Source of the DNA: Paludibacteraceae bacterium | GTDB taxonomy: Bacteria > Bacteroidota > Bacteroidia > Bacteroidales > Paludibacteraceae | Assembly: GCA_016280845.1 (NCBI GenBank) | Contig: JAEEHO010000185.1 | Location: 1 to 50,668 of the forward strand | DNA: 50,668 nucleotides | Direction of reading: 5' to 3' | Shown here: in pieces, positions 1 through 50,668 of the stretch | Layout of the letters: each line of letters opens with the position of its first letter | Position numbering within the stretch: the stretch's first letter is position 1 | The notes under the pieces: generated by a model | What the model was told of the DNA's origin: nothing | The model's database searches: none | The model's input: only the letters and a program-made list of their open reading frames with translations | Made by a program: the position numbers and the translations under genes

Positions 1-141
1 AGCAAAGAGCGTACAGCGATTGCTAAGAAATACAACATTACTCTGAAACGTAGCCTTGGGTGGACTCTAAAACAAATTGAAGAGTTCTTCAAGGATAAGC
101 TGCACACTTATGAAGACTTACCTGAAGAAGCTCGACAAAAG
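1..141. repeat. Terminal overlap copy 1, identical to 50528-50668. It marks a circular or terminally redundant 50527-bp unit.
   Basis: Read directly: agcaaagagcgtacagcg...gaagctcgacaaaag occurs at both window ends, 141 of 141 identical. Confidence 0.95.
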
Positions 142-1716
142 TATATTGACTGGCATACCTTAGAGTTACCTGTATGGTTACAATCTAAAGTGAACGGAGC
201 AGTCAGCTCTGATGATATCCCCTACAACAGGCTTAACAGAGAGAACGTTAAGTACTATGCACATTTAGATATTGTGTGGACTCTTGAAGCATATCTGCTC
301 ATGCAGCCTATTGTCACAATCAGAGGCAATTTAGATGCGGTTAAGCGTGAAGAGGCTAACATATATCCTCTCGTACGTATGGAACGTGTAGGCTTTAAAA
401 TTGACTATCCTTACCTGCTACAGGCAAGCCGGGATTTAAAAGAGTACACGCTGCAGCGTAGAGAAGACCTTTGTAAGTGTGCGGGGACAGACCTCAAATC
501 ATCTCAATCTCAGAAAATTCTATATCTTTTGCAAACTGTGTTTATGATAGACACAGATACAACTGAATCAGAGACATTGAGTAGGATTTGTTCAGAGCTG
601 AAGCATACTAATCCACAACATCCTGCTATCGAATTCATTGAAACATTACAGGAACTCCGCACCTTAGAGAAATGGTACAGCACGTATCTCATGCGCTTCA
701 TCAGAGATTTCCGACCTGAAGATGGTAAACTGTATACAACCATACATCAGACCGGAACTGTATCCGGAAGAGTTACCTCAGACTTCCAGCAATTCCCTAA
801 GGAAGGCATCGTAACTGTAGATGGTAGAGAGCTTTTCCATCCTCGTAAGCTGGTGATCGCCAAGGACGGTGATTTTAATGCGATAGTCTATTTGGATTAT
901 TCTCAGATAGAACTGCGCTTACAGGCATTCTACACAATTTTGGTGGGACATCCTGACTTAAATTTGTGCAGAGCGTACAGTCCTTACGAATGCCACCTTG
1001 CAGATGGCACTCCATATGATATCCACAATCCTTGGTGTATTTCTCATGCGTATGACATGGACTGGTATTACAATGAGAAACCCGAGGAGAAGTGGACACC
1101 TTTGGATGTACACGGAGCTACTACAAAGATAGCCTTCGAGATAGATGAATCTGATCCAAGATTCCACGCACTCCGCTATTCCGGCAAGAAGGTCAACTTC
1201 GCAAAGAATTACGGTGCGCAATTCAGTAGAATCAAGCAGATGTTTCCTGAGTACGACGACGAGCAGATACATAAAATTGATGATGCATATTACAAAGCAT
1301 TTCCCGGAGTTAAGAAGTATCATGAGTATTGCTACAATATGGCTAACATCAAAGCATATCTGTCCAACATGTTCGGAGTACGATACTACGGAGCATCAGG
1401 TCACAACCTAATCAACATGCTTGTACAGGGAACCGGAGCTTATTTCCTCAAATGGAAAATTGTACAGGTTGATGAATACCTACGGAAGAATCACTGCAAG
1501 AGTCAGCTGATGATGCAGATACATGATGAGCTCCAGTTCAAAATGCATAAGGATGACGACCCGCAAATCTTCTTTGACATCAAGAAGATTATGGAAACAT
1601 GGGAAGATTCCTTAATGCCTATCGTTGCAGACATGGAAGTAACTACTACAACATGGGCAGAAAAATATGAGGTTGAATCCTTGGAGGAATTCTATGGCAA
1701 AGAACAACATACATAA
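1..1716 (+). CDS. polA: Family A DNA polymerase (Pol I type), polymerase domain. It is 5'-truncated by the window edge and continues from 50033-50668.
   Basis: Frame 1 is open from base 1. Motif A is DYSQIELR, motif B is RYSGKKVNFAKNYG and motif C is QIHDEL. Codon phase is preserved when 50668 is equated with 141. The GTG at 190 in the ORF track is internal. Confidence 0.95.
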   Translation, partial: SKERTAIAKKYNITLKRSLGWTLKQIEEFFKDKLHTYEDLPEEARQKYIDWHTLELPVWLQSKVNGAVSSDDIPYNRLNRENVKYYAHLDIVWTLEAYLLMQPIVTIRGNLDAVKREEANIYPLVRMERVGFKIDYPYLLQASRDLKEYTLQRREDLCKCAGTDLKSSQSQKILYLLQTVFMIDTDTTESETLSRICSELKHTNPQHPAIEFIETLQELRTLEKWYSTYLMRFIRDFRPEDGKLYTTIHQTGTVSGRVTSDFQQFPKEGIVTVDGRELFHPRKLVIAKDGDFNAIVYLDYSQIELRLQAFYTILVGHPDLNLCRAYSPYECHLADGTPYDIHNPWCISHAYDMDWYYNEKPEEKWTPLDVHGATTKIAFEIDESDPRFHALRYSGKKVNFAKNYGAQFSRIKQMFPEYDDEQIHKIDDAYYKAFPGVKKYHEYCYNMANIKAYLSNMFGVRYYGASGHNLINMLVQGTGAYFLKWKIVQVDEYLRKNHCKSQLMMQIHDELQFKMHKDDDPQIFFDIKKIMETWEDSLMPIVADMEVTTTTWAEKYEVESLEEFYGKEQHT

Positions 1717-1856
1717 GCGGCGCAACACTAAGACTACTCCCGATAAATTCATTAAGCACTTCTGCTGTTCTGCACACAACCATCCTTCAGGATGGCGTTG
1801 GTGGTCACGCAAAGCTCGTAGGAATATACGAAGACAGGAGAAGGAGGAATTACGCC

Positions 1857-2375
1857 GTGAAGAAGTATAAATACATTTTAGGTATAGACCCCTCGGGCTC
1901 TTACAACGAGGGTAAAGGCACTACAGGTTGGTGCATATTGGATAATAACAACAAAGTCCTCGAAACAAATACATTGATTGCAGGATATTTCAAAAGCGCT
2001 AACGCATATTGGCAGGCACATATAAATCTCATTGACGCAATGAGAACAAAATACGGGCCTAGCTTAGCACTGAGCGTAGAGGACTATCTGCTGTATGAAT
2101 CCAGAGCACAGGCACAAGTTAACAGTCATATGGAAACTGTGCAGCTCATCGGAATCATTAAGCACCATTGTTATGTTAATAACCTTCCATTATATATGCG
2201 TCCTGCAGTAGCTGTTAAGAAACGCTGGAGCGATGCAATTCTTGCACACAAGGGAATATTGCTGAAATCAGGGAGACGTTATGTACTTCCTGAGACGTAT
2301 TTACCCACCTGTGAACATCAGCGTGACGCAATCAGACACGCAGTGCATTGTAACATGTTTGAAATAGAAGAATAA
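1857..2375 (+). CDS. ruvC: RuvC-like Holliday junction resolvase.
   Basis: A GTG start follows GAAGGAGGA. Motifs are ILGIDPSG...GWCIL (first acidic motif), SVEDYLLYE and a C-terminal QRDAIRHAVH, which is typical of the RuvC fold. Confidence 0.8.
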   Translation: MKKYKYILGIDPSGSYNEGKGTTGWCILDNNNKVLETNTLIAGYFKSANAYWQAHINLIDAMRTKYGPSLALSVEDYLLYESRAQAQVNSHMETVQLIGIIKHHCYVNNLPLYMRPAVAVKKRWSDAILAHKGILLKSGRRYVLPETYLPTCEHQRDAIRHAVHCNMFEIEE

Positions 2376-2440
2376 ACATGCTATAATTCAAGTGTGTTTA
2401 TGAAACACACGCAATAATAATTGGAAGGGGAATAGTACCA

Positions 2441-2995
2441 ATGAACCGTAGAGTTAAAATAGGGCTGATATTCCTATGGCTCTTGGCAGCTATAGGAACA
2501 TTCAGCAGTTGTGTAGCGCACGTACACGCTGCAGAGCTTAAGGAAGTGTACGTCACAGGCTACACAGCAACTGGAAACCCTTGTGCTAACGGACAGTATC
2601 CTGTAGAAGGCATTGTAGCATATGCTCCTGAATACATCGATACTCACGTACTTATCTTGTATGAGAGTGTCGATGGTGTTCCCGGGGATATGATTGATGT
2701 CTACGAGATATGGGATACAGGAAATCCTGCAATACAAGAAGGTCAGGTAGTAGACATCTATCATGACACTGAAGAAGCCTGCTATGCATTCGCTGCAGAG
2801 TATGGCACTAAAGGCTTCATAGAAGTCATCACTAAGGAGGAATATGATGAAAGACAGCGATTTAATAGCGAAGCAGAAACTGAAGATAGTTGTTGCAGAT
2901 GCTTACGAGATGGCGAAATTTCGTCAGACGGAATTTATACAATTAAGGAAAAACGGTTTTGGAGCCGCGGACAGCTCTATCCTATTAGGCGTTAA
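2441..2995 (+). CDS. Secreted 3D-domain (MltA-like/RlpA-like) cell-wall-active protein.
   Basis: A signal-peptide-like N-terminus (IGLIFLWLLAAIGTFSSCVAHVHA) is followed by VYVTGYTATGNPCANGQ...GIVAY...WDTGNPAIQEGQVVDIY, which matches the 3D-domain pattern. The last 152 nt overlap the next gene. Confidence 0.55.
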   Translation: MNRRVKIGLIFLWLLAAIGTFSSCVAHVHAAELKEVYVTGYTATGNPCANGQYPVEGIVAYAPEYIDTHVLILYESVDGVPGDMIDVYEIWDTGNPAIQEGQVVDIYHDTEEACYAFAAEYGTKGFIEVITKEEYDERQRFNSEAETEDSCCRCLRDGEISSDGIYTIKEKRFWSRGQLYPIRR

Positions 2996-3605
2996 TCCGT
3001 TTACAACCATAGAGGAACTCTTAGCACAGAAGCGCTCACCTGTACCTACTGAAGAAGAGCTTGCTGTAGGCCAGCTTGAAGCAGTTCGTAAAGGAGCAGA
3101 CCTTGAGCCACTCATCTTACAGAAGTTTGAGCAGTGGTCAGAACAGGAAGTATACAAGCCCGATGCAATGTACGCATTCACAGATAAGGATTATCTTACT
3201 GTAAATTTTGATGGCGTTATGAAGCTCGGAGAGCTTTACATTCCTGTAGAAGCTAAATACGTTAGCCCTACCGGATTGAAACATGCAGGCAGTTGGGATC
3301 TAAGCAAAGCCATCAACAACCTTGGAGAAGGCTCTGTCAAGACATGTGGCGGTCGTTCCATCGAAGAACATGTCAAGGAAGAGGCTACTCTGTATGGTAT
3401 TCCAGTGTATTACTTCACACAGTTACAACAGCAGATTGCTGCTTTAGATGCTCCTTTCGGATATCTTGCAGCTCTCGTCGACAAAGGCTGGCAGCTTAAG
3501 GTGTTCAAGGTGTTCTCTGATGCCATCACACAGAATGCTCTGTATGATAGGGCTTTAGAAAATGCACGTAAGCTGTGGCTTAAGAACTCAGGAGCAGACG
3601 CATGA
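2844..3605 (+). CDS. YqaJ/lambda-exonuclease-like recombination exonuclease (PD-(D/E)XK).
   Basis: AGGAGG lies 6 nt upstream of the ATG. Motifs are GFGAADSSILLGVNPF, NFDGV...IPVEAKYV and YYFTQLQQQ. Confidence 0.75.
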   Translation: MMKDSDLIAKQKLKIVVADAYEMAKFRQTEFIQLRKNGFGAADSSILLGVNPFTTIEELLAQKRSPVPTEEELAVGQLEAVRKGADLEPLILQKFEQWSEQEVYKPDAMYAFTDKDYLTVNFDGVMKLGELYIPVEAKYVSPTGLKHAGSWDLSKAINNLGEGSVKTCGGRSIEEHVKEEATLYGIPVYYFTQLQQQIAALDAPFGYLAALVDKGWQLKVFKVFSDAITQNALYDRALENARKLWLKNSGADA

Positions 3606-3775
3606 AAGATTACGGAAACAGTCCCTTCTTAAACAAGTGCAAGACTAAGCACTTACAGGTGTATCAACAGCAACAGTACTCACAGATGGAAGCTGATAAC
3701 TTTAAGCCTGCTGTTCCCGGCTGGAAAAGTTTAGCAGATAGTCCATATGCAGCCCCTAAAAGAAAGGAGAAGTAA
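3602..3775 (+). CDS. Small hypothetical protein (57 aa), below the ORF-track cutoff.
   Basis: The ATG overlaps the upstream stop (ATGA) and GGAG lies 8 nt upstream. Translation is MKDYGNSPFLNKCKTKHLQVYQQQQYSQMEADNFKPAVPGWKSLADSPYAAPKRKEK. Confidence 0.4.
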   Translation: MKDYGNSPFLNKCKTKHLQVYQQQQYSQMEADNFKPAVPGWKSLADSPYAAPKRKEK

Positions 3776-3924
3776 TGGCTACTTTAGTTTGGCTTTGGGC
3801 GTTCTTCGTAACGCACGCAGTACATCGCTGGCAGGAAGTATTTGTAATGCTCCTGATTGATTTTTATTGGGGGCTGCTCTTCTACACAGTCTACAAGCTC
3901 GGAAAGATTACAAAGAAACAATAA
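3775..3924 (+). CDS. Small hydrophobic membrane protein (49 aa).
   Basis: There is a TAATG overlap with the previous ORF and AAGGAG lies upstream. Translation is MATLVWLWAFFVTHAVHRWQEVFVMLLIDFYWGLLFYTVYKLGKITKKQ. Confidence 0.4.
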   Translation: MATLVWLWAFFVTHAVHRWQEVFVMLLIDFYWGLLFYTVYKLGKITKKQ

Positions 3925-3926
3925 TG

Positions 3927-3956
3927 AAAGCCCTCGCAGATGCGGGGGCTTTTCTT
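3927..3956. terminator. Bidirectional intrinsic terminator between the convergent plus and minus arms.
   Basis: The sequence is AAAG-CCCTCGCA-ga-TGCGGGGG-CTTTTCTT, a GC stem flanked by an A-run and a T-run. It sits between the stop at 3924 (+) and the stop at 3960 (-). Confidence 0.7.
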
Positions 3957-3959
3957 ATG

Positions 3960-6900
3960 TTACTTCTTATTCTTTCTGACTACTGGATCGCTACGCTTTG
4001 TAGCATACTTCACACGATACTGTATCTCATTTCTACGTAATCTTACGATAGATGCGTTGCTGTAGCTGTGTGCTACATTAGCTCTCATACGCATACGGGA
4101 TGCTCCGTACTTAGCGTACATATCCTTGTAGAGGCTACGCCTGTAGGCAAAGACTATGTTACGGTAAGCTGCAGGATATACTGACTTAGTACTGAGCGCC
4201 TGCCTTACAGGAGAGCGTCCGATGTCTATCTTGTATATCTGCCTTGCTCCGTAGGAAGCACCTGCAAACAGATTAACCTTAGAGTAGGTGGAGCTGTATG
4301 AACCCTTGGTTACATAAGGCTGCTGTGTGTAAGGGGACCTGTAGTAGTGTCTCACTGCACGCTGGTTCTTGGGCCTTGCGAACTTATTGGGAATATATGA
4401 GGAAGGTCTACGTGTGTACTTCTTACGATTCCACTTGGTGTAACTGCGCTTAGTGTAGCGGTTTGCTGAGGAATTGTAGGTGCGCCTGTAGCTTCTGCTT
4501 CTGTTCAAGCCTGTGCAGTTCAACAGTGTGTAGTACTTACCGTTGTACTCAATCAGAACTCCACCATATTTCTGAAGCAATGTATTGATGTCAGTAACAG
4601 CAATGCCTGCACGGTCTTTAGGAAGTGTGTTGAATAGCGACTGCGCTGTTCCTGCTTCCATCGCATATGCACCCTGCTTAATCAACGCTAAGATGTCGTT
4701 GTAAGCAAATCCTAAACTCTTAAGGATGTGGTAAGCTCTGCTGAACGCACCCTTCTCATACTTCAAATAGTTAGGAAGCGTCTGATAATAATCATTAAAG
4801 GATGCATATCCTAACGGCTTCTCATAATCTACCCACTTAGAAGTGTAATTACTCTCTTGCTCCATATCCGTACAGTTGATTAATCTGCCATCAACAGTGA
4901 GGTATGCACCTCTGCGGATAAACAATCTAGCAAGTTCATCAGTCATTCCCGGGATAGATTTCAAGTACTTCAGCGTTCTGCCGTACGCGCCCTTCTCGTA
5001 CTTGATGTAATCAGGAAGGGTATTGTAGTACTCATAGAATTCTTTCTGTGACTGTGCATTCTTCTGAGCTACTTCTTCATCCGAATACTGATGCAGCTGT
5101 CCGTAAACATCTACGTATGCATTGTGCGCTAAGATATAGCGCTGTGCATCTTCCATAGACATTCCCAAACCTATGAAGTAATTCATGGTACGTGACGCAG
5201 CACCCGGTTCGTACTTACACCAATCAGGCATCTGATCTAAGAACTCATAGTAGTCATCATTCAGCTGCTGTGAGTATGCTTTAGCCTGTTCCTCTGTGAG
5301 GATTCTATAGCGTCCACGCTCATCAATGTAGCCATACTCTGACTGCATCATCATCCACGCCTGTTCTGTGGTCAATCCATTAGCCTTCCAGTACGCTATC
5401 AATGCGGCATACTGTTCCTTGTCATACTTCACGTAATCCGGAAGATGCTCGTAAGCACTAAGAAATGCTGACTGTGCAAGCATTTTGTGGAGGTCGCTGT
5501 TCTTCAGCAGCTCTCCTGTTGCAGGATTAACCCAGCGCTGGTTCTGCAGCTGTAGGATGACTTCATCGATATCGTAGCCCTTAGCTGCAAGTGCAGCAAA
5601 GGTATCCTCTAAGAGAGCGATATTGATGTAGGTGTCGTTGTTCTTACCGTTGTTGATGTAGATGCCATTGAGGTAAGTGCCATCACCGTAAAGCTGGTCT
5701 AACAGCTTACCCATATTCTCTTCTACATCTTTCTCACCGAAGCCCATGCGCATGAACATGTACTTATAGTTGATATAAGTAGCAGGGTCTTTAAGCATAA
5801 ATGCGGGCAAGGATGAGATACCAGCTACAAACTGATGAGAGCCCTTGTACGCTTTAGCAAAGGCCTCAGCCTCTTCTTTAGTATAGCGCTTACCTGTCTC
5901 AGGATTAATGCGCTGCATTATCGCTTCGATATTGGTATTGTCGTACCAATTCAGACCTATCTCACGGTCATAGTATCCCTTCTTATCATCATTGATAGTT
6001 CCAACAATAGAAGGAAAGAATGTTCCTAAGCCATCACAGGTTGCTTGGAAAATCTTATGCATATAAGCATCTTTAAGATTCTCGTCACACAACATCATCT
6101 TGAGGTCTGCGATATTCACAGCACCATTCTTAATGTGAGTGAGCACTAAGTTGGCGAGCATACCGAATGCAGGAATCAAGTTGAGGATGTCGTAGTATCT
6201 GTCTGCAGCCCAATTCACAAAATCTCCTGATACTGGACTTGTTGCATCCCTGTATGATCTATCCGTAGGATTAAAGAAATCATTCTTATCTCTGTCTGCT
6301 AAGAATTTAAACAGCACTCCAAGAGGTGTGTAGACAGAATCCATAAGTATCGGAGGCAGCTGTCCTCGCTTGATATATTCCGGAGCCATCATCACATCAA
6401 TGCAGAGCTGAATAGCTTCTGTAAAGGAGTTACCTACCTTAACATAGTGGTTGTCACCTAAGCGCAATCCCTCAGCGTACAGTTCATTTACGCCTTGGTA
6501 TCCGAAGATGTTCTCTGCGAACCATCCCATGATGCCGTCAGTTGCATCGGGAGTTTCTTCGTCAGCCTTTACACCATTGTTAGGGTCTGCCAACCACTCT
6601 GCAACGTGTGTATCTCTAATACGTGCAGCAATGTCCTCGGTATCGTAGAAGCGAGAAGTGTACTTACTGAATCGGGTTATCATCTTCAGCGTGGAGAACT
6701 TCTCTCCAGCTGCAGCTAACCAATAAGCAGCATTGTAAATCTTAAAGGTTGAAAACGGAAGGGCTGTCTCTAAGTGTCCGATGAGTCCTACCTTGCTGTA
6801 GTCGAACTGTGACTTAACAATGTGCTGTTCTGCATAGCTGGCAGTTTTGCCTTCTTCCATGTAATGCAGGAACATAGCAGTACGAGTACGTGTCTCAGCA

Positions 6901-9900
6901 TCTTGGAATGCCTGAGCATTACCTATCAGTCTGCGGAGACTACCACGCTGGATGTTTGTATCAAGCATGGTTCCAATCACAGGTAACTTCTGAAGCCAAT
7001 CGGATGCAGTATGTGCTGAAGGAGTGTAAGTATAGAAGAGATTTGCAAGTTCCTTAGCTTCTGCAGGAGTGTATATCGGAGTCTTCGTACCTTTCTGTGT
7101 CATGTGCAGAATACCCTGATAACACTCATCATACATCTGGGACTGTATCTTATCCCTGAGTTTACCGGGCATGTATGCGTAGTGTGGATTAAGGATATGC
7201 TTCTGATAGCTGCCTGTTGCAGAAACTCTATTGAAGAGGTCTGCAATCTCTTTCAGCTGGTCATCAGTGTACTTCGTTCCAGCAGGAAGCAAGCTACGCA
7301 TCTTAGCAATCTCTGTATCCTTGGTAATGTCTAAGAGTGCAGACATTCCAGTAGAGGCCTGATTGTTGAACACGTACAGCTGCTCAAATAAATCCTGAGG
7401 GAGCGTAGCATCCGGGAACTCCTTGAAATATTTGTCTATTGTATCTACTGTTAGAACTTTATATTTTTCTACAATTTGTCCAACAATATCTTTATATCCC
7501 TGCTGATACTCTAAGGCTACGCCCATGTAGTCAAGCACATCGAGGCCTGCTTCATTAACAGCCTTCAGTGTACTATCAAGTCTATTTCTGAAGGCGCTAC
7601 CTTGGATATTACTTAAGAAGAGTAATCCGAGGATACGAGCAGCACGTGTGGTGTTTTTCCATGCTACGAAGATATCGCTGAGTGCACCTTTGAGCGCACT
7701 AGCATGACACTTCTCGTAGTCCATGAGCTTGCGCTGACTGAGGATATATTCATTCACTTTGCCTAGTACAGAGCGCTCCATAACTACTACGGAGTCATCT
7801 GCAAGGTAGCGTGTAAGCTGTTCCTGATTTGTGAGCGCACGCTGTACTGCATTGTATCTACCCTTCTTGTCAAGGGTAAGAGTCACAAGTGTGTAGCCAC
7901 GTACATCAAGCTGCTGCTTAATAGTCTTCCAGTCAGGCTTCTTTACGCCTGCGTAGTTAAGCATACTGCGCAAGCTCTGTGAAGGATTGCTGAACAACCG
8001 GAGATAGTTTGTAGTAGCCTCCATCTTATCCTGTACATGGTGTAAGCCTCTAGCCATATTGTCTATGAGCTTATCAGATGCGTAAGGATTAAAGAGGCGT
8101 TGTGTATCTATATCTCCAATGATGCTACAGTTGTAGGACTCATTAAACCAGTTATTGATTCGTCCGGGTGCAATACGAGAAGCTTCAGGGAAGTACTGCT
8201 GTAAGTTCTGTACTGTCTCTGAAGTGAGTACTTCAAAGTTGGACATCAGGTAACGGCTAGGCATGTACTCTGACATCTTATCTAAGTACTCTCCAACCTT
8301 CTTGCGTGCGTACGACATGAAGTCTGAGCCGCCTTCCATAGGCACGTAGGAATTGAACGCACCCTTGTAGCTCTGTACAGGTACTGAGAACTCATCAACG
8401 CTGTTAATAAGGTCATCAAGCTGCTTAGGAGTATAACCGCTGAGGTCTTTGTAGATGGAGATATACTCATGGTTACCAATTACAACACGCTCTAATCTGA
8501 TGTCACGTGTGTTCTTTGTAAGGTCAGCCATACGCTTACCGAACAGGATACCAGCTTCACCCTGCAGTGCAACACACTTGGGGTCGATGAGCATCATGTT
8601 CATACAGTCACGCACGAGATGCTTTTCGAAGTCTTCATCTGAGAGCATACACAAAGTCTCAACTGCAGCACGCTTGTGTGCAGTGTTAACCTGGCTGAGG
8701 CTCTTGAGCTTTGCAGCCATCTGCTTATCATAGTCGTGCTTGATGATGTAGTTGTAGTAACCATCTATAGAGCCCTCAGCAAACTTAAGTTTTGAGGGTG
8801 TTGCCTCATTGAGTGCATCTACAAGGTCTGTGAACGGACGGTGAACCTCACTGTAGAGCTCGTAGTTGATACGGTTGTCGTGTGTGAGCCAGCGTCCCTG
8901 CTGGTATGCAGCTTCCTTCAGATCCAAATAAGTACCAAGAGATTCTGCTGAGTCAGCAATCTTCTTGTACTCATCCATGATAGCACGGGTAGAAACTACA
9001 CGGTTATTGAATCCTGCATATTTATTCTCTATGAGTGCTGTAGTTGTAGCATATCTGTGGATACTGTGCGCTGAGTTGTAGACAAGCTCTGCTGCACACT
9101 CATCATAGATGGTGCACAGTGCATCTTTAAAGTGGTCAGACTTAACAATCTCGTTCGCTCTAAGTGTACCGGAGAGCTGGAATAAAGTGTCAAGGTCAAC
9201 AAGGTTTGCATACTTCTTACGGAGTACCATGATTGCTGAGTAGTATTCAGCAGCAGTGTTGAGCTCAAGGTTTGCCCAAATAGGCATATCTCTTAAGCCT
9301 GCTGTCCTAGGATGTGAGGAAACCTGCACAACCAATGCTTCGTATACTTCCTTGTATGCGTCTGCACCAATATGGTCAAGCAGTTCAGGATTCTCTATCA
9401 GCTCGAAGGTACTGTTGAATCTCTTGGAGAGTTCGTAGATTGTATCCATGCGCTCTGTAATCTCTGCAGAAGTCATGCTGCTGGTAACTAAGTTCTTGAG
9501 TGTACCTTCGCTAAACCACTCTTCCATCAGAGCTGTATCAAATGTTTTCTTGAGCTGTATAGGATTGAACTGACCATTGACTGCATTGTAAAGCGCACGC
9601 ATTGAGTTGACACGGTGCAGCTTGTCACGTCCCTTGGATGCAATATCAATGAAGTCAGAGATTCGTTTCTCACTGATGACTGTCTCTAAAGCATCGCCAA
9701 CGATTGCTGTACGAGAATGCTCAACAGCGTGTACAACCTCTTCACCTGCTTTGAAGAAGTCACTGAGTGCGGGCATTGTCTGAGGTGCAGTACCATTGAT
9801 GATATCTGTAAGGCCTTTGAGCTGCTTTGCAATCTTAGGGTCTGTATCCATTACGATACGGCCTGCAGTGTTGTTGAGCAGTACGTCTAACTGCGCATCA

Positions 9901-12900
9901 TCAAGGGTATCTGTTATGGCTTTACGGATTGCCATTACTGTACCATCCTCGATGACAGCGTATCCACCTGCCTTACGGTAAATCTCAGCCACGTCTACTG
10001 CAGAGTTCCAGCGTACATCCATGCCGTTGTAGAGCAAGAAGTCTTTTATAACTCTGTCTGATCCGGTTACGGATGCACCTGAGTTGAAGCCAATGAAGCG
10101 AAGCCTCTTATTGGAATCAGTAGCACGCTGAGTGATAACATTCATGTAGCTCTGAATGTTCTGCAAGTACTCATCTTTAGAAGTTCCGGGGAACTGTTTA
10201 GCAACCTGCTGATACTGCTCAGTAGCTTCCATACTGCTGAGGTTATACAGACGTGTTGACTGAGAATCATGCAATACGAAAGGAGCTGCGGCATTTCTAA
10301 AGGTTGTTGTCTCTCCGTCGACTCTAAAGCTTATCATGCAAGGATCAGCATTGCGCACGGTACTGTCACAGCTGTAGAACACATCAATGTATTCAGGGTC
10401 AGGCTCGATGTAACCTTTAGCGAATCCTTCTATAGCAGCTACGTTGTCAGCAGTATTAAGAGTGTTGCATCCTGCTTTCCAAAGAGGAGCGACACCTTTA
10501 TCAGACACCTGACGTAAGTACTCGGTAGCATCATCTATGATAGAGTCAACAATGTTTTCGATGTACTTAGAGTTACGTGTCTGTGCATACGCCTTAGCGT
10601 AGGAATTAATCTTGTATGTCTTGTCACCTGCAAATGCATCAAGAACTGCATTGATTTGGTCCTCAGGACACTGGTTCAAAGTTGCAGCTGTCTCGAAGCT
10701 GTTGAAGAACTTCTGAGTACTTCTCTGCTCTGCACAGGTGTTCAGGAAGTCCTGAATCTGCGCATGGTATTCATCCAACTTGTCTACAGCTGTAGTGATA
10801 TACTCAGGAATCTCGTGCTCATATTGTGCTGCAAGCTCAAGGAGCTCATGCTTACGGTCGCTGAGAAGCGCATCGACATTCTTAAATGCATTGTTTACAG
10901 CACTGTTGATATCCAAGGCATCCTTTACAACAGTGCGCATAGCCTCATCTGAGGTGTATAACAATGCTCCCTGATACTTCTGCAAGGTAACATTGAAGAA
11001 CTTGCCAAGCTGTTCTGTCTCAAGCTCGCCCTCTGCATTGAAGAGCACCTGCTTGATGTGCTTGTGGTCTGTCAGCAACTGCTCCTTAATAACGTCTGCA
11101 GAAACATTTAAACCATGGTGTCTCTGCAGCTCCTTACGGAAACCTCTTGCTAAGTTGTTTAGAGCTGCAAGACGGTTCTCTGTACCCTTAGGAGCAATAG
11201 CATCAATGTATTCCTGATAAGGACGGTGCACATAACCTTTATATGCGATGACATCCCTATAGTTTTCCAAGTCCTGTAAATACTTCTCAGTATTCTCAGT
11301 GAAGGCTCTGATGCGCTCAATAAGAGTGTTCTCGACCCTAGGACTAGATAAGTTATCACCATATTCTTTAACGGCCTCTATGAGGCGATTTGAAGCTAAC
11401 TCATAAGCCTCAGGAGTAATAGACCTTGCGATGTTAGCATTGAAACCATCACGCATAGTCTGAACCAAAGTGTGAAGGTTCTCTAAGGAATTGATGACAT
11501 CGCCTCGTTTATAGGCTGCTGCTTCAAAGAACTTAGCGATATCTCCGGACATACGCCTGTAGATACCGATTGTACGCTCTGTACCTAAGAGGTTCTTAGA
11601 TGCGATGACGTTGTTGTACATTCTGCGGTAGTTCATGTATACCGCTTTCAAGTCGGGGCAAACGCCTTCAAAGAAAGGCTGGTTGTGTACGAGCGCATCA
11701 TTGAGGGCCTTGAAGTCATCGAAGCCAAGGCTTCTAGCGTGTTCATCAAGCTCCTCAATAACTTTAAATGCATCTGCACCCTCATCAACCTTGTGCATGA
11801 TTGCACGAATAGGTCCGAGAGTATCTTCTGTAAGATACTTTACAGTAGCATCCATGGCTCCCTGCTGGAACTGCTTGTAGAAATTTGCAGCACTTTCAGA
11901 CATCTTATCAGACGCAAAGAGGACAGACATCTCCTTCCTTAAATCTGCAAACGCATCTGCAAGTGCAGGAGAGTATGCCTTGTGAGTCTCACAGATGTCT
12001 GTGATACGTTTATTTATAGATTCCTGCGCAAAGGCTGCCTTCTTAGCGATGTTGATATCCTGAATGTAGCCGAGGAGTTTCTTAGTCCAGCGTACAGAGC
12101 CTACTACAGCAGCAAGCTGAGGAGCACCTGTAACAAGGATGAACTTGTTCAGCGCTCCGGTAATCTCACTAATGCTGTGTAAGGACTCAACGATTCCGGG
12201 AGTCTTATAGATTACTGAAGCCAGTGCGTTTCCGCTTTCCTTAGTAATCTTAGCAGCGTTCTCTACGCTGTACTTGATATAGTTCTGAGTGAACTTTGTG
12301 ATAGTTTCTCTATACGCGCCCTTGGAGGCAACGTTAAGGACATCCATCTTACCGAGATACTCTCTCATAAGTTTGGATGTAGTGTTTGCGGGTAAGCCGC
12401 GGCCTACCTGTTTAGCAAGCTTAGCGTACCACTTAGGGTCGAACATGTTCAGCATGTAGCCGAGACGAGCATTGGCAACGGCTTCTCGCATGAGCTTCTC
12501 ACCGCCACCGGACTCGATTGCATTCTTGACTGCACGTGCGTAAGCTTTGCCTATTGCAGCTTCTGTATCTGCATTACGTAAAATTGCAAGCTCTCCTGCA
12601 GCTGCATGGTCGCCAAGTATCTTTCTTAAGGAAGAAGGATTGACACCATCGGACTTGATGACACGCACACCTGCCTGATTAATTAAATCAAATGTGTCAT
12701 CAATATATTTTGTTGCAGTAGAATCTACAACTTTAGCGGCCTCTAAAGATGTCAGGCCTGACTTATAGATATCTATCCATGAGCCGGGGTCTAACAAGAT
12801 ATCCATGAAGGTAGTGAGCACACGAGCATAAGCACCACGCTCTTCGGGTGCATAAGTATTGATGTAGTCAAAGTTAGGTGTATCACCGTATGCACCGAGC

Positions 12901-15038
12901 CACATCTTGAATGCTACAGCACCTGCATAGCCTTCAGCATCAATCCAAAACTTTTGTGCCTCAGGTGAGAGCTTAGCATACTCTTCATCTGCAATCTTAC
13001 GAAGACGTGCCGCACGTACAGGGTCATCATAGTTACCATAGCGGTACTCATTACTTCCTGCACCAAGATACTTGAATACGTTGGTTGCATCTGCGGTTTC
13101 TCCTAAGCTGCCGAGAGAACTGAACAATGCATTCAGAGCAACTGTAGAAAGAGGGACACCCTGCTGAATCTGTGTAATGGGGCCTGTAACGAGACGAGCA
13201 GCGTACTCAGTAAGGTCTTTGTTGAGTGTAGACCCCTCGAATTGGTCAAAGAATGCACGTCCAATCGCACGCTTAGCAACATCTAACAAGGAGTTAACCT
13301 GAGTGGAGCTGTCCATATTGAGGTATAAGTCTGCCTCTTTATTGTAGCGCTCGACGCCCTCAGTAAGCTCACGAATGTAATCATCAATGCTGAGGCGGTA
13401 ATCCTCATTCATATAGATAGGCTTGTTGCGGTTAGCACGCATTCTGATAGAGAGCTCTCGGTACTGGGCCTTGTATTCTTCGGGAACTGTAAGCGATCCA
13501 AAAGCATCAGTAAGCATGGTGCGGTCGACTTTATCGCCCTTGCCACTCTTGATTCTATCTTCAGCTTCTATATAGCCTTTAAGTGCATAGTAAGTAGACA
13601 CTTCATCTCCGGTCATTCCGGAAGCTCTAAGTGCCTTAGTAGCCGCAGTGTACTCTTCAAGGACTGCGGAATATTCTGCGGTGTAATTAGCATACGCCTT
13701 TTCACGAGTCTCAACTAATCTCTGATAACGCTCAAAGACTTTCTGATACTCTGCAAACTCTTCGTTTGTAAGAGGGCGCTGCTTATCAAGTTCTATAAAC
13801 TCTCTGAGCTGGTCTTCTACAGCAGTCAGCTTACGGTTGATAACATTGGTAGGACTGTTGAGGTCGTACTCTCTGTCACGGGACATCTGCTGTAACTGTG
13901 CAGCATAGCTGTCTACGATTTTACGCTGTTCATCAACGCTGTCGCTCTGCGCATATCTGTATAAGCGTCCGGTAACAGTGTCATACAGCACGTACTTATC
14001 TTCTGCACCGATGCCTGCCAAGCGGTCACGGCCTATTGTGGCGTACTGCTGAGGGATATTTGATGCAGACATGGAGAACTTCGTATGCTGAATAGCATCT
14101 CCGTCCTCAATAACCCACAACTGCATTGTGCCGTTAGTGAGGCCATTAGTAACCTGCTGGTATGTGGTAGAGGTAACAGTGTTAACATTCCACTTGGTGT
14201 TACCCTTTACATTACTACCTGAACGGTTCACATCATAGGTATCACGGATATCATTATCTGAGTAACGCTTCTTGGTTGCATCCTGCAATGTGCTCAACAG
14301 TGCAGCCATGTCAGCTTTCTGACTGGAATGTAATCCTGCAAGCCCATTGAGCTTCTCATTACGCAGCATCCATGTGTATGTTTCAGGGAAACGCCTAGCA
14401 TTCTCTTCAACTGTACGTGCAAAGTCAGGCTTTACTTCAACATCAGGAAGGTTGTTCATGTACTGCACAAACCAATTATCAGCATACGCTGTACGAGGTG
14501 CAGGCATGGTTGAACTAGGGACATACGAAGTAAGCGCTGAGGTAATTCCTGAAAGCGCACCTATATTTCCTGCTGTTGACGTAGTGCTTGCAATCCTGCT
14601 TACAATCTTAGGTGTGGCGGGAACAACAGTAGGAAGCACTACAGGCTGCGCTGCTGGTTTAGGCGCAGGAGTAGGTGAATGTGTAGATGTAGAGTGTGAG
14701 GATGTACCCGATGAGCCCGACGAACCTCCGGATGAACTAGGTCTAGCCGCTTGTGCACCTGCTACAGCTGCTTGGGTGGCAGCAGACGTAGCAGGCTTAG
14801 GGGCTGGAGAGCTAGAATGTGAGGTATTTGTCTGCGTCGAGGGTTTGGACGTAGATGACGAGCTTGAGTGCGAAGTGTTTGAGTGCGTCGAAGGCTTAGA
14901 CGCAGGCTTCGACGAAGATGAGGAGCTGGATGGCTTCTTAGCAGCGGCAGCACCCGCAGCTGCACCTGCAGCGGCACCCGAAGATTTCTTCTTGCCGCCT
15001 GCATCGTTGACCATGGTGTTGACTTTACTAAGTGCCAT
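3960..15038 (-). CDS. Giant protein of 3692 aa with unknown function. It is a candidate virion internal/ejection protein.
   Basis: It is one uninterrupted ORF at the distal end of the late arm. It has an N-terminal Ser/Ala/Pro/Thr low-complexity region, a long mostly helical body, C-terminal repeats of about 70 aa and a basic Tyr/Arg/Lys tail. I could not recognise any catalytic motif. Confidence 0.85.
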   Translation of the reverse strand: MALSKVNTMVNDAGGKKKSSGAAAGAAAGAAAAKKPSSSSSSSKPASKPSTHSNTSHSSSSSTSKPSTQTNTSHSSSPAPKPATSAATQAAVAGAQAARPSSSGGSSGSSGTSSHSTSTHSPTPAPKPAAQPVVLPTVVPATPKIVSRIASTTSTAGNIGALSGITSALTSYVPSSTMPAPRTAYADNWFVQYMNNLPDVEVKPDFARTVEENARRFPETYTWMLRNEKLNGLAGLHSSQKADMAALLSTLQDATKKRYSDNDIRDTYDVNRSGSNVKGNTKWNVNTVTSTTYQQVTNGLTNGTMQLWVIEDGDAIQHTKFSMSASNIPQQYATIGRDRLAGIGAEDKYVLYDTVTGRLYRYAQSDSVDEQRKIVDSYAAQLQQMSRDREYDLNSPTNVINRKLTAVEDQLREFIELDKQRPLTNEEFAEYQKVFERYQRLVETREKAYANYTAEYSAVLEEYTAATKALRASGMTGDEVSTYYALKGYIEAEDRIKSGKGDKVDRTMLTDAFGSLTVPEEYKAQYRELSIRMRANRNKPIYMNEDYRLSIDDYIRELTEGVERYNKEADLYLNMDSSTQVNSLLDVAKRAIGRAFFDQFEGSTLNKDLTEYAARLVTGPITQIQQGVPLSTVALNALFSSLGSLGETADATNVFKYLGAGSNEYRYGNYDDPVRAARLRKIADEEYAKLSPEAQKFWIDAEGYAGAVAFKMWLGAYGDTPNFDYINTYAPEERGAYARVLTTFMDILLDPGSWIDIYKSGLTSLEAAKVVDSTATKYIDDTFDLINQAGVRVIKSDGVNPSSLRKILGDHAAAGELAILRNADTEAAIGKAYARAVKNAIESGGGEKLMREAVANARLGYMLNMFDPKWYAKLAKQVGRGLPANTTSKLMREYLGKMDVLNVASKGAYRETITKFTQNYIKYSVENAAKITKESGNALASVIYKTPGIVESLHSISEITGALNKFILVTGAPQLAAVVGSVRWTKKLLGYIQDINIAKKAAFAQESINKRITDICETHKAYSPALADAFADLRKEMSVLFASDKMSESAANFYKQFQQGAMDATVKYLTEDTLGPIRAIMHKVDEGADAFKVIEELDEHARSLGFDDFKALNDALVHNQPFFEGVCPDLKAVYMNYRRMYNNVIASKNLLGTERTIGIYRRMSGDIAKFFEAAAYKRGDVINSLENLHTLVQTMRDGFNANIARSITPEAYELASNRLIEAVKEYGDNLSSPRVENTLIERIRAFTENTEKYLQDLENYRDVIAYKGYVHRPYQEYIDAIAPKGTENRLAALNNLARGFRKELQRHHGLNVSADVIKEQLLTDHKHIKQVLFNAEGELETEQLGKFFNVTLQKYQGALLYTSDEAMRTVVKDALDINSAVNNAFKNVDALLSDRKHELLELAAQYEHEIPEYITTAVDKLDEYHAQIQDFLNTCAEQRSTQKFFNSFETAATLNQCPEDQINAVLDAFAGDKTYKINSYAKAYAQTRNSKYIENIVDSIIDDATEYLRQVSDKGVAPLWKAGCNTLNTADNVAAIEGFAKGYIEPDPEYIDVFYSCDSTVRNADPCMISFRVDGETTTFRNAAAPFVLHDSQSTRLYNLSSMEATEQYQQVAKQFPGTSKDEYLQNIQSYMNVITQRATDSNKRLRFIGFNSGASVTGSDRVIKDFLLYNGMDVRWNSAVDVAEIYRKAGGYAVIEDGTVMAIRKAITDTLDDAQLDVLLNNTAGRIVMDTDPKIAKQLKGLTDIINGTAPQTMPALSDFFKAGEEVVHAVEHSRTAIVGDALETVISEKRISDFIDIASKGRDKLHRVNSMRALYNAVNGQFNPIQLKKTFDTALMEEWFSEGTLKNLVTSSMTSAEITERMDTIYELSKRFNSTFELIENPELLDHIGADAYKEVYEALVVQVSSHPRTAGLRDMPIWANLELNTAAEYYSAIMVLRKKYANLVDLDTLFQLSGTLRANEIVKSDHFKDALCTIYDECAAELVYNSAHSIHRYATTTALIENKYAGFNNRVVSTRAIMDEYKKIADSAESLGTYLDLKEAAYQQGRWLTHDNRINYELYSEVHRPFTDLVDALNEATPSKLKFAEGSIDGYYNYIIKHDYDKQMAAKLKSLSQVNTAHKRAAVETLCMLSDEDFEKHLVRDCMNMMLIDPKCVALQGEAGILFGKRMADLTKNTRDIRLERVVIGNHEYISIYKDLSGYTPKQLDDLINSVDEFSVPVQSYKGAFNSYVPMEGGSDFMSYARKKVGEYLDKMSEYMPSRYLMSNFEVLTSETVQNLQQYFPEASRIAPGRINNWFNESYNCSIIGDIDTQRLFNPYASDKLIDNMARGLHHVQDKMEATTNYLRLFSNPSQSLRSMLNYAGVKKPDWKTIKQQLDVRGYTLVTLTLDKKGRYNAVQRALTNQEQLTRYLADDSVVVMERSVLGKVNEYILSQRKLMDYEKCHASALKGALSDIFVAWKNTTRAARILGLLFLSNIQGSAFRNRLDSTLKAVNEAGLDVLDYMGVALEYQQGYKDIVGQIVEKYKVLTVDTIDKYFKEFPDATLPQDLFEQLYVFNNQASTGMSALLDITKDTEIAKMRSLLPAGTKYTDDQLKEIADLFNRVSATGSYQKHILNPHYAYMPGKLRDKIQSQMYDECYQGILHMTQKGTKTPIYTPAEAKELANLFYTYTPSAHTASDWLQKLPVIGTMLDTNIQRGSLRRLIGNAQAFQDAETRTRTAMFLHYMEEGKTASYAEQHIVKSQFDYSKVGLIGHLETALPFSTFKIYNAAYWLAAAGEKFSTLKMITRFSKYTSRFYDTEDIAARIRDTHVAEWLADPNNGVKADEETPDATDGIMGWFAENIFGYQGVNELYAEGLRLGDNHYVKVGNSFTEAIQLCIDVMMAPEYIKRGQLPPILMDSVYTPLGVLFKFLADRDKNDFFNPTDRSYRDATSPVSGDFVNWAADRYYDILNLIPAFGMLANLVLTHIKNGAVNIADLKMMLCDENLKDAYMHKIFQATCDGLGTFFPSIVGTINDDKKGYYDREIGLNWYDNTNIEAIMQRINPETGKRYTKEEAEAFAKAYKGSHQFVAGISSLPAFMLKDPATYINYKYMFMRMGFGEKDVEENMGKLLDQLYGDGTYLNGIYINNGKNNDTYINIALLEDTFAALAAKGYDIDEVILQLQNQRWVNPATGELLKNSDLHKMLAQSAFLSAYEHLPDYVKYDKEQYAALIAYWKANGLTTEQAWMMMQSEYGYIDERGRYRILTEEQAKAYSQQLNDDYYEFLDQMPDWCKYEPGAASRTMNYFIGLGMSMEDAQRYILAHNAYVDVYGQLHQYSDEEVAQKNAQSQKEFYEYYNTLPDYIKYEKGAYGRTLKYLKSIPGMTDELARLFIRRGAYLTVDGRLINCTDMEQESNYTSKWVDYEKPLGYASFNDYYQTLPNYLKYEKGAFSRAYHILKSLGFAYNDILALIKQGAYAMEAGTAQSLFNTLPKDRAGIAVTDINTLLQKYGGVLIEYNGKYYTLLNCTGLNRSRSYRRTYNSSANRYTKRSYTKWNRKKYTRRPSSYIPNKFARPKNQRAVRHYYRSPYTQQPYVTKGSYSSTYSKVNLFAGASYGARQIYKIDIGRSPVRQALSTKSVYPAAYRNIVFAYRRSLYKDMYAKYGASRMRMRANVAHSYSNASIVRLRRNEIQYRVKYATKRSDPVVRKNKK
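4620..5800 (-). repeat. Tandem protein-level repeats of about 70 aa inside the giant ORF (at least 4 clear copies plus degenerate ones).
   Basis: The repeated core reads EHLPDYVKYDKEQYAAL / QMPDWCKYEPGAASRT / NTLPDYIKYEKGAYGRT / QTLPNYLKYEKGAFSRA. Each copy is followed by a ..G(L/M/F)..(E/D)......GAY...G pattern. Copies are spaced about 210-240 nt apart. Confidence 0.8.
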
Positions 15039-15047
15039 ATTAACTCC

Positions 15048-15872
15048 TTACTTTACGGTGTATCCACCGGAATAATTAATGTTCTGTGTCTGATTCTTTT
15101 CAGAAGCATACTTCTGTGCTTCGGCTGCTTCAACAGCTGCACGGATAGCTGCAATAGCAGACTGCGTATTGTTGTATACGCCTGCGCCAGCTGCACCGAG
15201 TGTGCCAGCTTTGTTGGCATCTGCGGTGTACTTGTTAGCACCGTAACCTGCATAATCTGTATTGAGCGCCTGATTGTAACCAAGGCGTGCGGTGAGCTCC
15301 TGAATTTCATCATTGAACAACTGATGGGCCATAGATCCGATTGTATTACCCATCTCGTTGCTGTACTGAAGTGCTTTAGCAGAATCCTCTTTGAGCTGTG
15401 CTGCGTAGTTATTAGCGAGGTTCTGTCTATCAACTGCCAGCTGTGTTGCTTCATCACCTGCCTGCTGAGTAAATCCTAAGATGGCACTCAGCGCATTAGC
15501 GGCCTGCATACCTTTGTTAGCTCCGGTAGCAACAGCTGAACGGAATGTCTGCCGTATTGCATCGAGGGCTGTGTTCTGAGCATCGCTTAAGTTCTTGTAG
15601 TACTTACGTTCTGCTCCAGACCCTGCCTCAGTACGCATGGCAGCTTTTGTTGCATCTTGATATATCTTCTCTATTTCGTTTCTGTCATATGTGAAGTTGA
15701 CTCCGAGCTCATTTGAAAGCTGTTCGGCGTCCCTAATGTCAGTGGTGTTGAGAGGTGTATAATCAGGACGCGTATATGTGTCGCCTGTTGAGAAGGCGCT
15801 GCGTAACAGGTTTATCAATTCGGATAATGACTGCGTGGAATTGTTCAATGTAGGTGTAGCAGCATCTGCCAT
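15048..15872 (-). CDS. Hypothetical virion-associated protein (274 aa), co-transcribed with the giant ORF.
   Basis: AAGGAGG lies upstream. The stop is 9 nt before the giant ORF start. The protein is Ala/Gln/Asn-rich and helical. It has its own promoter upstream. Confidence 0.6.
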   Translation of the reverse strand: MADAATPTLNNSTQSLSELINLLRSAFSTGDTYTRPDYTPLNTTDIRDAEQLSNELGVNFTYDRNEIEKIYQDATKAAMRTEAGSGAERKYYKNLSDAQNTALDAIRQTFRSAVATGANKGMQAANALSAILGFTQQAGDEATQLAVDRQNLANNYAAQLKEDSAKALQYSNEMGNTIGSMAHQLFNDEIQELTARLGYNQALNTDYAGYGANKYTADANKAGTLGAAGAGVYNNTQSAIAAIRAAVEAAEAQKYASEKNQTQNINYSGGYTVK

Positions 15873-15912
15873 AATTTACCTCCTTATAAAAATAGCCTAC
15901 CCTTATACACTA

Positions 15913-15941
15913 AGTATATACGAGTGGGCAAGGATTTTCAA
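15913..15941 (-). promoter_or_regulatory. Sigma70-like promoter for the 274-aa plus giant-ORF operon.
   Basis: On the minus strand the sequence is TTGAAA-17 nt-TATACT, about 35 nt upstream of the RBS of 15872. Confidence 0.55.
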
Positions 15942-16035
15942 GACTATTGTGCACTCCAACCCACACATCACGGGGATGATGTGCGGGCCGAGAAAGGAGT
16001 ACCACAAAATGAAAAGAAAGAAGCGGGCGTGGGTA

Positions 16036-16893
16036 TTAGCTTAATAAGCTTGTCCAAGTCTTAGGGCCGCATACACCATCGGGAGCACCACAGTCTTTGT
16101 GGGTCTTCTGATAGTCTGTAACTGCGCCTTTTGTCTGAGCACCAAAGATACCATCGACAGCACCGCACTTAAACCCTAAGTTATTAAGTAACCACTGCAG
16201 GAGCTTAACGTCATCATTCTGACTGCCACTCTTGCAGATAATCTTTTCTACTGTAACCTTACAGGTGGGCTCTACAGGCTTAGGAACTACACCATCTGCG
16301 TACAGTATATCCATATCAACATTGCCGTTGATTCCGGGAACCTTGCCCTTGGAAGAATACTGCCATATCCTGCAGTTCATGTAAGGCTTGCTAGCCCAAT
16401 AAGCTAACCAAAAAGGATACTTTGTAAGCTCGTTCTTATACATAACATGCTCAAAGAAATCCTGATTAGCATAGATGCCTGCCTCATAACCTGTGCGCTT
16501 CATCATCTCACAGAACTGAATGCACATGTCTGTAATCAGTCTGCGATTGTTGTAAACATCTAAGCCATGCTTAGCTTTGTAGTGGTCCATATCTTCCATA
16601 TCGAACCATACGCCAAGCGGAGGCTTCTTGCCATCAAGCATACGAAGTGTGTGTTTAACTTCGCCTGTGACAGCATCGAGGTTTAAGGCATAGCTGTAAA
16701 TGTACGCACCCCAGCGAATTCCAAGCTTCTCACAAGCTGCTACATTCTCTTTGAACTTGGGGTCATCCTGATGTGGGGCATCGCCGCCCCAGCCTAAACG
16801 GATGATAGCGAACTTAATTCCGGACTTCTTGACCTGCTCCCAATCAATATTGCCCTGTGAATTAGATACGTCTATACCTGATATCGAACTCAT
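16036..16893 (-). CDS. Endolysin: GH25 muramidase with a C-terminal PG_binding_1 domain.
   Basis: The N-terminus GIDVSNSQGNIDWEQVKKSGIKFAIIRLGWG matches the GH25 pattern. The C-terminus LLQWLLNNLGFKCGAVDGIFGAQTKGAVTDYQK matches PG_binding_1. Confidence 0.85.
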   Translation of the reverse strand: MSSISGIDVSNSQGNIDWEQVKKSGIKFAIIRLGWGGDAPHQDDPKFKENVAACEKLGIRWGAYIYSYALNLDAVTGEVKHTLRMLDGKKPPLGVWFDMEDMDHYKAKHGLDVYNNRRLITDMCIQFCEMMKRTGYEAGIYANQDFFEHVMYKNELTKYPFWLAYWASKPYMNCRIWQYSSKGKVPGINGNVDMDILYADGVVPKPVEPTCKVTVEKIICKSGSQNDDVKLLQWLLNNLGFKCGAVDGIFGAQTKGAVTDYQKTHKDCGAPDGVCGPKTWTSLLS

Positions 16894-17111
16894 GCAGCCT
16901 CCTTATTTTCGTCGGGCTTGTGAGCAGCATCGACATATGCTTCACATGCAGCGTAGATAGCAGCTGAGAGGATGCCACACACGATACCGACTGTTGTTAC
17001 AACAGTGTTTTCGAGATGGAGGCCTGCAACACTAGCTGCAACGGAGCCAGTAAAAGCTGCAACACAGATCCAAAACTTACGTGATGTTAACTTATTTCTC
17101 ATAGTTTTCAC
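16890..17111 (-). CDS. Holin-like membrane protein with 2 TM segments.
   Basis: The protein is 73 aa. It has two hydrophobic helices (FWICVAAFTGSVAASVAGL and VGIVCGILSAAIYAACEAY) and a charged C-terminus. It overlaps the endolysin start by 4 nt. Confidence 0.6.
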   Translation of the reverse strand: MKTMRNKLTSRKFWICVAAFTGSVAASVAGLHLENTVVTTVGIVCGILSAAIYAACEAYVDAAHKPDENKEAA

Positions 17112-17317
17112 TCCTTTTTAATATTGAATATTTTTATTAACGCACACAGTAAGAACTCTCCACCGAACGCAGCATACACACAAGTTGTAAGCGTGTCATG
17201 AGAGTATCCTGTGAGTGTACTAACAATAAATTCAGCCATAGTGTACAATAGCAAGCACACGATGCAGAAGATTACATACTTGCTTAGTTTTGATAAAGGC
17301 TTCTTCTTGTGCTTCAC
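17108..17317 (-). CDS. Small 2-TM membrane protein in the lysis cassette (second holin or antiholin candidate).
   Basis: The protein is 69 aa and contains YVIFCIVCLLLYTMAEFIV and VYAAFGGEFLLCALIKIF. It overlaps the next gene by 4 nt. Confidence 0.5.
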   Translation of the reverse strand: MKHKKKPLSKLSKYVIFCIVCLLLYTMAEFIVSTLTGYSHDTLTTCVYAAFGGEFLLCALIKIFNIKKE

Positions 17318-17321
17318 ACTG

Positions 17322-17642
17322 TCACCTCTGTTTTGATGGGAAGTTTAACAGCTCATCACAGCGTGCATCGAGTACCTGATTGTCACCTCTGAGCTCATGG
17401 TAAGCCTTGTATTGATTAACCCACTCTGTGAGTTCATCCTGCCATACAAAGCCACGCTCTTTTATGAGGTAGTACCTGTCAAGTAGCTGCCCACGCATCT
17501 GTGCTTTCTGTGCGTTTTCAACAACTCCCATACGTTTGATAAATCCGTAGCAGGACTTAACACACCAACTCACCATCAAAAACATAGAGGGCATTCCTAA
17601 GTCCCCTAAAGCACTCGCAATATCTTTAATCGTTACGTCCAT
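17322..17642 (-). CDS. Hypothetical protein of the lysis cassette with an N-terminal hydrophobic segment.
   Basis: The protein is 106 aa and contains MPSMFLMVSWCVKSCYGFI. It lies directly upstream of the holin-like genes. Confidence 0.5.
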   Translation of the reverse strand: MDVTIKDIASALGDLGMPSMFLMVSWCVKSCYGFIKRMGVVENAQKAQMRGQLLDRYYLIKERGFVWQDELTEWVNQYKAYHELRGDNQVLDARCDELLNFPSKQR

Positions 17643-17657
17643 ACACTCACCTCCTTA

Positions 17658-18779
17658 CTACCACTGCGCAAGAATTAATGCCGGGCTGCCATCAACAGTT
17701 CCAGTATATGCTGTCGTACCTACTTCGGTATTTACAGATAGCGTATGAGCAGTAGCATCATAGTTATATGAAAGTACATCAGCAAATTCTATCTCGCTAC
17801 TATTTGAGACACCATTCCTGTAGTAAGTTATTTGCACGCCTGTAACTTGAAAAGAACTTCTTTTTAGTATGGCTTCTAATGCAGGGTTTTGTGCAAAAAA
17901 TGCTACATGTAGTATTGGATCTGCTCCTTGCTCATGACGAGTAACCACTCCGAGCATTGTGAACGCAGTGCCTGCAGGTGCGAAGGTAGCAGGATTTGAG
18001 AGTGCAGCTAGCTGCGTCTTTAATTTACCAACAGCTTCACGCAATCCCGGAAGGGATGCAGGTTCTGCATCACCGGCGCTATTATAGTAATCTGATAGCA
18101 ACTGAGCAGGATTGCTAGAAAAGTCCTGTGGAGTTGTAAGAATTGGTAGAAACGTTATGGGAGGTCCGGAATGATTAAAGCGGGCCATAAATACAACTTC
18201 AACACGTGCACGTATAACTCCAGCAGAACTGGCAGGCGCTATAAACGTACCAGAAGGGGATGCGCTAGTAAAGCTAGCAATAATAGGAGATCCTGCCGCG
18301 TTCATATTACGTATATCAAACATCAGGTCAGACAGGCTGTTGGTCGGATCTTTAAAAGACGCGTAATAACGCTGCCTACTCTGTAATGAAACTTCAAACA
18401 AAGTTTTTGTAATAGCGGCTGTGTTTGTGCCGTCTCCAAATGCCCAGCATTTGCAGCCGCCGCTATAAGTTACCTTGAGGCCATATGTATCTGCGGTGCT
18501 GGTCCCAAAATGGGCTAGGATTTCAGACGTAGCATGTCCTACAATATATGCTCCTGCCGTACCTATTGGAGGCTCAAGTAATCCTGCACGCACATATGCA
18601 TCATCTGCGAGATCATCAGCAGCGTGTGCTGTAGTAAGTGCATTATCAGCAGTTGTCTGGGTGCTCGTGAGTGCAGCCTTCAGTTCATTTACAGCGCCTG
18701 AAATTGTTTGAGCAGTAGTGCTCAATACTTCAGTACCTATCTTTAAAAGTTGTTTTAAATTAACTCTATGTGCTCCCAT
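17658..18779 (-). CDS. Tail fibre / receptor-binding protein, paralog 1.
   Basis: The N-terminal motif VNLKQLLKIGTEVLSTTAQTISGAVNELKAALT is shared with the neighbouring gene. The C-terminus is divergent. AGGAGG lies upstream. Confidence 0.65.
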   Translation of the reverse strand: MGAHRVNLKQLLKIGTEVLSTTAQTISGAVNELKAALTSTQTTADNALTTAHAADDLADDAYVRAGLLEPPIGTAGAYIVGHATSEILAHFGTSTADTYGLKVTYSGGCKCWAFGDGTNTAAITKTLFEVSLQSRQRYYASFKDPTNSLSDLMFDIRNMNAAGSPIIASFTSASPSGTFIAPASSAGVIRARVEVVFMARFNHSGPPITFLPILTTPQDFSSNPAQLLSDYYNSAGDAEPASLPGLREAVGKLKTQLAALSNPATFAPAGTAFTMLGVVTRHEQGADPILHVAFFAQNPALEAILKRSSFQVTGVQITYYRNGVSNSSEIEFADVLSYNYDATAHTLSVNTEVGTTAYTGTVDGSPALILAQW

Positions 18780-18794
18780 AATACCTCCTAAGCG

Positions 18795-19805
18795 TTAGTG
18801 TCCGATTGTTGCAAACAACACTGCGGGCACAGGAAGGACAACATCTCCTGAGTACACGACAATCATATCGTCAAAAACCATCATGTCGTACTGTCCGGTG
18901 GACACTGTGAACTGTCCTGTAGCTCCAGTCTGTGCAGTATACAAAACAGAACCGATGACTCTAGGATGATGGTTACCCCTTGCACTCATCTGTGCATAAC
19001 CTACAGGAAGTTTTATCAATCCAATATGATTTGTTATCGAAAAACCATAACAAACTATACCCGGCATATTAGTAGCAGCACTGAAGTTGCTTAAGGCATT
19101 TAAAGGAATGAACTCTCTTACTGCAGCGCGTAACGGATCACTGCTTATACTTTCCGCTAAGGCATTACGATTCTGTAGATTCAGTATATCGTTTTGGGTG
19201 ACTTGCGAAGCTACAGCAGTAGGCACCAACATAACTGCGTATGCAGGAGCATGTGCAAAACTCGTACCTGCGTGAGATATACGCACACGCACACGAGCAG
19301 CTGTGTCTAAAACAAAGCTTCCAGTATACTTGGCTCCTGTACCGCTGTTACCCGCAGCGACTGTTCTAATAATAACGCCAGTATCTACATTCAATACTGA
19401 AAAGGAGGCCGGATAATTATCAATGCTCCAAACGATAAGCGTGTAATTTCCTGCTTGGAGCGCTATATCTCCTACATGTATAGCATAAGCACTATTCGGA
19501 AAAGGGGTTCCTGTTAACACTACACGTCCCGCACTATTAACAGTACAATGAACCTGCTTAGTTTGTGAGTTAACGTCTACCTGCCCGCACCAGCCTTCCA
19601 TGAGTGGAATCAAGTTGTATCCTCGCATTTGCGCACTAATTTTTTCAGTAGCAGCAAATGCATTTGCTTCAGCAGCATTTTCGCTAGCTTCTGTTACAGC
19701 GCTCTTCAGCTCATTTACAGCACCTGAGAGCGTATGTGCAGTAGTATTGAGAACTTCTGAACCTATCTTCAATAGGTCTTTTAGGCGTACTGCAAAATTA
19801 GCCAT
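18795..19805 (-). CDS. Tail fibre / receptor-binding protein, paralog 2 (start revised from 19862).
   Basis: The ATG at 19805 is preceded by GAGGAGGAAAACA and overlaps the upstream stop (ATGGCTAA). The N-terminus is MANFAVRLKDLLKIGSEVLNTTAHTLSGAVNELKSAVT. Confidence 0.65.
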   Translation of the reverse strand: MANFAVRLKDLLKIGSEVLNTTAHTLSGAVNELKSAVTEASENAAEANAFAATEKISAQMRGYNLIPLMEGWCGQVDVNSQTKQVHCTVNSAGRVVLTGTPFPNSAYAIHVGDIALQAGNYTLIVWSIDNYPASFSVLNVDTGVIIRTVAAGNSGTGAKYTGSFVLDTAARVRVRISHAGTSFAHAPAYAVMLVPTAVASQVTQNDILNLQNRNALAESISSDPLRAAVREFIPLNALSNFSAATNMPGIVCYGFSITNHIGLIKLPVGYAQMSARGNHHPRVIGSVLYTAQTGATGQFTVSTGQYDMMVFDDMIVVYSGDVVLPVPAVLFATIGH

Positions 19806-20922
19806 TGTTTTCCTCCTCTTCCCAATGTAACCACAGGTCATCGGTTTCTGTACCAGCGGCATTCTTGTTATCTACGTAGCAAGTGCTTAACTTAGCGTTT
19901 GTCTGTACAGCTTTTGTCCAAGCATTATTCGCTGTCAGTGAAACGTTACCTAAGAGTTTGTTAAGCGCTCTAATCTTATTGTTGATAGTCATTATACAAG
20001 CTGCTATAGCATTGCCGATAGTTGTAAACTCTGCAGCATCCCACGCAGCAATGTAGGTAAGAACATCTGCGAGAGCAGATGCACTATAATCAATAGAGCT
20101 GGTATCTACCGTCAAAATGCAGTACTTGTTGTGCGCAAGTGCTTCATCGATTACAGCACGTACAGCTACGGTATCAATGGTATGGGTGGCATCTATGCGC
20201 AATACCGGAAGCGTAGCAGTGTAGTCTTCTTCATAAAACGCCTCTGAATCAACTGCTTCTGTTGATGTTTGAATATTTACTGCATACTTATAAGAGGCAG
20301 CGGCGGCATTAATAACGTCTTCATTCTGAATGCCTCCGGGGTATACAAATACACCGGGTGCGTTAAAATTCTCAGCCATGTAGTCCTCAGCTCGGTCCAT
20401 GATGTCATAGGCAGCATCATAACTCAAGGACTCCAAAGACGAACCATCATTACCAACGGTGTTCATACCGTGCCCTGCAATTTTAAGAGCCTGTAATTGT
20501 GCAAGCGTAGGATATGCCGCAGATGCTCCAACAAGAGCAGTGGCTACACAGAAGTCGCCAGCAATCTCGTGGGCATCTAAGAAATCCTTAAAGCTCAATG
20601 CACTGGCCTGATAGTCCAAGTTGAGCACTGAGAAGAGTGGATTGTTAAGTGCTGCACTTGTCTTGTTGACAACTGAAGCAGCAAGGGCTGCAATTTCAGC
20701 ACGAACAGCTTCTGTAAGAGCTTCCTGCAACTGCTCGACACTGATGTCTGCAATGGCATCGGGAATACCCTCCGTCTGTAAGTACTGTAACCAACGTGCG
20801 TTATTATCTCCCTGTGCGATTAAGAGATTCAACAGAGCGTTGAACTCCACTGCAGAGAGGATTTCACGCGACTTATAGTTTAAGGTTTTATTAATATATA
20901 TCGGTGTAAACTGTTCAGCCAT
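19798..20922 (-). CDS. Tail fibre/spike-associated protein. The central domain may be a polysaccharide-deacetylase-like esterase.
   Basis: It lies between the large tail protein and the fibres. The sequence AGHGMNTVGNDGSSLESLSYD...PGVFVYPGG weakly resembles NodB-type motifs. Confidence 0.4.
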   Translation of the reverse strand: MAEQFTPIYINKTLNYKSREILSAVEFNALLNLLIAQGDNNARWLQYLQTEGIPDAIADISVEQLQEALTEAVRAEIAALAASVVNKTSAALNNPLFSVLNLDYQASALSFKDFLDAHEIAGDFCVATALVGASAAYPTLAQLQALKIAGHGMNTVGNDGSSLESLSYDAAYDIMDRAEDYMAENFNAPGVFVYPGGIQNEDVINAAAASYKYAVNIQTSTEAVDSEAFYEEDYTATLPVLRIDATHTIDTVAVRAVIDEALAHNKYCILTVDTSSIDYSASALADVLTYIAAWDAAEFTTIGNAIAACIMTINNKIRALNKLLGNVSLTANNAWTKAVQTNAKLSTCYVDNKNAAGTETDDLWLHWEEEENNG

Positions 20923-20974
20923 TGAGATTTCCTCCTAAATCTAGTATAGGACAAACTATATATAGTAGTCAATG

Positions 20975-23521
20975 CTAACGTGCAAACATAACACGGTAAA
21001 CCCAGTTGATGTACAGGAGCTCAAATGGAAGCTCGTTCTTGCTGAGCAGCTGTACTGCGCCACCATATCCCTTGCCTGCGACTTTAAAGCGAACCTTATG
21101 TACAGTGATGTCGGGGAAGGCGGCAGTGTCAAGCTCCCACGTATCGAACTCTGTGAGCGCAGGAGTCTGCAATTCTTCATCGAGCACGCGGTCAACATAC
21201 GCATCACCGTAGTTAGGATCGTTAGGGTCCGTTATGTGCGTAACCACGTATCTGTACATTGATGTGGTGTCTACGTCATCAACTGTAAAGGTTGTATGGA
21301 AATACAGGTGCTGACTGTTCAAGACGTTGACACTGAACTGTATCTCTCTAAAACGCTTTTTAAGGCTCTCACTGAAGTCTCTGTAACCTGTATCTATGAA
21401 CTGCCAGTTACCTAACTCACGATGAACGTCTAAAGGAAAATCATCGTTAGGCGCAGTGCTATCAGCCTGTACTACACATGTGCGCAGTACGCCTGCCAAC
21501 GCATAAAGGTGTGCGAATACAACCTCTCCAGTTGCAGAAGGAGTGTATACACACATACGATAGGGACCTGCCTGATAGAGGTAAATTGTCCACGCTCTAA
21601 GTACCGTATCATAGTTGAGGCAAGTATCAACAATCCACTGATGTGTTACACCATGTGTGTCATGTACAGCGCACTGTAACTTATACACGTTACGTACCTG
21701 CGTATTAGCTACGTAAGTACAGTAGTCCAACAACGTGAGCTGAATAGGATTGTGATAAGAGTCAGCGGTAAAATTGTACACACTGTTCAAAACTTCCGCA
21801 AGCACCTTAGGAAGACTGTTGAACATCTGCTCCACTGCACGAGATACAGGTGCAAGCTGTGTAGTCTGTGCGCCATTTTGATTGTTTGGAACTATCATAT
21901 AATAGAAGTTTCCGGACTTAAAGTACACCATGTTCTGTACCACGAGCACTGTGTTTGCATCTGCGGGCTCCATGTTGAGTCTGGACTGGATACACTCTGA
22001 GGTGTACGAGAGGCCATCGTCATTGTATGTGAGCTTATACAACGCATCCTTAGTGAACACTAAGAGACTGGACAAGTAAGGCACTGCGCAGATGATATCG
22101 GATGTGAATATTTCGCAGTTATTAGGATAGGGCATATACCCGGGGTCGTTGACTTCAGACACAAACAGTGTGGTTTTAGCTCCTGTAACACCCCACACAA
22201 CTAAGCGCTGCTGCCATGTGCACATACCTGTAGCAGTAGCGACATTGTATGCAACTGCATCCAAGTTAAGCACTGTGCTGTTTGCATTGCTCGTGAGGTA
22301 GTAAGATGCGAGAGTAGTTACCTGATTAGGAGTAAGGTACTCATCCTTGGTGATGAGGGCCTGTAAGGTAGGGTCGCTCTCCCACTCTGCGTCTTGACTA
22401 GCCATCTCTGACTTCTTGTACAAGCGTACAATAATTGAGAAGGCTGTGTAAGAAGGCGTATATGCAAATGAAATATCACTGCCGGGAGTATACTCTGTTG
22501 AGCCACGAACCTTCTTAATTACTTCCGGATCTGCGCTATTGTTCAAATCCTGAACTTCCCACTGCACTAGATACTTATCCTCATTATCCACATCTGCCTG
22601 TGGATATCTGTAGTACAGTTTGAAGATGATAGGCGTACCGGGACGTGCTGTAAGGAGCAGTGTGCCATCTTCAGCGTACGGAATAACACCTGTAAGCTGA
22701 ATAGCGCCTGTACCGGAAACAGTGTTTACAAAGGAGTAAGGATTGTCCTTCCACATATTGTAGCCATAGTTCATGGCCTGTGTAGGCTGTATCTCTGTAG
22801 GAGATACCTCTTCAACCCACCAAGAGATGCCCCAGTCCTGTGATAGATGTCCGGGAGCAGCAGTAGATTTAAACTGCGCTACAAGCCTGCCAAGGATATT
22901 CTTCGTAGCTGTGTGTACGAATACATATGTGTTGCCTTCCAAGCTGGTAAAAATGCCATCACGTGCAACGTTGTCACTGAGGGAGCCGTCAGCTGTGCGG
23001 AAGCCTTGCAGCTCTGTGAACCACGGCTTAGTTGTGAGTGCTCCTGCAATAGGAGTAGGGCACTCATTGTATGCGTCGTATCCGGAAATACCAAGCTCAG
23101 GCTGTTCAGCACCAAGCTTAAATGCATTCTCGACTACAAGATAAGAGTTTGCTAAGTCAAAACTGCGCACTCCATTAACCTCAGTGGAAGCTCCGACAAT
23201 GTAGTACTTGCAGAGCTTGACATCTTCAGAGGTTTCTGAGGGTGCCTGTATAAACATTGCGGAAGCGTGGTGGATACAGTAGTCATGCAGCGGAAAAACT
23301 GCAGAAACTTCCAAGGAGTCACCTAACATATGTAGGCCACCCCTCGGAACAAGACATTCACCATCATTTTTAATGTCGAAATTAACAATAGATTTAGCAT
23401 AGCCTGCGGCGTGTGGTGCATCTGTGAACCGCATACCGGAAGAAAAATTGTCGACGTTAGTAACATAACGCGTGCGGTGTGCATTCCTAGCAGTGTTCTT
23501 AAAAAGCACTGTTCCTGCCAT
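20975..23521 (-). CDS. Large tail structural protein (848 aa), a candidate nozzle/tail-tube-B-like or baseplate hub.
   Basis: The call rests on size and position, downstream of the connector and fibre genes and upstream of the receptor-binding proteins. GAGGAGG lies upstream. No motif was recognised. Confidence 0.4.
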   Translation of the reverse strand: MAGTVLFKNTARNAHRTRYVTNVDNFSSGMRFTDAPHAAGYAKSIVNFDIKNDGECLVPRGGLHMLGDSLEVSAVFPLHDYCIHHASAMFIQAPSETSEDVKLCKYYIVGASTEVNGVRSFDLANSYLVVENAFKLGAEQPELGISGYDAYNECPTPIAGALTTKPWFTELQGFRTADGSLSDNVARDGIFTSLEGNTYVFVHTATKNILGRLVAQFKSTAAPGHLSQDWGISWWVEEVSPTEIQPTQAMNYGYNMWKDNPYSFVNTVSGTGAIQLTGVIPYAEDGTLLLTARPGTPIIFKLYYRYPQADVDNEDKYLVQWEVQDLNNSADPEVIKKVRGSTEYTPGSDISFAYTPSYTAFSIIVRLYKKSEMASQDAEWESDPTLQALITKDEYLTPNQVTTLASYYLTSNANSTVLNLDAVAYNVATATGMCTWQQRLVVWGVTGAKTTLFVSEVNDPGYMPYPNNCEIFTSDIICAVPYLSSLLVFTKDALYKLTYNDDGLSYTSECIQSRLNMEPADANTVLVVQNMVYFKSGNFYYMIVPNNQNGAQTTQLAPVSRAVEQMFNSLPKVLAEVLNSVYNFTADSYHNPIQLTLLDYCTYVANTQVRNVYKLQCAVHDTHGVTHQWIVDTCLNYDTVLRAWTIYLYQAGPYRMCVYTPSATGEVVFAHLYALAGVLRTCVVQADSTAPNDDFPLDVHRELGNWQFIDTGYRDFSESLKKRFREIQFSVNVLNSQHLYFHTTFTVDDVDTTSMYRYVVTHITDPNDPNYGDAYVDRVLDEELQTPALTEFDTWELDTAAFPDITVHKVRFKVAGKGYGGAVQLLSKNELPFELLYINWVYRVMFAR

Positions 23522-23523
23522 GG

Positions 23524-24660
23524 TTAATCCTCCTCATCTTCCCAGTTAATGCCAATGTTTCCACTCAAATCCGCATCAAAGAACACACCTGCAAGAGCAA
23601 TACTTGCAGCAGCTGCGGCTGCGGCTGACTGAGCGGCAGCTTCAGCGGAAGCAGAAGCGCTCTGAGCTGAACCTGCAGCATTCTGTGCGGCTGTTAATGC
23701 AGAGGATTCTGACTGACCTGCAGCTGTAGCGCTGTCTGCGGCATCTGAAGCGCTATCGGCTGCATCCGAAGCGCTGGCTGCTGCGTCTGAGGCACTGGAA
23801 GCAGCGGCTGTAGCGCTGTTGCCTGCCTGTGTCGCAGCGGATTCTGCCTGCGTCTTTGCCTGAGTCGCAGCTGTAGCAGCCTGAGTTGCGGTCCGTACTG
23901 CGGAATCAAGGTTTGTTGCCGATGTCTGTGCGGCCTGCGCACTACCAGCAGCTGCAGAAGCAGCGGCTTCGGCATCGGACTTGTTGTTTAGAGTCTGTGT
24001 AACCGCTGCATCAACAGTATCAACTACGCCTTCAACGGTTTCTTGGGCGGCTTCAGCAGCTTCCTGCGCAGCTTCTGCTGCAATAAGGGCCTGCTCTGCA
24101 CGCTCTGCGTAACCTTCGATGGTTCCTGCGGCGGCAATAGCAGCTTGTGTAGCAGCTTCGGCAGCTTCTGTAGCTTCTGCAGCCTGTTCCACAGCTTCCG
24201 AGACTCTATCAGCTGAATTGAATGCGCGGGTTGCTGATTGCTCTGCGGCAGCAGCACTGTCTGCAGCGGCATTTCTGTAGGATAATGCCTGCTCTGCACG
24301 AGTATCTGCAAGCTCTGAGGCATTATTAACTTGATCTGATACAGTCTGCAACTGCACAATAGCACTTTCAACTGCGGTTTGTGTGCGCTGTAGTTCAATA
24401 GATGTCTCTCTCAAACCACCTGCTTTACTCTCAAAGTATGTCTGATAAGCAGTTGTGAGTGCATCCATGGCTTCTGCAAGTGCCAGTGCAATACCGTTAC
24501 TGTTAACAGCCTTGTCACTGCCTACGGTAGGCTCGCTGTCATATTTAAGAGCGTCCTGTTTACCATTCCAGTACGCTTTTTCCTCATCTGTAACCCCATA
24601 CTTCTGTATAAAAGGGTCAGGATTAATAGGCTTATGTGTAGGGCCGTCCCATCTTCCCAT
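23524..24660 (-). CDS. Ala-rich coiled-coil fibre protein (head or tail fibre).
   Basis: The protein is 378 aa. It has long A/Q/S/E/T helical low-complexity sequence with tandem SASDAADSASDAADSA units, a globular N-terminus and an acidic C-terminus (INWEDEED). Confidence 0.5.
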   Translation of the reverse strand: MGRWDGPTHKPINPDPFIQKYGVTDEEKAYWNGKQDALKYDSEPTVGSDKAVNSNGIALALAEAMDALTTAYQTYFESKAGGLRETSIELQRTQTAVESAIVQLQTVSDQVNNASELADTRAEQALSYRNAAADSAAAAEQSATRAFNSADRVSEAVEQAAEATEAAEAATQAAIAAAGTIEGYAERAEQALIAAEAAQEAAEAAQETVEGVVDTVDAAVTQTLNNKSDAEAAASAAAGSAQAAQTSATNLDSAVRTATQAATAATQAKTQAESAATQAGNSATAAASSASDAAASASDAADSASDAADSATAAGQSESSALTAAQNAAGSAQSASASAEAAAQSAAAAAAASIALAGVFFDADLSGNIGINWEDEED

Positions 24661-24669
24661 AGCATCCTC

Positions 24670-25101
24670 CTAATTTATGTCACACACTAAGCCACGGAAG
24701 CCTAGCGTATCATTGTCTTCTGCACCAATAATGCTTCCTGCTTCAGGATCAGACTGATACTCCGCAGGAATCTTATACAGCATATCGCGCATCATTAAGA
24801 ACTTGCCTTCTTCAAAGTCCTTCTGATACTGAGGTGCTGTAGATAAACCCTCTTCATCCATAACGTAGAACTTCCAAGCAGCACCGGGTATAACCACCTG
24901 CCTGATGTATTTATCAGGAAAGAAGTCATACTTCGCATCTGCAGCGGTAACATCTATGTCTGAGAAGCTAGGGTAAATTGTATTTAATTTTGCATTAATA
25001 CTGTCAATAGCTGCATCTAAGTAAGGGAGCATTTCTCTTATAGACAAACTCTCACCTGCTAAGGTGGTATTGAACAGCTGCTGTACTTTTGTTATAAGCA
25101 T
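24670..25101 (-). CDS. Putative head-tail connector/adaptor protein.
   Basis: The protein is 143 aa and lies directly after the capsid block. Its pattern (LPYLDAAIDSI...PDKYIRQVVIPGAAWKFY) resembles gp6-like connectors. Confidence 0.4.
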   Translation of the reverse strand: MLITKVQQLFNTTLAGESLSIREMLPYLDAAIDSINAKLNTIYPSFSDIDVTAADAKYDFFPDKYIRQVVIPGAAWKFYVMDEEGLSTAPQYQKDFEEGKFLMMRDMLYKIPAEYQSDPEAGSIIGAEDNDTLGFRGLVCDIN

Positions 25102-25110
25102 AGTCCCTCC

Positions 25111-25148
25111 AAATAAAATAGGGGACTAGACGTTAATCCAGTCCCCTA
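25111..25148 (-). terminator. Intrinsic terminator/attenuator after the capsid block.
   Basis: On the minus strand the sequence is TAGGGGACT-12 nt loop-AGTCCCCTA followed by TTTTATTT. Confidence 0.6.
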
Positions 25149-25158
25149 AGTGTTGGAA

Positions 25159-25560
25159 TTACACACGGTGGATAAGGCTTTTCTCTCCAGCGTATGACTC
25201 ATGATTTGCTGCGACATTAGCCATGTTGCTGCGCATGTTTCGCTGCTCATCGATGCGAGAAATACGTTCTCTGAAAACTGCTGCAAAAGATTCGGGAATT
25301 TCATACTGCTGTCCATCAAGAGGTACGTGTATTGCAATACCGTTAAGGATGATTGCCATCACGTTGCCGAAGTAAGGACGATACATGGGAGAGCCCTGTA
25401 CGGTCACTTTCTTTTCGGCCTTGTAATAGTCTGCACACGCGAGACGCTTATTCTTAAGTGTCTCTACCTTCTGAGTCAGCTCATGTACGAGCTCCTTCTG
25501 CATACCCTCTTCTACAGCGGCAGCCAGTGACTGTGTTTTTCGACTAGAATTAGCCATCAT
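25159..25560 (-). CDS. Hypothetical capsid-module protein (133 aa).
   Basis: AAAGGAG lies upstream. The gene follows the major capsid gene. No motif was recognised. Confidence 0.5.
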   Translation of the reverse strand: MMANSSRKTQSLAAAVEEGMQKELVHELTQKVETLKNKRLACADYYKAEKKVTVQGSPMYRPYFGNVMAIILNGIAIHVPLDGQQYEIPESFAAVFRERISRIDEQRNMRSNMANVAANHESYAGEKSLIHRV

Positions 25561-25595
25561 TTATCTCCTTTGCGTGGGCGCACCCACGCAGCTCA

Positions 25596-26831
25596 TTACA
25601 CATTGAGCTGGGTAGGTACGTTGATGTAGTCAACAACAGCCTCAGTTCTAACTGAACCGAAACCTACGCTGTTGATCTTAAATCCGATGGACTGTCTCTG
25701 ATCGATAGGGTCAAGCACACCTGTAGAGCCGAGAGGCTTTACATACATCTTGGCATTACCTTCACCTGCAAGACCTGTTCTTGCAAGAGCGTCTTTACCA
25801 AGGATGACAGTATGCTGTACCTTAAGGATTGAGAATCCATTAGCTACAGTAGCCTCAGCACCTGCATCATAGTCAGTATGTGCAGGGATGTAGGAAGCGG
25901 GCTTACCTGTACGAGAGTCGTTCTCATAACCTGCTGCGATAGCTGCAGCAGCCGCTGTAACCTCTACCTCCTTGAACTCGATGTAGGTCGTACCATCATT
26001 AGCGAGGGTGTAACCTGCATCTGCAGAAGCATCGGGAGCCACCTCCTTGTACTGAATGAAGTAGTACTTACCGTCTGCCTTCATATAAGTGCAAGTTGTA
26101 GGGCAGTTCATAACTTCATAGAAGTCAAAACCGAACAAAGGAATAAGTACGCCATTGTCGTACATGCTCTTTGTGGTCTGATTGATCTTCATGTAGTTCT
26201 GTACATACTCATCATCGAGCATGTCGTAGGTGAACTCAGGAGATACAAGCACATGGAACTTACCGTTTGAACGAGGCTTAACGAGCTGCTTCTTAAGAGA
26301 CAGTCCGATGAGTCTGAGGTCAGCGATTGTAGGCTTAGACCAAGGCCTAAGTGAACCCTGATTGGGAACAGCGCCTGCAAAGAACTTCTGTGCAACAGTA
26401 AGAAGTGTGTGCTGTGCGAGTAAGTCAAGGGTTTCGATTGCAACGATGGAGTACTCCTTGGAGTAGTGAGCCACTACAGGGTCAACTACCTTGAAGTCTA
26501 CCTTGTCGGTGAACTCCATGTAACGACCGTACTGGTCAGCTTCCATCTCGTACTTCTCTACTGAACCCTTATCTGATACAGGGGGAACGCCCTCTGTAAG
26601 AGGTACTGTATGTGCACGGAGAGGTGCCCATCTACGTACCATGAGTTTATCCGCCTTCTCCTGAATAGGCATCTCATCAGCATATCTGTAATATGAATAC
26701 TGATTTGCATCTAAGCGGATAGTGTCAAGCAACTGCTTGCTGTAGAACACTTCGGGGTTAATCATACCCGGTCCGTGCTCATTGACCCAGTTAACGACTG
26801 AGTTAATATCTGCTGTCGAATTCAGATACAT
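25596..26831 (-). CDS. Major capsid protein (HK97-fold-like).
   Basis: The protein is 411 aa and lies after the scaffold gene. GAGGAGG lies upstream. The segment RRWAPLRAHTVPLTEGVPPVSDKGS...YGRYMEFTDKVDF resembles podoviral (N4 gp56-type) capsid proteins from memory. This is not verified. Confidence 0.7.
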   Translation of the reverse strand: MYLNSTADINSVVNWVNEHGPGMINPEVFYSKQLLDTIRLDANQYSYYRYADEMPIQEKADKLMVRRWAPLRAHTVPLTEGVPPVSDKGSVEKYEMEADQYGRYMEFTDKVDFKVVDPVVAHYSKEYSIVAIETLDLLAQHTLLTVAQKFFAGAVPNQGSLRPWSKPTIADLRLIGLSLKKQLVKPRSNGKFHVLVSPEFTYDMLDDEYVQNYMKINQTTKSMYDNGVLIPLFGFDFYEVMNCPTTCTYMKADGKYYFIQYKEVAPDASADAGYTLANDGTTYIEFKEVEVTAAAAAIAAGYENDSRTGKPASYIPAHTDYDAGAEATVANGFSILKVQHTVILGKDALARTGLAGEGNAKMYVKPLGSTGVLDPIDQRQSIGFKINSVGFGSVRTEAVVDYINVPTQLNV

Positions 26832-26866
26832 TTCAATTCCTCCTCAAAGTTTTGTGTTGTTGATAT

Positions 26867-27685
26867 TTATTTAGGCATACCGGCAAGTAATGTGTCTAAG
26901 GCTGCAACAGTATCAATCTTGTCGCCGCTGCCACCATTACTTCCCTGCTGCTGTCCGGGTTGTGTACTGGACTCGTTTGCCGCACTGTCCTTCTTCAACG
27001 CTGCTTCAACTGCTTTCTGCACCTCAGCCTTAAGTATATCGTCGTAGTGTAACATCTTGTACTCTGCAACAACATCAATGGCCTGTGTGAAGGGGTTCTT
27101 ACCCTGCTTCTCAAGCTCTACAGCAAAATCCTTAAGCTGGTCTGTAGTCAGTCCATAAGTGTCCATGATCTTCTGGAATCCTACAGCTGCAGCATCCTGA
27201 AGACGCTGGCGCTTCAATTCATTGCTGTCTGCCTCAAGTGCTTCAAGCTTCTGTAGTAATTCTACAGGAACGTGATCCTTCTCTGCCATCTTTTGAATAG
27301 CAGCATCGGTCAGCTTGGTTTTCAAGTCCTTGGCATCGGTAAATTCAATTCCGTTTGCCTTGGCTACTTTTTCAAGTAGGCTCTCAAGTGATTTGATTTC
27401 GGTTCGCATCTGTCCGAATGCGAAGTTGCGCTGATCTTCTTTAGAAGGTTTATTCTCGGAACCGTTTCCGTCGCCTTCTGCAGGAGGGTCTGCGGGCTCC
27501 TGCTTGTTCTCAGCAGGAGGATTGTTTGCGTCTGTGTTACCTGTGTTTTCGCCGGAACCGCCATTGCCCATCTGGTCAAGTAGCGCGTCGAGCCCTGCTG
27601 CATCAAGTGTGCCGCCTGCTCCTTCGGCTGCGCCTCCCTCATCCGACGCGGAATAAGGTGTGACGAATAAACTGATATCTCTCAT
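26867..27685 (-). CDS. Scaffolding protein (start revised from 27847).
   Basis: The ATG at 27685 is preceded by AAAGGA. The protein is acidic and Gly/Asn-rich at the N-terminus, followed by a helical K/E/L-rich body. It lies between portal and capsid. The upstream extension contains a promoter-like sequence and reads as non-protein-like. Confidence 0.6.
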   Translation of the reverse strand: MRDISLFVTPYSASDEGGAAEGAGGTLDAAGLDALLDQMGNGGSGENTGNTDANNPPAENKQEPADPPAEGDGNGSENKPSKEDQRNFAFGQMRTEIKSLESLLEKVAKANGIEFTDAKDLKTKLTDAAIQKMAEKDHVPVELLQKLEALEADSNELKRQRLQDAAAVGFQKIMDTYGLTTDQLKDFAVELEKQGKNPFTQAIDVVAEYKMLHYDDILKAEVQKAVEAALKKDSAANESSTQPGQQQGSNGGSGDKIDTVAALDTLLAGMPK

Positions 27686-27762
27686 CAAACCGTGTCCTTT
27701 CTTAGTGGTGCGGCTGTCACCAACAAACACATCCTTCGAGGGGGATGGTTCCCTACATCTAT

Positions 27763-27792
27763 AATGTAGCACTACATATAGTAGTGTGTCAA
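27763..27792 (-). promoter_or_regulatory. Candidate sigma70-like promoter with overlapping palindromes, upstream of the scaffold/capsid genes.
   Basis: On the minus strand the sequence is TTGACA-18 nt-TACATT. The spacer contains CACTAC-tatat-GTAGTG and ATGTAG-tg-CTACAT palindromes. Confidence 0.4.
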
Positions 27793-27820
27793 ACAAAATT
27801 TCAAAAAATATACAAAATTT

Positions 27821-27852
27821 AGGAGTTGCTGGCACATTTACCAACAACTCCT
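27821..27852 (-). terminator. Hairpin/terminator after the portal gene.
   Basis: On the minus strand the sequence is AGGAGTTGTTGG-8 nt-CCAGCAACTCCT followed by AAATTTTGTATATTTTTT. Confidence 0.45.
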
Positions 27853-27858
27853 GTATTT

Positions 27859-29676
27859 TTACATTATTCCGGGTGCGGGCTGCATAGCTCCGGGCTGCTG
27901 CATTGCTGCTGCCTGCTCCTCCACGACATCCGGTCGAGATGACTGTGACTGTCGTGCCATGGTATCAGCTGTAACAGCGAGTGCCTCTTCAGGGCCCATG
28001 CCCTTTTCAACAAGCCCAGCGTACTGTGTAACTGCCTGAGCAACCATGGCTGTCCAGTTCTGGGTTCGCTGGATACCCATACGCTCCTGCATGTACTCAC
28101 GCAGCGGGATATCCTGCATCATGAGCCACTCTTCAGGGGTAATCAGGTCAACATCAATGCCCTGACCCTGATACTGCATCTGCATTTCCATGAGATGATT
28201 AGCCATGGCTTCCACTCTCGACTTGTTCTTAGGAAGCTCTGAACTGATGCTCACCTCATAGTTGAAGACGATTTCCGGGGAGATATGAGGAAAATCAATC
28301 TCAACGGTCTTCCATGTGAGGGACTTAGGGTCCTGTGTGTAATATGTACGAGGGCCTGAGTGGTGCAGGAAATTGTACACAATCAGTTCTGTCAAGCGCT
28401 GGCAGTAATCCTCATAGAGCTCAACCTTGGGAGCATCTATCATGGTTACTTGGTCAAGCATGTTCTCGATACCGCCAGTAGTAAGCACTGAACCTGTGTC
28501 ACGTCCAGTGTATCTATCATCAACTCCGGTAACATCTTTGGTATCTGCTGCCAAGAATGCCATGCCCTGTACGGCCTGCTGTGTAGGCTGAGGGAACTGA
28601 TGGTAATGTACGGCCTTGGATGCATCACCCTGTACTACGAAAGTACGGTCTGCATCATTACCATGCTTTACGAATGTGGCTACATTAATGCCCGAGTTTC
28701 CATTAACAAACCTCGGAGGGCGCTGATTCTTATACTCAGCTGTAAGTATGATGGAGGACATTATATTATAGGCGAGATTGTTACTAAAAATTTTAGCACA
28801 CTCCGAGGTTCCAAACAAATCTCCTGCGGGCTCGTTACAGTAGAGCTCTGCAAATGGGAATGTAGCAGGCTTGATATCCTTCTTGCATAAGAGGACGTAC
28901 TCATTATTCACGAGGTGAATCTCGTGGATGTGGCCTGCGTCATTAATCCAATATGTGTAGACGGTGTAGTAATCCTTCTGATTACGTGCATCCTTGGATA
29001 CATGGTCAGTGTTGTTCTCAATGCCTGCGCCTGAACCGTCGACTACAGAAACCTTAGTAGCAAGGAATTCCTTAAAGGCTGCAGCGTAGGCATGGTTTGC
29101 AAGGAGCGCTGACTTATGGAAGCTGTCCCATGTTACGCACCAAGATGCTGTCTCTATTCCTGTAGCAAATGGATCACGCATAAAGTGCAGCGGGTTGATA
29201 TTCTTAAGGACAATCTTACCCTTTTGGAATGTCTCCTGAGTACCACTAATGATGCTGTTGTCCCAACCTACTTGAGTGATACCGTAGTTGAGGAGGGCTG
29301 CACGCTCTCCAGCCTTACGCTGGTATCGGGTTACATGGGAAGTAGCCCAAATGTTCTCAAGCGCAATGTTAAGCTGCTCAACAACTGCTTTGTCTTTCTC
29401 TGATGTGGGCAGCAGGCGTGCTGACTTACCTACTGTGTATACAGAGGCAAACAAGTTGTTCTTTACACGAGAAACCATATTTGTGTCGGGGAGAATCTGA
29501 TACTTAGGGAAAGTAGCGTTAACGGCTTTCCACAGTTTTCCTCGGTCAGTTGCATCAAGCTTCTGAGCTCTGCGCTGTGCTTCAGCGTACTCTGCTTTAG
29601 CAACCCTGAAGTTTTCTACCAGCTGTGCGATTGAAGTACAGTCCGGAAGAAGCTTCTCATTCAATGTCGTCTTCAT
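27859..29676 (-). CDS. Portal protein.
   Basis: The protein is 605 aa and lies between the terminase and scaffold/capsid genes. The call is by synteny and size only. Confidence 0.6.
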   Translation of the reverse strand: MKTTLNEKLLPDCTSIAQLVENFRVAKAEYAEAQRRAQKLDATDRGKLWKAVNATFPKYQILPDTNMVSRVKNNLFASVYTVGKSARLLPTSEKDKAVVEQLNIALENIWATSHVTRYQRKAGERAALLNYGITQVGWDNSIISGTQETFQKGKIVLKNINPLHFMRDPFATGIETASWCVTWDSFHKSALLANHAYAAAFKEFLATKVSVVDGSGAGIENNTDHVSKDARNQKDYYTVYTYWINDAGHIHEIHLVNNEYVLLCKKDIKPATFPFAELYCNEPAGDLFGTSECAKIFSNNLAYNIMSSIILTAEYKNQRPPRFVNGNSGINVATFVKHGNDADRTFVVQGDASKAVHYHQFPQPTQQAVQGMAFLAADTKDVTGVDDRYTGRDTGSVLTTGGIENMLDQVTMIDAPKVELYEDYCQRLTELIVYNFLHHSGPRTYYTQDPKSLTWKTVEIDFPHISPEIVFNYEVSISSELPKNKSRVEAMANHLMEMQMQYQGQGIDVDLITPEEWLMMQDIPLREYMQERMGIQRTQNWTAMVAQAVTQYAGLVEKGMGPEEALAVTADTMARQSQSSRPDVVEEQAAAMQQPGAMQPAPGIM

Positions 29677-29911
29677 CGTTGCTTATACCTCCGAAATCGT
29701 GGTTAATGGCCTGTATGATATCTGCAAAGTTGGGGACGGTTTCCTTATCGTCCTCAATAGCTTTCTGAATAGCTTCTAAATCTATGTCCTTCTGAGGAAC
29801 GTCACCTGTGTGATGGATGTGTACCTCAACACATGCGTGCGAAATAATGTGTGCGGTTGCAACTACAGCTGCACAAATTATGAGTGTGGTTATAATCTGA
29901 ATCATTACCAT
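29657..29911 (-). CDS. Small membrane-anchored acidic protein (84 aa).
   Basis: It has an N-terminal TM segment (MIQIITTLIICAAVVATAHII) and an acidic C-terminus. It overlaps both neighbouring genes. Confidence 0.5.
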   Translation of the reverse strand: MVMIQIITTLIICAAVVATAHIISHACVEVHIHHTGDVPQKDIDLEAIQKAIEDDKETVPNFADIIQAINHDFGGISNDEDDIE

Positions 29912-31506
29912 TCCGTCCTTTCATATACGTCGTATACCGGGTCGTCTCTGAGCTGTGGAGGACACCACTTGCCATCGTCATCATGCATGTCATCCAATCT
30001 GCTTAAATCGTGACCGTATCGGTCAAAGGAACCATACATGAGTTTGGCAGGATCTGCAGGCAGCGCCATAGCCATCCACTCCAAGGGGTTGATAGCGTGG
30101 TTGTTCTTATCCACAGGTTTATCTAAGGCACGGTTTGAAGCGTCACCTATCTTCTTAGGAGGGAACTTATAGTCCATAAGCTCTCCTATAAGGTAGGGAC
30201 AGGTATCCATGATTTCCACCTTACCTGATTCCAAGTAGGTGTTAAGTCTGAAGACACGCGCCTCGATACTGATGTGTCCCGGCTGAAATGCAATTCCGTA
30301 ATCTAAGAAGTGGTCATAGAGCGTCTTCTTATTGTAGTCTCGCTTAGCTCCGGACTTAGGGTCAAGGATAGGCATGGTGTAGTAGCCACCTGCCGGGATA
30401 TCCTCAGTCTCCTTAAAGAAGATATCAGCCAGTTCCTCGATACTCCTGTTGTTAGTGTGGGCTTCCTTATAGATGATGAGCTTACCTCGCTTCTCATCTA
30501 TAGCACCAAAGAGGTACACGAACTCATCACTAAGGCCGTAGTCACAAGCTACGAGTCGCAGCCAAGACTTATCAATCTCAAAGTGCGGAACTACACAGTT
30601 AACCGCATTGGGATATACTAAGCCTTCGGAATAACTGAAGGAACTGAAGATGTACCTTTTAATCCACCACCCCGGTTTGTTCTTACACTGCTGGTCAATG
30701 AACCCGGGAGGCAGGAAGGCGTTACAGTCCGTGGATGCTATGTGGCTGGAGATGTTGGCATCCTTAACATTATCTGCCACGTTGACCACATCAGTCACAT
30801 GTCCTGCGGTCTGGATATCATCTGAAACGTAGAGCACCTCAGTCCGTACCCAACCTGAGTCAGGGTTGGATTCAATGATACCCTTACACCAAACGTCCTT
30901 GATTCGGGGAACCTCTAAGCCATTCTCAAGTGTGTCATAGATGATGTTGCCATCCTCGTCCCGCTCCGGTATGGAAGCTGCAAGGTTTCTCAGACGAGTC
31001 TTCAGCTGTACGAATGCCTCAGGGTCTACCTCTGATGCCTCGATAATAATGAACATGGTCAGGTTGTAAGAACGGAGTTTGTCTACGTCATCCAATGGAC
31101 GGAACATAATTCTCGCTCCGTTAACCAGATCCATGAACTGCTTCTGTGTATTGACGCTCTTGACAAAGGCTTTGGGAATATCTGCCTCAATATCCCTCTT
31201 GATAGTCTGCTCGTACTGGGAAGATACGTTGGCTCCGATGAGGACGTTAGCGTTAGGTGTTGTGAAGATATGCTTGTACAGCTCCTCTCGGCTCGTCAGA
31301 GTCTTACCCGTGCCATAACCACCGAAGTTACCAACGAAGGTGTGTGGGTCCATGTGGACGCTGCTTTGGTGAGGCTGAGGAATGTACGTATTGATGTAGG
31401 TGTTACATCGCGTACATTCCATCCAGAACTCTGACTCACTGTCATTGAAAGCTATACTTTTCTTTGTAGGGCTCCCACATCGGGGGCATACTCTGAAATC
31501 TTTCAT
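29905..31506 (-). CDS. terL: Terminase large subunit with an N-terminal Zn-ribbon. The start is uncertain and could be the GTG at 31548.
   Basis: The CPRCG...CTRCN motif is followed by Walker A (GNFGGYGTGKT) and Walker B-like (MFIIIEASE) motifs, then a C-terminal nuclease-like half. Confidence 0.85.
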   Translation of the reverse strand: MKDFRVCPRCGSPTKKSIAFNDSESEFWMECTRCNTYINTYIPQPHQSSVHMDPHTFVGNFGGYGTGKTLTSREELYKHIFTTPNANVLIGANVSSQYEQTIKRDIEADIPKAFVKSVNTQKQFMDLVNGARIMFRPLDDVDKLRSYNLTMFIIIEASEVDPEAFVQLKTRLRNLAASIPERDEDGNIIYDTLENGLEVPRIKDVWCKGIIESNPDSGWVRTEVLYVSDDIQTAGHVTDVVNVADNVKDANISSHIASTDCNAFLPPGFIDQQCKNKPGWWIKRYIFSSFSYSEGLVYPNAVNCVVPHFEIDKSWLRLVACDYGLSDEFVYLFGAIDEKRGKLIIYKEAHTNNRSIEELADIFFKETEDIPAGGYYTMPILDPKSGAKRDYNKKTLYDHFLDYGIAFQPGHISIEARVFRLNTYLESGKVEIMDTCPYLIGELMDYKFPPKKIGDASNRALDKPVDKNNHAINPLEWMAMALPADPAKLMYGSFDRYGHDLSRLDDMHDDDGKWCPPQLRDDPVYDVYERTEW

Positions 31507-31513
31507 AGTTGGT

Positions 31514-31621
31514 TTAGTGTAACCTGAGATATTTAATGGAGAGAGCACCGACTAAAACAAGGGTGCCCACTAAGATTCCTAAGGCTCCGAGGCTACAGAT
31601 TAGAATCAGCAGTAGCTTCAT
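31514..31621 (-). CDS. Candidate 35-aa hydrophobic peptide, overlapping the end of the upstream gene in another frame.
   Basis: GGAGG lies 6 nt upstream of the ATG at 31621. Translation is MKLLLILICSLGALGILVGTLVLVGALSIKYLRLH. The stop is 8 nt before the ATG at 31506. Confidence 0.35.
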   Translation of the reverse strand: MKLLLILICSLGALGILVGTLVLVGALSIKYLRLH

Positions 31622-31928
31622 CGGCGGCCTCCATTTCTGCAACCTTAGCTTTGAGAAGTTCGTCCTCCTTCTTCAGGATTTCCTCAGTTAACTCAGGATG
31701 AAGTTCAAACTGAGGGAATGCATTCTCAAGGCATTTAGAGAAGGCAAGGTTGAGGCAGTCAAAGAGTTCCTTATCAATGGCCTCTGCCTCATCCGTGTCT
31801 TGGTACTGTTCTCTGGCGGTGTGGACCGCTGCAGTAATACCTGAGCAAGCAAGGTTTGCGATTTCCATAATTGTAGTAGGTTCACTTGTGAACATACCGT
31901 CTTCTGACATAACAACTGTAAGTTTCAT
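31593..31928 (-). CDS. First late-arm gene: a small acidic protein (111 aa) and possible small-terminase candidate (start revised from 31979).
   Basis: The ATG at 31928 is preceded by CAGGAGGA. The ORF-track extension overlaps a consensus promoter. No motif was recognised. Confidence 0.55.
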   Translation of the reverse strand: MKLTVVMSEDGMFTSEPTTIMEIANLACSGITAAVHTAREQYQDTDEAEAIDKELFDCLNLAFSKCLENAFPQFELHPELTEEILKKEDELLKAKVAEMEAADEATADSNL

Positions 31929-31950
31929 ATTTAAGTCCTCCTGTATTTTC

Positions 31951-31979
31951 ATTATATATGCTGATGCGGTTGTTGGCAA
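31951..31979 (-). promoter_or_regulatory. Sigma70-like promoter of the late (minus) arm.
   Basis: On the minus strand the sequence is TTGCCA-17 nt-TATAAT, about 15 nt upstream of the RBS. Confidence 0.65.
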
Positions 31980-32020
31980 TATTTTTATTTGGGTAGATGG
32001 TGGGAATGTTTACTAATGCA

Positions 32021-32036
32021 AAACAAACAAACAAAC
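32021..32036. repeat. (AAAC)x4 microsatellite.
   Basis: Read directly: aaacaaacaaacaaac. Confidence 0.9.
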
Positions 32037-32287
32037 AACCATCAGCATTTTATATCATACCTATATGACATATAATACTCATTTTAAAACCCACCCCTAC
32101 CTAGTCGCGCTCCCCCTGCGTTCAGCGACTCATTTACCCCAATAGATATACGCAGCAAGTTTGCATAGGTATGCATAAGTCGTGGTTACGTAGGTTCAAA
32201 TTTAGAACTTAGTTTCAATTTGGTCTTCCTCATTTTGACATTTTATATCGATTTGAGCCTTACCTTACTTTTTAAAAATTTTTTAGA

Positions 32288-32419
32288 GTATACATCTATA
32301 TATGTATACACCTATATATTATATTATTAATATGGTAATAAAATAACATATGTTATATAAATCCTTTTATATAATAATAATATATATAGGTAAAAGAGTA
32401 TACAAAAGCGTATACAAAA
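32288..32419. repeat. Very AT-rich block with four GTATAC-containing repeats and palindromes. It is a candidate origin or operator region.
   Basis: GTATACAT-ctatat-ATGTATAC lies at 32288-32309. The palindrome ATAACATATGTTAT lies at 32343-32356. The direct repeat GTATACAAAA-gc-GTATACAAAA lies at 32398-32419. Confidence 0.5.
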
Positions 32420-32467
32420 TTTTTTTACCAACAAAGTACCCTCTTCCGATAAGGGGATTTCGTTAAA

Positions 32468-32527
32468 TTGTTATCAATCTCATCATAAATTATTAAGCTC
32501 GTATATTTATGCAAACTATTGTATAAT
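32468..32527 (+). promoter_or_regulatory. Candidate early promoters, two in tandem.
   Basis: TTGTTA-17 nt-TATTAA lies at 32468-32496. An extended -10 element TGTATAAT lies at 32520-32527. Both lie just upstream of the structured leader. Confidence 0.45.
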
Positions 32528-32530
32528 AAT

Positions 32531-33200
32531 ACGGATACTCCGTCGGCGTAGCCCGTGACAGTATTGTGGGCACATACAATACACGTGCCTCACAATACTA
32601 GATGTCACTACCAGGTGTTAGCTTAAAAACCTAGCAAGTGATGCTCCGTCTCACGACGCTCCCGCATTGTCGTGAGCTACGCAGCGCTCTATCCGTATAT
32701 GCTTCACATCGTGTGAAGCATTACTCGTCCGCCTGCCAGTGCGCACATAACAGGCTAGAGTCGTCCCAAAGGGAACGCATACATCCGTGTATGCATTCCC
32801 AATGTGCCGACTATACCCTGTAAGTGCTTACATTTTATCACCGGTTTCACATAAGCGTTGCACGCACTGTTGTAAACACAGCACGTGCACCACTCCCTGT
32901 CTCATGCAAGTGTTACTCTACTCAGTGGCACGGTCGTTACGCCAAGTGAAACGCTTTGTAAGTCAAGGACTTCGCCGCACCCTTAGTTGCTCCGTCAAAC
33001 ATAATCATCTAGTGCGGCTCGCTGCTTCTGTTAACAAATTGTAAATCTTTCTCTAAAGAACGCGAGAAAGTTTTACAGTTTGTTAACAGACTCCAGCGAT
33101 GCAAGCATCGTCCTTGACTGACACAGCAAGAAGTTCTCACGTTTGAAACTACCAAACGTGGAACTTCTACGGTGATGTAGGGGACGCCGTAAATAATAAA
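32531..33200 (+). ncRNA. Hairpin-dense non-coding leader/ncRNA of about 670 nt, upstream of the first early gene.
   Basis: There is no credible ORF. The stem-loops are at 32531-32543, 32555-32608, 32650-32676, 32699-32721 (10 bp, 3-nt loop), 32771-32800 (13 bp), 33029-33088 (60-nt hairpin) and 33129-33168. Confidence 0.45.
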
Positions 33201-33235
33201 TAGTTTCATCCGCAATGCGGGGAAAGGAAGGTAAC

Positions 33236-34243
33236 ATGAATAACATTACTACAAATCAGACAGTTGTTGGAGCATCCGTGGGTGTAGTTGAGGGAAAGGA
33301 GAACATCATGAACGCAAGAGAAGTATATCTCAAAGACCTTGCTAGAAGACGTGCTGAAAGAACAGAGGCACAGGCAAAGCAAGCGAAGTACAAAAACAAT
33401 CAACCCAATAAGACTAGGGTTTGCAACAGAATCACAGTGGTTGAGTTCGACTACACAACCATGCCTTCAGTTGTAAAGATTCTTCGTACCGACAATGGGT
33501 ATCATACAACTGAAACATATTCCGATAAAAAGGAGTTACACAACAGGCTTTGGTCAGTTGTCCACAGTCCTAAGTTACTCGGCTTAACAATCAAGACTAA
33601 GTACTTATCAAGCGACATCAAGAAAGTCATGTCCTATTGCAACATGGAAGGAATCGCTTGCACAGTTATCAATACTCTATCCGCACACTTTAACTCTCGT
33701 GCAGAGTTGGACGCGTGGGGATACGAGCGTACCATCCGTACTGAAGAGAGTGCTATGCGTGACGCTTGTTTCAATCTCATCCGCTTGCACGCACGTGAGT
33801 TACTGCCCTTCATCAATAGTCCTATGCTTCCTCAGATTGTACGTGACAAGTTGTACAGTATGGACTACGATGCAGAGATGTCCACTGCTACATACAGTGA
33901 GGGTATGAACCACGGTATCATTGAGACATCGAAGGGTAGGGAAGAGTGGTCACGTACGTACACCAAGTTCTACTCACGATACACACATGTAGATTCCTAC
34001 ACCGGTAGTGTATCTAATGAAACTTTATATGACTTGCTTAACGCTTACATCAACTGCAAGTTCTACACAGAGCATAACATCCCTTGCGAGGAGTCATGGA
34101 GACACGGCATCTCTATCTCTAACATTGATTCCTATACAAGCGAACAGATTACAGACCCCGTAAGAATCCACTTCGAGCGATTGGAAGATATCGTGGTTCC
34201 TGTTTCAGCATGTAGCGAAGGCTTACAAATGTACGTCAACTAA
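33236..34243 (+). CDS. First early protein (335 aa), unknown function (start revised from 33215).
   Basis: The ATG at 33236 is preceded by AAGGAAGG. No motif was recognised. Confidence 0.6.
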   Translation: MNNITTNQTVVGASVGVVEGKENIMNAREVYLKDLARRRAERTEAQAKQAKYKNNQPNKTRVCNRITVVEFDYTTMPSVVKILRTDNGYHTTETYSDKKELHNRLWSVVHSPKLLGLTIKTKYLSSDIKKVMSYCNMEGIACTVINTLSAHFNSRAELDAWGYERTIRTEESAMRDACFNLIRLHARELLPFINSPMLPQIVRDKLYSMDYDAEMSTATYSEGMNHGIIETSKGREEWSRTYTKFYSRYTHVDSYTGSVSNETLYDLLNAYINCKFYTEHNIPCEESWRHGISISNIDSYTSEQITDPVRIHFERLEDIVVPVSACSEGLQMYVN

Positions 34244-34256
34244 CTCGCATCCCTAC

Positions 34257-34299
34257 ACAGAGCAGGTGAGCCTAGTTGCTCATCTGTTCTGTATTCTTT
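34257..34299 (+). terminator. Hairpin terminator/attenuator after the first early gene.
   Basis: The sequence is ACAGAGCAGGTGAGC-ctagtt-GCTCATCTGTTCTGT (15 bp including 2 G-U pairs), followed by ATTCTTT. Confidence 0.5.
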
Positions 34300-34346
34300 G
34301 GGTGTAATTATTAATCATATTCGCAATGACGAAAGGAGAAAACAAT

Positions 34347-34742
34347 ATGTCATTCCAGCTTACACACGACTTAACAGTTAAATCAAAGAACGTAGTACTT
34401 CCCGACGGTGAGTACAGTGCAATCGTTACTAAGGTATTCAAAGGCGATGATACATCCCTGCCTTACATTCAGTTCACTATCAATGGGAACTGTATCAAGT
34501 TCCTCAACATCGTTAGTGAGAAAGCGTTCGAGTATATCTCGGGTGCCATCAACACACAGCTCGACGTTGAGTACGCAAACGGTGAGAACCCCGACCCTAT
34601 TGAATGGTTAGAGTCTCTCGTTGGTGCTAAACTCACGGTGTGGTTGCTCACCGAGTCCAATCCCGAGAACGGTAAGGTTTACCAGAACGTCAAGGTAACC
34701 AAACCTACCGGGTTCGACGCTATCATCAATGGCGCACTGTAA
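34347..34742 (+). CDS. Hypothetical early protein (131 aa), possibly OB-fold/DUF669-like (start revised from 34326).
   Basis: The ATG at 34347 is preceded by GAAAGGAGA. The N-terminus resembles that of the DUF669-like protein at 46680 only in general pattern. Confidence 0.5.
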   Translation: MSFQLTHDLTVKSKNVVLPDGEYSAIVTKVFKGDDTSLPYIQFTINGNCIKFLNIVSEKAFEYISGAINTQLDVEYANGENPDPIEWLESLVGAKLTVWLLTESNPENGKVYQNVKVTKPTGFDAIINGAL

Positions 34743-34748
34743 AGCAAA

Positions 34749-35021
34749 CATCAGAGGAGCTTCGGCTCCTCTGATGTAGATGCTTTTTCTCTTCGAGAAA
34801 AGCATCGCAAGCCTTCGTAAACAGACCGCTCCGCTGACGCTTCGCGATCTACTCCGTAACATCGAACGAAGTAACCGAATCTGATCCGGCGATGCCGGAC
34901 CAGATTTACCATCACCCAATCGACCCATCTACCCGGCCCCGCCTATCCCACTTACAGTGGGATACGCCGCGACCGTTATCGTACTTCGTACGATAAGAGC
35001 GCAAGGGGCACATCCCCTTGC
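34749..35021 (+). other. Array of six consecutive near-perfect hairpins in a non-coding island.
   Basis: Hairpins are at 34749-34776 (12 bp, C(UUCG)G tetraloop), 34779-34806, 34878-34906 (loop gat), 34944-34964, 34976-34996 (loop ttc) and 35001-35021. Confidence 0.6.
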
Positions 35022-35086
35022 ATCCCCTGCCACTACCCATAACACTACTCGACCTGCGACAAGACCTACCTCAGTCCATGTCAACA

Positions 35087-35114
35087 TTGCTACCGACAGG
35101 GGGTAGGGTATAAA
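35087..35114 (+). promoter_or_regulatory. Candidate sigma70-like promoter for the 35207 operon.
   Basis: The sequence is TTGCTA-16 nt-TATAAA. It is followed by the hairpin CCCCTCCCC-14 nt-GGGGAGGGG (35149-35180), located just upstream of the RBS. Confidence 0.45.
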
Positions 35115-35206
35115 ATGTGTATAAATCATAATCAAACAACAATACCTCCCCCTCCCCAAGAAAAATTTAAAGGGGAGGGGACCCTTTCCCTAAGGAGGAC
35201 CACACT

Positions 35207-35524
35207 ATGATAGCAATCACTCTTAACAATCTCTTCGCAGCAACCATCATCCTTGTTTGCCTCATCGCACTCGTACTGGATATCATGGCATACGTAGCAG
35301 CAACCCATTCAATCGAAGCGCCTCAGAACGCTGAAGCCGAACTCCCTACATGGTGCTTACCGCCTAAGGTAAACAGAGAGCTTGTAGAGGACTTTGACCT
35401 CAACGAGATGCCTATCGCCTTCTTAGAACTCCTCACACTTGATAAAGCAGACGGTACTACACGACCTGCGCAATATCTCATAGAGGACGGAGAAATCACA
35501 GGAGTGATTATTGATGAAGACTAA
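35207..35524 (+). CDS. Small membrane protein (105 aa).
   Basis: TAAGGAGG lies upstream. The N-terminal TM segment is LFAATIILVCLIALVLDIMAYVAA. Confidence 0.55.
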   Translation: MIAITLNNLFAATIILVCLIALVLDIMAYVAATHSIEAPQNAEAELPTWCLPPKVNRELVEDFDLNEMPIAFLELLTLDKADGTTRPAQYLIEDGEITGVIIDED

Positions 35525-36029
35525 CTTCTATAACCAAGAGAAAGAATTCGTACCTATTAAAGGATACGAGCATGAGTATAAGATTAATCCTCACGGACAG
35601 ATACTCAGTCTACTCACTGACCAATACGTGACTACCTCAGTAGATTCCAAAGGCTATCTGATAGTACGCTTATATAAAGATGGACACTGCAAAGTCAAAC
35701 GTGTCCATATCCTTACAGCAGAAACCTTCATACCCAATCCTCAGAACTTACCCGTCGTAAACCATATTGACGGTAATAAGCAAAACCCGGATGTAACCAA
35801 CCTAGAATGGACTACGTTCTCAGAAAACACCTTACACGCACACAGAACAGGACTCATAACAAAAACTAACAATCAAAAGGTTGTTCGTGGCGATGGTAGG
35901 GTGTACGCCAGTGTGACAGAAGCAGCAAAAGACAACAACATCAGCAAGTCAGCAATAAGCAAAGTCATATCCGGCGAACGTAGAACCGCAGGTGGATACA
36001 CTTGGAGAAAGGAGAATGAAGATGGCTAA
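35511..36029 (+). CDS. Free-standing HNH homing endonuclease (NUMOD4 / HNH_3 / NUMOD1-like).
   Basis: Motifs are PIKGYEHEYKINPHGQILS, GYLIVRLYKDG, VHILTAETFIPNPQNLPVVNHIDGNKQNPDVTNLEWTTFSENTLHA and a C-terminal HTH-like ISKSAISKV. Confidence 0.85.
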   Translation: MMKTNFYNQEKEFVPIKGYEHEYKINPHGQILSLLTDQYVTTSVDSKGYLIVRLYKDGHCKVKRVHILTAETFIPNPQNLPVVNHIDGNKQNPDVTNLEWTTFSENTLHAHRTGLITKTNNQKVVRGDGRVYASVTEAAKDNNISKSAISKVISGERRTAGGYTWRKENEDG

Positions 36030-36432
36030 TACACCTAAAGTCACAGCAGCCATGGTACTTACCTGTAAAGAGCGTTTAGAGAATCCTAAATACAGCAGGC
36101 TCACACAGGAAGAACAGGCAGCGCTCTTAGGAGTCCACGTCACTACTTACAGACGAATCTTAAATGGACGGTACGATCACTTACTCAAGGACGGCACAGC
36201 AATCAGGCCCTCACCCGAAAACGTAGTACATGCTACAATCGAGTATGAAGAGCTTGAGCATTTATTCGCATGTGAAGCAGCAATCAAAGACATTCTTGCA
36301 AACTCACACATCTCTACTCAGGATGAAACAGCACTGTTTTTCCCTACATTCACAGTGTACAACATCTTGAAGACACATCTACCGGATAGCGTTGCAGAAC
36401 GCATTGACTATCTAAACGATACAAACGCATAG
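36022..36432 (+). CDS. HTH DNA-binding protein (136 aa), a candidate transcription regulator (start revised from 35992).
   Basis: The ATG at 36022 lies 7 nt after AAAGGAG and overlaps the upstream stop (ATGGCTAA). The HTH motif is LTQEEQAALLGVHVTTYRRILNG. Confidence 0.55.
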   Translation: MANTPKVTAAMVLTCKERLENPKYSRLTQEEQAALLGVHVTTYRRILNGRYDHLLKDGTAIRPSPENVVHATIEYEELEHLFACEAAIKDILANSHISTQDETALFFPTFTVYNILKTHLPDSVAERIDYLNDTNA

Positions 36433-36481
36433 TGCGTTGTATATACAACATTCACTACATTATTATAAGGAGGAACGTAAA

Positions 36482-36922
36482 ATGGAAATTTACGTAAACA
36501 ACAACGTCGTTGTAGTAACAACAGAGATCCCCGCGGCTGTCATTGAGGATGCAGGTACAGACGGACACGCACTTCTTGACGAGAAGGGCAACACACTTTA
36601 CACAGTTAAGCTCACAAAGGGCTGTAAATCAGCAGACTTCAGCAAATTCGGCTTCTGCGGTAACGCAGTTATCGATGGCAAGGTTGCAGCAGTAATCATT
36701 GAGCCTATCGGAACAACTCTCAAGGCTATCAAGAAGAAATACGGTCAGGCAGCAATCGCAGCTAAGCAGTTCATGCCCGTTATGCTCTCAGCAATCAATG
36801 CTTCAGCAGAGGCAGTTACACAGGCATTCACACCTTCTGCAGACCTCATTTTCTCACAGGCTGCTACAGAGGAAGTTACAGCTGAAGAGACAGCTGATGA
36901 CGAAGCTGACACTGAGGAATAA
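36482..36922 (+). CDS. Hypothetical protein with an acidic C-terminal tail (146 aa; start revised from 36437).
   Basis: The ATG at 36482 is preceded by TAAGGAGGA. The C-terminus is EEVTAEETADDEADTEE. Confidence 0.55.
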   Translation: MEIYVNNNVVVVTTEIPAAVIEDAGTDGHALLDEKGNTLYTVKLTKGCKSADFSKFGFCGNAVIDGKVAAVIIEPIGTTLKAIKKKYGQAAIAAKQFMPVMLSAINASAEAVTQAFTPSADLIFSQAATEEVTAEETADDEADTEE

Positions 36923-36947
36923 TTGACAGTCCGATCACAATCATCAC

Positions 36948-36972
36948 GCGCCCTCTAGCACATAGGGGGCGC
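36948..36972 (+). terminator. GC-rich hairpin after the acidic-tail gene (weak terminator).
   Basis: The sequence is GCGCCCTCTA-gcaca-TAGGGGGCGC. The downstream T-tract is not contiguous. Confidence 0.35.
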
Positions 36973-37000
36973 AACCTATTTCATTTTGGAGGAATCAAAC

Positions 37001-37237
37001 ATGATTAAATTGACTATTGGTACTAACACAGAGCGTAAAACCGTTATGGTTAACCCTAAGGACAACGCAAAAAACGTCCTCACTCAACAGGGTATCAACA
37101 TCGACCGTACAGCAATGCACTTGAACGGTTCACTTATTCCCGCTGTTGACCTCAACAACACCTTTGAAGGCCTCGGCATCGCAGATGAATCCGAAGCAAT
37201 GATTATCGCAGTTGTTAAGGCAGACTCAGCACAGTAA
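37001..37237 (+). CDS. Candidate ubiquitin-like (beta-grasp, ThiS/MoaD-like) small protein of 78 aa, with no C-terminal GG.
   Basis: The ATG at 37001 is preceded by GGAGGA. Translation is MIKLTIGTNTERKTVMVNP...AMHLNGSLIP...FEGLGIADESEAMIIAVVKADSAQ. The size, strand/helix pattern and genomic neighbours (JAB and E1-like) support the call. Confidence 0.35.
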   Translation: MIKLTIGTNTERKTVMVNPKDNAKNVLTQQGINIDRTAMHLNGSLIPAVDLNNTFEGLGIADESEAMIIAVVKADSAQ

Positions 37238-37247
37238 GCAATGTATT

Positions 37248-37280
37248 GGGCACTTCTATCTTAGAGGTGCCCTTTTTATT
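37248..37280 (+). terminator. Intrinsic terminator/attenuator between the Ubl-like gene and the enzyme genes.
   Basis: The sequence is GGGCACTTCTA-tct-TAGAGGTGCCC followed by TTTTTATT. The RBS of the next gene follows immediately. Confidence 0.6.
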
Positions 37281-37294
37281 AAGGAGACTTTACT

Positions 37295-38818
37295 ATGGCT
37301 TGGAAACGAATCGCAACAAATCTTTCACCTATTTTTCAGACAGCATGTGCCCGAGCATACAACCGAGTATCAACAATCCTGTACAAATCTCGTATCCCCT
37401 TTACTACATATGATGTACAGGATGCATTCTCATGGTTGATGTTTCCAATTTATGAAGGCGCTACTGAATTACAGTTTGAGATAGACGCACAGGTAAGAGT
37501 AAAATCTTACGTACTTCCCAAAGACGTGCCTATCGAAACTACCGCTGACCGATTTGTAAACAATTACATTGTGAACGATTCTCGAAACCGCTCACGCAGA
37601 CATGTTATCATTATAAACACATCCACAAACAAAGCGCTTGAAGAACAAATCTGCGCTAAACTTGATGCGTTCACACAACGCGAAAGAGCACCACGTGAAT
37701 CATTCTATCAAGTTTCTACTATCCCAGTTCCGGCATTAACGCTAACACCTGTACACCGTGTGCGCTGTTACGATAAAATATTCGTTAATGATGAAGGCGA
37801 AGTATTTGTCACAAACATCATCTTAACAAATCTTTACGGAACTGAGATCTGCTCACGCATAAGTGCAGCCTTACTAGCACAGTGTACAAGATATAAAGAG
37901 TTCGTAAACAACGATGAAATCTTTGCAGCCCTTGTAAAAGGATATGCCGAAGCAGATGCAGAAATAGTCAACAACTGCGTACATCAGATATACGATGCTA
38001 AACTAAATGAGCTCAACGCTGCACGTATGGCAGAAGCTGTCAAAACAATCACAACCTTAGCCACAAAAGACATTACAAAAGCTGCTGAACAAACAGTAGT
38101 AGAGGCACAGCGTCGTGTACAAAACATTGAAGAAGATTACAAAGACGCACTAGGTAGACTCCGCAATGCGCAGCTCAATCTCTTAGAAGCTATGACATTA
38201 GGAACAACCGAACGTGAGCAACAGATTGCAGACTTCTTAACCAGCATCACACCTAACATAACCCATCTTCAGAAAGGTGACAACAATGCCATCTACTTAT
38301 CATACAAGACACCGTTATTATACTTTGAACCTAAGCACATGGAACTGATGCTCAACTCGTCTCGCCCTAATCCTTGTAACACTGCTCACCCTAGTATCAG
38401 AAGCCTGTTAAAAGAAGTATTTATAGATAAGACTTATCAATTCATCTTTGACACAGGTGTTGACATCGACTTACGTTACAATGATATCTACTACTGGGCT
38501 CCACCGACCAACATTGTTCTTCAGGGTATCCCTAATCCTCATCATAAGTACTACAACTGTTGGGGAGACAACAAGCCTTACATCAAGAAAGCACTCGTCG
38601 CTCATGATATGATAGCTGCAATCACACAGATAATCGCTGCATTCAGTGGCATGAACTTAACTGATACCGCAGTAGTTCGTAGGTTTGTAGAAGAAGAACT
38701 CATGACAGATTCTTACAAACGTATCCCTTGTCTCAAGAAATTAGCAACCGGAGAACTCTTTACTATTGAACAGTATTGTAACAATTACACCGCAGCACAG
38801 GAGGCTAACAATGCATAG
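37295..38818 (+). CDS. 507-aa protein with an unknown N-domain, a central coiled coil and a C-terminal domain with an E2/UBC-like Cys motif (tentative).
   Basis: AAGGAGA lies upstream. The C-terminal sequence YQFIFDTGVDIDLRYNDIYYWAPPTNIVLQGIPNPHHKYYNCWGDNKPYIKKALVAHDMIAAITQIIAAF resembles the beta-meander, HPN-like flap, Cys and helix layout of E2 folds. Confidence 0.3.
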   Translation: MAWKRIATNLSPIFQTACARAYNRVSTILYKSRIPFTTYDVQDAFSWLMFPIYEGATELQFEIDAQVRVKSYVLPKDVPIETTADRFVNNYIVNDSRNRSRRHVIIINTSTNKALEEQICAKLDAFTQRERAPRESFYQVSTIPVPALTLTPVHRVRCYDKIFVNDEGEVFVTNIILTNLYGTEICSRISAALLAQCTRYKEFVNNDEIFAALVKGYAEADAEIVNNCVHQIYDAKLNELNAARMAEAVKTITTLATKDITKAAEQTVVEAQRRVQNIEEDYKDALGRLRNAQLNLLEAMTLGTTEREQQIADFLTSITPNITHLQKGDNNAIYLSYKTPLLYFEPKHMELMLNSSRPNPCNTAHPSIRSLLKEVFIDKTYQFIFDTGVDIDLRYNDIYYWAPPTNIVLQGIPNPHHKYYNCWGDNKPYIKKALVAHDMIAAITQIIAAFSGMNLTDTAVVRRFVEEELMTDSYKRIPCLKKLATGELFTIEQYCNNYTAAQEANNA

Positions 38819-39608
38819 TATAAGATTAAATGAGAAGAGCCTTGAAGAAATGATAGACCTTTTAAAGGAACAGTTTCAGAAGGCTAACAACACCACAGAC
38901 AAGATTTCATTTACCTATAAATTTTCACATCCCGCAGAAGAGAAGGTGTGCTTAAAAATTGAAGAAGCAGCATGGAGAAAAATCAACGCACTCGTGGCAA
39001 CCTGCGATAAAGAAGTCGCATGGCACTGCACCGCTACTAAGACTGATAGTTCGTACATTATTGAAGATGTGTTCGTCTTTCCTCAGATAATCAGTGCAGC
39101 AACCGTAACCACAGACGATACAGAATACGCTAAGTGGTTAATGGCTCTGCCCGATAATGTATTCAACAAGCTCAGAGTACACGGACACTCACACGTAAAC
39201 ATGGGCGTAACACCTTCCGGAACAGATACCACCTATCAGGAAAATATCCTCACAAACGTTAAAGACTTCTTTATCTTCATGATACAGAATAAGAAAGGTG
39301 ATATCTGGAAAGCCATCTTTGACGTAGAAGCAAACGTAGTCTACGAAAATGAAGACATCCTCGTAATTACTCCGGATGTAACTGCAAATGTATGGGCTGC
39401 AGCACAGATAGAAACCTATGCAAAACCTGCAGTTATGCCTACAATAATACAGCAGCCTACAGTAACAGCAGCAAGCACTAAACCTAAAGCTGTTGTAAAA
39501 GAAAAAGGAAAAAGAGGCCGTTCGCCTAAAACAAAGACTGAACATGATTATGAACAGCTGTACATGCGTCAGTACTACGGTTACGGCTATCCTGAAGACT
39601 GGGATTAA
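38811..39608 (+). CDS. JAB/MPN (JAMM) metalloprotease-domain protein (start revised from 38766).
   Basis: The ATG at 38811 is preceded by AGGAGG and overlaps the upstream stop. The complete JAMM motif HGHSHVNMGVTPSGTD (HxHx7Sx2D) is present, with an upstream Glu (KEVAWHC). Confidence 0.8.
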   Translation: MHSIRLNEKSLEEMIDLLKEQFQKANNTTDKISFTYKFSHPAEEKVCLKIEEAAWRKINALVATCDKEVAWHCTATKTDSSYIIEDVFVFPQIISAATVTTDDTEYAKWLMALPDNVFNKLRVHGHSHVNMGVTPSGTDTTYQENILTNVKDFFIFMIQNKKGDIWKAIFDVEANVVYENEDILVITPDVTANVWAAAQIETYAKPAVMPTIIQQPTVTAASTKPKAVVKEKGKRGRSPKTKTEHDYEQLYMRQYYGYGYPEDWD

Positions 39609-39621
39609 ATAAGGAGGCAAT

Positions 39622-40338
39622 ATGGACACTTCAAAAGTTTTAGAATATTTCGACCCCTCAGAATACAGATTCGCATACAATGTCATCGGTTGCGGAGCGA
39701 TCGGTTCCCACGTGTGCGAACAGCTTACACGCTTAGGTATCACTGAAGTCCACATCTATGACTTCGATACCGTAGAAGCACACAATATCACCAATCAGAT
39801 GTTCTGCGACAGTGACATCGGAATGAGCAAAGTCGATGCTTGTGAAGCTGCAATGAAAGCAATCAACCCGGAAATTACGGTTTACAAACATCCCGAAGGA
39901 CTTACTCCTCCGTATGTAATCAACGGAATTTGCATCTTATGTGTAGATAACATCGACCTTAGACGTGAAATCGTAAAAGCTAATCAGTTCAATCCAAACT
40001 GCGCTGCCTTCTTAGATTTCAGAATGCGTTTAGTAGATGCACAGCACTACTTTGCAGATGCAAAGAACCGCTTTGAAGTAACAGAACTTCTGAACACCAT
40101 GGCCTTCACACATGAAGAAGCCATGGACGCAACACCTAAGAGTGCGTGCGGTGTAGAACTCAGTGTAGTCTACACAGTCAAAGCAATCGTATCTTTTGGA
40201 ATGGCAAACATGGTTAAATGGTTGATGTCGAGAGATGACTATAGAACCATGATGCAGGTAAACATGGACAGTTTCATAGTCGATGCTTTCAGAGCAAGAC
40301 CCAGACCTACTGTCAACATTGCAGCCGACACGAAGTAA
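39622..40338 (+). CDS. ThiF/MoeB/E1-like adenylyltransferase-domain protein.
   Basis: TAAGGAGG lies upstream. The Rossmann loop is VIGCGAIGSHVCEQLTRLGI. Other motifs are YDFDTVEAHNITNQMF (the NxxNQ equivalent of the NRQ motif) and ILCVDNIDLRREI. Confidence 0.75.
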   Translation: MDTSKVLEYFDPSEYRFAYNVIGCGAIGSHVCEQLTRLGITEVHIYDFDTVEAHNITNQMFCDSDIGMSKVDACEAAMKAINPEITVYKHPEGLTPPYVINGICILCVDNIDLRREIVKANQFNPNCAAFLDFRMRLVDAQHYFADAKNRFEVTELLNTMAFTHEEAMDATPKSACGVELSVVYTVKAIVSFGMANMVKWLMSRDDYRTMMQVNMDSFIVDAFRARPRPTVNIAADTK

Positions 40339-40434
40339 GGCATACTTTTTACTAAGGTGGGGTACAGGTAATCTTTTAAGTACCACTCCTAAATAAAATT
40401 TAAAGCCACCCCCCGGTCATAGAAAGGAGACACT

Positions 40435-41505
40435 ATGTACATAAATTACTACAGTCGCTGCAGATACATGCCTAATGCTACCCCGGAACAACTTGAGAAA
40501 GAAAAAGAACGCAACCTCGGACGTATCGTAACCAAACATATTGGCAGTATGCAAATGTCAGAAAAACAATGGATCGCAATCTGTAAACTACAAGCTATCC
40601 TACATGACTATTGCATCGGACGTGTGTTTGCATTAGCCGTAGATGTTGAAAGATCATGGCAGACAGAATGTTACGATATGAGTTCACGCTATATTCAATT
40701 TGACATTCCTAAACGGAGAGGTGGCACTAGACATCTCTGTGCACCTGATGAAGAATTGATGCAACTCCAGAAACGAGTACTCCACGTACTGACTAAAGAG
40801 CTGCACATCCTACCTCATAATGCTGCACACGGTTTCACCCCACATCGTAACTGCAAGACAGCATTAGAGTATCATCGTAAGCATCACGCACGTTGGTTCT
40901 TAAAGTTAGATATCAAAGACTTCTTCCCAAGCACCACAGCTAACATGGTGTATCGTGCAATACGCGATAATGCCATACTACACCGATTAAACGATACATC
41001 TATAAATCGACTAATCAACTTCTGTGTACTTGACGAAACTTTACCTCAGGGTGCGCCAACGTCACCGTTCTTAACGAACCTTGTGATGCAGCCTTTCGAT
41101 GAAGCTATTACAACGTACTGTAAAGTAAATCATCTGTGTTACACAAGATATGCAGATGACATCCTGATTACGAGCCCTACTACCTTTGAAATAGCCCCAG
41201 TCATCAATGATATAAAGAATATTCTTTTTGGCTTCTACACCATTAACGATGAGAAAACAAGATACGGCAGTTTCAACGGAAGAAACTGGAACCTCGGGCT
41301 TATGTATAATAATAAGTTTGAGATTACCGTAGGCCATGCCAAAAAGAAACTTGTTAAGAATCTCATACACAACTTTTTTACAAAACCTGAATGTCACACA
41401 GTTCAGAATTGGTTACACCTCATGGGTGTCGTCGGCTACTGCGCTTATATTGAACCGGAGTACTTCAACAAGTACCTCGAACAACTCAAGGCAGCAGAAC
41501 TATAA
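40435..41505 (+). CDS. Reverse transcriptase, retron-type/retron-like, with no accessory domains.
   Basis: GAAAGGAGA lies upstream. Motifs are YIQFDIPKRRGGTRHLCAP, AAHGFTPHRNCKTAL, FLKLDIKDFFPST, LPQGAPTSPFLTNLVM, YTRYADDILITS and INDEKTRYG. Confidence 0.9.
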   Translation: MYINYYSRCRYMPNATPEQLEKEKERNLGRIVTKHIGSMQMSEKQWIAICKLQAILHDYCIGRVFALAVDVERSWQTECYDMSSRYIQFDIPKRRGGTRHLCAPDEELMQLQKRVLHVLTKELHILPHNAAHGFTPHRNCKTALEYHRKHHARWFLKLDIKDFFPSTTANMVYRAIRDNAILHRLNDTSINRLINFCVLDETLPQGAPTSPFLTNLVMQPFDEAITTYCKVNHLCYTRYADDILITSPTTFEIAPVINDIKNILFGFYTINDEKTRYGSFNGRNWNLGLMYNNKFEITVGHAKKKLVKNLIHNFFTKPECHTVQNWLHLMGVVGYCAYIEPEYFNKYLEQLKAAEL

Positions 41506-41507
41506 AA

Positions 41508-41692
41508 TGCGCTAGAAGATTACCTTGTATTACGATACAAGCCTCTGAATCAATTTCAGAGTGTCATGATAAGCAGATGTTTCTGCACTAGACCTGAGGT
41601 CCCCTGCAGCGCCTCCAGCCGCGGAAGGACACGCGGAGGAGGCGACTGCCAGGGTCGCTCAGGTCTACGTACAGTAATAAAATGGTAGCGCA
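41508..41692 (+). ncRNA. Retron-like msr/msd module 1 (a1 - G - two short hairpins - 77-nt GC-rich hairpin - a2).
   Basis: The a1 arm TGCGCTA (41508-41514) pairs with the a2 arm TAGCGCA (41686-41692), and a G follows a1 at 41515. Short hairpins lie at 41524-41541 and 41543-41561. The long hairpin lies at 41590-41666, closed by AGACCTGAG/CTCAGGTCT. Confidence 0.45.
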
Positions 41693-41805
41693 TAAAGGCA
41701 AGATAACACCTTGCCTGCTTACCAGACATTTTGATAACGACTATCCCATAAAGTCTCCTTTCAAAATGTCAACCCTTATAAGTTTAATCACTTCACTTAG
41801 AAGCC

Positions 41806-41843
41806 CCTTTAACTAGGTTAAAGGTATCCGCCTGTTTTTTTTT
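41806..41843 (+). terminator. Hairpin plus T9 tract ending the RT-proximal structured RNA region.
   Basis: The hairpin CCTTTAAC-tag-GTTAAAGG is followed by 10 nt and then TTTTTTTTT (41835-41843). Hairpins at 41696-41716 and 41725-41770 precede it. Confidence 0.35.
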
Positions 41844-41893
41844 CATCGCATTAATATTGTTATAAGGGACTAAATACACAAGGAGGAATCGCA

Positions 41894-42370
41894 ATGCGAC
41901 GTGCAGAATACGAAGCAATGAAGAAATCGTTACAAGCTAAGTTAGCAGCACTTGAATCTGAGCCAATCGAAGAAGACTATAATCGTTGGACTCCTGAGAC
42001 AGGTGAAACTTACTATCAGCTTGGCGATGAAGGAGATGTTTTTGAGAACCGTTGGAACGACAACCTCACAGATCAGTACCTCTACAACTTAGGCAACTGC
42101 TTCAGAACTAAAGAAGCAGCAGCATTCGCAGCTGAAACTCTCAAAGTTATAGCAGAGCTCAGAAACTTTGCAGACCCTGCAAATGTTTGGGATGGTAAAA
42201 CACGTCATTACTATCTCGCATATAACTATGACAGAGATGCAATACTTATCTTAGGCGAACAGGGCGTTCGTACACATGACATCTACTTCAGCTCTATAAA
42301 AGTTGCAAATAAAGCAATTACAGAAATCGGAGAAGGTAGAATTAAGAAATACTATTTAGGTATTCTTTAA
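41894..42370 (+). CDS. Hypothetical 158-aa protein flanked by structured RNA modules.
   Basis: AAGGAGGA lies upstream. No motif was recognised. The sequence includes WTPETGETYYQLGDEGDVFENRW...GNCFRTKEAA. Confidence 0.6.
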   Translation: MRRAEYEAMKKSLQAKLAALESEPIEEDYNRWTPETGETYYQLGDEGDVFENRWNDNLTDQYLYNLGNCFRTKEAAAFAAETLKVIAELRNFADPANVWDGKTRHYYLAYNYDRDAILILGEQGVRTHDIYFSSIKVANKAITEIGEGRIKKYYLGIL

Positions 42371-42379
42371 ATTAAGTGA

Positions 42380-42518
42380 CGCTTTAGAAGGTTACATTAC
42401 CGCAACATGGCTGCTAACTAAGTTAGCACACACGCAATGTTATAAATGCATTCATCCGTACATGCAGCTCGTCTCCGTAGGAGACATTGAGCTGCAGTAC
42501 GACGCTTAAAGTAAAGCG
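42380..42518 (+). ncRNA. Retron-like module 2 (shorter).
   Basis: The a1 arm CGCTTTA (42380-42386) is followed by G and pairs with TAAAGCG (42512-42518). Hairpins lie at 42412-42428 (TGCTAAC-taa-GTTAGCA) and 42463-42496 (nested 8+6 bp). The 5' word GCTTTAGAAGGTTAC resembles GCGCTAGAAGATTAC of module 1. Confidence 0.35.
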
Positions 42519-42529
42519 CACACATATGC

Positions 42530-42742
42530 CACACTTTAGTAAAGTTTATTCTGAATGAATACCCATTCAGATGTACTAACTAAGTTGGTACAAACACAAA
42601 GTCTTGAACACATGGCAGATCCGGAAGCCTCACTCCCTGAACGAGCCCAGAATGACGACGAATAAAATGCTATTCGTCGACATTCATGGGACCGTTCAGG
42701 AGTTCAGGTTCCGGATCTGCCACGGTATTAAAGTAAAGTGTG
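42530..42742 (+). ncRNA. Retron-like module 3 (a1 - G - two short hairpins - 108-nt hairpin - a2).
   Basis: The a1 arm CACACTTTA (42530-42538) is followed by G and pairs with TAAAGTGTG (42734-42742). Short hairpins lie at 42550-42571 and 42573-42591 (GTACTAAC-taa-GTTGGTAC). The long imperfect hairpin lies at 42614-42721, closed by GGCAGATCCGGAA/TTCCGGATCTGCC. Confidence 0.45.
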
Positions 42743-42766
42743 AATAATTTTATTTAGGAGGCACCT

Positions 42767-43237
42767 ATGACTTACGATCCTTATCCAACTAAGTGTAATA
42801 TCTGTGGCGGTCACGTCTCACTTACGACAACATTCATGATCTACGGACGTAACTATGGTACAGGATTGGTTTACAGTTGTGATAAGTGTGGTGCTAGGGT
42901 GGGCACATACCCGAGATTACCTGAGGAAAGAAAGAAAAAGAAACCACCGCGTGCAACCGGAATACTTGCAGATGAATACACACGTAACTTACGTATGAGG
43001 GCTCACGGTTATTTTGATAGCTTGTGGAGCGGTAAACGCAACAGTCTCAAAGTACGCGCACATTGTTATTGGACTCTTGCAGGTATCTTAGGTGTCCCCG
43101 AACCTCAAGCACACTTCGCTATGATGAACCGTGAAGAACTTAAGGATGCTCTCAGAACAATGCACGACCATTGGGATTATATGCTCGAAGACGCTAGTAA
43201 CTTTGAACAAATGACCTTAGGAAAGGAGAAGAAATGA
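42767..43237 (+). CDS. DUF3268-like zinc-finger protein.
   Basis: TAGGAGG lies upstream. Motifs are CNICGG...YSCDKCGARVGTYP, then GILADEYTRNLRMRAHGYFDSLW...CYWTLAGILG. Confidence 0.6.
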   Translation: MTYDPYPTKCNICGGHVSLTTTFMIYGRNYGTGLVYSCDKCGARVGTYPRLPEERKKKKPPRATGILADEYTRNLRMRAHGYFDSLWSGKRNSLKVRAHCYWTLAGILGVPEPQAHFAMMNREELKDALRTMHDHWDYMLEDASNFEQMTLGKEKK

Positions 43238-43521
43238 AATACGTATGGATAGTAATACTAGCAATACTTTACATATCTTGGGCGATCATGAGCGTTCAGG
43301 ATTGCATTGAAGCATATAAATTTGCACGGGACGATTATTACCCTGCTATATATCGCTCAAAGAAACGACAGTTCCTTGCAAGCCTGCATCTGTATACTGT
43401 AATCTTTATAATCCTGCATGTCGTCATTTTATTTGTATATAGTCTTTCACAATATGTAGGTAAGCCGCCCTTAGGCCAGCCCCTATATCTTGTAGTTGAC
43501 AGTAATATTAAGATGTTCTAA
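43234..43521 (+). CDS. Small membrane protein (95 aa).
   Basis: It overlaps the upstream gene by 4 nt. Two hydrophobic helices are present (VWIVILAILYISWAIM and LYTVIFIILHVVILFVYSL). Confidence 0.5.
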   Translation: MKYVWIVILAILYISWAIMSVQDCIEAYKFARDDYYPAIYRSKKRQFLASLHLYTVIFIILHVVILFVYSLSQYVGKPPLGQPLYLVVDSNIKMF

Positions 43522-43543
43522 GATAAAAATACGGAGGTGAATC

Positions 43544-43954
43544 ATGACCGAAGAAGAAAAGATTCGCCTTAACGAGATTATCTTTTGCAAACTCTTTCAG
43601 CAGTTACTTCGGCAACATGTTAATCCGATTAAGGTGTACGATTTAATCATTGCAGTAGCTGCTGTCGTGGGAGCTAACACAGCTGTCTTAGATACTGTTA
43701 TCTCTAGCATCTTGGATAATGACCGACACTATATGCCAACCAAAGAAGAGTATGCGTACCTTCTTAGGAAGTCTGATGTACCTGTGCGTAGGGTGTGTCA
43801 GTTGGTACACCTCAGTAATTCCACCTATTATAAGATGGATGGAACTGAGCGGTATATTACCCGTAGATTTACAGAGGCTCAGTACCAAGAGATGATGAAA
43901 GTGTTACGCTTCTTTAAAACATCCTATGAAGATATGGAAGGTAGTACAGTATGA
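43544..43954 (+). CDS. Hypothetical protein (136 aa) with a possible HTH.
   Basis: ACGGAGG lies upstream. The segment VRRVCQLVHLSNSTYYKM resembles an HTH. Confidence 0.45.
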   Translation: MTEEEKIRLNEIIFCKLFQQLLRQHVNPIKVYDLIIAVAAVVGANTAVLDTVISSILDNDRHYMPTKEEYAYLLRKSDVPVRRVCQLVHLSNSTYYKMDGTERYITRRFTEAQYQEMMKVLRFFKTSYEDMEGSTV

Positions 43955-44358
43955 AGATTGATTTTACAGATGTCAAAATGCGTATGTGTCTGGATGAATA
44001 TAACAGACTCAACCCGGAAGAACGTATCTCAATGTCACACTTCGACCTTGCAGAGGTCACGAACATTGATGACACAGACCAGTGGTTAGCATTCCTTAGA
44101 GATCCAAGAGTAGCAGACATGATACAGGAAGAGCTGACAGTGTATAAAGCAGCACAGCAGCGTAAACTTATTCAGCGTGCTACTACTCATGACAAGTCCG
44201 TAGGTACTGCACAAATGATTAGTGCCTTAGGTAAATCTATGGAAACGGACAATGATAAGTCCGGAGCAATCTTCGTATATTCATACGTGCCACTTAATGC
44301 ACATGATGTTAATTCTCCACAGGCACGAACACTAGATAAAGACGTTTTTGAAAGGTAA
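43951..44358 (+). CDS. Hypothetical protein (135 aa).
   Basis: It overlaps the upstream gene by 4 nt. No motif was recognised. Confidence 0.5.
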   Translation: MKIDFTDVKMRMCLDEYNRLNPEERISMSHFDLAEVTNIDDTDQWLAFLRDPRVADMIQEELTVYKAAQQRKLIQRATTHDKSVGTAQMISALGKSMETDNDKSGAIFVYSYVPLNAHDVNSPQARTLDKDVFER

Positions 44359-44361
44359 GCT

Positions 44362-45720
44362 ATGCAACTACGAGAATATCAACGCGAAGACGTTGACCGA
44401 ATGTTTATTCAAAACTGCATAGGAAACTTTAGCGAACAACGCACAGGTAAGACCCCTACTACCTGTGCTTCTTTGGCGCAAAAAGGCATCAAGCACACTC
44501 TCATTGTATGCCCAAACTCTCTTACATATGTTTGGAAGGATGCATGGGAAACGTGGACAGGATGGCCTGCACAAATCATTGAGGAGACATCCTTTGATTG
44601 TGGCACAGTCTCTGAAGATTGCGCCTTAATAGTTAACTTTGAAAAAATCAGAGGCACCAAGAAGCAGCATACCGTTACGGACATACTGCTGGAATGGAAG
44701 CCTGCTGCCATAGTTGTTGATGAAGCGCACCGCATGAAAGACAGAGCCTCGTTGACTGCCGAACAGCTGTGTCGCTTCATCAAAGTCCCTATAAGAATTG
44801 CGCTCACAGGAACTCCTGCGCCTAACTATCCTTGGGAAATATGGACCATATTGCATTGGTTATTTCCGGACAGATACAAGAGTTACTGGCGCTTTGTCAA
44901 CGACCATTTCCAGCAGAAGACTATCTATCTGCGTTCCAGATCCATACAGCAACCTACATCCTTTAAGCCCGGGATGGCTACAATATTACAGCAGAACCTT
45001 AACATGCTATGCATTCAGCATAAGCGTAGAGAGATTATGCAATGGCTACCTGATGAGTCACCACCTACCGTAGTGAAACTTCCACCATCTCCGGAACAAG
45101 TTGTAGCAATAGAGCATCTAATGAACTACTTTGAGTATAAGCATATTATCACGAAGAGTGTATTAGATAACCTTGTTCGGGTGCGGCAGGTATGTGCATC
45201 CCCTGCGTTGTTAGACCTTGATAAGAAACCAAGTCCTAAGATAAAGTGGCTACTCGATTACTTAAAAGATTACCCTGAGAAACATGTACTTGTATTCAGT
45301 AACAGTAAGAAGTTTCTCTACCTCATAAAATCCTACATCAAAGAACCTTTAGGATTTATTTGTGGAGATGTACCACCCTTAGAACGTGCTAAGCTTATTG
45401 AGGCTTATCAAAGGTCTAAGTTCCGAATCATGCTCTGTCAAACACAGGCATGTAAAGAAGGTATCACCTTAGATAATGCTGATGTTTCTATCTTTATGGA
45501 TTTGTATCCACCTGCTGCCGATTATATGCAGGCTAAAGATAGGATGGTTGCAACAGCGCCTGAGCGTGTAAAACCTAAAGAGATAATCCATGTAGTACTG
45601 CAAGGAACTTATGATGCTACACTCTTCTCATTAGTGCAGCATAATGTAAATGAAACTGCAGTGCTCAATGATTATAAAAACTTTATCAAAGAAAGGAGGA
45701 ACCGTAATGGCGAACAATAA
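44362..45720 (+). CDS. SNF2-family DNA helicase/translocase.
   Basis: Motifs are LREYQREDV, EQRTGKTPT (Walker A-like), VVDEAHRMKD (DEAH box), ALTGTPAPN and a C-terminal helicase-domain pattern (LCQTQACKEGITL). Confidence 0.85.
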   Translation: MQLREYQREDVDRMFIQNCIGNFSEQRTGKTPTTCASLAQKGIKHTLIVCPNSLTYVWKDAWETWTGWPAQIIEETSFDCGTVSEDCALIVNFEKIRGTKKQHTVTDILLEWKPAAIVVDEAHRMKDRASLTAEQLCRFIKVPIRIALTGTPAPNYPWEIWTILHWLFPDRYKSYWRFVNDHFQQKTIYLRSRSIQQPTSFKPGMATILQQNLNMLCIQHKRREIMQWLPDESPPTVVKLPPSPEQVVAIEHLMNYFEYKHIITKSVLDNLVRVRQVCASPALLDLDKKPSPKIKWLLDYLKDYPEKHVLVFSNSKKFLYLIKSYIKEPLGFICGDVPPLERAKLIEAYQRSKFRIMLCQTQACKEGITLDNADVSIFMDLYPPAADYMQAKDRMVATAPERVKPKEIIHVVLQGTYDATLFSLVQHNVNETAVLNDYKNFIKERRNRNGEQ

Positions 45721-46669
45721 TGTTGCAGGAGTTCTGAACTTCCGTGATGCGACACGTATGCAGGCTAAAGCATCAATCTTAATTGAAGGCTTAAGTGGAC
45801 GTGGTAAATCTGGATTAGCATTACTCTTAGCATATTACCTTGCCGACAAATCTTGGAAAGATGTGTACTCCATAGATACTGAGAACAAATCACAGGACTT
45901 ATTTGAAGGCGTTACATTAAGCACTGGCGTTAAATGTGAGCCCTTCAAGAAAGTAGACTTGTTACCCAGCCATGGTTACGCACCGTCCAACTATCTGTTA
46001 TGCAAGGACAATGCTGTTGAATCCGGAGGCAAGGTACTCATCAACGACAGCATTACGCACATGTGGCAGCAGAAAGGAGGCATACTTGACTTAGTTAATC
46101 AGGTACAGGCTAAGGATGGTAAGCGCTACAACAACTATACCGCATGGGGTGAGCCTACAGTACTTGCTGAAAAGCAGGCAATCTATAACACTATCAGAGA
46201 TGCTAGGATTCATGTTATCAGCACCGTACGTGTTAAGGAGAGGTTCGAGATTAAGGATGATCATACACTTGCATCTCTTGGTGAACAAGAAATGCAGATG
46301 CCTGACCTTAAGTACGAGCCTGACTTGGTACTGTCCATGGAGAAGCCCGGTGCAATGAATGGTACTGCTCCCGTAGCACGCGTAATCAAAAGCAGATATG
46401 CAATATTACAGGAAGGTGAAATCTATTCGTTCACCGAAAAGCTTATTGAGTCTCTCGTAGAGTACTTGCAGAAAGGTACAGACCCTGCAGAACTCTTAGA
46501 GAAGCAGCGTGTTGAATATGTAAACACAATCAAGAAGATTCTTGATGAAGATGTAAGCAAGAAGACAATGTTCCCTATGCTCAAAGAGCAGCAGGGATAC
46601 AAGGATGTGAAACTGACCGACCTGCCTTTAGAAGCACTTCAGGCATTGCTCGGAATTTTATTAGCATAA
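45707..46669 (+). CDS. AAA_24/Sak4-like RecA-fold ATPase (start revised from 45650).
   Basis: The ATG at 45707 is preceded by AAAGGAGGA. The Walker A motif is IEGLSGRGKSGLAL. The gene lies directly upstream of a DUF669-like gene, which is the usual pairing. Confidence 0.7.
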   Translation: MANNNVAGVLNFRDATRMQAKASILIEGLSGRGKSGLALLLAYYLADKSWKDVYSIDTENKSQDLFEGVTLSTGVKCEPFKKVDLLPSHGYAPSNYLLCKDNAVESGGKVLINDSITHMWQQKGGILDLVNQVQAKDGKRYNNYTAWGEPTVLAEKQAIYNTIRDARIHVISTVRVKERFEIKDDHTLASLGEQEMQMPDLKYEPDLVLSMEKPGAMNGTAPVARVIKSRYAILQEGEIYSFTEKLIESLVEYLQKGTDPAELLEKQRVEYVNTIKKILDEDVSKKTMFPMLKEQQGYKDVKLTDLPLEALQALLGILLA

Positions 46670-46679
46670 GGAGGATAAT

Positions 46680-47246
46680 ATGGCTATTCAGTTTGATACT
46701 CTCCCTACAGAGAATCCTTTCGCATTACCTGCTCCCGGTATCTACAAAGCAAAGATTGTAGAAGCTGAGATGCGCAAACCCAAAACAAAGTATGATGATG
46801 GTTCTGAGAAGCCGCCTTACTTAAACCTTAAGTACGCCCTTATCGGCCCTTCAGGTAATTCCGTAGGCAGCATCTACGACATCATCTCAGAGTCGGACTC
46901 GTCCGTAGTTCAGTACAAGATTGCTCGTTTCTTGACAGCTTGCGGTATTCCTTTGGTAGGTTCTATGGAGCTTGCAGACATTGCTAAGCTTGTACTCAAC
47001 AAAGAGATTGTCGTTGATGTTAATCACGACACCAAGGGACAGCAGCCTCGTGCACAGGTCGACCTGTTCTCTCACGAAGCATACTATCCTATCGATAAGT
47101 ATGATGAGATTTCTAAGATCGTTGCGGCTGAAAAGTCAGATGCTGCCCCTGCATCAGAAGAGTTCACAGACGCTGCTCCCGAGGAAGTTCCTTTCGAGGA
47201 GTCCGGAGCTATGCCTGCACCTGCAACAGAAACTGTAGAGTACTAA
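46680..47246 (+). CDS. DUF669-like protein (candidate ssDNA-binding protein) with an acidic C-terminal tail.
   Basis: TAAGGAGGA lies upstream. The sequences LPAPGIYKAKIVEAE...LNLKYAL and an acidic tail (EEVPFEESGAM) are present. It is syntenic with the AAA_24 gene. Confidence 0.55.
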   Translation: MAIQFDTLPTENPFALPAPGIYKAKIVEAEMRKPKTKYDDGSEKPPYLNLKYALIGPSGNSVGSIYDIISESDSSVVQYKIARFLTACGIPLVGSMELADIAKLVLNKEIVVDVNHDTKGQQPRAQVDLFSHEAYYPIDKYDEISKIVAAEKSDAAPASEEFTDAAPEEVPFEESGAMPAPATETVEY

Positions 47247-47247
47247 T

Positions 47248-50040
47248 TTGGGATTTTTCGAGTACTACTTTGGTATAACGAATGATAGCTATCACGAGGA
47301 AACGGCAGTCTGCTGTCCGTTTCCTCATAGCACTCCCAGTGGAGCACAGTATTATGAAACAAACCCCTCTGCACATGTCAATCTGACAAACAGAATGTTC
47401 CACTGTAAAGTATGCAATCAGGGGCACAGCGAAATCTCATTCATTACTAAACTGTATGAAACAACATATGGAGATGCTACTCGTCTTGCCAAAGTATTCA
47501 ACAATACGGAAACCTTAGAAGAGTGGGATGGCTTCACTGCCCTGAATCAGGACGGAGCAGCCTTAGTAAAATCCCTCGGTATCTCTGAGGAAACAGCACG
47601 TGCGCTACATATTGCAAATGTTACCCCGGATGCAATCATGTTCCCCGTAACCATGCGAGGGAAACTCATAGACGTGCGCACGTATACCCCCGGAGGTAAT
47701 CCTAAGATTCGTAGTCGACGTGGTGCAATATCAGGTGCGATTATCCCGTTGGATATTTGGCAGGAGACTCCCCTGAACAAACTAACCTGTATCTGTGCAG
47801 GCGAGAAAGATATGGCTACAACTCGCAGCCATGGCTTTAATGCTATTACTATTACCGGAGGTGAGTTAGCACTTCCATTCAGCCCTGTCTTCTTTAGAGA
47901 TAGGGATGTAGTAATCCTGTACGATAATGATGATGCAGGTAGAATGGGCGCTAAACGTCTTGCAACTTATTTATTAGACTACTGCCATTCTGTAAAAGTT
48001 TGTACCAAGTTCCATGAAATCTGTAAGGAAGACAAGGAAGACATGACAGACTACTGGAACAAGTACCATGGTACAAGAGAGGCACTGATACAAATGATTC
48101 GTGAAACGCCTTTCTTCACTAAGGATGAAGCAGTAGTTGAATGTCCATTACCTTTAGTCACCTTAGCAGAGGCTACACAGCCTAAGAATATTGGTAAGTT
48201 ACTTCGTACCAATGTACAGGTAGTAGCCATCTCTGAGACACAGTTCGTAGCGCCTACCGAAATCATCGGTGAGAAGCTGAAGAACACAGACAAAGGTAAT
48301 GATGTTATGGATGTCGGAGAAGTACGTGAATGGAAGATGACTGAGCACACTGTCCAAGACATACTTCATCTGATAGATGGCGGCTTCAAAGAAGAAGACA
48401 TCAAGAAGCATATGCTTCAGCTTCTCAAACTTCCTACCTCTGAAAAGTATGTGAAGTTATCGAGGCCCGCCAAAGAAGTTGTATACAAAGGCGTTGTGAC
48501 CGATATGTTTGAGTCGATGAACACCGACACAATGCCGATGGAGTACACTGTTTATTCTATAGGTACACGTTTAGAATCAGGAAAGAAGTATATGTGCACT
48601 TATAAATTAGTGCCGCATCCCTACAAAGGACAGCAACTTATAATGCTCATACTAAATGCGGTTCCTGCGAATGACAGCGTAAGCAACTTCAAGATAACTC
48701 CGCAGACTGTGGAACTTCTTAAGATGTTCCAAGACATTCCCGGAGATACAGCAGCCAAGATAAACACCTTGGTTCAGAAAGTTAAAGGATTATTAGGCTA
48801 TGATGGTAACGACCAGCTTATCACAGTTATAGACCTTTCCTTTCACACGGTGCTCAGTTTTAATCTAGGACAATTTAAAAATGTGAGAGGATATCTGGAC
48901 ACTATAATCGTAGGTGAGTCTAGAGTAGGTAAATCAAGTACTGCTGACTGTCTGCGCACGACTTATCAACTCGGTGCCTTCACATCTCTTGCGGGAAACA
49001 GTGCCACTATTCCCGGACTGATTGGAGGAAGCAATAAGACGAGCAATGGCAGTATGCAAACCAAGGCAGGCTTGATTCCTCAGAACCACAAAGGCTTAAT
49101 AATCTTTGAAGAGTTTGGTAAATGTAACAGCAATATTACTGCAGAGCTTACTGATATCCGAAGCAGTAACGAAGTACGTATCACACGTGTTTCCGGAGTG
49201 CTTACCCTTCCGGCTATGGTCCGTATGATATCTTTGAGCAATGTGAAAAGCACATCCTCAAGTGAGATTAAATCAATCGCATCGTATCCGAATGGGATTT
49301 CAATTATCACGGAGCTCGTTCCTACTGCAGAAGATATTGCACGTTACGACTTGATGTGCATCCTTGGAGATAAGGGCAACACCCAAATCGACCCGTATTG
49401 GACACCTGAAACACCTATGCCTACAGAGGCATATCAGGCTCGTATACGTTGGGTGTGGAGCCGTACTGCTGAACAGATTGATATCTCAACAGAGGTAGGT
49501 AACTACATCATTCAGAAGTCCAATGAACTTAATGCAGCATATGATTGCCACATTAAAATCTTTGGTACTGAAGCATGGAAAAAGCTAAGCCGCTTAGCGA
49601 TCGCAGTCGCAGGTTATGTAGTTTCTACCGACGCCACGTATCAGAATATCGTCGTCAAGAAAGAGCATGTAGATTTCGCAACACAACTACTGATCGCGCT
49701 ATATGACAACCCCACATTTCGTCTAAAAGAGTATGTAGAAAACGAGCGAAAATACAATCAGATTGATGACGACGGCGTACGCTTACTCCAAGAACTGTAC
49801 ATTAAAGTACCTCAGCTATTACTCATGCTGGAGCAAGAAACACGTCCGTCAAGGAACTCCTTGATGGCAGCAGTAGGTTTGAACGCAGATACCTACAACG
49901 GGTATATGTCACAGATGATTCGTGGAAGCTTTGTAAAGCTGAACGGAATGGATGTAATGCCTACTGAACGTTTCCGACTCGGAATGGCACGTATTAATAG
50001 AAACGGTAGTTTGGTACGGATAGGAGAAACAAATGCTTAA
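47248..50040 (+). CDS. Primase-helicase fusion: CHC2 Zn-finger, TOPRIM and a P-loop ATPase.
   Basis: The CHC2 finger is CCPFPHSTPSG...MFHCKVCNQG. TOPRIM motifs are ICAGEKD and VVILYDNDDAGRMGA. Walker A is VGESRVGKSS and Walker B is GLIIFEEFG. The TTG start at 47248 has no clear RBS, so the start is uncertain. Confidence 0.75.
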   Translation: MGFFEYYFGITNDSYHEETAVCCPFPHSTPSGAQYYETNPSAHVNLTNRMFHCKVCNQGHSEISFITKLYETTYGDATRLAKVFNNTETLEEWDGFTALNQDGAALVKSLGISEETARALHIANVTPDAIMFPVTMRGKLIDVRTYTPGGNPKIRSRRGAISGAIIPLDIWQETPLNKLTCICAGEKDMATTRSHGFNAITITGGELALPFSPVFFRDRDVVILYDNDDAGRMGAKRLATYLLDYCHSVKVCTKFHEICKEDKEDMTDYWNKYHGTREALIQMIRETPFFTKDEAVVECPLPLVTLAEATQPKNIGKLLRTNVQVVAISETQFVAPTEIIGEKLKNTDKGNDVMDVGEVREWKMTEHTVQDILHLIDGGFKEEDIKKHMLQLLKLPTSEKYVKLSRPAKEVVYKGVVTDMFESMNTDTMPMEYTVYSIGTRLESGKKYMCTYKLVPHPYKGQQLIMLILNAVPANDSVSNFKITPQTVELLKMFQDIPGDTAAKINTLVQKVKGLLGYDGNDQLITVIDLSFHTVLSFNLGQFKNVRGYLDTIIVGESRVGKSSTADCLRTTYQLGAFTSLAGNSATIPGLIGGSNKTSNGSMQTKAGLIPQNHKGLIIFEEFGKCNSNITAELTDIRSSNEVRITRVSGVLTLPAMVRMISLSNVKSTSSSEIKSIASYPNGISIITELVPTAEDIARYDLMCILGDKGNTQIDPYWTPETPMPTEAYQARIRWVWSRTAEQIDISTEVGNYIIQKSNELNAAYDCHIKIFGTEAWKKLSRLAIAVAGYVVSTDATYQNIVVKKEHVDFATQLLIALYDNPTFRLKEYVENERKYNQIDDDGVRLLQELYIKVPQLLLMLEQETRPSRNSLMAAVGLNADTYNGYMSQMIRGSFVKLNGMDVMPTERFRLGMARINRNGSLVRIGETNA

Positions 50041-50668
50041 ATGTAAGTGGACCCACGTAGATATCACAGACACAACACACTTATACGCCATGGTAGAATC
50101 CTTTAATCGCACACTGTCTCGTGGTGTCCTACTTGCATCAGCACTTGATACTGAGACAACAGGGCTTCATCATATCTATGATAAGCCCTTCTTGTTCCAG
50201 TTTGGATGGTGCACTTCCGAAGGCACAGGGTTCACCTACTTGGTGGATTTGGAAGAAACCCCCGAACTCGCTATCCGTACCATTACTATCTGGAATACCT
50301 TAGTTGCGCAAGCACCTATCTATTTAGGCCATCACGTATCGTTTGACCTGAATATGCTCCTTAACATAAATGTACCGTATTGGGCTCCCAATATTTCTGA
50401 TACACAGATATGGATTAGATTGGGTTCTGATGCAATCCCTGAACGTAAAGGTGGCGTACCTCTCGCACTTAAGAAGTTCGCTACGAACTATATTGATAGA
50501 AGCGCAGCAACCATGGAAGCTAAGCTGAGCAAAGAGCGTACAGCGATTGCTAAGAAATACAACATTACTCTGAAACGTAGCCTTGGGTGGACTCTAAAAC
50601 AAATTGAAGAGTTCTTCAAGGATAAGCTGCACACTTATGAAGACTTACCTGAAGAAGCTCGACAAAAG
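50033..50668 (+). CDS. polA: Family A DNA polymerase, N-terminal 3'-5' exonuclease part. It is 3'-truncated by the window edge and continues at base 142. The full protein is about 736 aa.
   Basis: The ATG at 50033 overlaps the stop of the primase-helicase gene (ATGCTTAA). An ExoI-like motif ALDTETTGL is present. The frame is open to base 50668. Confidence 0.9.
   Translation, partial: MLKCKWTHVDITDTTHLYAMVESFNRTLSRGVLLASALDTETTGLHHIYDKPFLFQFGWCTSEGTGFTYLVDLEETPELAIRTITIWNTLVAQAPIYLGHHVSFDLNMLLNINVPYWAPNISDTQIWIRLGSDAIPERKGGVPLALKKFATNYIDRSAATMEAKLSKERTAIAKKYNITLKRSLGWTLKQIEEFFKDKLHTYEDLPEEARQK
50528..50668. repeat. Terminal overlap copy 2, identical to 1-141.
   Basis: Same string as bases 1-141. 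Both copies lie inside the same open reading frame. Confidence 0.95.

Follow-up and report, generated by a model that had tools for sequence, protein, structure and literature searches.

In uncultured gut phages, a conserved module of six genes joins ubiquitin-like, JAB and E1 genes to a retron-type reverse transcriptase

The window, the whole stretch of 50,668 nucleotides analysed here, is a phage genome, as an earlier note on this DNA had supposed, and among its early and replication genes it carries six genes that form a module conserved in uncultured gut phages. This module unites a ubiquitin-like protein (Ubl), its activating enzyme (E1) and its protease (JAB) with a retron, a reverse transcriptase (RT) with its own template RNA. 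The earlier note had described a cassette of four consecutive co-oriented genes; these (Ubl, BIG, JAB and E1) were found where it had placed them and their order is real, but the true unit is larger, with a further gene, UP, upstream and the RT gene and its RNA downstream, all of which it had missed (Table 1). No description of a Ubl/E1/JAB set combined with a retron was found in the literature. We lean, with modest conviction, towards a phage-carried conjugation cascade of six genes and an RNA, coupled to a retron and resembling BilABCD, the operons of ubiquitination-like bacterial defence, types I and II (PMC10557695).

Conservation and extent of the module

Comparison of 116 loci revealed the gene order UP-Ubl-BIG-JAB-E1-RT, 5′ to 3′, and in at least 113 of them, all from phage-sized contigs, Ubl-BIG-JAB-E1 is kept in this order, a recurrence that is not due to chance. 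The full order is found in the window as well as in 80 loci from IMG/VR (on contigs of 22–134 kb) and 23 from genomes or MAGs. By all-against-all clustering, the six module genes are the only plus-strand families common to more than 33 of the 116 loci, and the neighbourhoods otherwise differ between contigs. The RT is present in 103 loci, every time downstream of E1 and co-oriented with it, and its distances correlate with those of E1, BIG and JAB about as well as these correlate among themselves.

These observations bear on a rival explanation, namely that a stand-alone conjugation cassette, such as the earlier note had proposed (here with UP), and a separate retron are independent neighbours, kept together only because these phages inherited their early region in common. 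Three lineages (L002-5, L097 and L105) keep UP-Ubl-BIG-JAB-E1 with no RT within the DNA examined, so the Ubl set can exist without a retron; one to three unrelated genes part E1 from RT in many loci; and a 34-nt repeated element overlaps the 3′ end of the E1 gene, followed by an E1-RT spacer of 96 nt, so that the RT may be transcribed separately, from its own promoter. Against this stand the near-constant presence, position and orientation of the RT, its correlated distances, the absence of any other flanking family so widely shared on contigs of this size, and the fixed accessory-gene association that defines known retrons (PMC7736814). We consider independent neighbours unlikely.

UP belongs to a family of ~120 aa whose gene lies directly upstream of Ubl in most loci. 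In four lineages (L007, L035/L037, L066 and L112) an in-frame fusion attaches it to the C-terminus of Ubl; the junction reads ...DNA/A..., the UP domain starting right after the conserved Ala. Relatives of UP were sought in Pfam and the PDB and none were found; UP is a candidate partner or target of Ubl.

Table 1. Coordinates of the module genes, motifs and RNA elements in the window
Feature	Position	Strand	Description
UP	36482..36922	+	146 aa, acidic C-terminal tail; fifth conserved gene
Ubl	37001..37237	+	78 aa, predicted ubiquitin-like beta-grasp; C-terminus VVKADSA-Q
Terminator-like hairpin and T-run	37248..37280	+	candidate attenuator, between Ubl and BIG genes
BIG	37295..38818	+	507 aa; occupies E2 slot of Bil gene order
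GIPNPHHKYYNCWGDN motif	38525-38572	+	BIG residues 411-426
BIG His416	38540-38542	+	
BIG Cys422	38558-38560	+	
JAB/MPN+ metalloprotease	38811..39608	+	265 aa from ATG
JAB Glu68	39012-39014	+	
JAB motif	39180-39227	+	H124-G-H126-S-H128-x7-S136-x2-D139
E1-like ThiF-family adenylation domain	39622..40338	+	238 aa, single-domain
E1 Gly loop	39688-39708	+	G23-S29
E1 Cys176	40147-40149	+	invariant
Retron-type RT	40435..41505	+	356 aa
RT YADD motif	41149-41160	+	
Retron-like ncRNA	41507..41693	+	directly 3′ of RT stop codon
a1 repeat	41507-41514	+	ATGCGCTA
Candidate priming G	41515	+	directly after a1
Three short msr-like hairpins	41524-41586	+	
Long msd-like hairpin	41587-41670	+	
a2 repeat	41686-41693	+	TAGCGCAT; a1/a2 are flanking inverted repeats
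Hairpin, 10-nt gap, T9	41806..41843	+	CCTTTAAC/GTTAAAGG; read from sequence

Predicted folds and active sites of the proteins

The beta-grasp pattern that the earlier note had seen in the 78-aa protein is borne out by an AF2 model (pLDDT 91.6, pTM 0.78; topology beta-beta-alpha-beta-beta-beta), which confirms a predicted ubiquitin-like fold, the best PDB matches being ubiquitin (Foldseek: E 2e-5, probability 1.0, TM 0.57). Aligning 90 distinct homologues revealed conservation through ...K[AST]D[NSG]A, with Asn or Ser conserved beside the terminal Ala, followed by 0–3 variable residues: Ala is the last residue in 51 of 89 stand-alone Ubls, and the remainder carry one to three more. This pattern, together with the fused proteins, fits the earlier remark that a Ubl without Gly-Gly would need processing by JAB. 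Two homologues end in GG-CC, which resembles the GG-CF terminus of QbsE, and two are annotated 'sulfur carrier protein ThiS' in one source. The hairpin reported after the small gene is present at 37248-37272, with an 11-bp stem (6 G-C pairs), a 3-nt loop and then TTTTTATT; the spacer that holds it is 98% identical to that of locus L091, and of 86 distinct related loci, 36 have a terminator-like hairpin after Ubl, with sequences that differ.

JAB is confirmed by motif as a canonical MPN+ metalloprotease. The complete JAMM motif recognized earlier, HGHSHVNMGVTPSGTD, is intact in the 265-aa protein; E68, H126, S127, H128, S136 and D139 do not vary among 52 homologues, and in the family profile they line up with the active site of RPN11 (E 0.02). 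Prok-JAB profiles, to which the earlier note had pointed, matched weakly in 8 of the 52 members. At least 615 homologues exist, all without a name. The mechanical ORF opens with a TTG, at 38766. The C-terminal tail of the protein is at first basic and becomes Tyr/Gly-rich.

The 238-aa protein is likewise confirmed, at the sequence level, as a ThiF-type E1: the GCGAIGS, NITNQ and CVDN motifs on which this assignment had first been based are present, and the protein matches PF00899 (E 4e-21). It also matches the ThiF, MoeB, Cap2-type and PRTRC models of NCBIfam, each below the model's own cut-off, and PADLOC E1-E2 models over the Rossmann core only (residues 20-94, E 1e-14). Its best PDB relative is UBA5, and others include Uba1, MccB (E 2.6e-7) and PaaA (E 7e-4); TcdA and Uba4, along with ThiF and MoeB, are among the best matches in NCBIfam and the PDB. 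Among 72 homologues, GxGxxG, D47, D49, N55, N58, Q59, K70, D109 and R114 are invariant, the nucleotide-binding and Mg residues included, as is C176 within TPxSAC, in the crossover-loop position; Asn takes the place of Arg in the NLxRQ motif of MoeB-type E1s.

BIG comprises a variable N-terminal alpha/beta domain, a single helix of ~80 residues (222-301) and, from residue 318 to 507, a C-terminal domain that is conserved; the AF2 model has pLDDT 80 overall and ~90 for the C-terminal domain. H416 and C422 are the only 100% invariant residues among 156 homologues, and this H-x5-C lies in the confidently modelled domain, within the GIPNPHHKYYNCWGDN motif whose presence and Cys codon the earlier note had read correctly. 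Its view of the protein as E2-like did not hold: no similarity to UBC or Prok-E2 appeared in Pfam, NCBIfam, PADLOC, Foldseek against the PDB, PDB profiles or hhalign, BIG failing as an E2 in every homology test run, nor did it match any other known fold or family. Pfam matches to DsrC fall on the helical linker of four near-identical proteins and are noise, and structural matches to CsdE/SufE are weak (E 0.3-0.7; CsdE probability <0.1). The family, which has no name, counts 2163 representative clusters at E ≤ 1e-3. Only operon position and the invariant His/Cys pair suggest that BIG may act as a carrier.

The reverse transcriptase and its RNA

Sequence places the RT in the retron clade, and its motifs are intact: YADD and NAAHGF (NAxxH) are present, and 78 homologues conserve the RT motifs. 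Its match to the NCBIfam retron St85 RT (E 7.6e-59) scores 199 bits, under the 235-bit family cut-off, and its best 25 PADLOC matches are retron RT classes, headed by RT_II-A (1e-53).

For the RNA that follows the RT, the MFE z-score is -10.3; of all 120-nt windows in the genome, one of the two with the highest stability lies in it, and the spacer that bears it shows greater conservation than the genes on either side. The same architecture recurs with different sequences in L001, L018 and many other loci, and in 25 of 33 cases a1 is followed by a G. Across 19 sequences, covariation is seen in the first two hairpins (0.814 versus 0.311 in shuffles, 0 of 500 reaching 0.814), and compensatory changes separate the RNA from that of L091. 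The hairpin further downstream, also conserved in L091, is possibly the 3′ end of the RT-ncRNA transcript.

Known retrons comprise 13 types, with the unit written (msr-msd)-RT (PMC7736814). The module shares with them a retron-clade RT with YADD and NAxxH (closest models St85 and type II-A), an adjoining structured RNA in which inverted repeats and a G after a1 accompany short hairpins and then a long one, and a fixed set of accessory genes. It differs in that its RNA lies 3′ of the RT gene, in its phage hosts, in its msDNA, here a prediction, and in its accessory genes, a Ubl/E1/JAB set, the word 'ubiquitin' being absent from PMC7736814.

A putative conjugation cascade and its alternatives

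In the cascade that we favour, Ubl would be made as a precursor, with 0–3 extra residues or as a UP fusion, and JAB would trim it to expose the conserved C-terminal Ala (Ala77 here). E1 would adenylate the Ala carboxylate, probably forming a thioester on Cys176, and Ubl would pass on to Cys422 of BIG with the assistance of His416. The variable N-terminal domain and long coiled coil of BIG may select the target. UP is the best candidate for this target or for a partner, and JAB could reverse the conjugation. The RT would copy part of the RNA encoded just 3′ of its own gene into msDNA, and, by analogy with retron RT-msDNA complexes and their effectors, the complex might control the cascade or be controlled by it. 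The hairpin after Ubl would let UP and Ubl outnumber the enzymes. What the computations show is the gene set with its conservation, the folds and motifs of Ubl, JAB, E1 and RT, the way the Ubl C-terminus is conserved, the UP fusions, and an RNA that is structured and covaries; we infer these chemical steps, the role of BIG, the target, the coupling to the RT and a benefit to the phage.

Several features bring the module close to BilABCD: firstly, the Ubl is conserved to one small C-terminal residue with a variable extension for removal by the JAB peptidase, the pattern of BilA, which a JAB DUB pre-processes (PMC10557695), and this was counted for a JAB-trimming cascade; secondly, the order of small Ubl, carrier, JAB and E1 is that of bilA-bilB-bilC-bilD, which was counted for BIG as the carrier; thirdly, homology at the superfamily level links JAB and the E1 adenylation core to their Bil counterparts. 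By contrast, the terminal residue of the Ubl is Ala in the module and Gly in Bil; the module E1 is a single ThiF domain of ~230 aa, whereas that of Bil has tandem inactive and active domains and a CYS domain; the E2 slot holds a protein of ~500 aa with no detectable UBC relationship; UP is added, at times fused to Ubl; and the module has links to a retron (RT and RNA) and is carried by phages, whereas Bil lies in bacterial defence loci. The Ala terminus, the Asn for Arg in NLxRQ and the want of an E2 match for BIG were counted against the cascade.

Mobile operons uniting Ubl, JAB and E1 were described as classes 6a-6e by Iyer, Burroughs and Aravind in 2006, but no class includes an RT, UP or the BIG family (PMC1779556). 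The lambda tail-assembly pair TAPI/TAPK is a precedent for a phage-encoded Ubl with a JAB partner; it lacks an E1 and is located with the tail genes, the module with early and replication genes. Cap2/Cap3 of type II CBASS are also an immune-type module in which an E1-type domain and a JAB act on a protein C-terminus; the module differs in having neither a CD-NTase nor an E1-E2 fusion, its substrate is a separate Ubl, and its PADLOC match is confined to the E1 core.

ThiS/MoaD-ThiF/MoeB systems and their JAMM variants (CysO/Mec+, QbsE/QbsD, TtuB/TtuD) likewise pair a small beta-grasp protein with a carrier-trimming JAMM peptidase and a single-domain E1 with a conserved Cys. A second alternative follows their chemistry: a ThiS/MoaD-type protein would be trimmed by JAB and converted by E1 to a thiocarboxylate, as in CysO/Mec+ or QbsE/QbsD, and BIG Cys422 would relay sulfur to a nucleic acid (possibly msDNA or tRNA) or a metabolite. 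The ThiF, MoeB, TcdA and Uba4 matches of E1, the ThiS annotations and GG-CC ends of some Ubls, and the CsdE/SufE matches of BIG accord with this. We nevertheless consider it quite improbable: the Ubl family ends in Ala rather than Gly-Gly, and its model is nearest ubiquitin; across the 116 loci no biosynthetic partner is conserved, be it a rhodanese, a cysteine desulfurase, another sulfurtransferase or a synthase for thiazole or molybdopterin; the DsrC signals are noise and the CsdE signals of low probability; and fusion of the carrier to a protein of the same module, with the Bil-like gene order, points to protein chemistry.

Less probable still is an MccB/PaaA-like E1 that modifies the C-terminus of a small protein (for example as a stable adenylate) to yield a toxin or signal with no protein conjugate, as the PDB matches to both enzymes and the Asn or Ser beside the terminal Ala might suggest, since those matches are no better than UBA5 or Uba1 and share only the Rossmann core, a folded ubiquitin-like domain of 78 aa, rather than a short peptide, serves as substrate, and the invariant Cys176 and a His/Cys protein better suit a thioester relay.

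A six-gene unit in gut phage genomes

The window begins and ends with the same 141 nt, an exact direct repeat, and we therefore take the genome to be complete, at 50,527 bp, and to be circular or assembled as a circle. The minus strand codes for portal and major head proteins, terminase, a GH25 endolysin and, among the structural genes, a 3,692-aa protein that matches nothing in Pfam or PHROGs; the plus strand codes for DNA polymerase, primase-helicase, SNF2 helicase and YqaJ exonuclease. No integrase was found among the subset of ORFs scanned against Pfam and PHROGs. None of 50,697 GenBank phage records is a close relative, and the terminase shares 35% identity with its counterpart in Paenibacillus podophage API480. 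The GH25/PG_binding_1 endolysin, together with the mostly Clostridia bins of related MAG contigs, suggests a Gram-positive gut host. The genes considered here lie in the plus-strand early and replication region.

The earlier note had proposed a cassette of four genes, encoding a ubiquitin-like protein (Ubl), a 507-aa protein (BIG), a JAB protease and an E1. The four ORFs and all the motifs quoted for them are where it had placed them, but the extent was incomplete: the unit is six genes, not four, and includes UP and a retron-type reverse transcriptase (RT). Homologues of JAB and BIG had identical neighbours each time. A JAB-profile scan returned 289 IMG/VR contigs, from which 80 loci were fetched (contigs of 22–134 kb), and a scan of one genome per species returned at least 23 loci; ORFs of the fetched loci were called and then searched with profiles built from our own alignments. 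This revealed a co-oriented order of UP (~115–135 aa), Ubl, BIG, JAB, E1, zero to three other genes and the retron-type RT. All-against-all clustering of 116 loci (individual loci are given L numbers) recovered JAB in 116, UP/Ubl, BIG and E1 in 113 each, and RT in 103, while the next commonest plus-strand family occurs in only 33.

Distances between RTs correlate with those of E1, BIG and JAB (Pearson 0.75–0.82), and distances of E1, BIG and JAB correlate among themselves at 0.81–0.92. Three lineages (L002–L005, L097 and L105) keep the five other genes and have no RT in the fetched DNA. With these correlations on one side and the lineages lacking RT on the other, we consider it unlikely that RT and the Ubl set lie side by side independently of each other.

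The loci from the genome scan, at least 23, are nearly all gut MAG contigs binned as Clostridia or Bacteroidales, with one labelled as an archaeon, and most are phage-sized. That the module, among the loci recovered, is largely limited to phage-sized contigs argues for a function on the side of the virus. Among GenBank phages, tblastn with BIG found no match, and a JAB relative occurs in one of the 50,697 records, an unannotated faecal contig. Two loci on longer contigs were also seen. On a 244-kb Oscillospiraceae MAG contig (L115) the module is decayed, with JAB truncated, E1 reduced to a 65-aa fragment and RT split into three fragments, and this copy is probably a prophage remnant. A 429-kb contig of the isolate Clostridiales Family XIII bacterium PM5-7 (L114) carries full-length UP, BIG, JAB, E1 and RT; no Ubl ORF was detected at that locus.

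UP has no relatives in Pfam or the PDB. Several loci (L007, L035/L037, L066 and L112) encode a fused protein of ~200 aa in which the UP domain directly follows Ubl, with the junctions ...VKAAAA/AAVAVEF, ...VVKADNA/AYIKIAG, ...TKTDNA/ASIVVVG and ...AKTENA/ATATVIG. The junction lies exactly after the conserved Ala of Ubl, at the position of the start codon of free UP. These fusions imply firstly that an endopeptidase must free the Ubl C-terminus, and secondly that UP is the best candidate for a partner or target of Ubl. At L007 a Ubl-UP fusion has both UP and Ubl as free proteins encoded beside it, and two UP-Ubl gene pairs occur at L023–L032, L056 and L097.

Coordinates of the module, of its RNA and of other features, in the window unless a related locus is named
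Feature	Position	Strand	Remarks
Terminal direct repeat	1–141; 50528–50668		
3,692-aa ORF	3960–15038	−	
Endolysin	16036–16893	−	GH25 muramidase with PG_binding_1 domain
Adjacent structural-region genes	17658–18779; 18795–19862	−	about 360 aa each
80-nt direct repeat	18678–18757; 19704–19783		78% identical
34-nt direct repeat	35079–35112; 40311–40344		TGTCAACATTGC..CCGACA...
HNH/NUMOD gene	35511–36029		three genes upstream of Ubl gene
UP	36482–36922	+	
Ubl	37001–37237	+	78 aa
Hairpin 3′ of Ubl gene	37248–37272		followed by TTTTTATT
BIG	37295–38818	+	507 aa
JAB	38811–39608	+	265 aa
E1	39622–40338	+	238 aa
RT	40435–41505	+	retron type
Closing stem, 8 bp	41507–41514 with 41686–41693	+	ATGCGCTA with TAGCGCAT; RNA fold
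G, then three short hairpins	41515 (G)	+	RNA fold
84-nt hairpin	41587–41670	+	RNA fold
Stable 120-nt window	41551–41670		
Second structured stretch	42371–42766		non-coding
Palindrome	42414; 42576		CTAACTAAGTTAG, two copies
22-bp hairpin	near 42457–42502		
Hairpin with 52-nt arms	42613–42722		
Ubl-UP fusion, L007	4187–4789		
Ubl-UP fusion, L035	5814–6434		
Ubl-UP fusion, L066	5844–6452		
Ubl-UP fusion, L112	5922–6566		
Decayed module, L115	8007–9510		

The ubiquitin-like protein and its candidate enzymes

An AF2 model of Ubl built with 44 homologues (pLDDT 91.6, pTM 0.78) showed a beta-beta-alpha-beta-beta-beta order with a floppy tail at residues 73–78, and Foldseek matched it to 189 PDB entries at E ≤ 1e-3 (best E 2e-5, ~21% identity), of which the top 50 are ubiquitin or engineered ubiquitin variants (TM 0.5–0.65, ~0.57 for the best). 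Sequence profiles alone gave marginal Ubl-family matches only; model and structural matches together identify the beta-grasp fold that had been suspected for the 78-aa protein. The Ubl and BIG genes share a frame, but 37001–38818 is not open throughout, as it contains stop codons. A terminator scan found the previously noted hairpin behind the Ubl gene to be real, with a counterpart at 36 of 86 loci.

Conservation among 90 distinct Ubl homologues from the fetched loci reaches ...VK(A/S/T)D(N/S/G)A. Stand-alone Ubls stop exactly at this Ala in 51 of 89 cases, and the others run on past it for up to three residues that are not conserved (R, F, Q, M, AA, VL, ID and others). The family thus does not show the C-terminal Gly or Gly-Gly that ubiquitin-like proteins use for activation; GG is seen in only 2 of the 89 stand-alone Ubls. 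These two homologues terminate in ...DGG-CC in place of ...D(N/S)A, a classical Gly-Gly end with a two-residue cap. The thioquinolobactin carrier QbsE likewise has a Gly-Gly end capped by two residues.

The JAB protein most likely starts at the ATG at 38811, an 8-nt overlap with the end of BIG, judging from a 91%-identical homologue of 263 aa. An alignment of 52 homologues shows no variation at Glu68, His126, Ser127, His128, Ser136 and Asp139, which make up the canonical E...HSHx7SxxD site, so that the reading of a complete JAMM zinc-site motif (E ... H-x-H-x7-S-x2-D) stands; the family profile puts these residues on the RPN11 active site (E 0.02). The match to Pfam Prok-JAB is weak or marginal, in 8 of the 52 members, and we therefore regard the family, with at least 615 homologues, as a distant, unnamed branch.

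The E1 protein bears out its ThiF/E1-like assignment, matching PF00899 above that model's cut-off (E 4e-21), while ThiF, MoeB, Cap2-type and PRTRC models in NCBIfam and PADLOC match residues 20–120 only, each under its own cut-off; UBA5 is the best solved relative. Invariant in 72 homologues are the Gly loop (G23, G25, G28), D47, D49, N55, N58, Q59, K70, D109 and R114, which include the GxGxxG loop, ribose-binding Asp, Lys and Mg-binding Asp of a Rossmann-type adenylation domain. Cys176, within TPxSAC, is invariant in 71 of 72 homologues, and, matched by eye, it may correspond to Cys184 of ThiF or Cys187 of MoeB. In the motif N55-I-T-N58-Q59 the invariant Asn58 presumably occupies the Arg position of NLxRQ, as aligned by eye to the MoeB motif. 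The protein is a single ThiF domain (family ~223–238 aa) and has no second adenylation domain, zinc CxxC pairs or fused E2.

BIG is the protein that the earlier note had proposed as E2-like, and none of the homology tests recognised it as an E2. Pfam at E ≤ 10 gave no UQ_con or Prok-E2 match for 22 members; NCBIfam and PADLOC gave no E2 match, and Pfam, NCBIfam, PADLOC and PHROGs returned coiled-coil noise only. No UBC fold appeared among the Foldseek PDB matches (best E 0.08), and BFVD gave one clear uncharacterised homologue (E 7e-16) and a second uncharacterised match (E 4e-4). PDB profile searches with full-length BIG and with the C-terminal domain alone were negative, the latter giving noise, and hhalign against three eukaryotic E2s gave a probability of 0.1%.

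The BIG family comprises 2163 representative clusters at E ≤ 1e-3 in an exhaustive profile search, typically of 450–670 aa, and is conserved over the C-terminal ~290 residues. Among 156 members only His416 and Cys422 are fully invariant, with Pro415, Gly424, Asp457 and an aromatic residue at 423 nearly so. The AF2 model (pLDDT 80 overall, about 90 for residues 318–507) has an N-terminal alpha/beta domain, a single ~80-residue helix (222–301) and a C-terminal alpha/beta domain. Ahead of the P-H-x5-C loop come a helix, two strands, two helices and two strands, and behind it three helices. In the model, this order of elements around H416 and C422 resembles a UBC domain with an insertion, a lead only.

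Neither route tried to a sulfur-relay role for BIG held up: Pfam matches to DsrC fell at residues 197–247 of four near-identical proteins, outside the Cys domain, and structural matches to CsdE had probabilities below 0.1. A ThiS-type sulfur carrier pathway is likewise an improbable reading of the Ubl set. It would be consistent with the ThiF-type E1, whereas ThiS and MoaD are Gly-Gly carriers with a sulfurtransferase or synthase neighbour; the module Ubl ends in Ala, and no further plus-strand family accompanies the module in more than 33 of 116 loci. We give hardly any weight to a role for the set in MccB-like C-terminal modification, here of an Ala-ended Ubl.

The retron reverse transcriptase and the RNA that follows it

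The best matches of the RT are retron models (St85 in NCBIfam, E 7.6e-59; all 25 top PADLOC matches), NAAHGF and YADD are present, and YADD and the other RT motifs are conserved in 78 homologues, which identifies a retron-clade RT with an intact YxDD. Its score is below the St85 cut-off, and it is therefore not a member of that subfamily. A diversity-generating retroelement was rejected: the whole window holds no template/variable direct repeat, and the matching RT models are retron, not DGR.

The 388-nt gap 3′ of RT folds at z = −9.3 (−10.3 for its first 190 nt) and contains one of the two most stable 120-nt windows of the genome (−64 kcal/mol vs a mean of −27.4, sd 7.1). No Rfam family reached its gathering threshold, and even at E ≤ 10 none of the matches was to a retron family. 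The predicted RNA begins just 2 nt past the stop codon of RT, with the same placement at related loci, and has the parts expected of a retron ncRNA adjacent to its RT: flanking inverted repeats (a1/a2), a candidate priming G, msr-like hairpins and a long msd-like stem. The loci L001 and L018 have an equal layout with other sequences (z −11.3 and −10.4). Against L091, a phage 85% identical to ours, the post-RT spacer is 84.5% identical, compared with 74.1% for RT and 73.8% for the next gene, and the long stem is held by compensatory changes.

We looked in 92 distinct loci for perfect a1/a2 pairs that are 10 nt or longer and begin no more than 40 nt from the RT stop; 20 loci have one, versus 2 in shuffled and 7 in coding controls. 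A G follows a1 in 25 of 33 cases. Whole ncRNAs of distant loci aligned too poorly with MAFFT, and covariation was analysed in the region just after a1-G. There, in 19 aligned loci including the window, two hairpins are 85.4% paired (58% in shuffles), with a covariation score of 0.814 versus 0.311; none of 500 shuffles reaches 0.814, and slid partners give 0.15–0.25. Double changes occur at all 11 of 11 pairs, and the G-U pairs fit the plus strand. The long hairpin as a universal feature was rejected: of 83 RT-bearing loci, only 17 have their most stable 120-nt window there. We therefore regard the very long stem as specific to certain lineages, and a1-G with its two hairpins as the widespread feature. 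Four IMG/VR matches to ATGCGCTAG...GGTAGCGCAT of the window's own RNA had no module gene and were discarded as chance matches.

A second class of post-RT RNA was seen at distant loci (for example L063, L072, L074, L077, L080, L082–L084, L103 and L106). Its a1 ends in GTAAT and is followed by G(G/T/A)ATA, TGTAG precedes a2, two hairpins covary, the second being GCTTC...GAAGTAAC, and a ~200-nt A/C-rich, little-structured stretch takes the place of the long hairpin.

A proposed conjugation cascade and its setting

Retrons and bacterial Ubl systems are known host defences, and the parts of the module are of known kind: Ubl, JAMM protease, ThiF-type E1, and retron RT with its RNA. What is new, within the libraries searched, is their fixed combination, the BIG and UP families, a Ubl that ends in Ala and its fusions to UP, the location of the RNA 3′ of RT, and the phage host. 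In the full-text literature covered, which is incomplete, no paper linked a retron RT with ThiF, JAB or Ubl genes of phages, which is absence of evidence only.

The nearest likeness is to bilABCD, whose gene order is Ubl-E2-DUB(JAB)-E1 and whose BilA has a conserved and then variable C-terminus, with the extension taken off by the JAB enzyme BilC (PMC10557695). The module Ubl shows the same conserved-then-variable pattern, and the order Ubl-BIG-JAB-E1 holds in the window and 113 loci; BIG occupies the slot of the E2 BilB, a likeness of position only, as BIG is not a recognisable E2. By contrast, the Bil E1 has tandem inactive and active adenylation domains and a CYS domain, whereas the module E1 is one ThiF domain. 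Type II CBASS of the Cap2/Cap3 type has a CD-NTase and an E1-E2 fusion; the module E1 is unfused to an E2, and since no further plus-strand family exceeds 33 of 116 loci, no conserved CD-NTase partner is apparent from clustering. The retron unit is written (msr-msd)-RT, in a source that leaves ubiquitin unmentioned (PMC7736814), with the ncRNA upstream of RT, whereas the module RNA lies 3′ of it.

From established E1, Ubl and JAMM chemistry, BilABCD and retrons we infer the likeliest course of events. JAB would trim Ubl, or the Ubl-UP fusion, at the conserved Ala; E1 would adenylate Ubl and then hold it on Cys176; and Cys422 of BIG, assisted by His416, would take it over and pass it to a target picked by the variable N-terminal domain, for which UP would be the obvious candidate. 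JAB may also reverse conjugation, and the hairpin after the Ubl gene would hold UP and Ubl in excess over the enzymes. The retron part would probably make msDNA, and this would either regulate or scaffold the cascade or be under its control. Candidate benefits to the phage are exclusion of rival phages (as Bil gives to bacteria), neutralisation of host defence and a role in replication.

We propose, tentatively and as a possibility rather than an expectation, that reverse transcription and Ubl conjugation are mechanistically coupled in a virus: a new type of retron whose effector would be a post-translational modification cascade, not a toxin, in which a hitherto unrecognised family of His/Cys transfer enzymes replaces E2, Ubl is activated at a C-terminal alanine, and RT-msDNA, in the course of infection, gates or directs the attachment of Ubl to UP, to host proteins or to those of rival phages. 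If true, the module would rank as the first Ubl-conjugation system native to bacteriophages, and its retron as the first to serve a virus rather than a cell. The combination in phage genomes would show viruses using such chemistry for themselves and would join two fields so far separate, those of retrons and of bacterial Ubl systems. For enzymology it could offer a new class of E2-like enzyme and a Ubl activated at alanine, and retrons that are compact and have their template RNA on the 3′ side of RT are of interest for making and editing DNA with retrons. A very large body of unannotated gut-virome sequence is concerned (2163 BIG clusters, at least 615 JAB homologues, 289 IMG/VR contigs), almost all of its members unnamed.

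Other features of the genome were noted along the way. One gene downstream of the retron RNA lies a second highly structured stretch (MFE z = −12.2) that holds the most stable 120-nt window of the genome, in the hairpin with 52-nt arms, as well as repeated TTAAAGTAAAG motifs. It is 84.9% identical to its counterpart in L091 (flanking genes 71–74%), with compensatory changes, and in L012 a hairpin of −95 kcal/mol lies about as far from RT; the stretch may serve as an origin, as a second template for RT or as a regulatory RNA. The 34-nt direct repeat, identical over its first 20 nt but for two N positions, has two copies in the genome, where chance would give 0.03. The first is in non-coding DNA ahead of the gene at 35207, and the second overlaps the last E1 codons, just before RT. 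As a possible phage promoter or operator, the repeat would provide RT with a transcription start of its own. The 80-nt repeat takes the same relative position in two adjacent minus-strand genes, which are probably tandem paralogues among the structural genes. The HNH/NUMOD homing endonuclease gene upstream of the module is also present in L001 and L091, and in L002–L005 an HNH gene directly follows E1; homing endonucleases therefore recur around the module.

Follow-up and report, generated by a model that had tools for sequence, protein, structure and literature searches.

Do a cassette for activating and trimming a ubiquitin-like (Ubl) protein and a retron-like reverse transcriptase (RT) that lie side by side in a phage form one system, or are they merely neighbors? 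The question is raised by an approximately 6-kb phage operon in the window (the whole 50,668-nt stretch of DNA that we analyzed), where a Ubl-like protein and the enzymes that activate and trim it are combined with a retron-like RT and three small template RNAs (Table 1). The original prediction read this as a single composite locus, and that reading is supported here by recurrent co-occurrence, by overlaps of the E1 and RT genes, and by co-divergence, in the absence of transcript data. We see the fuller claim as evenly balanced, namely that the locus is a single phage operon, inherited vertically, and not a pair of adjacent systems, and that cDNA made by the RT gates or steers the activation or conjugation of Ubl during phage infection. 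What the module does is a best guess only, with no experiment behind any step.

The five protein genes from Ubl to RT are co-oriented, as had been claimed, and the ORF layout bears out their coordinates and junctions: a 57-nt gap with a terminator-like hairpin at 37248–37272 separates Ubl from p507, the reading frames of p507 and JAB overlap by 8 nt, and spacings of 13 and 96 nt follow between JAB and E1 and between E1 and the RT, respectively. A strong hairpin of similar kind lies 3' of Ubl (or of a fused Ubl-X) in most of 35 related loci inspected by eye. The E1–RT gap, in which no convincing promoter had been seen, indeed holds no terminator-like or sigma-70-like site in a scan that is blind to other promoter types. 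The first RNA unit, placed 2 nt after the RT stop, begins 1–2 nt after it (stop 41503–41505; a1 from 41507, or from 41506 with the preceding A). As for the extent of the module, the part from Ubl to the RNAs stands but the proposed start does not, since gene X (from 36482), one gene upstream, also belongs to it.

Table 1. Features of the module and of its RNA array (positions in the window)
Feature	Coordinates	Strand	Description
Gene X	36482..36922	+	146 aa; ORF opens 36437; sixth conserved module member, without known domain
Ubl-like protein	37001..37237	+	78 aa; ORF opens 36986; ATG at 37001 preceded by GGAGG
Terminator/attenuator-like hairpin	37248..37281	+	11 bp, 6 GC, G+C-rich, then T-run; between Ubl and p507
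p507	37295..38818	+	Orphan 507-aa protein at the E2 position
JAB/JAMM metallopeptidase	38811..39608	+	265 aa; ORF opens 38766; conserved Met at 38811
E1-like adenylating enzyme	39622..40338	+	238 aa, minimal ThiF/MoeB size
Retron-like RT	40435..41505	+	356 aa, RVT_1, YADD box intact
ncRNA unit A	41506..41693	+	a1 ATGCGCTA, G, two short hairpins, long hairpin 41589-41667, a2 TAGCGCAT
Structured spacer	41694..41850	+	Three hairpins and a T9 run, terminator-like; precedes lineage-specific inserted gene
p158	41894..42370	+	Gene inserted inside the ncRNA array, outside the module core
ncRNA unit M	42376..42521	+	a1 GTGACGCTTTA, G, a2 TAAAGCGCAC at end
ncRNA unit B	42530..42742	+	a1 CACACTTTA, G, two hairpins, long hairpin 42613-42722 (52-nt arms), a2 TAAAGTGTG

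Gene X has no match in Pfam or PADLOC searches, and an HMM of X (nine seeds) matches an ORF that adjoins Ubl in over 60 loci. X and Ubl are duplicated together in L019 (L numbers denote single loci) and fused as Ubl-X in L037, L040, L048, L051, L055, L056, L059, L066, and L067. These fusions and joint duplications tie X to Ubl, and X is the sixth core gene. The Ubl assignment of the 78-aa protein is itself weak and rests on profile comparison: hhalign aligns it with ubiquitin over the full length and in register (P=0.0023) but with a probability of just 12.5%, the sole PDB profile match is TtuB (E=1.6, not significant), and a Pfam search gave no match. Its N terminus, MIxxT[IV]GTNT, is conserved, and its C-terminal tail reads K-x-[DE]-[NS]-[ANS] plus zero to three residues, without Gly (alignment A4). 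Given the weak assignment and the Gly-less tail, the chemistry could differ from protein ubiquitination.

The label “E2-like”, previously given to p507, remains unproven: a fold search against the PDB returned nothing below E=0.1 (UbcH7, UEV, and bacterial E2 appear just among the weak matches), profile similarity to UbcH5B is absent, and PADLOC gives a weak unrelated match (E=0.0016). The p507 family counts 2151 cluster representatives. The protein opens with an alpha/beta domain, continues as a coiled coil of 80 residues, and ends in a C-terminal domain whose motif G[IM]PNPHHxYYNCWGDN, including Cys422, is invariant (alignment A1); its AF2 model reaches a pLDDT of 83 over the full length and 91.6 in the C-terminal domain. 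JAB has invariant E83, H141-S-H143, S151, and D154, making up the ExnHxHx7Sx2D JAMM motif, and ends in a variable Tyr/Gly-rich tail; HMM searches gave no match, and a weak Rpn11 match aligns the JAMM motif. E1 matches ThiF in Pfam (4e-21), UBA5 among PDB profiles (7e-17), and ThiF as best hit in NCBIfam, and has GxGxxG and an invariant SACG cysteine (alignment A2).

The RT carries the clade signature GRNWNLGL. Its best PADLOC matches are retron RT models (RT_II-A, 1.3e-53); its best NCBIfam match, retron_St85_RT, stays at 199 bits under a cutoff of 235, and identity to an Ec86 RT sequence not taken from a database record is 30% over 251 aa. The retron signatures NAxxH and VTG are just partly kept, as ALEYH and NLG. 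By its sequence, this is a retron-like RT, not a textbook retron RT. Judged from the motifs retained (YADD in the RT, JAMM, GxGxxG and Cys in E1, and the invariant Cys of p507), the enzymes look active.

Downstream of the RT, three tandem ncRNA units are supported by covariation. In unit A, 97% of cells are paired and eight pairs have changed on both sides (0–2 in slid controls); unit B gives 95% and likewise eight pairs (0–1 in slid controls). The unit M hairpin has three compensatory pairs versus L171, and the a1/a2 arms of its equivalents covary in L001, L173, and L179 (ACCTACAA, ACCTGTAA, ACCCGCAA). Because both the a1/a2 stems and the hairpins covary, with compensatory changes relative to L171, we regard the RNAs as real. 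A G follows a1 in 18 of 27 loci (manual count; loci with an RT-proximal inverted repeat of at least 8 nt).

The structured spacer is 91% conserved in L171, a close relative and the only other locus with p158, for which family searches (Pfam, PADLOC, and NCBIfam among them) found no match. Together, the T9 terminator-like element and the inserted gene split the RNA array in the window, which counts against a single-operon reading.

How often, then, do the cassette and the RT occur together? Scans seeded with E1, p507, and RT (the first two seeds without RT bias) found the cassette in 103 loci, forming 59 E1 clusters, 55 of which are assessable. A retron-like RT of the same clade adjoins E1 in 51 of these, a UG27-class RT takes that position in three, from separate lineages (the L019 group, L181, and L202), and in one the RT is absent. 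Two lineages have the cassette without RT, L197 and L039/L073, the latter not among the 55; counting any RT, the association holds in 54/55 clusters, or 54/56 with L039/L073 added. The original prediction had staked itself on such co-occurrence, which is found in both directions. Starting from E1 or p507, an RT adjoins E1 in nearly every cassette with enough downstream DNA, and in the reverse test every RT of the clade (about 31–53% tblastn identity to the window or to the nearest of the three relatives that served as queries) is preceded by a cassette in all cases that have upstream sequence; L101 starts too near its RT to be judged. Lower-identity RTs from other retron clades in the RT-seeded scan have no cassette.

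Dozens of gut phages that are only distantly related have this combination, and since it is found in 59 E1 clusters and the RNA helices covary, the arrangement goes beyond chance. The coupling is not absolute because two lineages lack the RT and three carry a UG27 RT; the RT-less lineages mean that a cassette is able to occur by itself. Many loci (L030, L076, L018, L053, L059, L199, and L201) have E1 and RT genes that overlap or are spaced by under 40 nt, the UG27 RT of L181 overlaps the E1 end, and in L070 the RT is located between JAB and E1. Many loci have non-coding E1–RT gaps of about 300 nt, which could be sites of a separate promoter, and some have genes inserted there (of about 250–290 aa in L049, L051, L055, and L056; eight small ORFs in L019). 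RT, E1, and p507 co-vary in pairwise identity (rho 0.66–0.70), with RT identity between cassette members down to 24%, and the backbone SNF2 helicase co-varies with E1 (rho 0.65) and RT (rho 0.76) over 16 lineages. The loci lie on phages of about 50 kb, on 70–148-kb contigs, and on different phage backbones, and prophage copies exist in an isolate genome (L103) and on MAG contigs of 100–180 kb. Linkage within phage lineages is partly due to shared ancestry.

Might these loci hold two independent phage accessory systems in a conserved early/replication slot or hot spot, joined only by synteny? The RT-less cassettes, the variable extra genes between E1 and RT, and the gaps with their possible promoter would fit this, as would an RT class that can be swapped for UG27. 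The latter is itself widespread, with over 1400 gut phage genomes carrying it (Mestre et al. 2022, bioRxiv 10.1101/2021.12.02.470933) and no Ubl cassette reported, so its adjacency could reflect a shared accessory hot spot. We nonetheless consider such independence unlikely, given an association that persists across nearly all assessable clusters, strongly diverged RTs, and different backbones, an RT clade that always comes with the cassette in loci with upstream sequence, gene overlaps and an RT inside the cassette (L070), and RT-E1 and RT-p507 co-divergence as tight as that of E1 with p507. A similarly low credence goes to a classical abortive-infection retron on (pro)phages that protects the host or lysogen, with RT-msDNA as antitoxin and the Ubl cassette as a toxin freed by a superinfecting phage. 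The retron-like RT and ncRNA architecture, the Ubl-E2-DUB-E1 order shared with the Bil defense system, and the prophage copies all invite it, but no integrase turned up among the window-phage genes that were checked, the phage encodes a DNA polymerase, primase-helicase, and terminase of its own, inheritance of the module is vertical, along with the replication genes, and not sporadic, and the related phage RT UG27 lacks defense-island enrichment. A p507 motif scan of 185,579 species genomes also found no copy, although it missed p507-bearing cassette contigs recovered there by RT query.

Among sulfur-carrier Ubls, JAMM proteases act in trimming or recycling (QbsD, Mec/CysO), and TtuB and Urm1 serve in tRNA thiolation. 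The cassette might be a pathway of this type, with a ThiS/MoaD/TtuB-like Ubl, a ThiF-like E1, and JAMM trimming, and not one for tagging proteins; the activated Ubl would then supply a group with which p507 and/or X chemically modify the RNA template or cDNA of the RT. The E1 is indeed minimal (238 aa, ThiF/MoeB size, with ThiF as best NCBIfam match), the only PDB match of the Ubl profile is a sulfur carrier (TtuB), the Ubl-partner fusions resemble MoaD-MoaE-type pairings, and p507 is not recognizable as an E2. Known carriers, on the other hand, end in Gly-Gly and the Ubl here in K-x-D-N-A, the TtuB similarity is not significant, and Pfam, PADLOC, and NCBIfam searches found no rhodanese, cysteine desulfurase, or PP-loop ATPase in the module, all of which leaves this pathway quite improbable in our eyes.

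Returning to the reading of one phage operon, we can sketch how it might work. X and Ubl precede the terminator-like hairpin, from which we infer that both are made in excess. JAB would trim the Ubl or Ubl-X precursor after the conserved K-x-D-N-A tail, E1 would adenylate the exposed non-glycine C terminus, and the invariant Cys either in p507 or in E1 itself might then carry the Ubl onward to a target. One to three retron-style ncRNAs starting from the RT stop codon (arranged as a1, G, stem-loops, long hairpin, a2) would each be copied by the RT into an msDNA-type hairpin cDNA. The RT-cDNA complex, in the role of sensor or scaffold, could be what licenses or directs the transfer of Ubl; this step is modeled on retrons, where RT-msDNA keeps the accessory effector in check. 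From the co-divergence with phage replication genes and the confinement to phages and prophages, we infer that the module serves the phage's own infection cycle; the presumed benefit would come via host takeover, counter-defense, or exclusion of rival phages, and not as sporadic host-defense cargo.

In the literature searched, no retron-like system is described whose accessory module is a Ubl cassette, and, as first suspected, no retron type or UG/DRT class there has Ubl/E1/JAB accessories. Retrons combine an RT, an msr-msd ncRNA, and an accessory effector, in 13 types (Mestre et al. 2020, PMC7736814). The window system resembles them in an RT closest to retron RT models, in ncRNA with flanking a1/a2 inverted repeats, a G right after a1, short stem-loops, and a long hairpin, and in accessory genes that share an operon with the RT. 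It differs in its five-gene accessory set (X, Ubl, p507, JAB, and E1), found in 0/13 types (PMC7736814), in tandem ncRNA units, as many as three for one RT, in ncRNA that lies downstream of the RT from its stop codon, whereas that of classic retrons lies upstream, in an RT with partial NAxxH/VTG and a score below the NCBIfam cutoff, and in its confinement to phages. UG27 shares a phage-specific RT, a structured ncRNA downstream of it, and a predicted non-defense role, yet comes with accessory clusters of its own (346 and 337), and the paper makes no mention of ubiquitin, ThiF, or JAB (bioRxiv 10.1101/2021.12.02.470933). It replaces the retron-like RT beside the same cassette in the three lineages named above, and its RT class differs from the window RT (19–25% identity).

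Bil consists of BilA (Ubl), BilB (E2), BilC (JAB DUB), and BilD (E1) (Hör et al., bioRxiv 10.1101/2023.09.04.556158). Both share the order of small Ubl, E2-position protein, JAB peptidase, and E1, and the window cassette keeps intact JAMM and ThiF catalytic motifs; PADLOC gave no match for its Ubl and JAB. The C-terminal Gly of the Bil Ubl is fully conserved, unlike here (10.1101/2023.09.04.556158), homology to E2 cannot be demonstrated for p507, the E1 is minimal (238 aa), an X protein and an RT-ncRNA unit are added, and the system is phage-encoded, whereas Bil sits in a bacterial defense island. Type II CBASS, in which Cap2/Cap3 (an E1-E2 fusion plus JAB) regulate a nucleotidyltransferase, likewise attaches E1 and JAB to a polymerase-type enzyme, and the window E1 matches the PADLOC “E1-E2” CBASS models at 1e-14, over the ATP-binding part of E1 only. 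The window system has neither a CD-NTase nor an E1-E2 fusion and, unlike type II CBASS, brings a dedicated Ubl of its own.

Judging from the sequence alone, gene X, Ubl, p507 (a 507-aa protein in the E2 position), a JAMM peptidase (JAB), E1, a reverse transcriptase (RT) and the ncRNAs downstream of it form a conserved operon in which the catalytic motifs are intact and the RNA structure is supported by covariation. This module is restricted to phages and prophages, and its vertical inheritance goes along with that of the phage SNF2 helicase. The window itself looks like a complete phage genome of ~50.7 kb, carrying a family-A DNA polymerase, a primase-helicase, a large terminase, a portal and a major head protein as hallmark genes; it holds no tRNAs, and no integrase was seen among the genes checked. 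The module block is located on the + strand, upstream of the SNF2 helicase gene.

The five co-oriented genes from Ubl to the RT had been described with their positions, their junctions and an RNA starting right behind the RT, and the ORF layout and sequence reads bore out every element of that description. The left arm of the structured RNA begins at 41506/41507, directly 3' of the RT stop codon, and a scan for terminators and promoters found neither a terminator-like nor a sigma-70-like site in the gap between E1 and RT. The original prediction did place the start of the module one gene too late, as gene X is part of it. Matches to an HMM built from nine copies of gene X adjoin Ubl in more than 60 loci of related phages and prophages (L numbers below), X is duplicated along with Ubl in L019, and the two are fused in at least nine loci. 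A strong hairpin, often with a T-run, follows the Ubl or Ubl-X gene in most related loci (judged by eye), which fits X and Ubl being expressed more highly than the enzymes.

Outside the module, the window contains a single 3692-aa ORF without NCBIfam match, presumably encoding a giant virion or tail-associated protein. A gene resembling HNH/NUMOD-type homing endonucleases (Pfam matches on the orthologue in L171, a close relative of the window) lies upstream, and a DUF3268 zinc-finger gene (Pfam 4e-21) follows ncRNA unit B.

Coordinates of the module, its RNAs and neighbouring features (window positions unless a related locus is named)
Feature	Position	Strand	Basis or remark
3692-aa ORF	3960-15038	-	
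HNH/NUMOD-type gene	35511-36029		
Gene X	36482-36922		HMM and fusions; directly upstream of Ubl
Ubl	37001-37237	+	ORF layout and sequence reads
Hairpin in Ubl-p507 gap	37248-37272		57-nt gap; 11-bp G+C-rich hairpin and T-run
p507	37295-38818	+	ORF layout
JAB	38811-39608	+	8-nt overlap with p507
E1	39622-40338	+	13-nt gap from JAB
RT	40435-41505	+	96-nt gap from E1; TAA stop 41503-41505
RT N-terminus	40435-40449		
Unit A	41506-41693		
Structured spacer	41694-41850		
p158	41894-42370		
Unit M	42376-42521		
Unit B	42530-42742		
UAUAAUrGU-like elements	41672-41685, 42504-42511, 42724-42733		
DUF3268 gene	42767-43237		
Long E1-RT gaps	L002:7427-7764; L003:7520-7752; L004:7350-7758; L005:7468-7773; others		
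Extra gene between E1 and RT	L049:7688-8554; L051:7684-8436; L055:7689-8450; L056:7695-8459		
Eight tandem small ORFs	L019:7682-10028		
192-aa protein	L202:4580-5158		

A single unit is supported by the co-occurrence of the Ubl-p507-JAB-E1 cassette with the RT. Searching IMG/VR with the RT yielded six loci with an RT identity of 36-51%, all six having the whole Ubl-p507-JAB-E1-RT order, and nine RTs at ≤31% identity, none of which has any cassette gene. When 185,579 species genomes were scanned with an RT alignment, every RT of the clade (tblastn identity of 31-46% to the window or to whichever of three queried relatives was nearest) with an upstream flank had E1 upstream, and JAB, p507 and Ubl were also present where the flank was long enough. 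The hosts are MAGs of Clostridia, Lachnospiraceae, Oscillospiraceae, Christensenella and Rikenellaceae, together with the isolate Clostridiales Family XIII PM5-7, whose locus has phage genes all around. The many other retrons in the scanned genomes, mostly at 26-34% identity, have no cassette.

For the reverse direction we relied on cassette-seeded sources that are not biased towards the RT, namely IMG/VR scanned with an E1 alignment, metagenomes scanned with p507, and distant p507 relatives. The pooled set comprised 103 loci in 59 E1 clusters, 55 of them assessable. A retron-like RT adjoins E1 in 51/55, an RT of the UG27 class in three and no RT in one (L197); in one further phage (L039/L073), E1 leads directly to the SNF2 block without an RT. 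The loci include ~50-kb phages with an SNF2 neighbour and contigs of 70-148 kb without one. The E1 and RT genes overlap, or are separated by fewer than 40 nt, in L030, L076, L018, L053, L059, L071, L199 and L201, and in L070 the RT and its RNA are found between JAB and E1. Across loci, the pairwise identities of RT, E1 and p507 are correlated (rho 0.66-0.70), with RT identity between members down to 24%, and over 16 lineages with an SNF2 identity of 33-62% those of E1 (rho 0.65) and RT (rho 0.76) co-vary with the helicase. In one subclade, an additional conserved gene of ~250-290 aa is found between E1 and RT.

Among the cassette proteins, E1 is securely predicted to be an adenylating enzyme of the ThiF family: it matches Pfam ThiF (4e-21, 75.6 bits against a cutoff of 28.1) and, in the PDB profile search, UBA5 (7e-17), and its Rossmann domain contains the GxGxxG ATP loop. 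At minimal MoeB/ThiF size, it has an invariant SACG cysteine in the alignment; CBASS E1-E2 models were matched in PADLOC. JAB has no significant HMM match. Its zinc-site motif ExnHxHx7Sx2D (ExnHSHx7SxxD), with E83, H141, H143, S151 and D154 invariant in seven divergent sequences, aligns to the motif of Rpn11, for which the profile match is non-significant (E=0.38). The assignment of Ubl is weak and would rest on its size, a hhalign match to ubiquitin that is full-length with 62 columns in register (P=0.0023) but weak (probability 12.5%), and a single weak profile match to TtuB (E=1.6); against ThiS, hhalign aligned 34 columns without significance (E=0.055). Its conserved tail reads K-x-[DE]-[NS]-[ANS] plus 0-3 variable residues (KADSAQ, KADNA, KSENN, KAENAVV and similar) and lacks glycine. 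That the mature Ubl does not end in glycine is confirmed by the K-x-D-N-A-A junction of the Ubl-X fusions, which likely marks the predicted JAB cleavage site.

The first reading of p507 as "E2-like" is unproven: the protein occupies the E2 position in a Ubl-E2-JAB-E1 order, and homology to E2 enzymes has not been demonstrated. Apart from one weak, unrelated PADLOC match (E=0.0016), the protein has no family match in Pfam, PADLOC, PHROG or NCBIfam. AF2 modelled it with confidence (pLDDT 83 for the full length and 91.6 for the C-terminal domain), and neither model found a match below E=0.1 in a fold search of the PDB; the weak Foldseek matches include UbcH7, TSG101-UEV and the bacterial E2 8tyz_C, all at E>0.1 and with TM≤0.28 against E2s. 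The succession of secondary-structure elements would fit a UBC fold. Comparing the C-terminal domain with UbcH5B in hhalign gave nothing, a sequence-profile search of the PDB returned only coiled-coil noise, and the fold search of BFVD found one match, an uncharacterised gut siphovirus protein. A thioester-carrying role nevertheless remains plausible from the operon position and the invariant motif G[IM]PNPHHxYYNCWGDN with its invariant Cys. The family is large and unannotated, with 2151 representatives at E≤1e-3 among 1.84 billion cluster representatives (~2000 clusters at 50% identity). No match was obtained by tblastn against GenBank phages or in a single-sequence scan of IMG/VR. A motif scan of GTDB genomes was also empty; its pattern was too strict, as the RT query later recovered a p507-bearing cassette from MAGs.

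The RT has an intact YADD box, and its top PADLOC matches are all retron RT models (RT_II-A at 1.3e-53, III-A and I-A), not the UG27 model. The best NCBIfam match, retron_St85_RT (7.6e-59), reaches 199.3 bits and stays below the 235-bit cutoff, which sets the RT apart as a distinct clade. Compared with the Ec86 RT, it is 30% identical over 251 residues (BLASTP 1e-25). NAxxH and VTG are signature motifs of retron RTs (Mestre et al.); relative to Ec86, NATPH has become ALEYH, retaining just the His (invariant H147), and VTG has become NLG, retaining just the Gly, within a clade-specific GRNWNLGL block. Because these signatures are only partly kept, we call the RT retron-like. GenBank phages offered RT matches of ≤32% identity only and no near DNA match of the window. 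The N-terminus of the RT is conserved among orthologues as M-x-Y-[ILV]-[TN] with Y2 invariant; N-termini are rarely so conserved, and this one might play a part in regulation or modification.

Downstream of the RT, the window holds three tandem structured units (A, M and B), each running from the repeat arm a1 through a G, W-A-R, short stem-loops, a long hairpin and a conserved UAUAAUrGU-like element to the arm a2. All three have the a1-G-stem-loops-hairpin-a2 layout of retrons; their placement 3' of the RT is atypical. The same array is found in L001, L173 and L179, where the three units are contiguous, and the lineage-specific gene p158, without family match, is inserted between A and M in the window and L171 only. 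L018 and L041 likewise carry two or three units in tandem. In unit A, covariation in the a1/a2 stem and one stem-loop is supported by 97% paired cells and eight pairs changed on both sides, versus 0-2 in slid controls; the corresponding figures for unit B are 95% and eight, versus 0-1. The arms of unit M covary across relatives as ACCTACAA, ACCTGTAA and ACCCGCAA, each with a matching complement. Between the window and L171, the RNA regions are 91-92% identical, versus 85% for the p507 protein, and the hairpin changes are compensatory.

In most subclades, retron-like closing stems start from the RT stop codon and are followed by a G, and by our own count a G follows a1 in 18 of the 27 loci with an RT-proximal inverted repeat of ≥8 nt. 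The UAUAAUrGU-like element lies directly 5' of every a2 in the subclade (the window, L001, L173, L179 and L018), is replaced by GAUAAAUCAG 5' of a2 in L040 and L041, and is probably a recognition or initiation site of the RT. The units are too divergent in length to be aligned across subclades, and a strict automatic finder (perfect repeat plus motif) that misses most subclades was left out of the statistics. No Rfam family passed the gathering thresholds anywhere in the window. Unit A is followed by a conserved structured spacer of ~160 nt with three hairpins and a T9 run, terminator-like in appearance; if this element is a terminator, transcription of units M and B may depend on read-through or on a promoter of their own. 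Many relatives have a non-coding, A/C-rich E1-RT gap of 230-450 nt, versus 96 nt in the window, that could hold a promoter, a leader or another RNA. As a candidate place for a classic upstream retron ncRNA, the ~300-nt gaps of L002-type loci were rejected, no a1-G...a2 unit being seen there.

A UG27-class RT follows the cassette in three separate lineages (the L019 group, L181 and L202). PADLOC scores for UG27 are 1.6e-166 in L019, where the UG27 partners RTas346 and RTas337 are also present, and 1.7e-117 in L202, and in L181 the RT ORF overlaps the end of E1. UG27 has been described as a gut-phage RT with a downstream ncRNA, without enrichment in defence islands and of unknown function, in a paper that mentions neither ubiquitin nor ThiF nor JAB (bioRxiv 10.1101/2021.12.02.470933). 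A wider census of how often cassettes lie beside UG27 RTs turned up no lineage other than that of L019. The cassette may require some kind of RT, or the two RT systems may share a preference for one genomic slot; we lean towards the former, since three separate replacements affected the same junction. In L019, a paralogous array of eight ORFs (79-105 aa) lies between E1 and the UG27 RT; all of them share the C-terminus [KR][KR]KNN[YF][YW], and their products could be cassette substrates. The protein at this place in L202 has a weak Pfam match to the anti-restriction protein ArdA (E=0.0025, below cutoff), at most a faint hint of a counter-defence context.

By inference, JAB would trim the Ubl or Ubl-X precursor, E1 would adenylate the newly exposed C-terminus, and a cysteine of p507 or E1 would pass Ubl onward. 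The RT would synthesise hairpin cDNAs, and by analogy with retrons the RT-cDNA complex may license or direct the Ubl reaction. We would rather place the module in the phage's own cycle, be it in takeover, counter-defence or the exclusion of rivals, since it behaves as a fixed component of the phage genome and not as sporadically acquired cargo. That it is a classical abortive-infection retron serving the lysogen, for which prophage loci leave room, seems unlikely to us. We give equally little credence to two independent systems that are merely adjacent: adjacency alone proves no coupling, and the neighbourhood check proposed with the composite locus came out in its favour both ways, RT-seeded loci keeping the cassette and 54/55 E1 clusters having an RT.

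Quite unlikely, too, is a pathway of the sulfur-carrier type modifying RNA or cDNA. A long shot is that E1 and p507 covalently join Ubl, through its non-glycine K-x-D-N-A end, to the single-stranded cDNA made by the RT or to the RT-cDNA complex, giving a protein-DNA conjugate. Such conjugation would explain two unrelated RT classes in one cassette, as the supply of a small structured cDNA would be what matters, and if cDNA proves to be a substrate of Ubl machinery, this would be a new category of system. The module offers an entry point to the role of phage RTs, the activation of a Ubl without C-terminal glycine and the possible control of protein modification by cDNA. Its follow-up value lies in being phage-encoded, vertically inherited with replication genes, tied to a large p507 family and compatible with two RT classes, for one of which (UG27) no function has been put forward since 2022. 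For users of retrons who make DNA in cells, a compact RT followed by several tandem template RNAs could be of interest as well.

Accessory effectors are the basis on which retrons are classified and understood, and to our knowledge ubiquitin-like chemistry occurs in no described retron type. Likewise, we know of no work on bacterial Ubl conjugation (Bil, CBASS Cap2/3, Bub) that involves RTs, so the module connects retrons with Ubl-conjugation systems. The supposition that an E1/JAB/Ubl accessory set had not been described for a retron type or DRT class has held: a full-text literature search brought up no paper that connects a retron, or any other RT, with such a cassette, ubiquitin, ThiF and JAB are not mentioned in the retron classification (Mestre 2020, PMC7736814), nor RTs in the Bil paper (bioRxiv 10.1101/2023.09.04.556158), and "ubiquitin" is absent from a 2026 preprint with 74 mentions of UG27, as far as its full-text index reveals. 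Set beside Bil, the gene order of the module corresponds by position to Ubl-E2-JAB-E1, with the identity of the protein in the E2 position unproven. The C-terminal Gly, fully conserved and required in the Ubl of Bil (bioRxiv 10.1101/2023.09.04.556158), is lacking in the Ubl of the module. With retrons, it has the a1/a2 repeats, the G after a1, the stem-loops and the long hairpin in common, whereas its ncRNA lies 3' of the RT and its accessory set fits none of the 13 described types, no accessory protein matching a PADLOC retron-accessory model and, beyond the CBASS matches of E1 and the weak one of p507, none matching any PADLOC model. We therefore file the module as a retron-like system that is new in its accessory module and its ncRNA layout and is carried by phages.

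What the first reader, a model, noticed from the sequence alone, without database searches (positions are those of the whole stretch)
40435..41505. Retron-type reverse transcriptase in the early/replication arm of a phage that shows no lysogeny genes
Seen: a 356-aa ORF carries the full RT motif series. The motifs are YIQFDIPKRRGGTRHLCAP, LQKRVLHVL, AAHGFTPHRNCKTAL, FLKLDIKDFFPST, LPQGAPTSPFLTNLVM, YTRYADDILITS and INDEKTRYG. There is no maturase X, endonuclease, primase or protease fusion.

Established knowledge: the combination QGxxxSP, YxDD and DIKDFFPS in an enzyme of about 350 aa is the retron / retron-like (UG/Abi neighbourhood) architecture. DGR RTs carry [IVL]GxxxSQ instead. The canonical retron VTG is replaced here by NLG (WNLGLMYNN), which suggests a divergent clade.

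Inference: non-DGR RTs carried by apparently virulent phages are unusual. This one sits between an E1-like gene (96 nt upstream) and structured RNAs (2 nt downstream). It may therefore belong to a larger unit, either counter-defence or superinfection exclusion.
Basis: partly seen in the sequence, partly recalled or inferred. Interest (0 to 1): 0.8.

Follow-up and report, generated by a model that had tools for sequence, protein, structure and literature searches.

The report
Phage retron tied to ubiquitin-like cassette
A complete 50.5-kb gut phage with no lysogeny genes carries a genuine retron (a reverse transcriptase plus three or four template RNAs placed after the gene) that is always found beside a ubiquitin-like conjugation gene set, a pairing I found described nowhere, so retrons may do more than defend bacteria.

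Summary
The ORF is real (40435-41505, 356 aa) and is a retron-type RT. Its best matches are retron RTs (PADLOC 1e-53; solved Ec83 and Ec86 RTs 2e-30 to 5e-22). Group II and DRT models score far lower, and there are no DGR repeats.

The "structured RNAs" after it are its msr-msd template RNAs. Each has an a1/a2 inverted repeat that begins 2 nt after the stop codon, with a G at each inner end, small msr hairpins and a long msd hairpin. The window holds three strong units and one weak one.

Across relatives the a1/a2 sequences co-vary. Such a repeat sits at the RT stop in 88 of 140 viral loci, against 2-8% at control positions.

The RT belongs to a conserved block: Ubl-like gene, unknown 507-aa protein, JAMM peptidase, E1-like adenylase, RT, ncRNAs. 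Searches from the RT, the E1 and the backbone helicase agree. The Ubl block is core to this phage family, the retron is present in about 91-94% of members, and the RT never occurs without the E1.

No paper in the searched library links retrons to Ubl machinery. Function is inferred only.

Verdict: a new variant of a known kind, of high interest.

The parts
36986..37237 (+). Ubl-like gene. The listed ORF is 83 aa from a TTG start; the conserved start MIKLT at 37001 gives 78 aa. The alignment pattern is consistent with a beta-grasp protein. The C-terminus is a conserved VVKAD(S/N/G)(A/G) followed by 0-3 extra residues.
   Evidence: It is present upstream of the RT in most loci. The C-terminal motif, and fusions to a further domain of about 130 aa in L044, L046, L061 and L081, are. 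Its weak profile hits are mostly beta-grasp proteins (ThiS 0.044, ubiquilin, polyubiquitin, TtuB). hhalign aligns it to ubiquitin over the full length, with pairwise E about 1e-3 and probability 22%. No Pfam, PHROG or NCBIfam family matches.
37248..37272 (+). Terminator-like hairpin followed by a T run, directly after the Ubl gene. It may act as an attenuator.
   Evidence: 11 pairs, 6 of them G-C, tail TTTTTATTAA.
37295..38818 (+). p507, an unknown 507-aa protein: an N-terminal alpha/beta domain, an 80-residue helix (222-301), and a C-terminal domain carrying the invariant motif GIPNPHHKYYNCWGDN (residues 411-426).
   Evidence: It is conserved in the cassette at 20-46% identity outside the 85%-identical L001. 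The AF2 models score pLDDT 84 for the full length and 95 (pTM 0.88) for the C-terminal domain. Foldseek against the PDB finds nothing with E below 0.04. No Pfam, PHROG, NCBIfam or PDB sequence match was found.
38766..39608 (+). JAMM/MPN+ metallopeptidase. The true start is probably the ATG at 38811. It has a basic C-terminal tail and a terminal YYGxGxY motif.
   Evidence: E83, H141, H143, S151 and D154 are invariant, which is the E...HxH(x7)S(xx)D JAMM motif. The profile hits Rpn11 at E = 1.3e-3.
39622..40338 (+). E1-like ThiF-family adenylating enzyme, 238 aa, with a GxGxxG motif and an invariant Cys176.
   Evidence: Pfam ThiF 4.2e-21. PADLOC matches the E1 part of E1-E2 models. NCBIfam matches ThiF, MoeB and UbaA.
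40435..41505 (+). Retron-type reverse transcriptase, 356 aa. It has YADD at 239-242, NAAH at 129-132, NLG in place of VTG at 286-288, and an N-terminal extension of about 80 aa.
41507..41693 (+). ncRNA unit U1 (msr-msd). a1 is 41507-41514 (ATGCGCTA) and the putative branching G is 41515. Three msr hairpins follow, then the msd hairpin at 41589-41667, then TAAAATGG and a2 at 41686-41693 (TAGCGCAT).
   Evidence: It folds on its own with a1/a2 closed (-91.9 kcal/mol, z = -9.3). Orthologues have different a1/a2 sequences that stay complementary. L001 shows compensatory changes in the msd stem.
41773..41868 (+). ncRNA unit U1b, a short and weaker candidate. a1 is 41773-41781, the G is 41782, there is a hairpin CCTTTAAC-TAG-GTTAAAGG, and a2 is 41860-41868, preceded by TAATATTG.
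   Evidence: -18.9 kcal/mol, z = -2.5. It resembles the short second units of L002, L007 and L008 (85-89 nt).
42376..42521 (+). ncRNA unit U2. a1 is 42376-42386 (GTGACGCTTTA), the G is 42387, the msr hairpin is GCTGCTAAC-TAA-GTTAGCAC, the msd hairpin is about 42459-42500, and a2 is 42512-42521.
   Evidence: -54.0 kcal/mol, z = -6.6. It shares a 38-nt paralogous stretch with U3. L001 has compensatory msd changes.
42530..42742 (+). ncRNA unit U3. a1 is 42530-42538 (CACACTTTA), the G is 42539, the msr hairpin is GTACTAAC-TAA-GTTGGTAC, the long msd hairpin is about 42614-42724, and a2 is 42734-42742.
   Evidence: -103.2 kcal/mol, z = -12.6. L007's third unit has the same a1 (ACACTTTA).

Best explanation
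The ORF is the reverse transcriptase of a genuine retron. In this phage the template RNAs lie after the gene instead of before it, and there are several of them.

Proposed steps, all inferred from how characterised retrons work:
- Read-through transcription from the early operon yields RNAs that each fold with an a1/a2 duplex.
- The RT recognises the conserved msr hairpin.
- It primes from the 2'-OH of the G that follows a1 (G41515, G42387, G42539 and perhaps G41782).
- It copies the msd hairpin, starting at the G just 5' of a2.
- The products would be three or four different branched msDNAs.

Shown by comparative genomics: this retron is not free-standing. It is the last part of a conserved phage block made of a Ubl-like protein, p507, a JAMM peptidase, an E1-like adenylase, the RT and the ncRNAs. 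The Ubl block is core to the phage family and can exist without the retron. The retron never occurs without the Ubl block.

My committed reading, which is inference at about 0.35: the retron is an add-on nucleic-acid arm of a phage-deployed Ubl-conjugation system that is expressed early in infection. On this reading, msDNA-RT complexes gate, scaffold or direct Ubl conjugation, in the way defence retrons hold their effectors. The system would serve host take-over or counter-defence rather than acting as a classical abortive-infection island.

The confidence of 0.7 given here refers to the identity and linkage claim only.
For: RT identity:
- PADLOC retron RT models score 1e-53 to 1e-34.
- The best PDB relatives are the Ec83, Ec86, Ec78, Ec67 and Kva2 retron RTs, at 2e-30 to 2e-17; group II RTs reach only about 1e-8.
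- NCBIfam gives retron_St85_RT 199 bits, group II 80, Drt3a 65 and Drt2 47.
- NAAH and YADD are conserved.

ncRNA:
- Perfect a1-G...G-a2 repeats of 8 bp or more lie at the RT stop in 88 of 140 viral loci and 6 of 10 bacterial cassette loci. The figure is 3 of 63 for ordinary bacterial retrons and 2-8% at control offsets.
- The a1/a2 sequences differ between loci but stay complementary.
- A scan that did not require G found G on both inner sides in 36 of 57 repeats, against 13 of 145 at far controls.
- In the msr hairpin all 8 pairs show compensatory changes, with G-U pairs on the + strand.
- Each window unit folds on its own.
- Distant relatives also carry a unit in the canonical place, between the E1 and the RT.
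- RT and ncRNAs are missing together in L210.

Linkage:
- The cassette is present in nearly all RT-seeded loci, including contigs of 60-130 kb with unrelated replication genes.
- 68 of 72 E1-seeded loci have the RT.
- Of the SNF2-seeded loci, 41 have E1 and RT, 4 have E1 only, 4 have neither and none has RT only.
- In bacterial genomes only the closest RTs (Clostridia) have the cassette.
- An NJ tree separates the E1-linked RTs from ordinary retron RTs.
Against: - No msDNA has been observed. Everything about priming and products is by analogy.
- The VTG triplet is NLG here, and the RT scores below NCBIfam's retron cut-off.
- The ncRNA lies downstream of the RT in this window, which is not the canonical order.
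- About 6-9% of related phages keep the Ubl block without the retron, so the two can be uncoupled.
- Adjacency could reflect one ancient insertion followed by vertical descent rather than shared function.
- The Ubl call is statistically weak.
- No E2 was found; p507 has no UBC-like match.
- Rows for the hairpin covariation test were picked because they form hairpins.
- The NJ tree has no bootstrap support and a short stem (0.04).
Confidence: 0.7

Rival explanations
1. Exclusion or abortive-infection cargo. The block is a tripartite retron defence system (RT, ncRNA and the Ubl/E1/JAMM/p507 genes as effector) that the phage carries to shut out competing phages, as P2/P4-type prophages carry retrons.
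For: All characterised retrons are defence systems with accessory effectors (papers listed; Mestre 2020, PMC7736814). Ubl machinery is a known accessory of defence systems, and the E1 matches the E1 part of PADLOC's E1-E2 models and NCBIfam's 6A-MBL cap2_3 model. Relatives occur inside large bacterial contigs, including an isolate genome, L094.
Against: The cassette is core and appears vertically inherited, not patchy: 45 of the 45 family loci that retain the cassette region carry the Ubl block, at SNF2 identity of 33% or more. Cassette protein identities fall together with those of the backbone proteins. It sits inside the early replication operon of a genome with no lysogeny genes. Tandem ncRNA arrays are not a described feature of defence retrons, to my knowledge.
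Confidence: 0.2
2. Two unrelated neighbours. The retron is an autonomous element that inserted once next to the Ubl block and has stayed there by descent, with no shared function.
For: The Ubl block exists without the RT in L192, L210, L232, L274, L275, L282 and L309. RT and ncRNAs are lost together as a module.
Against: The RT was never found without the E1 in any locus with enough upstream sequence. This holds across the roughly 50-kb phage backbone, larger contigs with unrelated replication genes, and Clostridia genomes. The order of the Ubl, p507, JAMM, E1 and RT genes is kept down to about 30% RT identity, although some loci insert an extra ORF or an ncRNA unit between the E1 and the RT. 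No other effector candidate is conserved beside the RT.
Confidence: 0.15
3. Decoy or sponge. The phage makes abundant hairpin msDNAs to soak up host DNA-sensing or DNA-cutting defences (RecBCD-like, restriction or Gabija-like), independently of the Ubl genes.
For: There are several tandem units with long GC-rich msd hairpins, which would give several multicopy DNAs. The genome shows restriction avoidance, with eight palindromic hexamers absent.
Against: The msd hairpins do not concentrate avoided or special sites. CTGCAG is five-fold over-represented across the whole genome, not only in the units. This reading does not explain the strict dependence on the Ubl block.
Confidence: 0.12
4. Replication role. 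The msDNAs act as primers or origin-opening DNAs for the adjacent replication module.
For: The locus lies directly upstream of the SNF2, AAA_24, DUF669, primase-MCM and PolA genes.
Against: About 9% of family members lack the RT. The larger phages that carry the cassette have unrelated replication genes. The msd sequences match nothing else in the genome. By analogy with known retrons, the msDNA 3' end would be held in the hybrid.
Confidence: 0.04
5. Not a retron: a DGR, a group II intron or a DRT/UG-type RT.
For: All of these share the RVT_1 domain.
Against: There is no TR/VR repeat. There is no intron or other Rfam hit even at E up to 1. There is no maturase or endonuclease domain. The group II, Drt and Abi models score far below the retron models.
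Confidence: 0.01

Closest known systems
Bacterial retrons (Mestre et al. 2020 types I-XIII). By score the nearest are the St85/Sen2-like type II-A, type III-A and type I-A (Ec83/Ec78) RTs.
   Same: The RT fold and motifs are shared (YADD, NAxxH, and the G of VTG). The ncRNA has a1/a2 inverted repeats, a G at each inner end, msr hairpins and an msd hairpin. Dedicated accessory genes sit in the same operon.
   Different: VTG is NLG. The RT scores below family cut-offs and forms its own branch. The accessory set (Ubl, p507, JAMM, E1) is absent from the text of the 13-type classification paper: neither ThiF, JAB nor ubiquitin occurs in it. There are up to four tandem ncRNA units, and they lie downstream of the RT in this subclade. 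The system is carried as a near-core gene set in a phage family whose sequenced genome here lacks lysogeny genes.
Type II CBASS (Cap2 E1-E2 fusion plus Cap3 JAMM) and the 6A-MBL cap2_3 system
   Same: An E1-like adenylase and a JAMM peptidase are attached to a system built round a nucleotide-polymerising enzyme. The E1 domain gives weak matches to these models.
   Different: Here the E1 is a stand-alone 238-aa protein with no E2 domain. A separate small Ubl-like protein is present. The partner enzyme is an RT with template RNAs, not a CD-NTase. The system is phage-borne.
Bil (BilABCD) and Bub bacterial ubiquitination-like operons
   Same: The gene order is Ubl, a large second protein, a JAMM peptidase, then an E1. 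The Ubl C-terminus ends in small residues and carries a trimmable tail.
   Different: The second gene, p507, has no detectable UBC/E2 fold. No PADLOC Bil model matched the JAMM protein at E up to 0.01; the Ubl and p507 were not scanned against PADLOC. An RT and ncRNAs are attached. The system is encoded by the phage rather than by the host.
E2-independent Ubl systems (archaeal SAMP/UbaA/JAMM1; Thermus TtuB/TtuC)
   Same: They combine a small ThiS/MoaD-like Ubl, a MoeB/ThiF-size E1 and a JAMM peptidase, with no E2 needed. NCBIfam gives weak UbaA, ThiF and MoeB matches.
   Different: No sulfur-transfer partners were seen. The context is a phage early operon with an RT.

Membership tests
Retron | An RT domain with all RT motifs and a YxDD catalytic box, closest in sequence to retron RTs | tested here: met
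   RVT_1 3.5e-22. PADLOC retron RT models down to 1.3e-53. PDB retron RTs 2e-30 to 2e-17, against group II at 1e-8. YADD is invariant.
Retron | The NAxxH motif of region X | tested here: met
   NAAH at residues 129-132. H132 is invariant, and N129 and A131 are at least 90% conserved.
Retron | The VTG triplet in RT7 (region Y) | tested here: not met
   NLG (286-288) aligns with the VTG of the Ec83 and Ec86 RTs. Only the G, which Mestre 2020 names as the most conserved residue, is kept; it is invariant.
Retron | A contiguous ncRNA with a1/a2 inverted repeats, a G at the inner end of a1 (the branch site), and msr and msd stem-loops | tested here: met
   88 of 140 loci against 2-8% background. G lies on both inner sides in 63% of repeats against 9% at controls. 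The msr hairpin shows compensatory changes.
Retron | msr-msd located upstream of the RT in one transcript | tested here: not met
   In the window the gap between the E1 and the RT is 96 nt and all units lie after the RT. More distant relatives do have a unit between the E1 and the RT, as well as downstream ones.
Retron | Production of branched msDNA linked 2'-5' to the G | not testable with these tools
   This needs nucleic-acid extraction from expressing cells.
Retron types I-XIII (Mestre 2020) | One of the catalogued accessory effectors, with the RT falling in the matching clade | tested here: not met
   PADLOC RT scores are spread over types II-A, III-A, I-A, XI and XII without a clear winner. 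The St85 model scores below its cut-off. The classification paper does not mention ThiF, JAB or ubiquitin.
Diversity-generating retroelement | A TR/VR repeat pair near the RT, and RT motif [IVL]GxxxSQ | tested here: not met
   There is no direct repeat longer than 38 nt in 36000-45000. The motif is QGAPTSP.
Group II intron | Ribozyme domains flanking the ORF, and a maturase X domain | tested here: not met
   There is no Rfam hit at gathering threshold or at E up to 1. The group_II_RT_mat model scores 80 bits against a cut-off of 300.
Ubl-conjugation operon (Bil, Bub or type II CBASS-like) | An E1-like adenylating enzyme | tested here: met
   ThiF 4.2e-21. GxGxxG is present and Cys176 is invariant.
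Ubl-conjugation operon (Bil, Bub or type II CBASS-like) | A JAMM/JAB peptidase | tested here: met
   E...HxH(x7)S(xx)D is invariant. The profile hits Rpn11 at 1.3e-3.
Ubl-conjugation operon (Bil, Bub or type II CBASS-like) | A beta-grasp Ubl with an exposed or exposable small-residue C-terminus | tested here: inconclusive
   The C-terminal motif is KAD(S/N/G)(A/G) with or without a tail. Similarity to ThiS and ubiquitin is only weak. No structure model was run.
Ubl-conjugation operon (Bil, Bub or type II CBASS-like) | An E2 (UBC-fold) enzyme | tested here: not met
   The p507 C-terminal domain model (pLDDT 95) has no PDB fold match; the best E is 0.1. No E2 family hit was found in Pfam or in the PDB sequence search; p507 was not scanned against PADLOC.

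The most novel reading that the evidence does not exclude
A phage family with no lysogeny genes uses a retron offensively. Several msDNAs made early in infection would work with a phage-core, E2-less Ubl-conjugation system. They could act as scaffolds or sensors that direct Ubl attachment to host or phage targets, or could themselves (or the RT) be what gets conjugated. That would be the first retron with a viral, non-defence role, and the first link between reverse-transcribed DNA and ubiquitin-like modification.
Probability: 0.3. Interest if true: 0.92.

Novelty: new variant of a known kind. Interest (0 to 1): 0.8.

Why it matters
Retrons are currently understood as bacterial abortive-infection systems with one template RNA and a toxic effector. 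This case departs from that picture in three ways:
- The retron clade lives almost entirely in phage genomes. It appears in hundreds of viral contigs and in some Clostridia genome assemblies.
- It is inherited as a near-core gene set.
- It carries natural arrays of two to four template RNAs, and it is strictly tied to a ubiquitin-like conjugation module that has no recognisable E2.

If the link is functional, three things follow:
- It opens a testable connection between reverse-transcribed DNA and Ubl conjugation.
- It gives a viral use for retrons.
- It offers compact natural multi-msDNA scaffolds of the kind genome-editing groups have had to engineer.

A relative sits in a cultured isolate (Clostridiales Family XIII bacterium PM5-7, L094), so the question can be taken to the bench.

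Tried and rejected
1. p507 as the missing E2. The HH...C motif and the order of secondary-structure elements suggested a UBC fold. Foldseek on a pLDDT-95 model of the C-terminal domain, and on the full-length model, found nothing. Profile searches against PDB sequences and Pfam found only coiled-coil noise.

2. CTGCAG in the msd hairpins as a restriction decoy. CTGCAG is five-fold over-represented across the whole genome, and no avoided palindrome is concentrated in the units.

3. msd as a guide against the phage's own genome. There are no matches beyond chance.

4. A relaxed a1/a2 scan allowing one mismatch or G-U pair. Background rose to 15-50%, so I dropped it in favour of the strict scan.

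5. MAFFT alignment of whole units, and of 40-nt a1/a2 composites. Registers shifted, so these were not used for pair counts.

6. A first simple whole-window a1/a2 scan was non-specific, giving 85 and 76 hits on the two strands.

7. Midpoint rooting of the RT tree was uninformative, so I used the unrooted bipartition instead.

8. Literature searches for retron plus Ubl, E1 or JAB, for phage-encoded retrons, and for ncRNA downstream of the RT found no precedent.

9. DNA search of the region against deposited phages found no match. Protein-level hits there are at most 32% identical and are ordinary phage or prophage RTs.
Full report
**Observation.** Pfam finds a single RVT_1 domain (residues 91-278, E = 3.5e-22) and nothing fused to it. 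In an alignment with 12 homologues of 41-78% identity, the catalytic YADD, the QG...SP motif, DIKDFF and an NAAH motif are invariant or nearly so. The E1-like gene ends 96 nt upstream. The two non-coding stretches downstream (41506-41893 and 42371-42766) fold far better than shuffled sequence, with z = -7.3 and -12.6.

**What the enzyme is.**
- PADLOC's best models are all retron RTs: II-A at 1.3e-53, then III-A, I-A, XI and XII.
- The best relatives with solved structures are the retron Ec83, Ec86, Ec78, Ec67 and Kva2 RTs (2e-30 to 2e-17). Group II intron RTs reach only about 1e-8.
- NCBIfam ranks retron_St85_RT first at 199 bits, below its cut-off of 235. Group II scores 80, Drt3a 65 and Drt2 47.
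- HMMER alignments place the window's NWNLGL opposite the VTG of Ec83 and Ec86, so only the G of that triplet is kept.
- There is no TR/VR-type repeat. No Rfam family matches, even at E up to 1.
- In a neighbour-joining tree of 169 RTs, one bipartition puts all 60 ordinary bacterial retron RTs on one side. All 105 E1-linked RTs, plus four truncated viral loci, fall on the other. The tree has no bootstrap and a short stem.
- The conclusion is a retron-type RT of a separate branch.

**What the RNAs are.** Two nucleotides after the stop codon comes ATGCGCTA followed by a G (41515). Its exact complement, TAGCGCAT, lies 171 nt downstream, preceded by TAAAATGG. Between them are three small hairpins and a long GC-rich hairpin. 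That is the a1, branch G, msr, msd, a2 layout of a retron template RNA. The same layout recurs at 42376-42521 and 42530-42742, and in a weaker short form at 41773-41868. Each unit folds on its own with a1/a2 closed.

**Evidence from relatives that the RNAs are real.**
- The a1/a2 sequences differ between loci (ATGCACCA, TAATGCATCA, CACACATA, ATAAAACAATA, TTCCTGTAAT and others) but stay perfectly complementary. In the first 86 loci, 24 show two or three tandem units.
- With a strict rule (at least 8 perfect pairs, a G after a1 and a G before a2), such a repeat lies at the RT stop in 88 of 140 viral loci and 6 of 10 bacterial loci that carry the cassette. The figure is 3 of 63 for ordinary bacterial retrons and 2-8% at control offsets.
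- A scan that did not ask for G found G on both inner sides in 36 of 57 repeats, against 13 of 145 at far controls, in DNA that is 22% G.
- In the msr hairpin that follows the branch G, all 8 pairs show compensatory changes across 22 units. G-U pairs occur on the + strand, so the structure is in RNA of the RT's strand. Those rows were chosen as hairpins, which favours pairing.
- In the more distant relatives, a unit of 210-390 nt also fills the gap between the E1 stop and the RT start, which is the canonical position. The window's subclade has lost that unit and keeps only the downstream ones.
- In the RT-less phage L210, the E1 gene is followed directly by the next backbone gene. RT and RNAs are therefore absent together.

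**The larger unit.** Upstream of the RT lie four genes.
- A small protein (36986-37237) has a conserved C-terminus, VVKAD(S/N/G)(A/G), followed by 0-3 extra residues or a fused domain. It shows weak but consistent similarity to ThiS and ubiquitin.
- A fast-evolving 507-aa protein has no family match and no fold match, although its C-terminal domain models at pLDDT 95.
- A JAMM peptidase has the full invariant motif and a profile hit to Rpn11.
- A 238-aa ThiF-type E1 has an invariant cysteine.

**Three independent seeds show these genes and the retron travel together.**
- Seeded on the RT: nearly every viral locus has the four genes upstream, including contigs of 60-130 kb whose replication genes are unrelated.
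- Seeded on the E1: 68 of 72 loci with enough downstream sequence have the RT.
- Seeded on the backbone SNF2 helicase: 41 loci have E1 and RT, 4 have E1 only, 4 (the most divergent) have neither, and none has the RT alone.
- Among bacterial genomes, only the closest RTs, all in Clostridia, have the cassette. All other retron RTs lack it.
- Taken together, the Ubl block is core to this phage family. The retron is a near-core addition that never stands alone.

**The phage.**
- The window is a complete circular assembly, with a 141-nt terminal overlap and a genome of 50,527 bp. PolA spans the junction.
- It has a terminase, a portal protein and a major head protein.
- It has a GH25 endolysin with PG_binding_1, which I read as pointing to a Gram-positive host.
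- Its replication arm holds SNF2, AAA_24, DUF669, a primase-MCM protein and PolA.
- No integrase, recombinase or repressor family was found in any ORF of 100 aa or more on the gene map. The exceptions are the unscanned 3,692-aa ORF and one weak, sub-cutoff Xre-like HTH match.
- Its DNA matches nothing in the deposited phage collection.

**How it most likely works.** The identity of the RT, the architecture and covariation of the RNAs, and the linkage to the Ubl block are shown. The following is inferred from characterised retrons. The RT binds the msr hairpin, primes on the 2'-OH of the G after a1, copies the msd hairpin starting at the G before a2, and so makes three or four distinct msDNAs. 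Inferred from the asymmetric linkage, the retron serves the Ubl module rather than the reverse. My committed reading, at about 0.35, is that msDNA-RT complexes gate, scaffold or direct Ubl conjugation early in infection, for host take-over or counter-defence. The main rival, at about 0.2, is a retron defence system carried to exclude other phages. The core, vertically inherited status of the cassette argues against that. Mere adjacency (0.15), a DNA decoy role (0.12) and a replication role (0.04) are less well supported.

**Comparison and novelty.** It works like a retron and meets the family's testable features, with two exceptions: the literal VTG triplet and, in this window, the upstream position of the ncRNA. 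It fits none of the 13 catalogued types, whose defining paper never mentions ThiF, JAB or ubiquitin. The Ubl block resembles Bil, Bub and type II CBASS operons in having an E1 and a JAMM peptidase, but no E2 was found. Searches of the paper library found nothing that links retrons to Ubl machinery, describes natural tandem msr-msd arrays, or reports retrons as core phage genes. The library is incomplete, so prior description elsewhere cannot be excluded. I rate it a new variant of a known kind, with interest 0.8.

Noticed in passing
window 3960-15038 (-): A single ORF of 3,692 aa sits next to the structural module. It takes up more than a fifth of the genome. Its function was not examined.
   Followed up: no
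whole window: Eight palindromic hexamers are completely absent (ACTAGT, CAATTG, CGCGCG, CGGCCG, CTCGAG, GACGTC, GCATGC, GCCGGC; 6-15 expected each). CTGCAG and CAGCTG are 4-5 times over-represented (48 and 40 sites against 9.7 expected). This looks like restriction avoidance together with an unexplained enrichment.
   Followed up: partly
window 1-141 and 50528-50668: An exact 141-nt terminal overlap shows the contig is a circular assembly of 50,527 bp. The 736-aa PolA gene runs across the junction.
   Followed up: yes
window 37248-37272 (+): A strong terminator-like hairpin with a T run lies between the Ubl-like gene and p507. It might set a high ratio of Ubl to enzymes.
   Followed up: no
window 41894-42370 (+): A 158-aa ORF of unknown function sits between ncRNA units U1b and U2. 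It is present only in the window and its closest relative L001. Other relatives have the units back to back.
   Followed up: partly
window 35511-36029 (+): An HNH/NUMOD homing-endonuclease gene lies among the early genes, just upstream of the cassette.
   Followed up: no
L044 994-1611, L046 1662-2309, L061 1115-1813, L081 2164-2829: In four larger phages the Ubl-like domain is fused, right after its KADNA motif, to a further domain of about 130 aa with no Pfam match. This would make it a natural substrate for JAMM cleavage.
   Followed up: partly
L062 4627-5436; L044 4791-5552: An extra ORF of 250-270 aa with no family match lies between the E1 and the upstream ncRNA unit in the phages of about 100 kb.
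   Followed up: partly
L044 7210-8685: An NMNAT-like cytidylyltransferase gene and a PnuC NMN-transporter gene follow the RT. NAD-salvage genes of this kind are used by phages against NAD-depleting defences (that point is from my own knowledge). This hints that the neighbourhood holds conflict genes.
   Followed up: no
window 39450-39608 (C-terminus of the JAMM protein): The JAMM protein ends in a lysine- and arginine-rich tail followed by a conserved YYGxGxY motif. It could be a nucleic-acid-binding or partner-binding tail.
   Followed up: no
L094 (Clostridiales Family XIII bacterium PM5-7, contig of 428 kb) and L241: A relative of the cassette (RT 32% identical, with its own a1/a2 units) lies in the genome of a cultured isolate. 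It also appears in a 113.7-kb IMG/VR viral contig with identical a1/a2 units, which may come from the same genome. This offers an experimental handle.
   Followed up: partly
L192, L210, L232, L274, L275, L282, L309: These are natural variants of the phage family that keep the E1 and, where the upstream sequence is available, the rest of the Ubl block, but lack both the RT and the ncRNAs.
   Followed up: partly

Follow-up and report, generated by a model that had tools for sequence, protein, structure and literature searches.

The window, that is, the whole stretch of 50,668 nucleotides that was analysed, has a direct terminal repeat of 141 bp and probably represents an entire genome, about 50.5 kb long. 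Among its products are an SU10-type portal, a DNA polymerase A, a primase-MCM helicase, an SNF2 helicase, and a 3692-aa ORF. On its plus strand, genes for a ubiquitin-like (Ubl) protein, a protein of 507 aa (p507), a JAB/MPN+ metallopeptidase-like protein, and a ThiF/E1-like adenylyltransferase are followed by the gene for a reverse transcriptase (RT), and the RT gene is followed in turn by a structured RNA element (Table 1). The RT locus adjoins the replication genes. Many RT homologues lie on contigs of about 48-53 kb, and the family as a whole comes from uncultured phages of gut, rumen, and termites, about 45-190 kb in size. A search for a host among the genome's contigs returned only MAG-binned phage-like contigs and no reliable host.

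Table 1. Features of the RT locus and the linked gene cluster, with the evidence for each (positions refer to the window).
Feature	Position	Strand	Evidence
Ubiquitin-like (beta-grasp) protein, 78 aa	37001..37237	+	Structure model and Foldseek
p507, 507 aa, conserved motif GIPNPHHKYYNCWGDN	37295..38818	+	Comparison of relatives
JAB/MPN+ (JAMM) metallopeptidase-like protein	38817..39608	+	Motif and profile match
ThiF/E1-like adenylyltransferase	39622..40338	+	Pfam ThiF, 4.2e-21
Retron-clade reverse transcriptase, 356 aa, YADD active site	40435..41505	+	Pfam, PADLOC, NCBIfam, and PDB matches
a1, 5' arm of closing stem, ATGCGCTA	41507..41514	+	Pairing, fold, covariation (n = 30 units)
Candidate branching (priming) G	41515	+	Invariant column G9, alignment A5
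msr hairpin 1, CTTGTAT-tacg-ATACAAG	41524..41541	+	Fold; equivalent distant-clade helix co-varies
msr hairpin 2, CTCTGAA-tcaat-TTCAGAG	41543..41561	+	Fold; window-clade alignment A9
Small spacer hairpin, GCAGA-tgtt-TCTGC	41573..41586	+	Minimum-energy fold only
msd-type long GC-rich hairpin, presumed reverse-transcribed template	41590..41666	+	Fold; compensatory pairs relative to L016
Conserved motif 5' of a2, AATAAAATGG in the window	41676..41685	+	Column G25 invariant
a2, 3' arm of closing stem, TAGCGCAT	41686..41693	+	Pairing, fold, anchor test, covariation
Second short unit, CCCTTATAA-G ... TTATAAGGG (41860-41868)	41773..41868	+	Probable

Retrons are known as bacterial anti-phage systems with a single ncRNA, a single RT, and a single effector, and they are also valued in genome editing for making ssDNA inside cells. 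Retron ncRNAs are closed by the inverted repeats a1 and a2, have a branch G 3' of a1, and carry msr hairpins followed by an msd hairpin. They normally lie upstream of the RT gene, ret.

By its sequence, the RT of the window belongs to the retron clade. It matches Pfam RVT_1 (3.5e-22), and the leading PADLOC model is RT_II-A (1.3e-53), followed by RT_III-A and RT_I-A. The NCBIfam model retron_St85_RT matches at 7.6e-59, but the score of 199 bits is below the curated cut-off of 235 bits. Other NCBIfam matches are those of the group II intron RT (1.5e-22), Drt3a (9.6e-18), and Drt2 (2.5e-12). The closest solved relatives in the PDB are retron RTs only, namely Ec83 (2e-30), Ec86 (5e-22), Ec78, Ec67, and Kva2. 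The motifs NAXXH and VTG are signatures of retron RTs (Mestre et al., 2020; PMC7736814). Here the VTG triplet is absent, and the VTG of Ec83 aligns to N-L-G, inside an invariant W-N-x-G. The N-terminal motif H-N-A-A-H-G reads as NAxH, one residue less than NAXXH, and the RT has a conserved N-terminal extension of about 80 aa. Among the candidates scored, 6800 RT homologues were found at E ≤ 1e-10.

Immediately 3' of the RT gene lies the element that an earlier note had described as a retron-like msr/msd module. The RT stop codon TAA occupies 41503-41505, and TGCGCTA begins two bases further on. The inverted repeat TGCGCTA/TAGCGCA was found where the note had placed it (41508-41514 and 41686-41692), but its length of 7 bp had to be corrected. 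An additional outer pair, A41507-T41693, extends the a1/a2 stem (ATGCGCTA/TAGCGCAT) to 8 bp. The G directly 3' of a1, the two short hairpins, and the GC-rich imperfect long hairpin are all present as described. When 41500-41700 was folded with RNAfold, the described architecture was returned at -91.9 kcal/mol, compared with a shuffle mean of -54 +/- 4.6 (z = -8.2), and none of the 200 shuffles was as stable. The opposite strand has a folding z of -7.9, close to that of the plus strand. The strand is not assignable from folding alone because the minus strand folds nearly as well.

Scanning with RNA covariance models linked the element to no curated family, even at E ≤ 10. None of the 4227 models of Rfam release 15 matched anywhere in the window at the gathering threshold, and nothing relevant matched within 40300-42000 at E ≤ 10. 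A sigma-70 promoter scan found none near 41400-41520, that is, no separate promoter for the ncRNA. The motif that precedes a2 reads TATAAT(G/A)G or TTATAATG in relatives, and its last base is an invariant G that faces the branching G. This TATAAT-like motif would be a feature of the RNA rather than a -10 box. It is unfit as a -10 box because it lies too near a1/a2 and would truncate the units.

In all, 198 related loci were collected from IMG/VR, metagenomes, and assemblies. The same architecture occurs with differing sequences, and on the RT strand only, in uncultured phage relatives whose number was put at hundreds, and it keeps a fixed place beside the RT. The sequences found directly after the RT stop in relatives include TAATGCATCA-G, AATGCACTA-G, ATACAGTC-G, TACACACAA-G, ACAATGCTA-G, GCATACTT-G, CACACATA-G, and CCTGTAAT-G, each with its exact complement 120-330 nt downstream. 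An 8-mer plus G beginning no more than 30 nt from the RT stop, with its exact reverse complement 70-330 nt downstream, was found in 50 of 150 non-redundant loci, compared with 6.55 expected from dinucleotide shuffles. In an anchor test on the window clade, a2 was set by the TATAATRG motif alone and the complement was sought 50-430 nt upstream. An exact 8-nt complement was present for 30 of 41 anchors, the next base was G in all 30, and the shifted control gave 0 of 41.

Covariation in the closing stem is extensive. In a gap-free alignment of both ends of 30 window-clade units, both the position after a1 and that before a2 are G without exception. The stem is 100% paired in these units, a figure that is partly circular as the units were picked for complementarity, a weakness from which the enrichment and anchor tests are free. 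All eight pairs have changed on both sides, with 93 double-sided cells compared with 23 in shuffles, and no slid control exceeds 48%. The long hairpin lies at the same place in relatives, where its sequence and length are unrelated. In comparison with the relative L016, which is 79% identical, its pairing is kept through three compensatory double changes. The small spacer hairpin is not kept in L016. The compensatory changes by which the earlier note had proposed to judge the helices are seen, under count-based controls, in a1/a2 (8/8 pairs), in the msr hairpins, and in three pairs of the long hairpin. Attempts to widen the set added little: a related-locus search with protein P0003 gave 0 confirmed loci, and one with P0058 returned known contigs. 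At the DNA level, blastn against GenBank phages found no relative. At the protein level, GenBank phages yielded distant RTs and a single uncultured record, MT835544.1, which also carries a JAB gene.

The msr hairpins were traced with a covariance model, R1, built on the 5' half (a1, G, hairpin 1, and hairpin 2) of 14 distant relatives. R1 has 180 matches in the loci at E ≤ 1, and every one is on the RT strand. In 94 aligned matches, 98.1% of cells are paired compared with 69.9% in shuffles, 394 cells are double-sided compared with 100, and no slid control exceeds 45%. The distant-clade helix equivalent to hairpin 1 is 96% paired, and 5/5 of its pairs change on both sides. The branch-position G is present in 94/94 copies. 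A complement of a1 within 60-420 nt matches at least 7/8 bases in 83 copies and 8/8 in 62, where about 13 and about 0.5, respectively, were calculated for chance. Hairpin 2 is closed by a G.U pair in 83/94 distant-clade copies. Such a pair is a mismatch on the other strand, and the RNA strand is therefore the RT strand.

Even with filters off, R1 does not detect the window's own unit, because the hairpin-2 sequence of the window clade differs. Thus, the family membership of this unit rests on alignments of its own clade, whose units were chosen partly for complementarity. The hairpin-2 consensus of the window clade is YTTTnAAC-TAA-GTTnAAAR, to be set beside CTCTGAA-tcaat-TTCAGAG in the window. 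In alignment A9, this helix is 97.4% paired, a value that is partly circular as the sequences were chosen as hairpins. All seven pairs change on both sides, with 57 such cells compared with 14 in shuffles.

The order of RT followed by ncRNA, which the earlier note had called atypical, is real in the window and in its clade. Measured against the usual upstream placement, strand and adjacency hold, but the window-clade unit lies downstream instead. No upstream unit occurs in this clade because the gap between the ThiF and RT genes (9-96 nt) leaves no room. The closest relatives, with RTs 45-53% identical, have two or three tandem units in a spacer of 400-780 nt. Their units fall into distinct orthologous a1 types, ATGCnnnA-G, ACCTACAA-G, and ACACTTTA-G. 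In the distant clade, a canonical upstream unit is found in 31 of 42 loci, at least one downstream unit in 34, and at least two downstream units in 19. Locus L105 has seven units, at 2085, 3934, 4237, 4560, 4861, 5227, and 5517. The trait shared by the family is therefore not a simple inversion but an RT gene with ncRNA units beside it: a single one upstream, a tandem series of one to six downstream, or both.

The window itself probably carries a second, short unit, as judged from its sequence. It has a G at 41782, a hairpin CTTC-actta-GAAG at 41791-41803, an msr-type hairpin CCTTTAAC-tag-GTTAAAGG at 41806-41824 that fits the clade's hairpin-2 consensus, and a U-run. This region folds with z = -3.25 and shows one compensatory change relative to L016. 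Its closing stem taken alone is weakly significant, with about 0.4 expected by chance (calculated).

The genes upstream of the RT form a conserved cluster. For the 78-aa protein, an AlphaFold2 single-sequence model (pLDDT 75) was compared with the PDB by Foldseek, and essentially all of the top 50 matches shown were ubiquitin chains, most with probability 1.00 and a TM-score of about 0.55. In those loci whose upstream flank extends over about 6 kb (L001-L006 and L016), the Ubl gene is kept ahead of p507, and L111 has one copy downstream. The C-terminus of the Ubl reads KAD(S/N)A(Q), not GG. For p507 (model pLDDT 80), no informative fold match was found, and searches by sequence and against PDB sequences gave no function. 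Its 'NPHH...C' recalls the HPN...C motif of E2 enzymes, but the fold searches gave this resemblance no support. The linked cluster contains no recognisable E2. The JAB protein has the invariant residues E66 and H124-S-H126-x7-S134-x2-D137, so that its motif is intact. A profile of this protein matches RPN11 across the motif with E = 0.009, and 8 of 40 members give a weak Prok-JAB match. The ThiF/E1-like protein additionally matches the PADLOC E1-E2 (Cap2-like) model (1.2e-14) and NCBIfam ThiF/MoeB families.

Synteny points to a strong genetic linkage between this RT clade and the Ubl/p507/JAB/E1 cluster. Where the RT shares at least 31% identity with that of the window, 106 of 110 loci have the E1 and JAB genes upstream in the same orientation; below 31%, only 5 of 23 do. 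The cluster persists on contigs of 45 to 190 kb. MT835544.1 is the only GenBank phage record with a JAB homologue, and it also has the best RT match. No known retron effector domain is present in the linked cluster.

A close parallel among characterized retrons is Ec86 (Retron-Eco1, type II-A, with an St85-family RT), whose RT belongs to the same clade (PDB 7v9u/8qbk, E of about 5e-22). The Ec86 ncRNA ends in ATGCGCACCCTTA-G ... GAC-G-TAAGGGTGCGCA, and the window unit in ATGCGCTA-G ... ATG-G-TAGCGCAT, which is the same arrangement. Both have a G directly after a1, an unpaired G just before a2, and a similar outer sequence (ATGCGC...TA-G), and in both a long msd hairpin comes after short msr hairpins. 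An identical copy of the Ec86 ncRNA is present in 48 E. coli genomes, where it lies upstream of the RT gene, with the effector gene on its other side. However, Ec86 has this single upstream ncRNA, whereas the unit described here is downstream and relatives have several. The Ec86 effector is nucleoside deoxyribosyltransferase-like, whereas the linked genes here encode Ubl, p507, JAB, and E1. Moreover, Ec86 is a host-defence cargo gene in a P2-like prophage, whereas the RT described here is a conserved gene across an uncultured phage family. Ec83 and the type I-A retrons (RT, SMC-like ATPase, and HNH) offer the closest solved RT (9e8z, E = 2e-30, residues 84-346). Unlike Ec83, with its ATPase and HNH partners and VTG triplet, the window RT has no such partners and carries NLG, and the position and copy number of the ncRNA differ.

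Other comparisons concern gene order and the conjugation genes. In engineered operons and 'multitron' arrays from the Shipman laboratory, one RT serves 3' or arrayed ncRNAs, the layout found here in nature. Synthetic designs establish that retron RTs function both with an ncRNA placed after their gene and with arrays of ncRNAs (10.1101/2024.01.25.577267; PMC10370050), and Khan et al. inverted the retron order artificially. By analogy with these designs, the upstream position is a habit of known retrons and not a mechanistic requirement. The CBASS Cap2/Cap3, Bil Ubl-E2-JAB-E1, and PRTRC systems resemble the linked cluster in having a beta-grasp Ubl, a ThiF E1 (here matching the Cap2 model), and a JAMM peptidase. 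They differ in that the cluster described here is phage-encoded, is coupled to a retron RT, has no recognisable E2, and has a Ubl without a GG end. Ubl, E1, and JAB genes accompany none of the retrons described by Mestre et al. Within the literature searched, coverage of which was incomplete, no natural downstream or tandem retron ncRNAs, no retrons conserved in phage genomes, and no retron combined with ThiF, JAB, or ubiquitin-like genes were found.

Taken together with the comparative data, these parallels make it probable that 41507-41693 is a retron-type msr-msd ncRNA serving the RT that ends two bases upstream. The proposal in the earlier note of a template/primer RNA for the adjacent RT is supported by the retron-clade RT, the co-varying a1/a2 stem, the invariant Gs, and the msr/msd layout. 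The RNA would most likely be co-transcribed with the RT gene, as no terminator lies between them. On folding, a1 would pair with a2, and the RT would bind the two msr hairpins. By analogy with Ec86, DNA synthesis would be primed by the 2'-OH of G41515. The cDNA would begin opposite G41684, the base next to the unpaired G41685 on its 5' side, and the long hairpin (about 41590-41684) would be copied towards the msr. The predicted product is a branched RNA-DNA msDNA with roughly 95-100 nt.

DRT2 makes rolling-circle cDNA, and DRT9 synthesizes homopolymers. In a related manner, the element could be a cofactor of the RT and not a canonical msDNA template, acting as a scaffold, a regulator, or a template for another product. 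Several properties of the locus fit such a role. The RT is atypical (NLG for VTG, an 80-aa N-terminal extension, and a score below the family cut-off), short second units have U-runs and no long hairpin, and the setting, a conserved phage gene cluster with Ubl, E1, and JAB, is unusual. However, the likeness of the RT to Drt2 and Drt3a is far below that to retron RTs, long msd hairpins are usual in units 1 and 3, and the a1-G/G-a2 geometry and msr-msd layout are those of Ec86. A cofactor of this kind is thus an unlikely account of the element.

The very stable element begins 2 nt past the stop codon and a U-run lies further downstream (about 41835-41843), as might be expected of a structured 3' UTR or of a terminator or stabiliser stack for the RT mRNA. 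However, a consensus scan of the plus strand over 39500-42500 found no terminator-like site, and no U-run follows the long hairpin. Nor does a terminator need a co-varying 8-bp stem enclosing 170 nt, with invariant inner Gs, or up to seven repeats, some of them upstream of the RT. The negative scan and the comparative data led to the rejection of the terminator, and the account as a whole is highly improbable. The hairpins could instead have a function in the DNA itself, as a replication origin or a packaging or recombination site, or could belong to the template repeat of a diversity-generating retroelement (DGR), and both the minus-strand folding (z = -7.9) and the adjacent replication genes are compatible with a DNA-level function. 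The strand-asymmetric features argue against it: the G after a1 is invariant (a C on the other strand), R1 matches only the RT strand, and G.U closing pairs in the distant clade are joined by U.G pairs in hairpin 2 of the window clade. The RT is of the retron clade, not of the DGR type, and the DGR template was rejected because the rest of the genome holds no repeat partner beyond chance. There is very little probability left for a DNA-level element or a DGR repeat.

New with respect to known retrons, within the literature searched, are the downstream and tandem ncRNAs, the conservation of the module in phage genomes, and the linkage of the RT to ubiquitin-like conjugation genes. Family-wide conservation, the early/replication-gene setting, and the presence of Ubl, E1, and JAB instead of a classical toxin suggest that the phage uses the module for itself. 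Counter-defence, competitor exclusion, and DNA metabolism are possible roles. By analogy with the sensor-plus-effector logic of bacterial retrons, one or more RT-msDNA complexes may cooperate with the conjugation module in the infected cell, either against host defences or to exclude rival phages, although confidence in this is low.

A broader reading is plausible but tentative, and somewhat more likely to fail than to hold. The locus would represent a phage-family type of retron in which one RT reverse-transcribes one to seven distinct msr-msd RNAs encoded to either side of its gene, and the msDNAs would act with Ubl, p507, JAB, and E1. Such a locus would be a natural 'multitron' that works for the virus, in counter-defence, inter-phage competition, or genome replication, and not for host abortive infection. 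If true, this would extend retron biology to the phage side. It would also supply RTs adapted by natural evolution to more than one template, a property of direct relevance to multiplexed retron editing, and it would tie reverse transcription to prokaryotic ubiquitin-like signalling.

Several complete msr-msd units flank a single RT gene in the related phage loci L105, L116, L071, and L189-L198, and each unit has its own a1-G...a2. One unit is located upstream of the RT gene and one to six are arranged in tandem downstream, with a spacing of ~280-320 nt between the tandem units of the relatives. These multi-unit RT loci amount to natural retron ncRNA arrays. The window probably carries a second, short unit, which is without the long hairpin. 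The RTs of this clade share a conserved N-terminal extension of ~80 aa. Unlike characterized retron RTs, which have a VTG triplet, they display W-N-L-G at the corresponding position.

A conserved gene cluster encoding a ubiquitin-like protein, the 507-aa protein p507, a JAB/MPN+ peptidase, and a ThiF/E1-like enzyme is found immediately upstream of the RT gene. No E2 was recognizable in this cluster, and the window's ubiquitin-like protein terminates in KADSAQ, not GG. p507 contains a nearly invariant motif, including an invariant Cys, that is reminiscent of the E2-type HPN...C active site; no fold support was found for this E2-like reading of the motif. Further upstream, separated from the cluster by a few genes, is an HNH/I-HmuI-like homing endonuclease gene; L016, a 79%-identical relative, has one too. 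Because a 141-bp direct repeat is found at the window ends, the window may be a complete phage genome, circularly assembled or with terminal repeats.

Features of the window and unit arrays of related loci
Feature	Coordinates	Details
Direct terminal repeat	window 1-141 and 50528-50668	141 bp
Single ORF	window 3960-15038	- strand; 3692 aa
Homing endonuclease gene	window 35511-36029	HNH/I-HmuI-like
Ubiquitin-like gene cluster	window 37001-40338	
p507 motif	window 38534-38581	residues 411-426; GIPNPHHKYYNCWGDN
RT N-terminal extension	window 40435-40675	RT residues 1-80
W-N-L-G	window 41284-41296	RT residues 284-288
Motif abutting a2	window 41676-41685	AATAAAATGG; 5' side of a2
Probable short second unit	window 41773-41868	CCCTTATAA-G, 2 small hairpins, U9 run, then TTATAAGGG
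Unit array	L105 2085-5800	locus coordinates
Unit array	L116 2284-6600	locus coordinates
Unit array	L071 2390-4500	locus coordinates
Unit array	L189-L198 ~3530-4300	locus coordinates

In 111 units from loci L016-L198, the GC content of the msd parts is 51%, compared with 38% in the msr parts and ~42-47% in the phage genome. Relative to mononucleotide shuffles, the msd regions of these units show a 4-5 fold enrichment of GCCTCC/GGAGGC and CTGCAG; this comparison ignores kinship among units. In the relatives, TATAAT(G/A)G or TTATAATG is located just 5' of every a2, and a similar TATAATG overlaps the a1 start of unit 1. This pre-a2 motif may function in RT recognition, as an initiation site, or as a promoter.

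Follow-up and report, generated by a model that had tools for sequence, protein, structure and literature searches.

Genomic Setting of the Array

The window, meaning the whole stretch of DNA analysed here (50,668 bp), looks like an apparently complete tailed-phage genome of ~50.7 kb, judging by the genes predicted on it. It carries structural genes (terminase, portal, and major head proteins) and replication-type genes (family A DNA polymerase, primase-helicase, SNF2 helicase, and YqaJ exonuclease), and also encodes an HNH homing endonuclease and a giant 3692-aa ORF; contigs of relatives span 48–53 kb. No integrase was found among the window ORFs scanned, and the phage family that hosts the array is apparently virulent. 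Against GenBank phages, blastn gave no match and tblastn recovered retron reverse transcriptases (RTs) only, at identities of no more than 32%. A tRNA/tmRNA scan gave no match, nor did Rfam at the gathering score over the whole window, and a permissive Rfam scan (E ≤ 10) of positions 41300–43000 returned noise only.

The array lies in the early/replication gene block of the phage. The gene order common to the family is ubiquitin-like 78-aa protein, ~500-aa protein, ~270-aa protein, ThiF-like protein, RT, non-coding gap, 136-aa protein, 135-aa protein, and SNF2 helicase. In the window, the gap after the RT holds four structured units, described below as modules 1–3 and a short module (mS), together with two genes on the + strand. 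ORF158 (158 aa; 41894–42370) sits between modules and has a strong ribosome-binding site; it has no family match, and its substitutions relative to the relative L016 are skewed to third codon positions (32/32/61). A DUF3268 zinc-finger protein gene (42767–43237; Pfam DUF3268, 4e-21) lies directly 3' of module 3. Among the window and the family contigs compared, both genes are confined to the window clade; they are clade-specific insertions around the array.

As far as sequence signals indicate, the units and the RT apparently form one transcription unit. A promoter/terminator scan of 40300–43000 gave no + strand signal near the modules and no promoter-like site for modules 2 and 3. A sigma-70-like promoter read by eye at 43496–43524 (TTGACA, 17 nt, TAAGAT) would restart transcription only ahead of the conserved 136-aa gene.

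The Cassette Upstream of the Reverse Transcriptase

The four genes just upstream of the RT make a ubiquitin-like set, a conserved cassette directly adjoining it (37001–40338, + strand throughout). The first gene (37001–37237) encodes a ubiquitin-like protein of 78 aa, modelled by AlphaFold at pLDDT 89.8, for which the top Foldseek match is ubiquitin (2e-5); the protein ends in an invariant ...KADSA and one further, variable residue. The second (37295–38818) encodes a 507-aa protein without a sequence match. The third (38811–39608) encodes a JAB/MPN metalloprotease of 265 aa with an invariant JAMM motif (E..HxHx7Sx2D), and Foldseek pairs it with CSN5/Rpn11 (6e-8) and JAMM1 (TM 0.77). The fourth (39622–40338) encodes a ThiF/E1-like adenylyltransferase of 238 aa (Pfam ThiF, 4e-21; UBA5, 3e-11). 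The JAB and ubiquitin-like folds were recognised only via structure prediction. Searches of Pfam, NCBIfam, PADLOC, and PDB sequences returned nothing for the 507-aa, 280-aa, and 158-aa proteins.

The cassette can be compared with prokaryotic ubiquitin-like conjugation sets of the Bil and CBASS Cap2-Cap3 type, of which the ubiquitin-like fold, the JAB fold with its motif, and the ThiF/E1 domain are all matched in the window; no E2 was identified in the cassette. A ThiF-like gene upstream of the RT also occurs in loci with 37–40% RT identity (L165, L002, L163). In L165 and L002 it adjoins the RT gene directly; L163 has an RNase H gene, encoded beside the RT, between the two. The ubiquitin-like/E1/JAB set may adjoin the RT either by functional coupling or by phage synteny.

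The Reverse Transcriptase

Retrons are defined by the NAXXH, YXDD, and VTG motifs of their RT and by an a1/a2 closing stem with a G 3' of a1 (PMC7736814). The gene at 40435–41505 (+ strand) encodes a retron-type RT of 356 aa (Pfam RVT_1, 3.5e-22), which profile comparison places in the retron clade. Its best 25 RT matches in PADLOC are all retron RT models, with RT_II-A at the top (1.3e-53); the NCBIfam model retron_St85_RT scores 199 bits, under its cut-off of 235. The closest solved structure is the RT of retron Ec83 (2e-30), and the best PDB sequence matches are Ec83, Ec86, and Ec78. The catalytic motif YADD (YTRYADD) and the NAXXH motif (PHNAAHG) are intact and invariant in 14 family members. 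The VTG triplet is absent: the position aligned to VTG of Ec83 reads N-L-G, and WNLG is invariant across the RT family. The protein also carries an 80-aa N-terminal extension. Homologs of the RT number 914 at E < 1e-30.

Four Units in the Window

Module 1 begins two bases after the RT stop codon (41507–41693, + strand) and is a long unit that folds closed without constraints. Its a1 (ATGCGCTA, 41507–41514) is followed by G, an H2 hairpin (41543–41561), an msd hairpin at ~41587–41669, and a2 (41686–41693). Orthologs of module 1 are found in all close relatives, where the a1/a2 stems covary (ATGCGCTA, ATGCATCA, ATGCACCA, ATGCGTTA).

Module 2 (42380–42518, + strand) has a short msd and is recognised by its fold, by compensatory changes relative to L016, and by a covariance-model match. 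Its a1, CGCTTTA (42380–42386), and a2, TAAAGCG (42512–42518), enclose H2 (42412–42428), the tail (42429–42447), and an msd hairpin (42457–42501). The closing stem extends outward with one bulge, as GTGA.CGCTTTA / TAAAGCG.CAC (42376–42521). Module 3 (42530–42742, + strand) is a long unit identified by its fold, ortholog covariation, and a covariance-model match. Between a1 (CACACTTTA, 42530–42538) and a2 (TAAAGTGTG, 42734–42742) lie hairpin H1 (42550–42571), H2 (42573–42591), the tail (42592–42609), and the msd hairpin (42613–42722).

The unconstrained fold of 42371–42766 gives both modules closed, at −160.8 kcal/mol against −88.9 ± 5.9 in dinucleotide shuffles (z = −12.2), and the folds of the single modules agree with the joint fold. 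A repeat search detected a 38-nt direct repeat between the two modules (42414–42451 and 42576–42613, 74% identity), and an identical 11-mer, TTAAAGTAAAG, stands near the 3' ends of both (42506 and 42728).

The first-pass annotation had described modules 2 and 3 with their closing repeats and internal hairpins, and its reading agrees with the sequence throughout: the coordinates and closing repeats of both, hairpins 42412–42428 and 42463–42496 in module 2, and hairpins 42550–42571, 42573–42591, and the 108-nt 42614–42721 in module 3. The sequence words that it listed as common to the modules are likewise all present. One of them, TCTGAAT in modules 1 and 3, is likely no signal of kinship; the sharing is probably coincidental because the hairpins are non-equivalent (H2 of module 1, H1 of module 3). 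The layout proposed for three modules holds, but the number of units is four. A fourth TTAGAAG word, reported at 41797–41803, is real and falls inside the complete additional module, whose a1-G is elsewhere.

This fourth, short module, mS (41773–41868, + strand), is closed by a perfect 9-bp stem with a G at each junction, and the stem appears when the spacer is folded to its minimum free energy (MFE). It comprises a1 (CCCTTATAA, 41773–41781), G, an H2-like hairpin (41806–41825), a U9 run, ATTAATATTG, and a2 (TTATAAGGG, 41860–41868). It has no msd hairpin, though the msr hairpin is present, and this hairpin is matched by both covariance models. In position and a1, mS resembles the short unit in the middle of the array in relatives. 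It lies between module 1 and ORF158, in a spacer that is 93.5% identical to that of L016 and is the best-conserved stretch of all. With a complete mS unit at 41773–41868, the window clade therefore has four units. A module enclosing ORF158 (TCACTTA-G at 41794, TAAGTGA at 42373) was also considered and dropped, the 9-bp unit at 41773–41868 fitting its 5' half better. The closing stems of the window units are 7–9 bp long, and the G after a1 is at 41515 in module 1, 41782 in mS, 42387 in module 2, and 42539 in module 3.

Conservation in Related Phages

The comparison set comprised 10 related phage contigs with RTs 44–79% identical to that of the window: L016 (79%); L001, L097, L099, L100, L158, and L159 (~50%); and L098/L018 and L160 (44–45%). 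In every family contig, between two and four units of this one design lie in the gap that follows the RT, an outcome that bears out the expectation that the modules would be conserved and structured in related genomes. L016 matches the window in having all four units. L001, L097, L099, L100, and L158 carry two long units, with a1 ATGCnnnA and CAC(A/T)CTTTA, and between them a short one with a1 CCTACAA; the CAC(A/T)CTTTA unit is orthologous to module 3. Three full-length units stand in tandem in L159, spaced by 4–8 nt. L098 and L160 each combine a short unit with a long one, and in L160 two small ORFs lie between the units, much like ORF158 in the window.

Across 28 units, the same order recurs: a1 (7–10 bp when paired), G, a variable H1, H2 (7–9 bp), a tail, the msd hairpin, a U/A-rich motif ending in G, and a2. 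The apex of H2 is often AAC-UAA-GUU. The tail, AACAAAAUGU (consensus AAC(A)CAA(U/C)GU), is common to all units. The G directly after a1 is present in 27 of the 28 (the exception is L098_mA), and the G directly before a2 in all 28. The closing stem folds in all 28 units from the 10 phage contigs, in two of them mostly, and the msd region is a hairpin in every unit except the window's fourth. The motif before a2 is UAUAAU(A/G)G in most phages and AAAAUGG or UUAAAG in the window clade. Its TATAAT-like form was considered as a −10 box and rejected, given that the window clade has AAAATGG/TTAAAG and that no conserved −35 is possible in the variable msd arm.

Covariation is strong in the H2 hairpin, scored on an alignment of hairpin and tail from all 28 units. 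Pairing there is 92.3%, six of eight pairs show compensatory changes, and 60 cells carry two-sided pair changes where shuffles give 17.3 ± 4.0; covariation scores 0.747 (0.219 when shuffled). In slid controls, with the partner shifted by 1–3 columns, pairing fell to 27–47%. Among nine orthologs of module 3, pairing in the a1/a2 stem reaches 97.5%; compensatory pairs number three there and five in H2. When the window is compared with L016, the 102 consensus pairs of modules 2 and 3 show five two-sided changes, six one-sided changes via G:U, and no broken pair; four of the five two-sided changes fall in the msd stem of module 2.

A covariance model (R2) was built from 22 units of other phages, the window and L016 being left out to avoid circularity, and was run unfiltered against both strands of the 50,668 bp. 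The best four matches in the window are module 3 (32.0 bits, E 2.7e-4), module 2 (28.5 bits, E 1.4e-3), the mS hairpin at 41806–41828 (19.9 bits, E 0.089), and module 1 (15.8 bits, E 0.62); no score in the remainder exceeds 11.3 bits. As a negative control, 628 kb of unrelated viral/metagenomic loci, some with other retron-type RTs, gave two matches at E ≤ 1, both ~19 bits. In the family loci, training units and new sites score ~23–46 bits, and 31 of 33 matches are on the RT strand and beside the RT.

A distant set, with RTs 33–39% identical, was drawn from Clostridia, Lachnospiraceae, and Christensenella MAG contigs (animal guts) and from unbinned metagenome contigs. All 12 model matches in these relatives are on the RT strand and near the RT, and they lie both upstream and downstream of it. 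Stems of 8–9 bp with the a1-G...G-a2 arrangement enclose matches in L163, L165, L166, and L237, as they do the match in L002, which comes from the scan of family loci. Metagenome and genome scans with the RT alignment used patterns that are generic retron motifs, so most loci recovered are distant; the useful yield was only L017, L018, and the 37–41% clade. An IMG/VR scan for the a1...a2 pattern of module 3 gave 57 matches, of which only one, the L001 contig, has the RT; the rest were rejected as chance matches.

The units are thus structured, conserved, covarying, and paralogous, and they associate specifically with this RT clade. Synteny is a partial confounder of the link between modules and RT, all relatives being phages with conserved gene order. 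It had been proposed that the modules are paralogous RNAs rather than random secondary structure; the common hairpin and tail, the covariation in 28 units, and the independent detection by a covariance model sustain that proposal, and we regard it as highly probable that the units are conserved paralogous RNAs tied to this RT.

The msd Regions

The msr and msd parts of the units have evolved differently. In orthologous units the msr parts are 53–66% identical, whereas msd identity hardly departs from that of shuffled sequence (0.56 versus 0.54, 0.46 versus 0.44, and 0.60 versus 0.57), and every msd is still a hairpin. The predicted cDNAs, folded as single-stranded DNA, give z values of −7.8, −4.9, and −10.3. 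These comparisons suggest that the long msd stems are kept by selection while their sequence drifts freely, a combination that would be expected if the product hairpin matters.

Proposed Mechanism and Role

In retron biochemistry, the 2'-OH of the G after a1 serves the RT as primer, and the product, msDNA, is a 2'-5' branched RNA-DNA. The anatomy of the units matches the retron primer-template in all RNA features, and the production of several msDNAs from one RT is therefore favoured: the best reading, which we consider probable, is that one RT serves several msr-msd templates, namely modules 1–3 and mS. By analogy with retrons, we infer that the units are transcribed, primed, and copied into cDNA. 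Each unit would fold alone, and its a1/a2 stem would juxtapose the G 3' of a1 with the template start, predicted to be the G just 5' of a2 that is preceded by the U/A-rich motif. The RT would recognise the element common to all units, H2 (often with the AAC-UAA-GUU apex) plus the tail; that this element is shared is a plausible reason why one RT could serve them all. Starting at the 2'-OH of the G, it would then copy the msd region. The yield might be up to four different msDNAs, estimated as hairpin DNAs of ~110, ~60, and ~125 nt and a ~35-nt A-rich product.

PADLOC found no retron effector among the neighbours; only E1-E2 (Cap2-type) models match, on the ThiF-like gene. Because the array lies in the early/replication block of an apparently virulent phage and lacks a classical retron effector, a role to the benefit of the phage is favoured over a host-type abortive-infection toxin-antitoxin. 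The msDNAs might, for example, be counter-defence decoys or sensors in phage-host or phage-phage conflict.

A wider proposal can be made only tentatively, and we consider it rather doubtful: that in this widespread gut/rumen phage family one RT and two to four self-priming templates supply a set of msDNAs in the core infection programme, coupled to the ubiquitin-like/E1/JAB system. If it were true, the msDNAs might, for example, serve as decoys or sensors against host immunity; alternatively, the ubiquitin-like protein might be attached by the E1-like enzyme either to the RT or to the nucleic acid that the RT makes. It would mean a retron working for a virus, natural multiplexing, and new partner chemistry.

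Alternative Explanations

The alternative that survives best, though we judge it unlikely, is that the extra modules bind the RT or act as RNA without being copied, only module 1, or none, being a true template. RNA-only roles of this kind could include regulators, RT decoys, mRNA-stabilising or processing elements, and antitoxin-like RNAs. All of the evidence is structural and comparative, which such roles could accommodate, and they would suit both the missing msd hairpin of mS and the altered VTG motif of the RT. Modules 2 and 3, however, keep the G after a1, the G before a2, the motif before a2, and the msd hairpin; the complement of both folds as DNA too; and the msd stems are kept despite free sequence drift. 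These features argue for the reading in which one RT copies several templates.

Much less probable is that the inverted repeats act as DNA, in the form of a replication origin, recombination site, or packaging signal. The modules do sit among replication genes, and the opposite strand of modules 2 and 3 folds about as well as the + strand, since the modules are near-perfect palindromes. The asymmetry of G:U over A:C is also weak (11 versus 5 in H2; 10 versus 7 and 7 versus 6 between the window and L016) and insufficient alone to fix the strand; such weakness is itself expected where RNA and cDNA alike have to fold. The + strand is argued for by the junction G's, which occur at both junctions on that strand only, and by the orientation of the model matches, 43 of 45 being on the RT strand. 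Further against a DNA-level function, the units of distant relatives lie on either side of the RT at varying distance to replication genes and move with the RT, and short msr hairpins with compensatory changes and G:U pairs suit RNA.

Still more remote is the view that modules 2 and 3 arose from module 1 as duplicates now in decay, or are plain terminator or attenuator hairpins without a common function. Neither an intrinsic-terminator nor a promoter signal can be assigned to them, and the number of units varies from two to four between genomes. Yet the modules are more conserved than the neighbouring genes: they are 82–87% identical between the window and L016, against 72–77% for the RT, ORF158, and DUF3268 genes. 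They are also kept across RT divergence down to 44% identity, or 37% for units of the same design, with compensatory substitutions; no T-run follows the hairpins of module 2 or module 3, and the terminator scan was empty.

Finally, a phage-encoded RT with an adjacent non-coding RNA might recall the template repeats of a DGR or the templates of a DRT2-like gene-synthesising RT, an explanation with a negligible chance of being right: the DGR version was rejected for want of a variable repeat, no msd or module sequence having a second copy in the 50.7-kb window (the best are 11–15 nt chance matches), the Drt2 model scores 46.7 bits against a cut-off of 390 when the best profiles of the RT are all retron, and the a1-G/a2 architecture is retron-specific.

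Comparison with Known Systems

Retrons are understood as bacterial anti-phage systems made of one RT, one template RNA, and one toxin. In these phages a retron-type RT belongs to the conserved core genes of the family, with several candidate templates alongside and no recognisable toxin, which raises a testable question about viral use of msDNA. The tight linkage to a phage ubiquitin-like/E1/JAB set is a second unexplained association.

Canonical retrons of types II-A and I-A (the Retron-Sen2/St85 family, Ec83, and Ec86/Eco1) are closest to the phage RT. The likeness extends to a retron-clade RT with NAXXH and YADD motifs, an a1/a2 stem, a G 3' of a1, msr stem-loops, and an msd hairpin. Two retron features, the VTG triplet and the single upstream unit, are absent from the window. 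Canonical retrons have one unit, upstream of and co-transcribed with the RT, whereas the window has four downstream and distant relatives have units on both sides. The phage RT further differs in its NLG for VTG and its 80-aa N-terminal extension, and no known effector or toxin accompanies it. Canonical retrons belong to bacterial defence islands; the array described here sits among the core early genes of a phage that is apparently virulent.

Ec67 and Ec73 are prophage-borne retrons on P4-like or retronphage elements, and they share with the present array a location on a phage genome. They have a single upstream msr-msd and a fused or adjacent effector, and the lysogen is protected; in the window there is an array of units and no effector was found. 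In DRT3 (UG3/UG8), a structured ncRNA follows the RT gene (PMC8632793), a placement that the window shares. DRT3 differs in its RT clade (the Drt3a model gives the window RT 64.7 bits against a cut-off of 200) and in having two RTs and one RNA without the a1-G/a2 architecture.

A single RT with several msr/msd-like units had been thought undescribed, and searches of the full-text literature, in which coverage is incomplete, agree: they turned up neither an RT with more than one msr-msd unit, nor a lytic-type phage carrying a retron array, nor a retron linked to ThiF. One parallel is engineered. Multiplexed retron arrays, the 'recombitrons' in the title of PMC10055335, are man-made, and in them too one RT serves several msd templates. 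The natural paralogs in these phages delimit a compact putative RT-recognition element, the H2 hairpin plus tail. Their msd cargo can evidently vary without constraint, and multiplexed editing tools based on retrons call for just this property. With a common msr recognition hairpin and divergent msd regions, the window array would be a natural counterpart of recombitrons.

Fourth retron-like unit and its surroundings

A fourth retron-like unit, short and complete, lies at 41773-41868 of the window. It comprises a 9-bp a1/a2 stem with a G at each junction, an H2-like hairpin (41806-41825) and a U9 run; an msd hairpin is absent from these 96 nt. The unit falls within the part of the locus that shows the highest conservation (93.5% identity to L016, the closest related phage contig), and its probable ortholog in related phages is their short middle unit.

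The interval directly 3' of module 1 (41694-41772) is non-coding and nearly invariant. It holds a hairpin, AAGGCAAG-ATAACA-CCTTGCCT (41696-41717); a 10-nt inverted repeat without mismatches, GACATTTTGA / TCAAAATGTC, follows at 41725-41770.

ORF158, a 158-aa ORF at 41894-42370, is bracketed exactly by TCACTTA plus G (41794-41801) and its sole nearby complement, TAAGTGA (42373-42379). The 3' context of this pair, GGTATTCTTTAAATTAAGTGA, is similar to the 3' end of module 3. The pair may be what is left of a unit that ORF158 interrupted when it inserted, or it may be due to chance; as a reading it is weaker than the complete unit at 41773-41868. The word CTAAGTTAGCA occurs in the 5' part of ORF158 (41926-41949) and again in the H2 hairpin of module 2 (42407-42428; repeats D3 and I4), and its presence inside the coding sequence may be the trace of an older unit.

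Units in distant relatives and transcriptional organization

Units of the same design are found on both sides of the reverse transcriptase (RT) gene in five distantly related loci (L163, L165, L166, L237 and L002; RT 37-40% identical), where they have an 8-9 bp a1-G...G-a2 arrangement and span 270-340 nt. The placement of units relative to the gene is therefore flexible. In L163, the ThiF-like gene and the unit lying upstream of its RT are separated by an RNase H gene (1931-2368; Pfam 2e-46), an arrangement consistent with processing of the RT's RNA-DNA hybrid products.

Read by eye, a sigma-70-like promoter (TTGACA, 17 nt, TAAGAT) is located at 43496-43524, just before a conserved 136-aa gene. 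In relatives, the same promoter-like signal, also recognized by eye, directly follows the last unit, so the RT and its units appear to form a single transcription unit. DUF3268 and a 95-aa ORF would then appear to be insertions into this transcription unit in the window clade (the window and L016).

Upstream cassette and other genes

Directly upstream of the RT, the phage encodes a ubiquitin-like protein, a 507-aa protein, a JAB/MPN metalloprotease and a ThiF/E1-like enzyme (37001-40338); no E2 was found for this cassette. Structure prediction and Foldseek searches confirmed the folds of the ubiquitin-like and JAB proteins, and a ThiF-like gene upstream of the RT persists in relatives at 37-40% RT identity. 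In the early region of the window, a few genes ahead of this cassette, lies an HNH/I-HmuI-like homing endonuclease gene (35511-36029). Elsewhere in the window, a 3692-aa ORF on the minus strand (3960-15038) has zero Pfam matches.

The C-terminus of the ubiquitin-like protein (37001-37237) consists of an invariant ...IAVVKADSA plus 1-3 variable residues (alignment A9). Judging from this alignment, the residues after ...KADSA look like a precursor tail cut off by the JAB peptidase; the end exposed by such putative removal would be Ser-Ala, not Gly-Gly.
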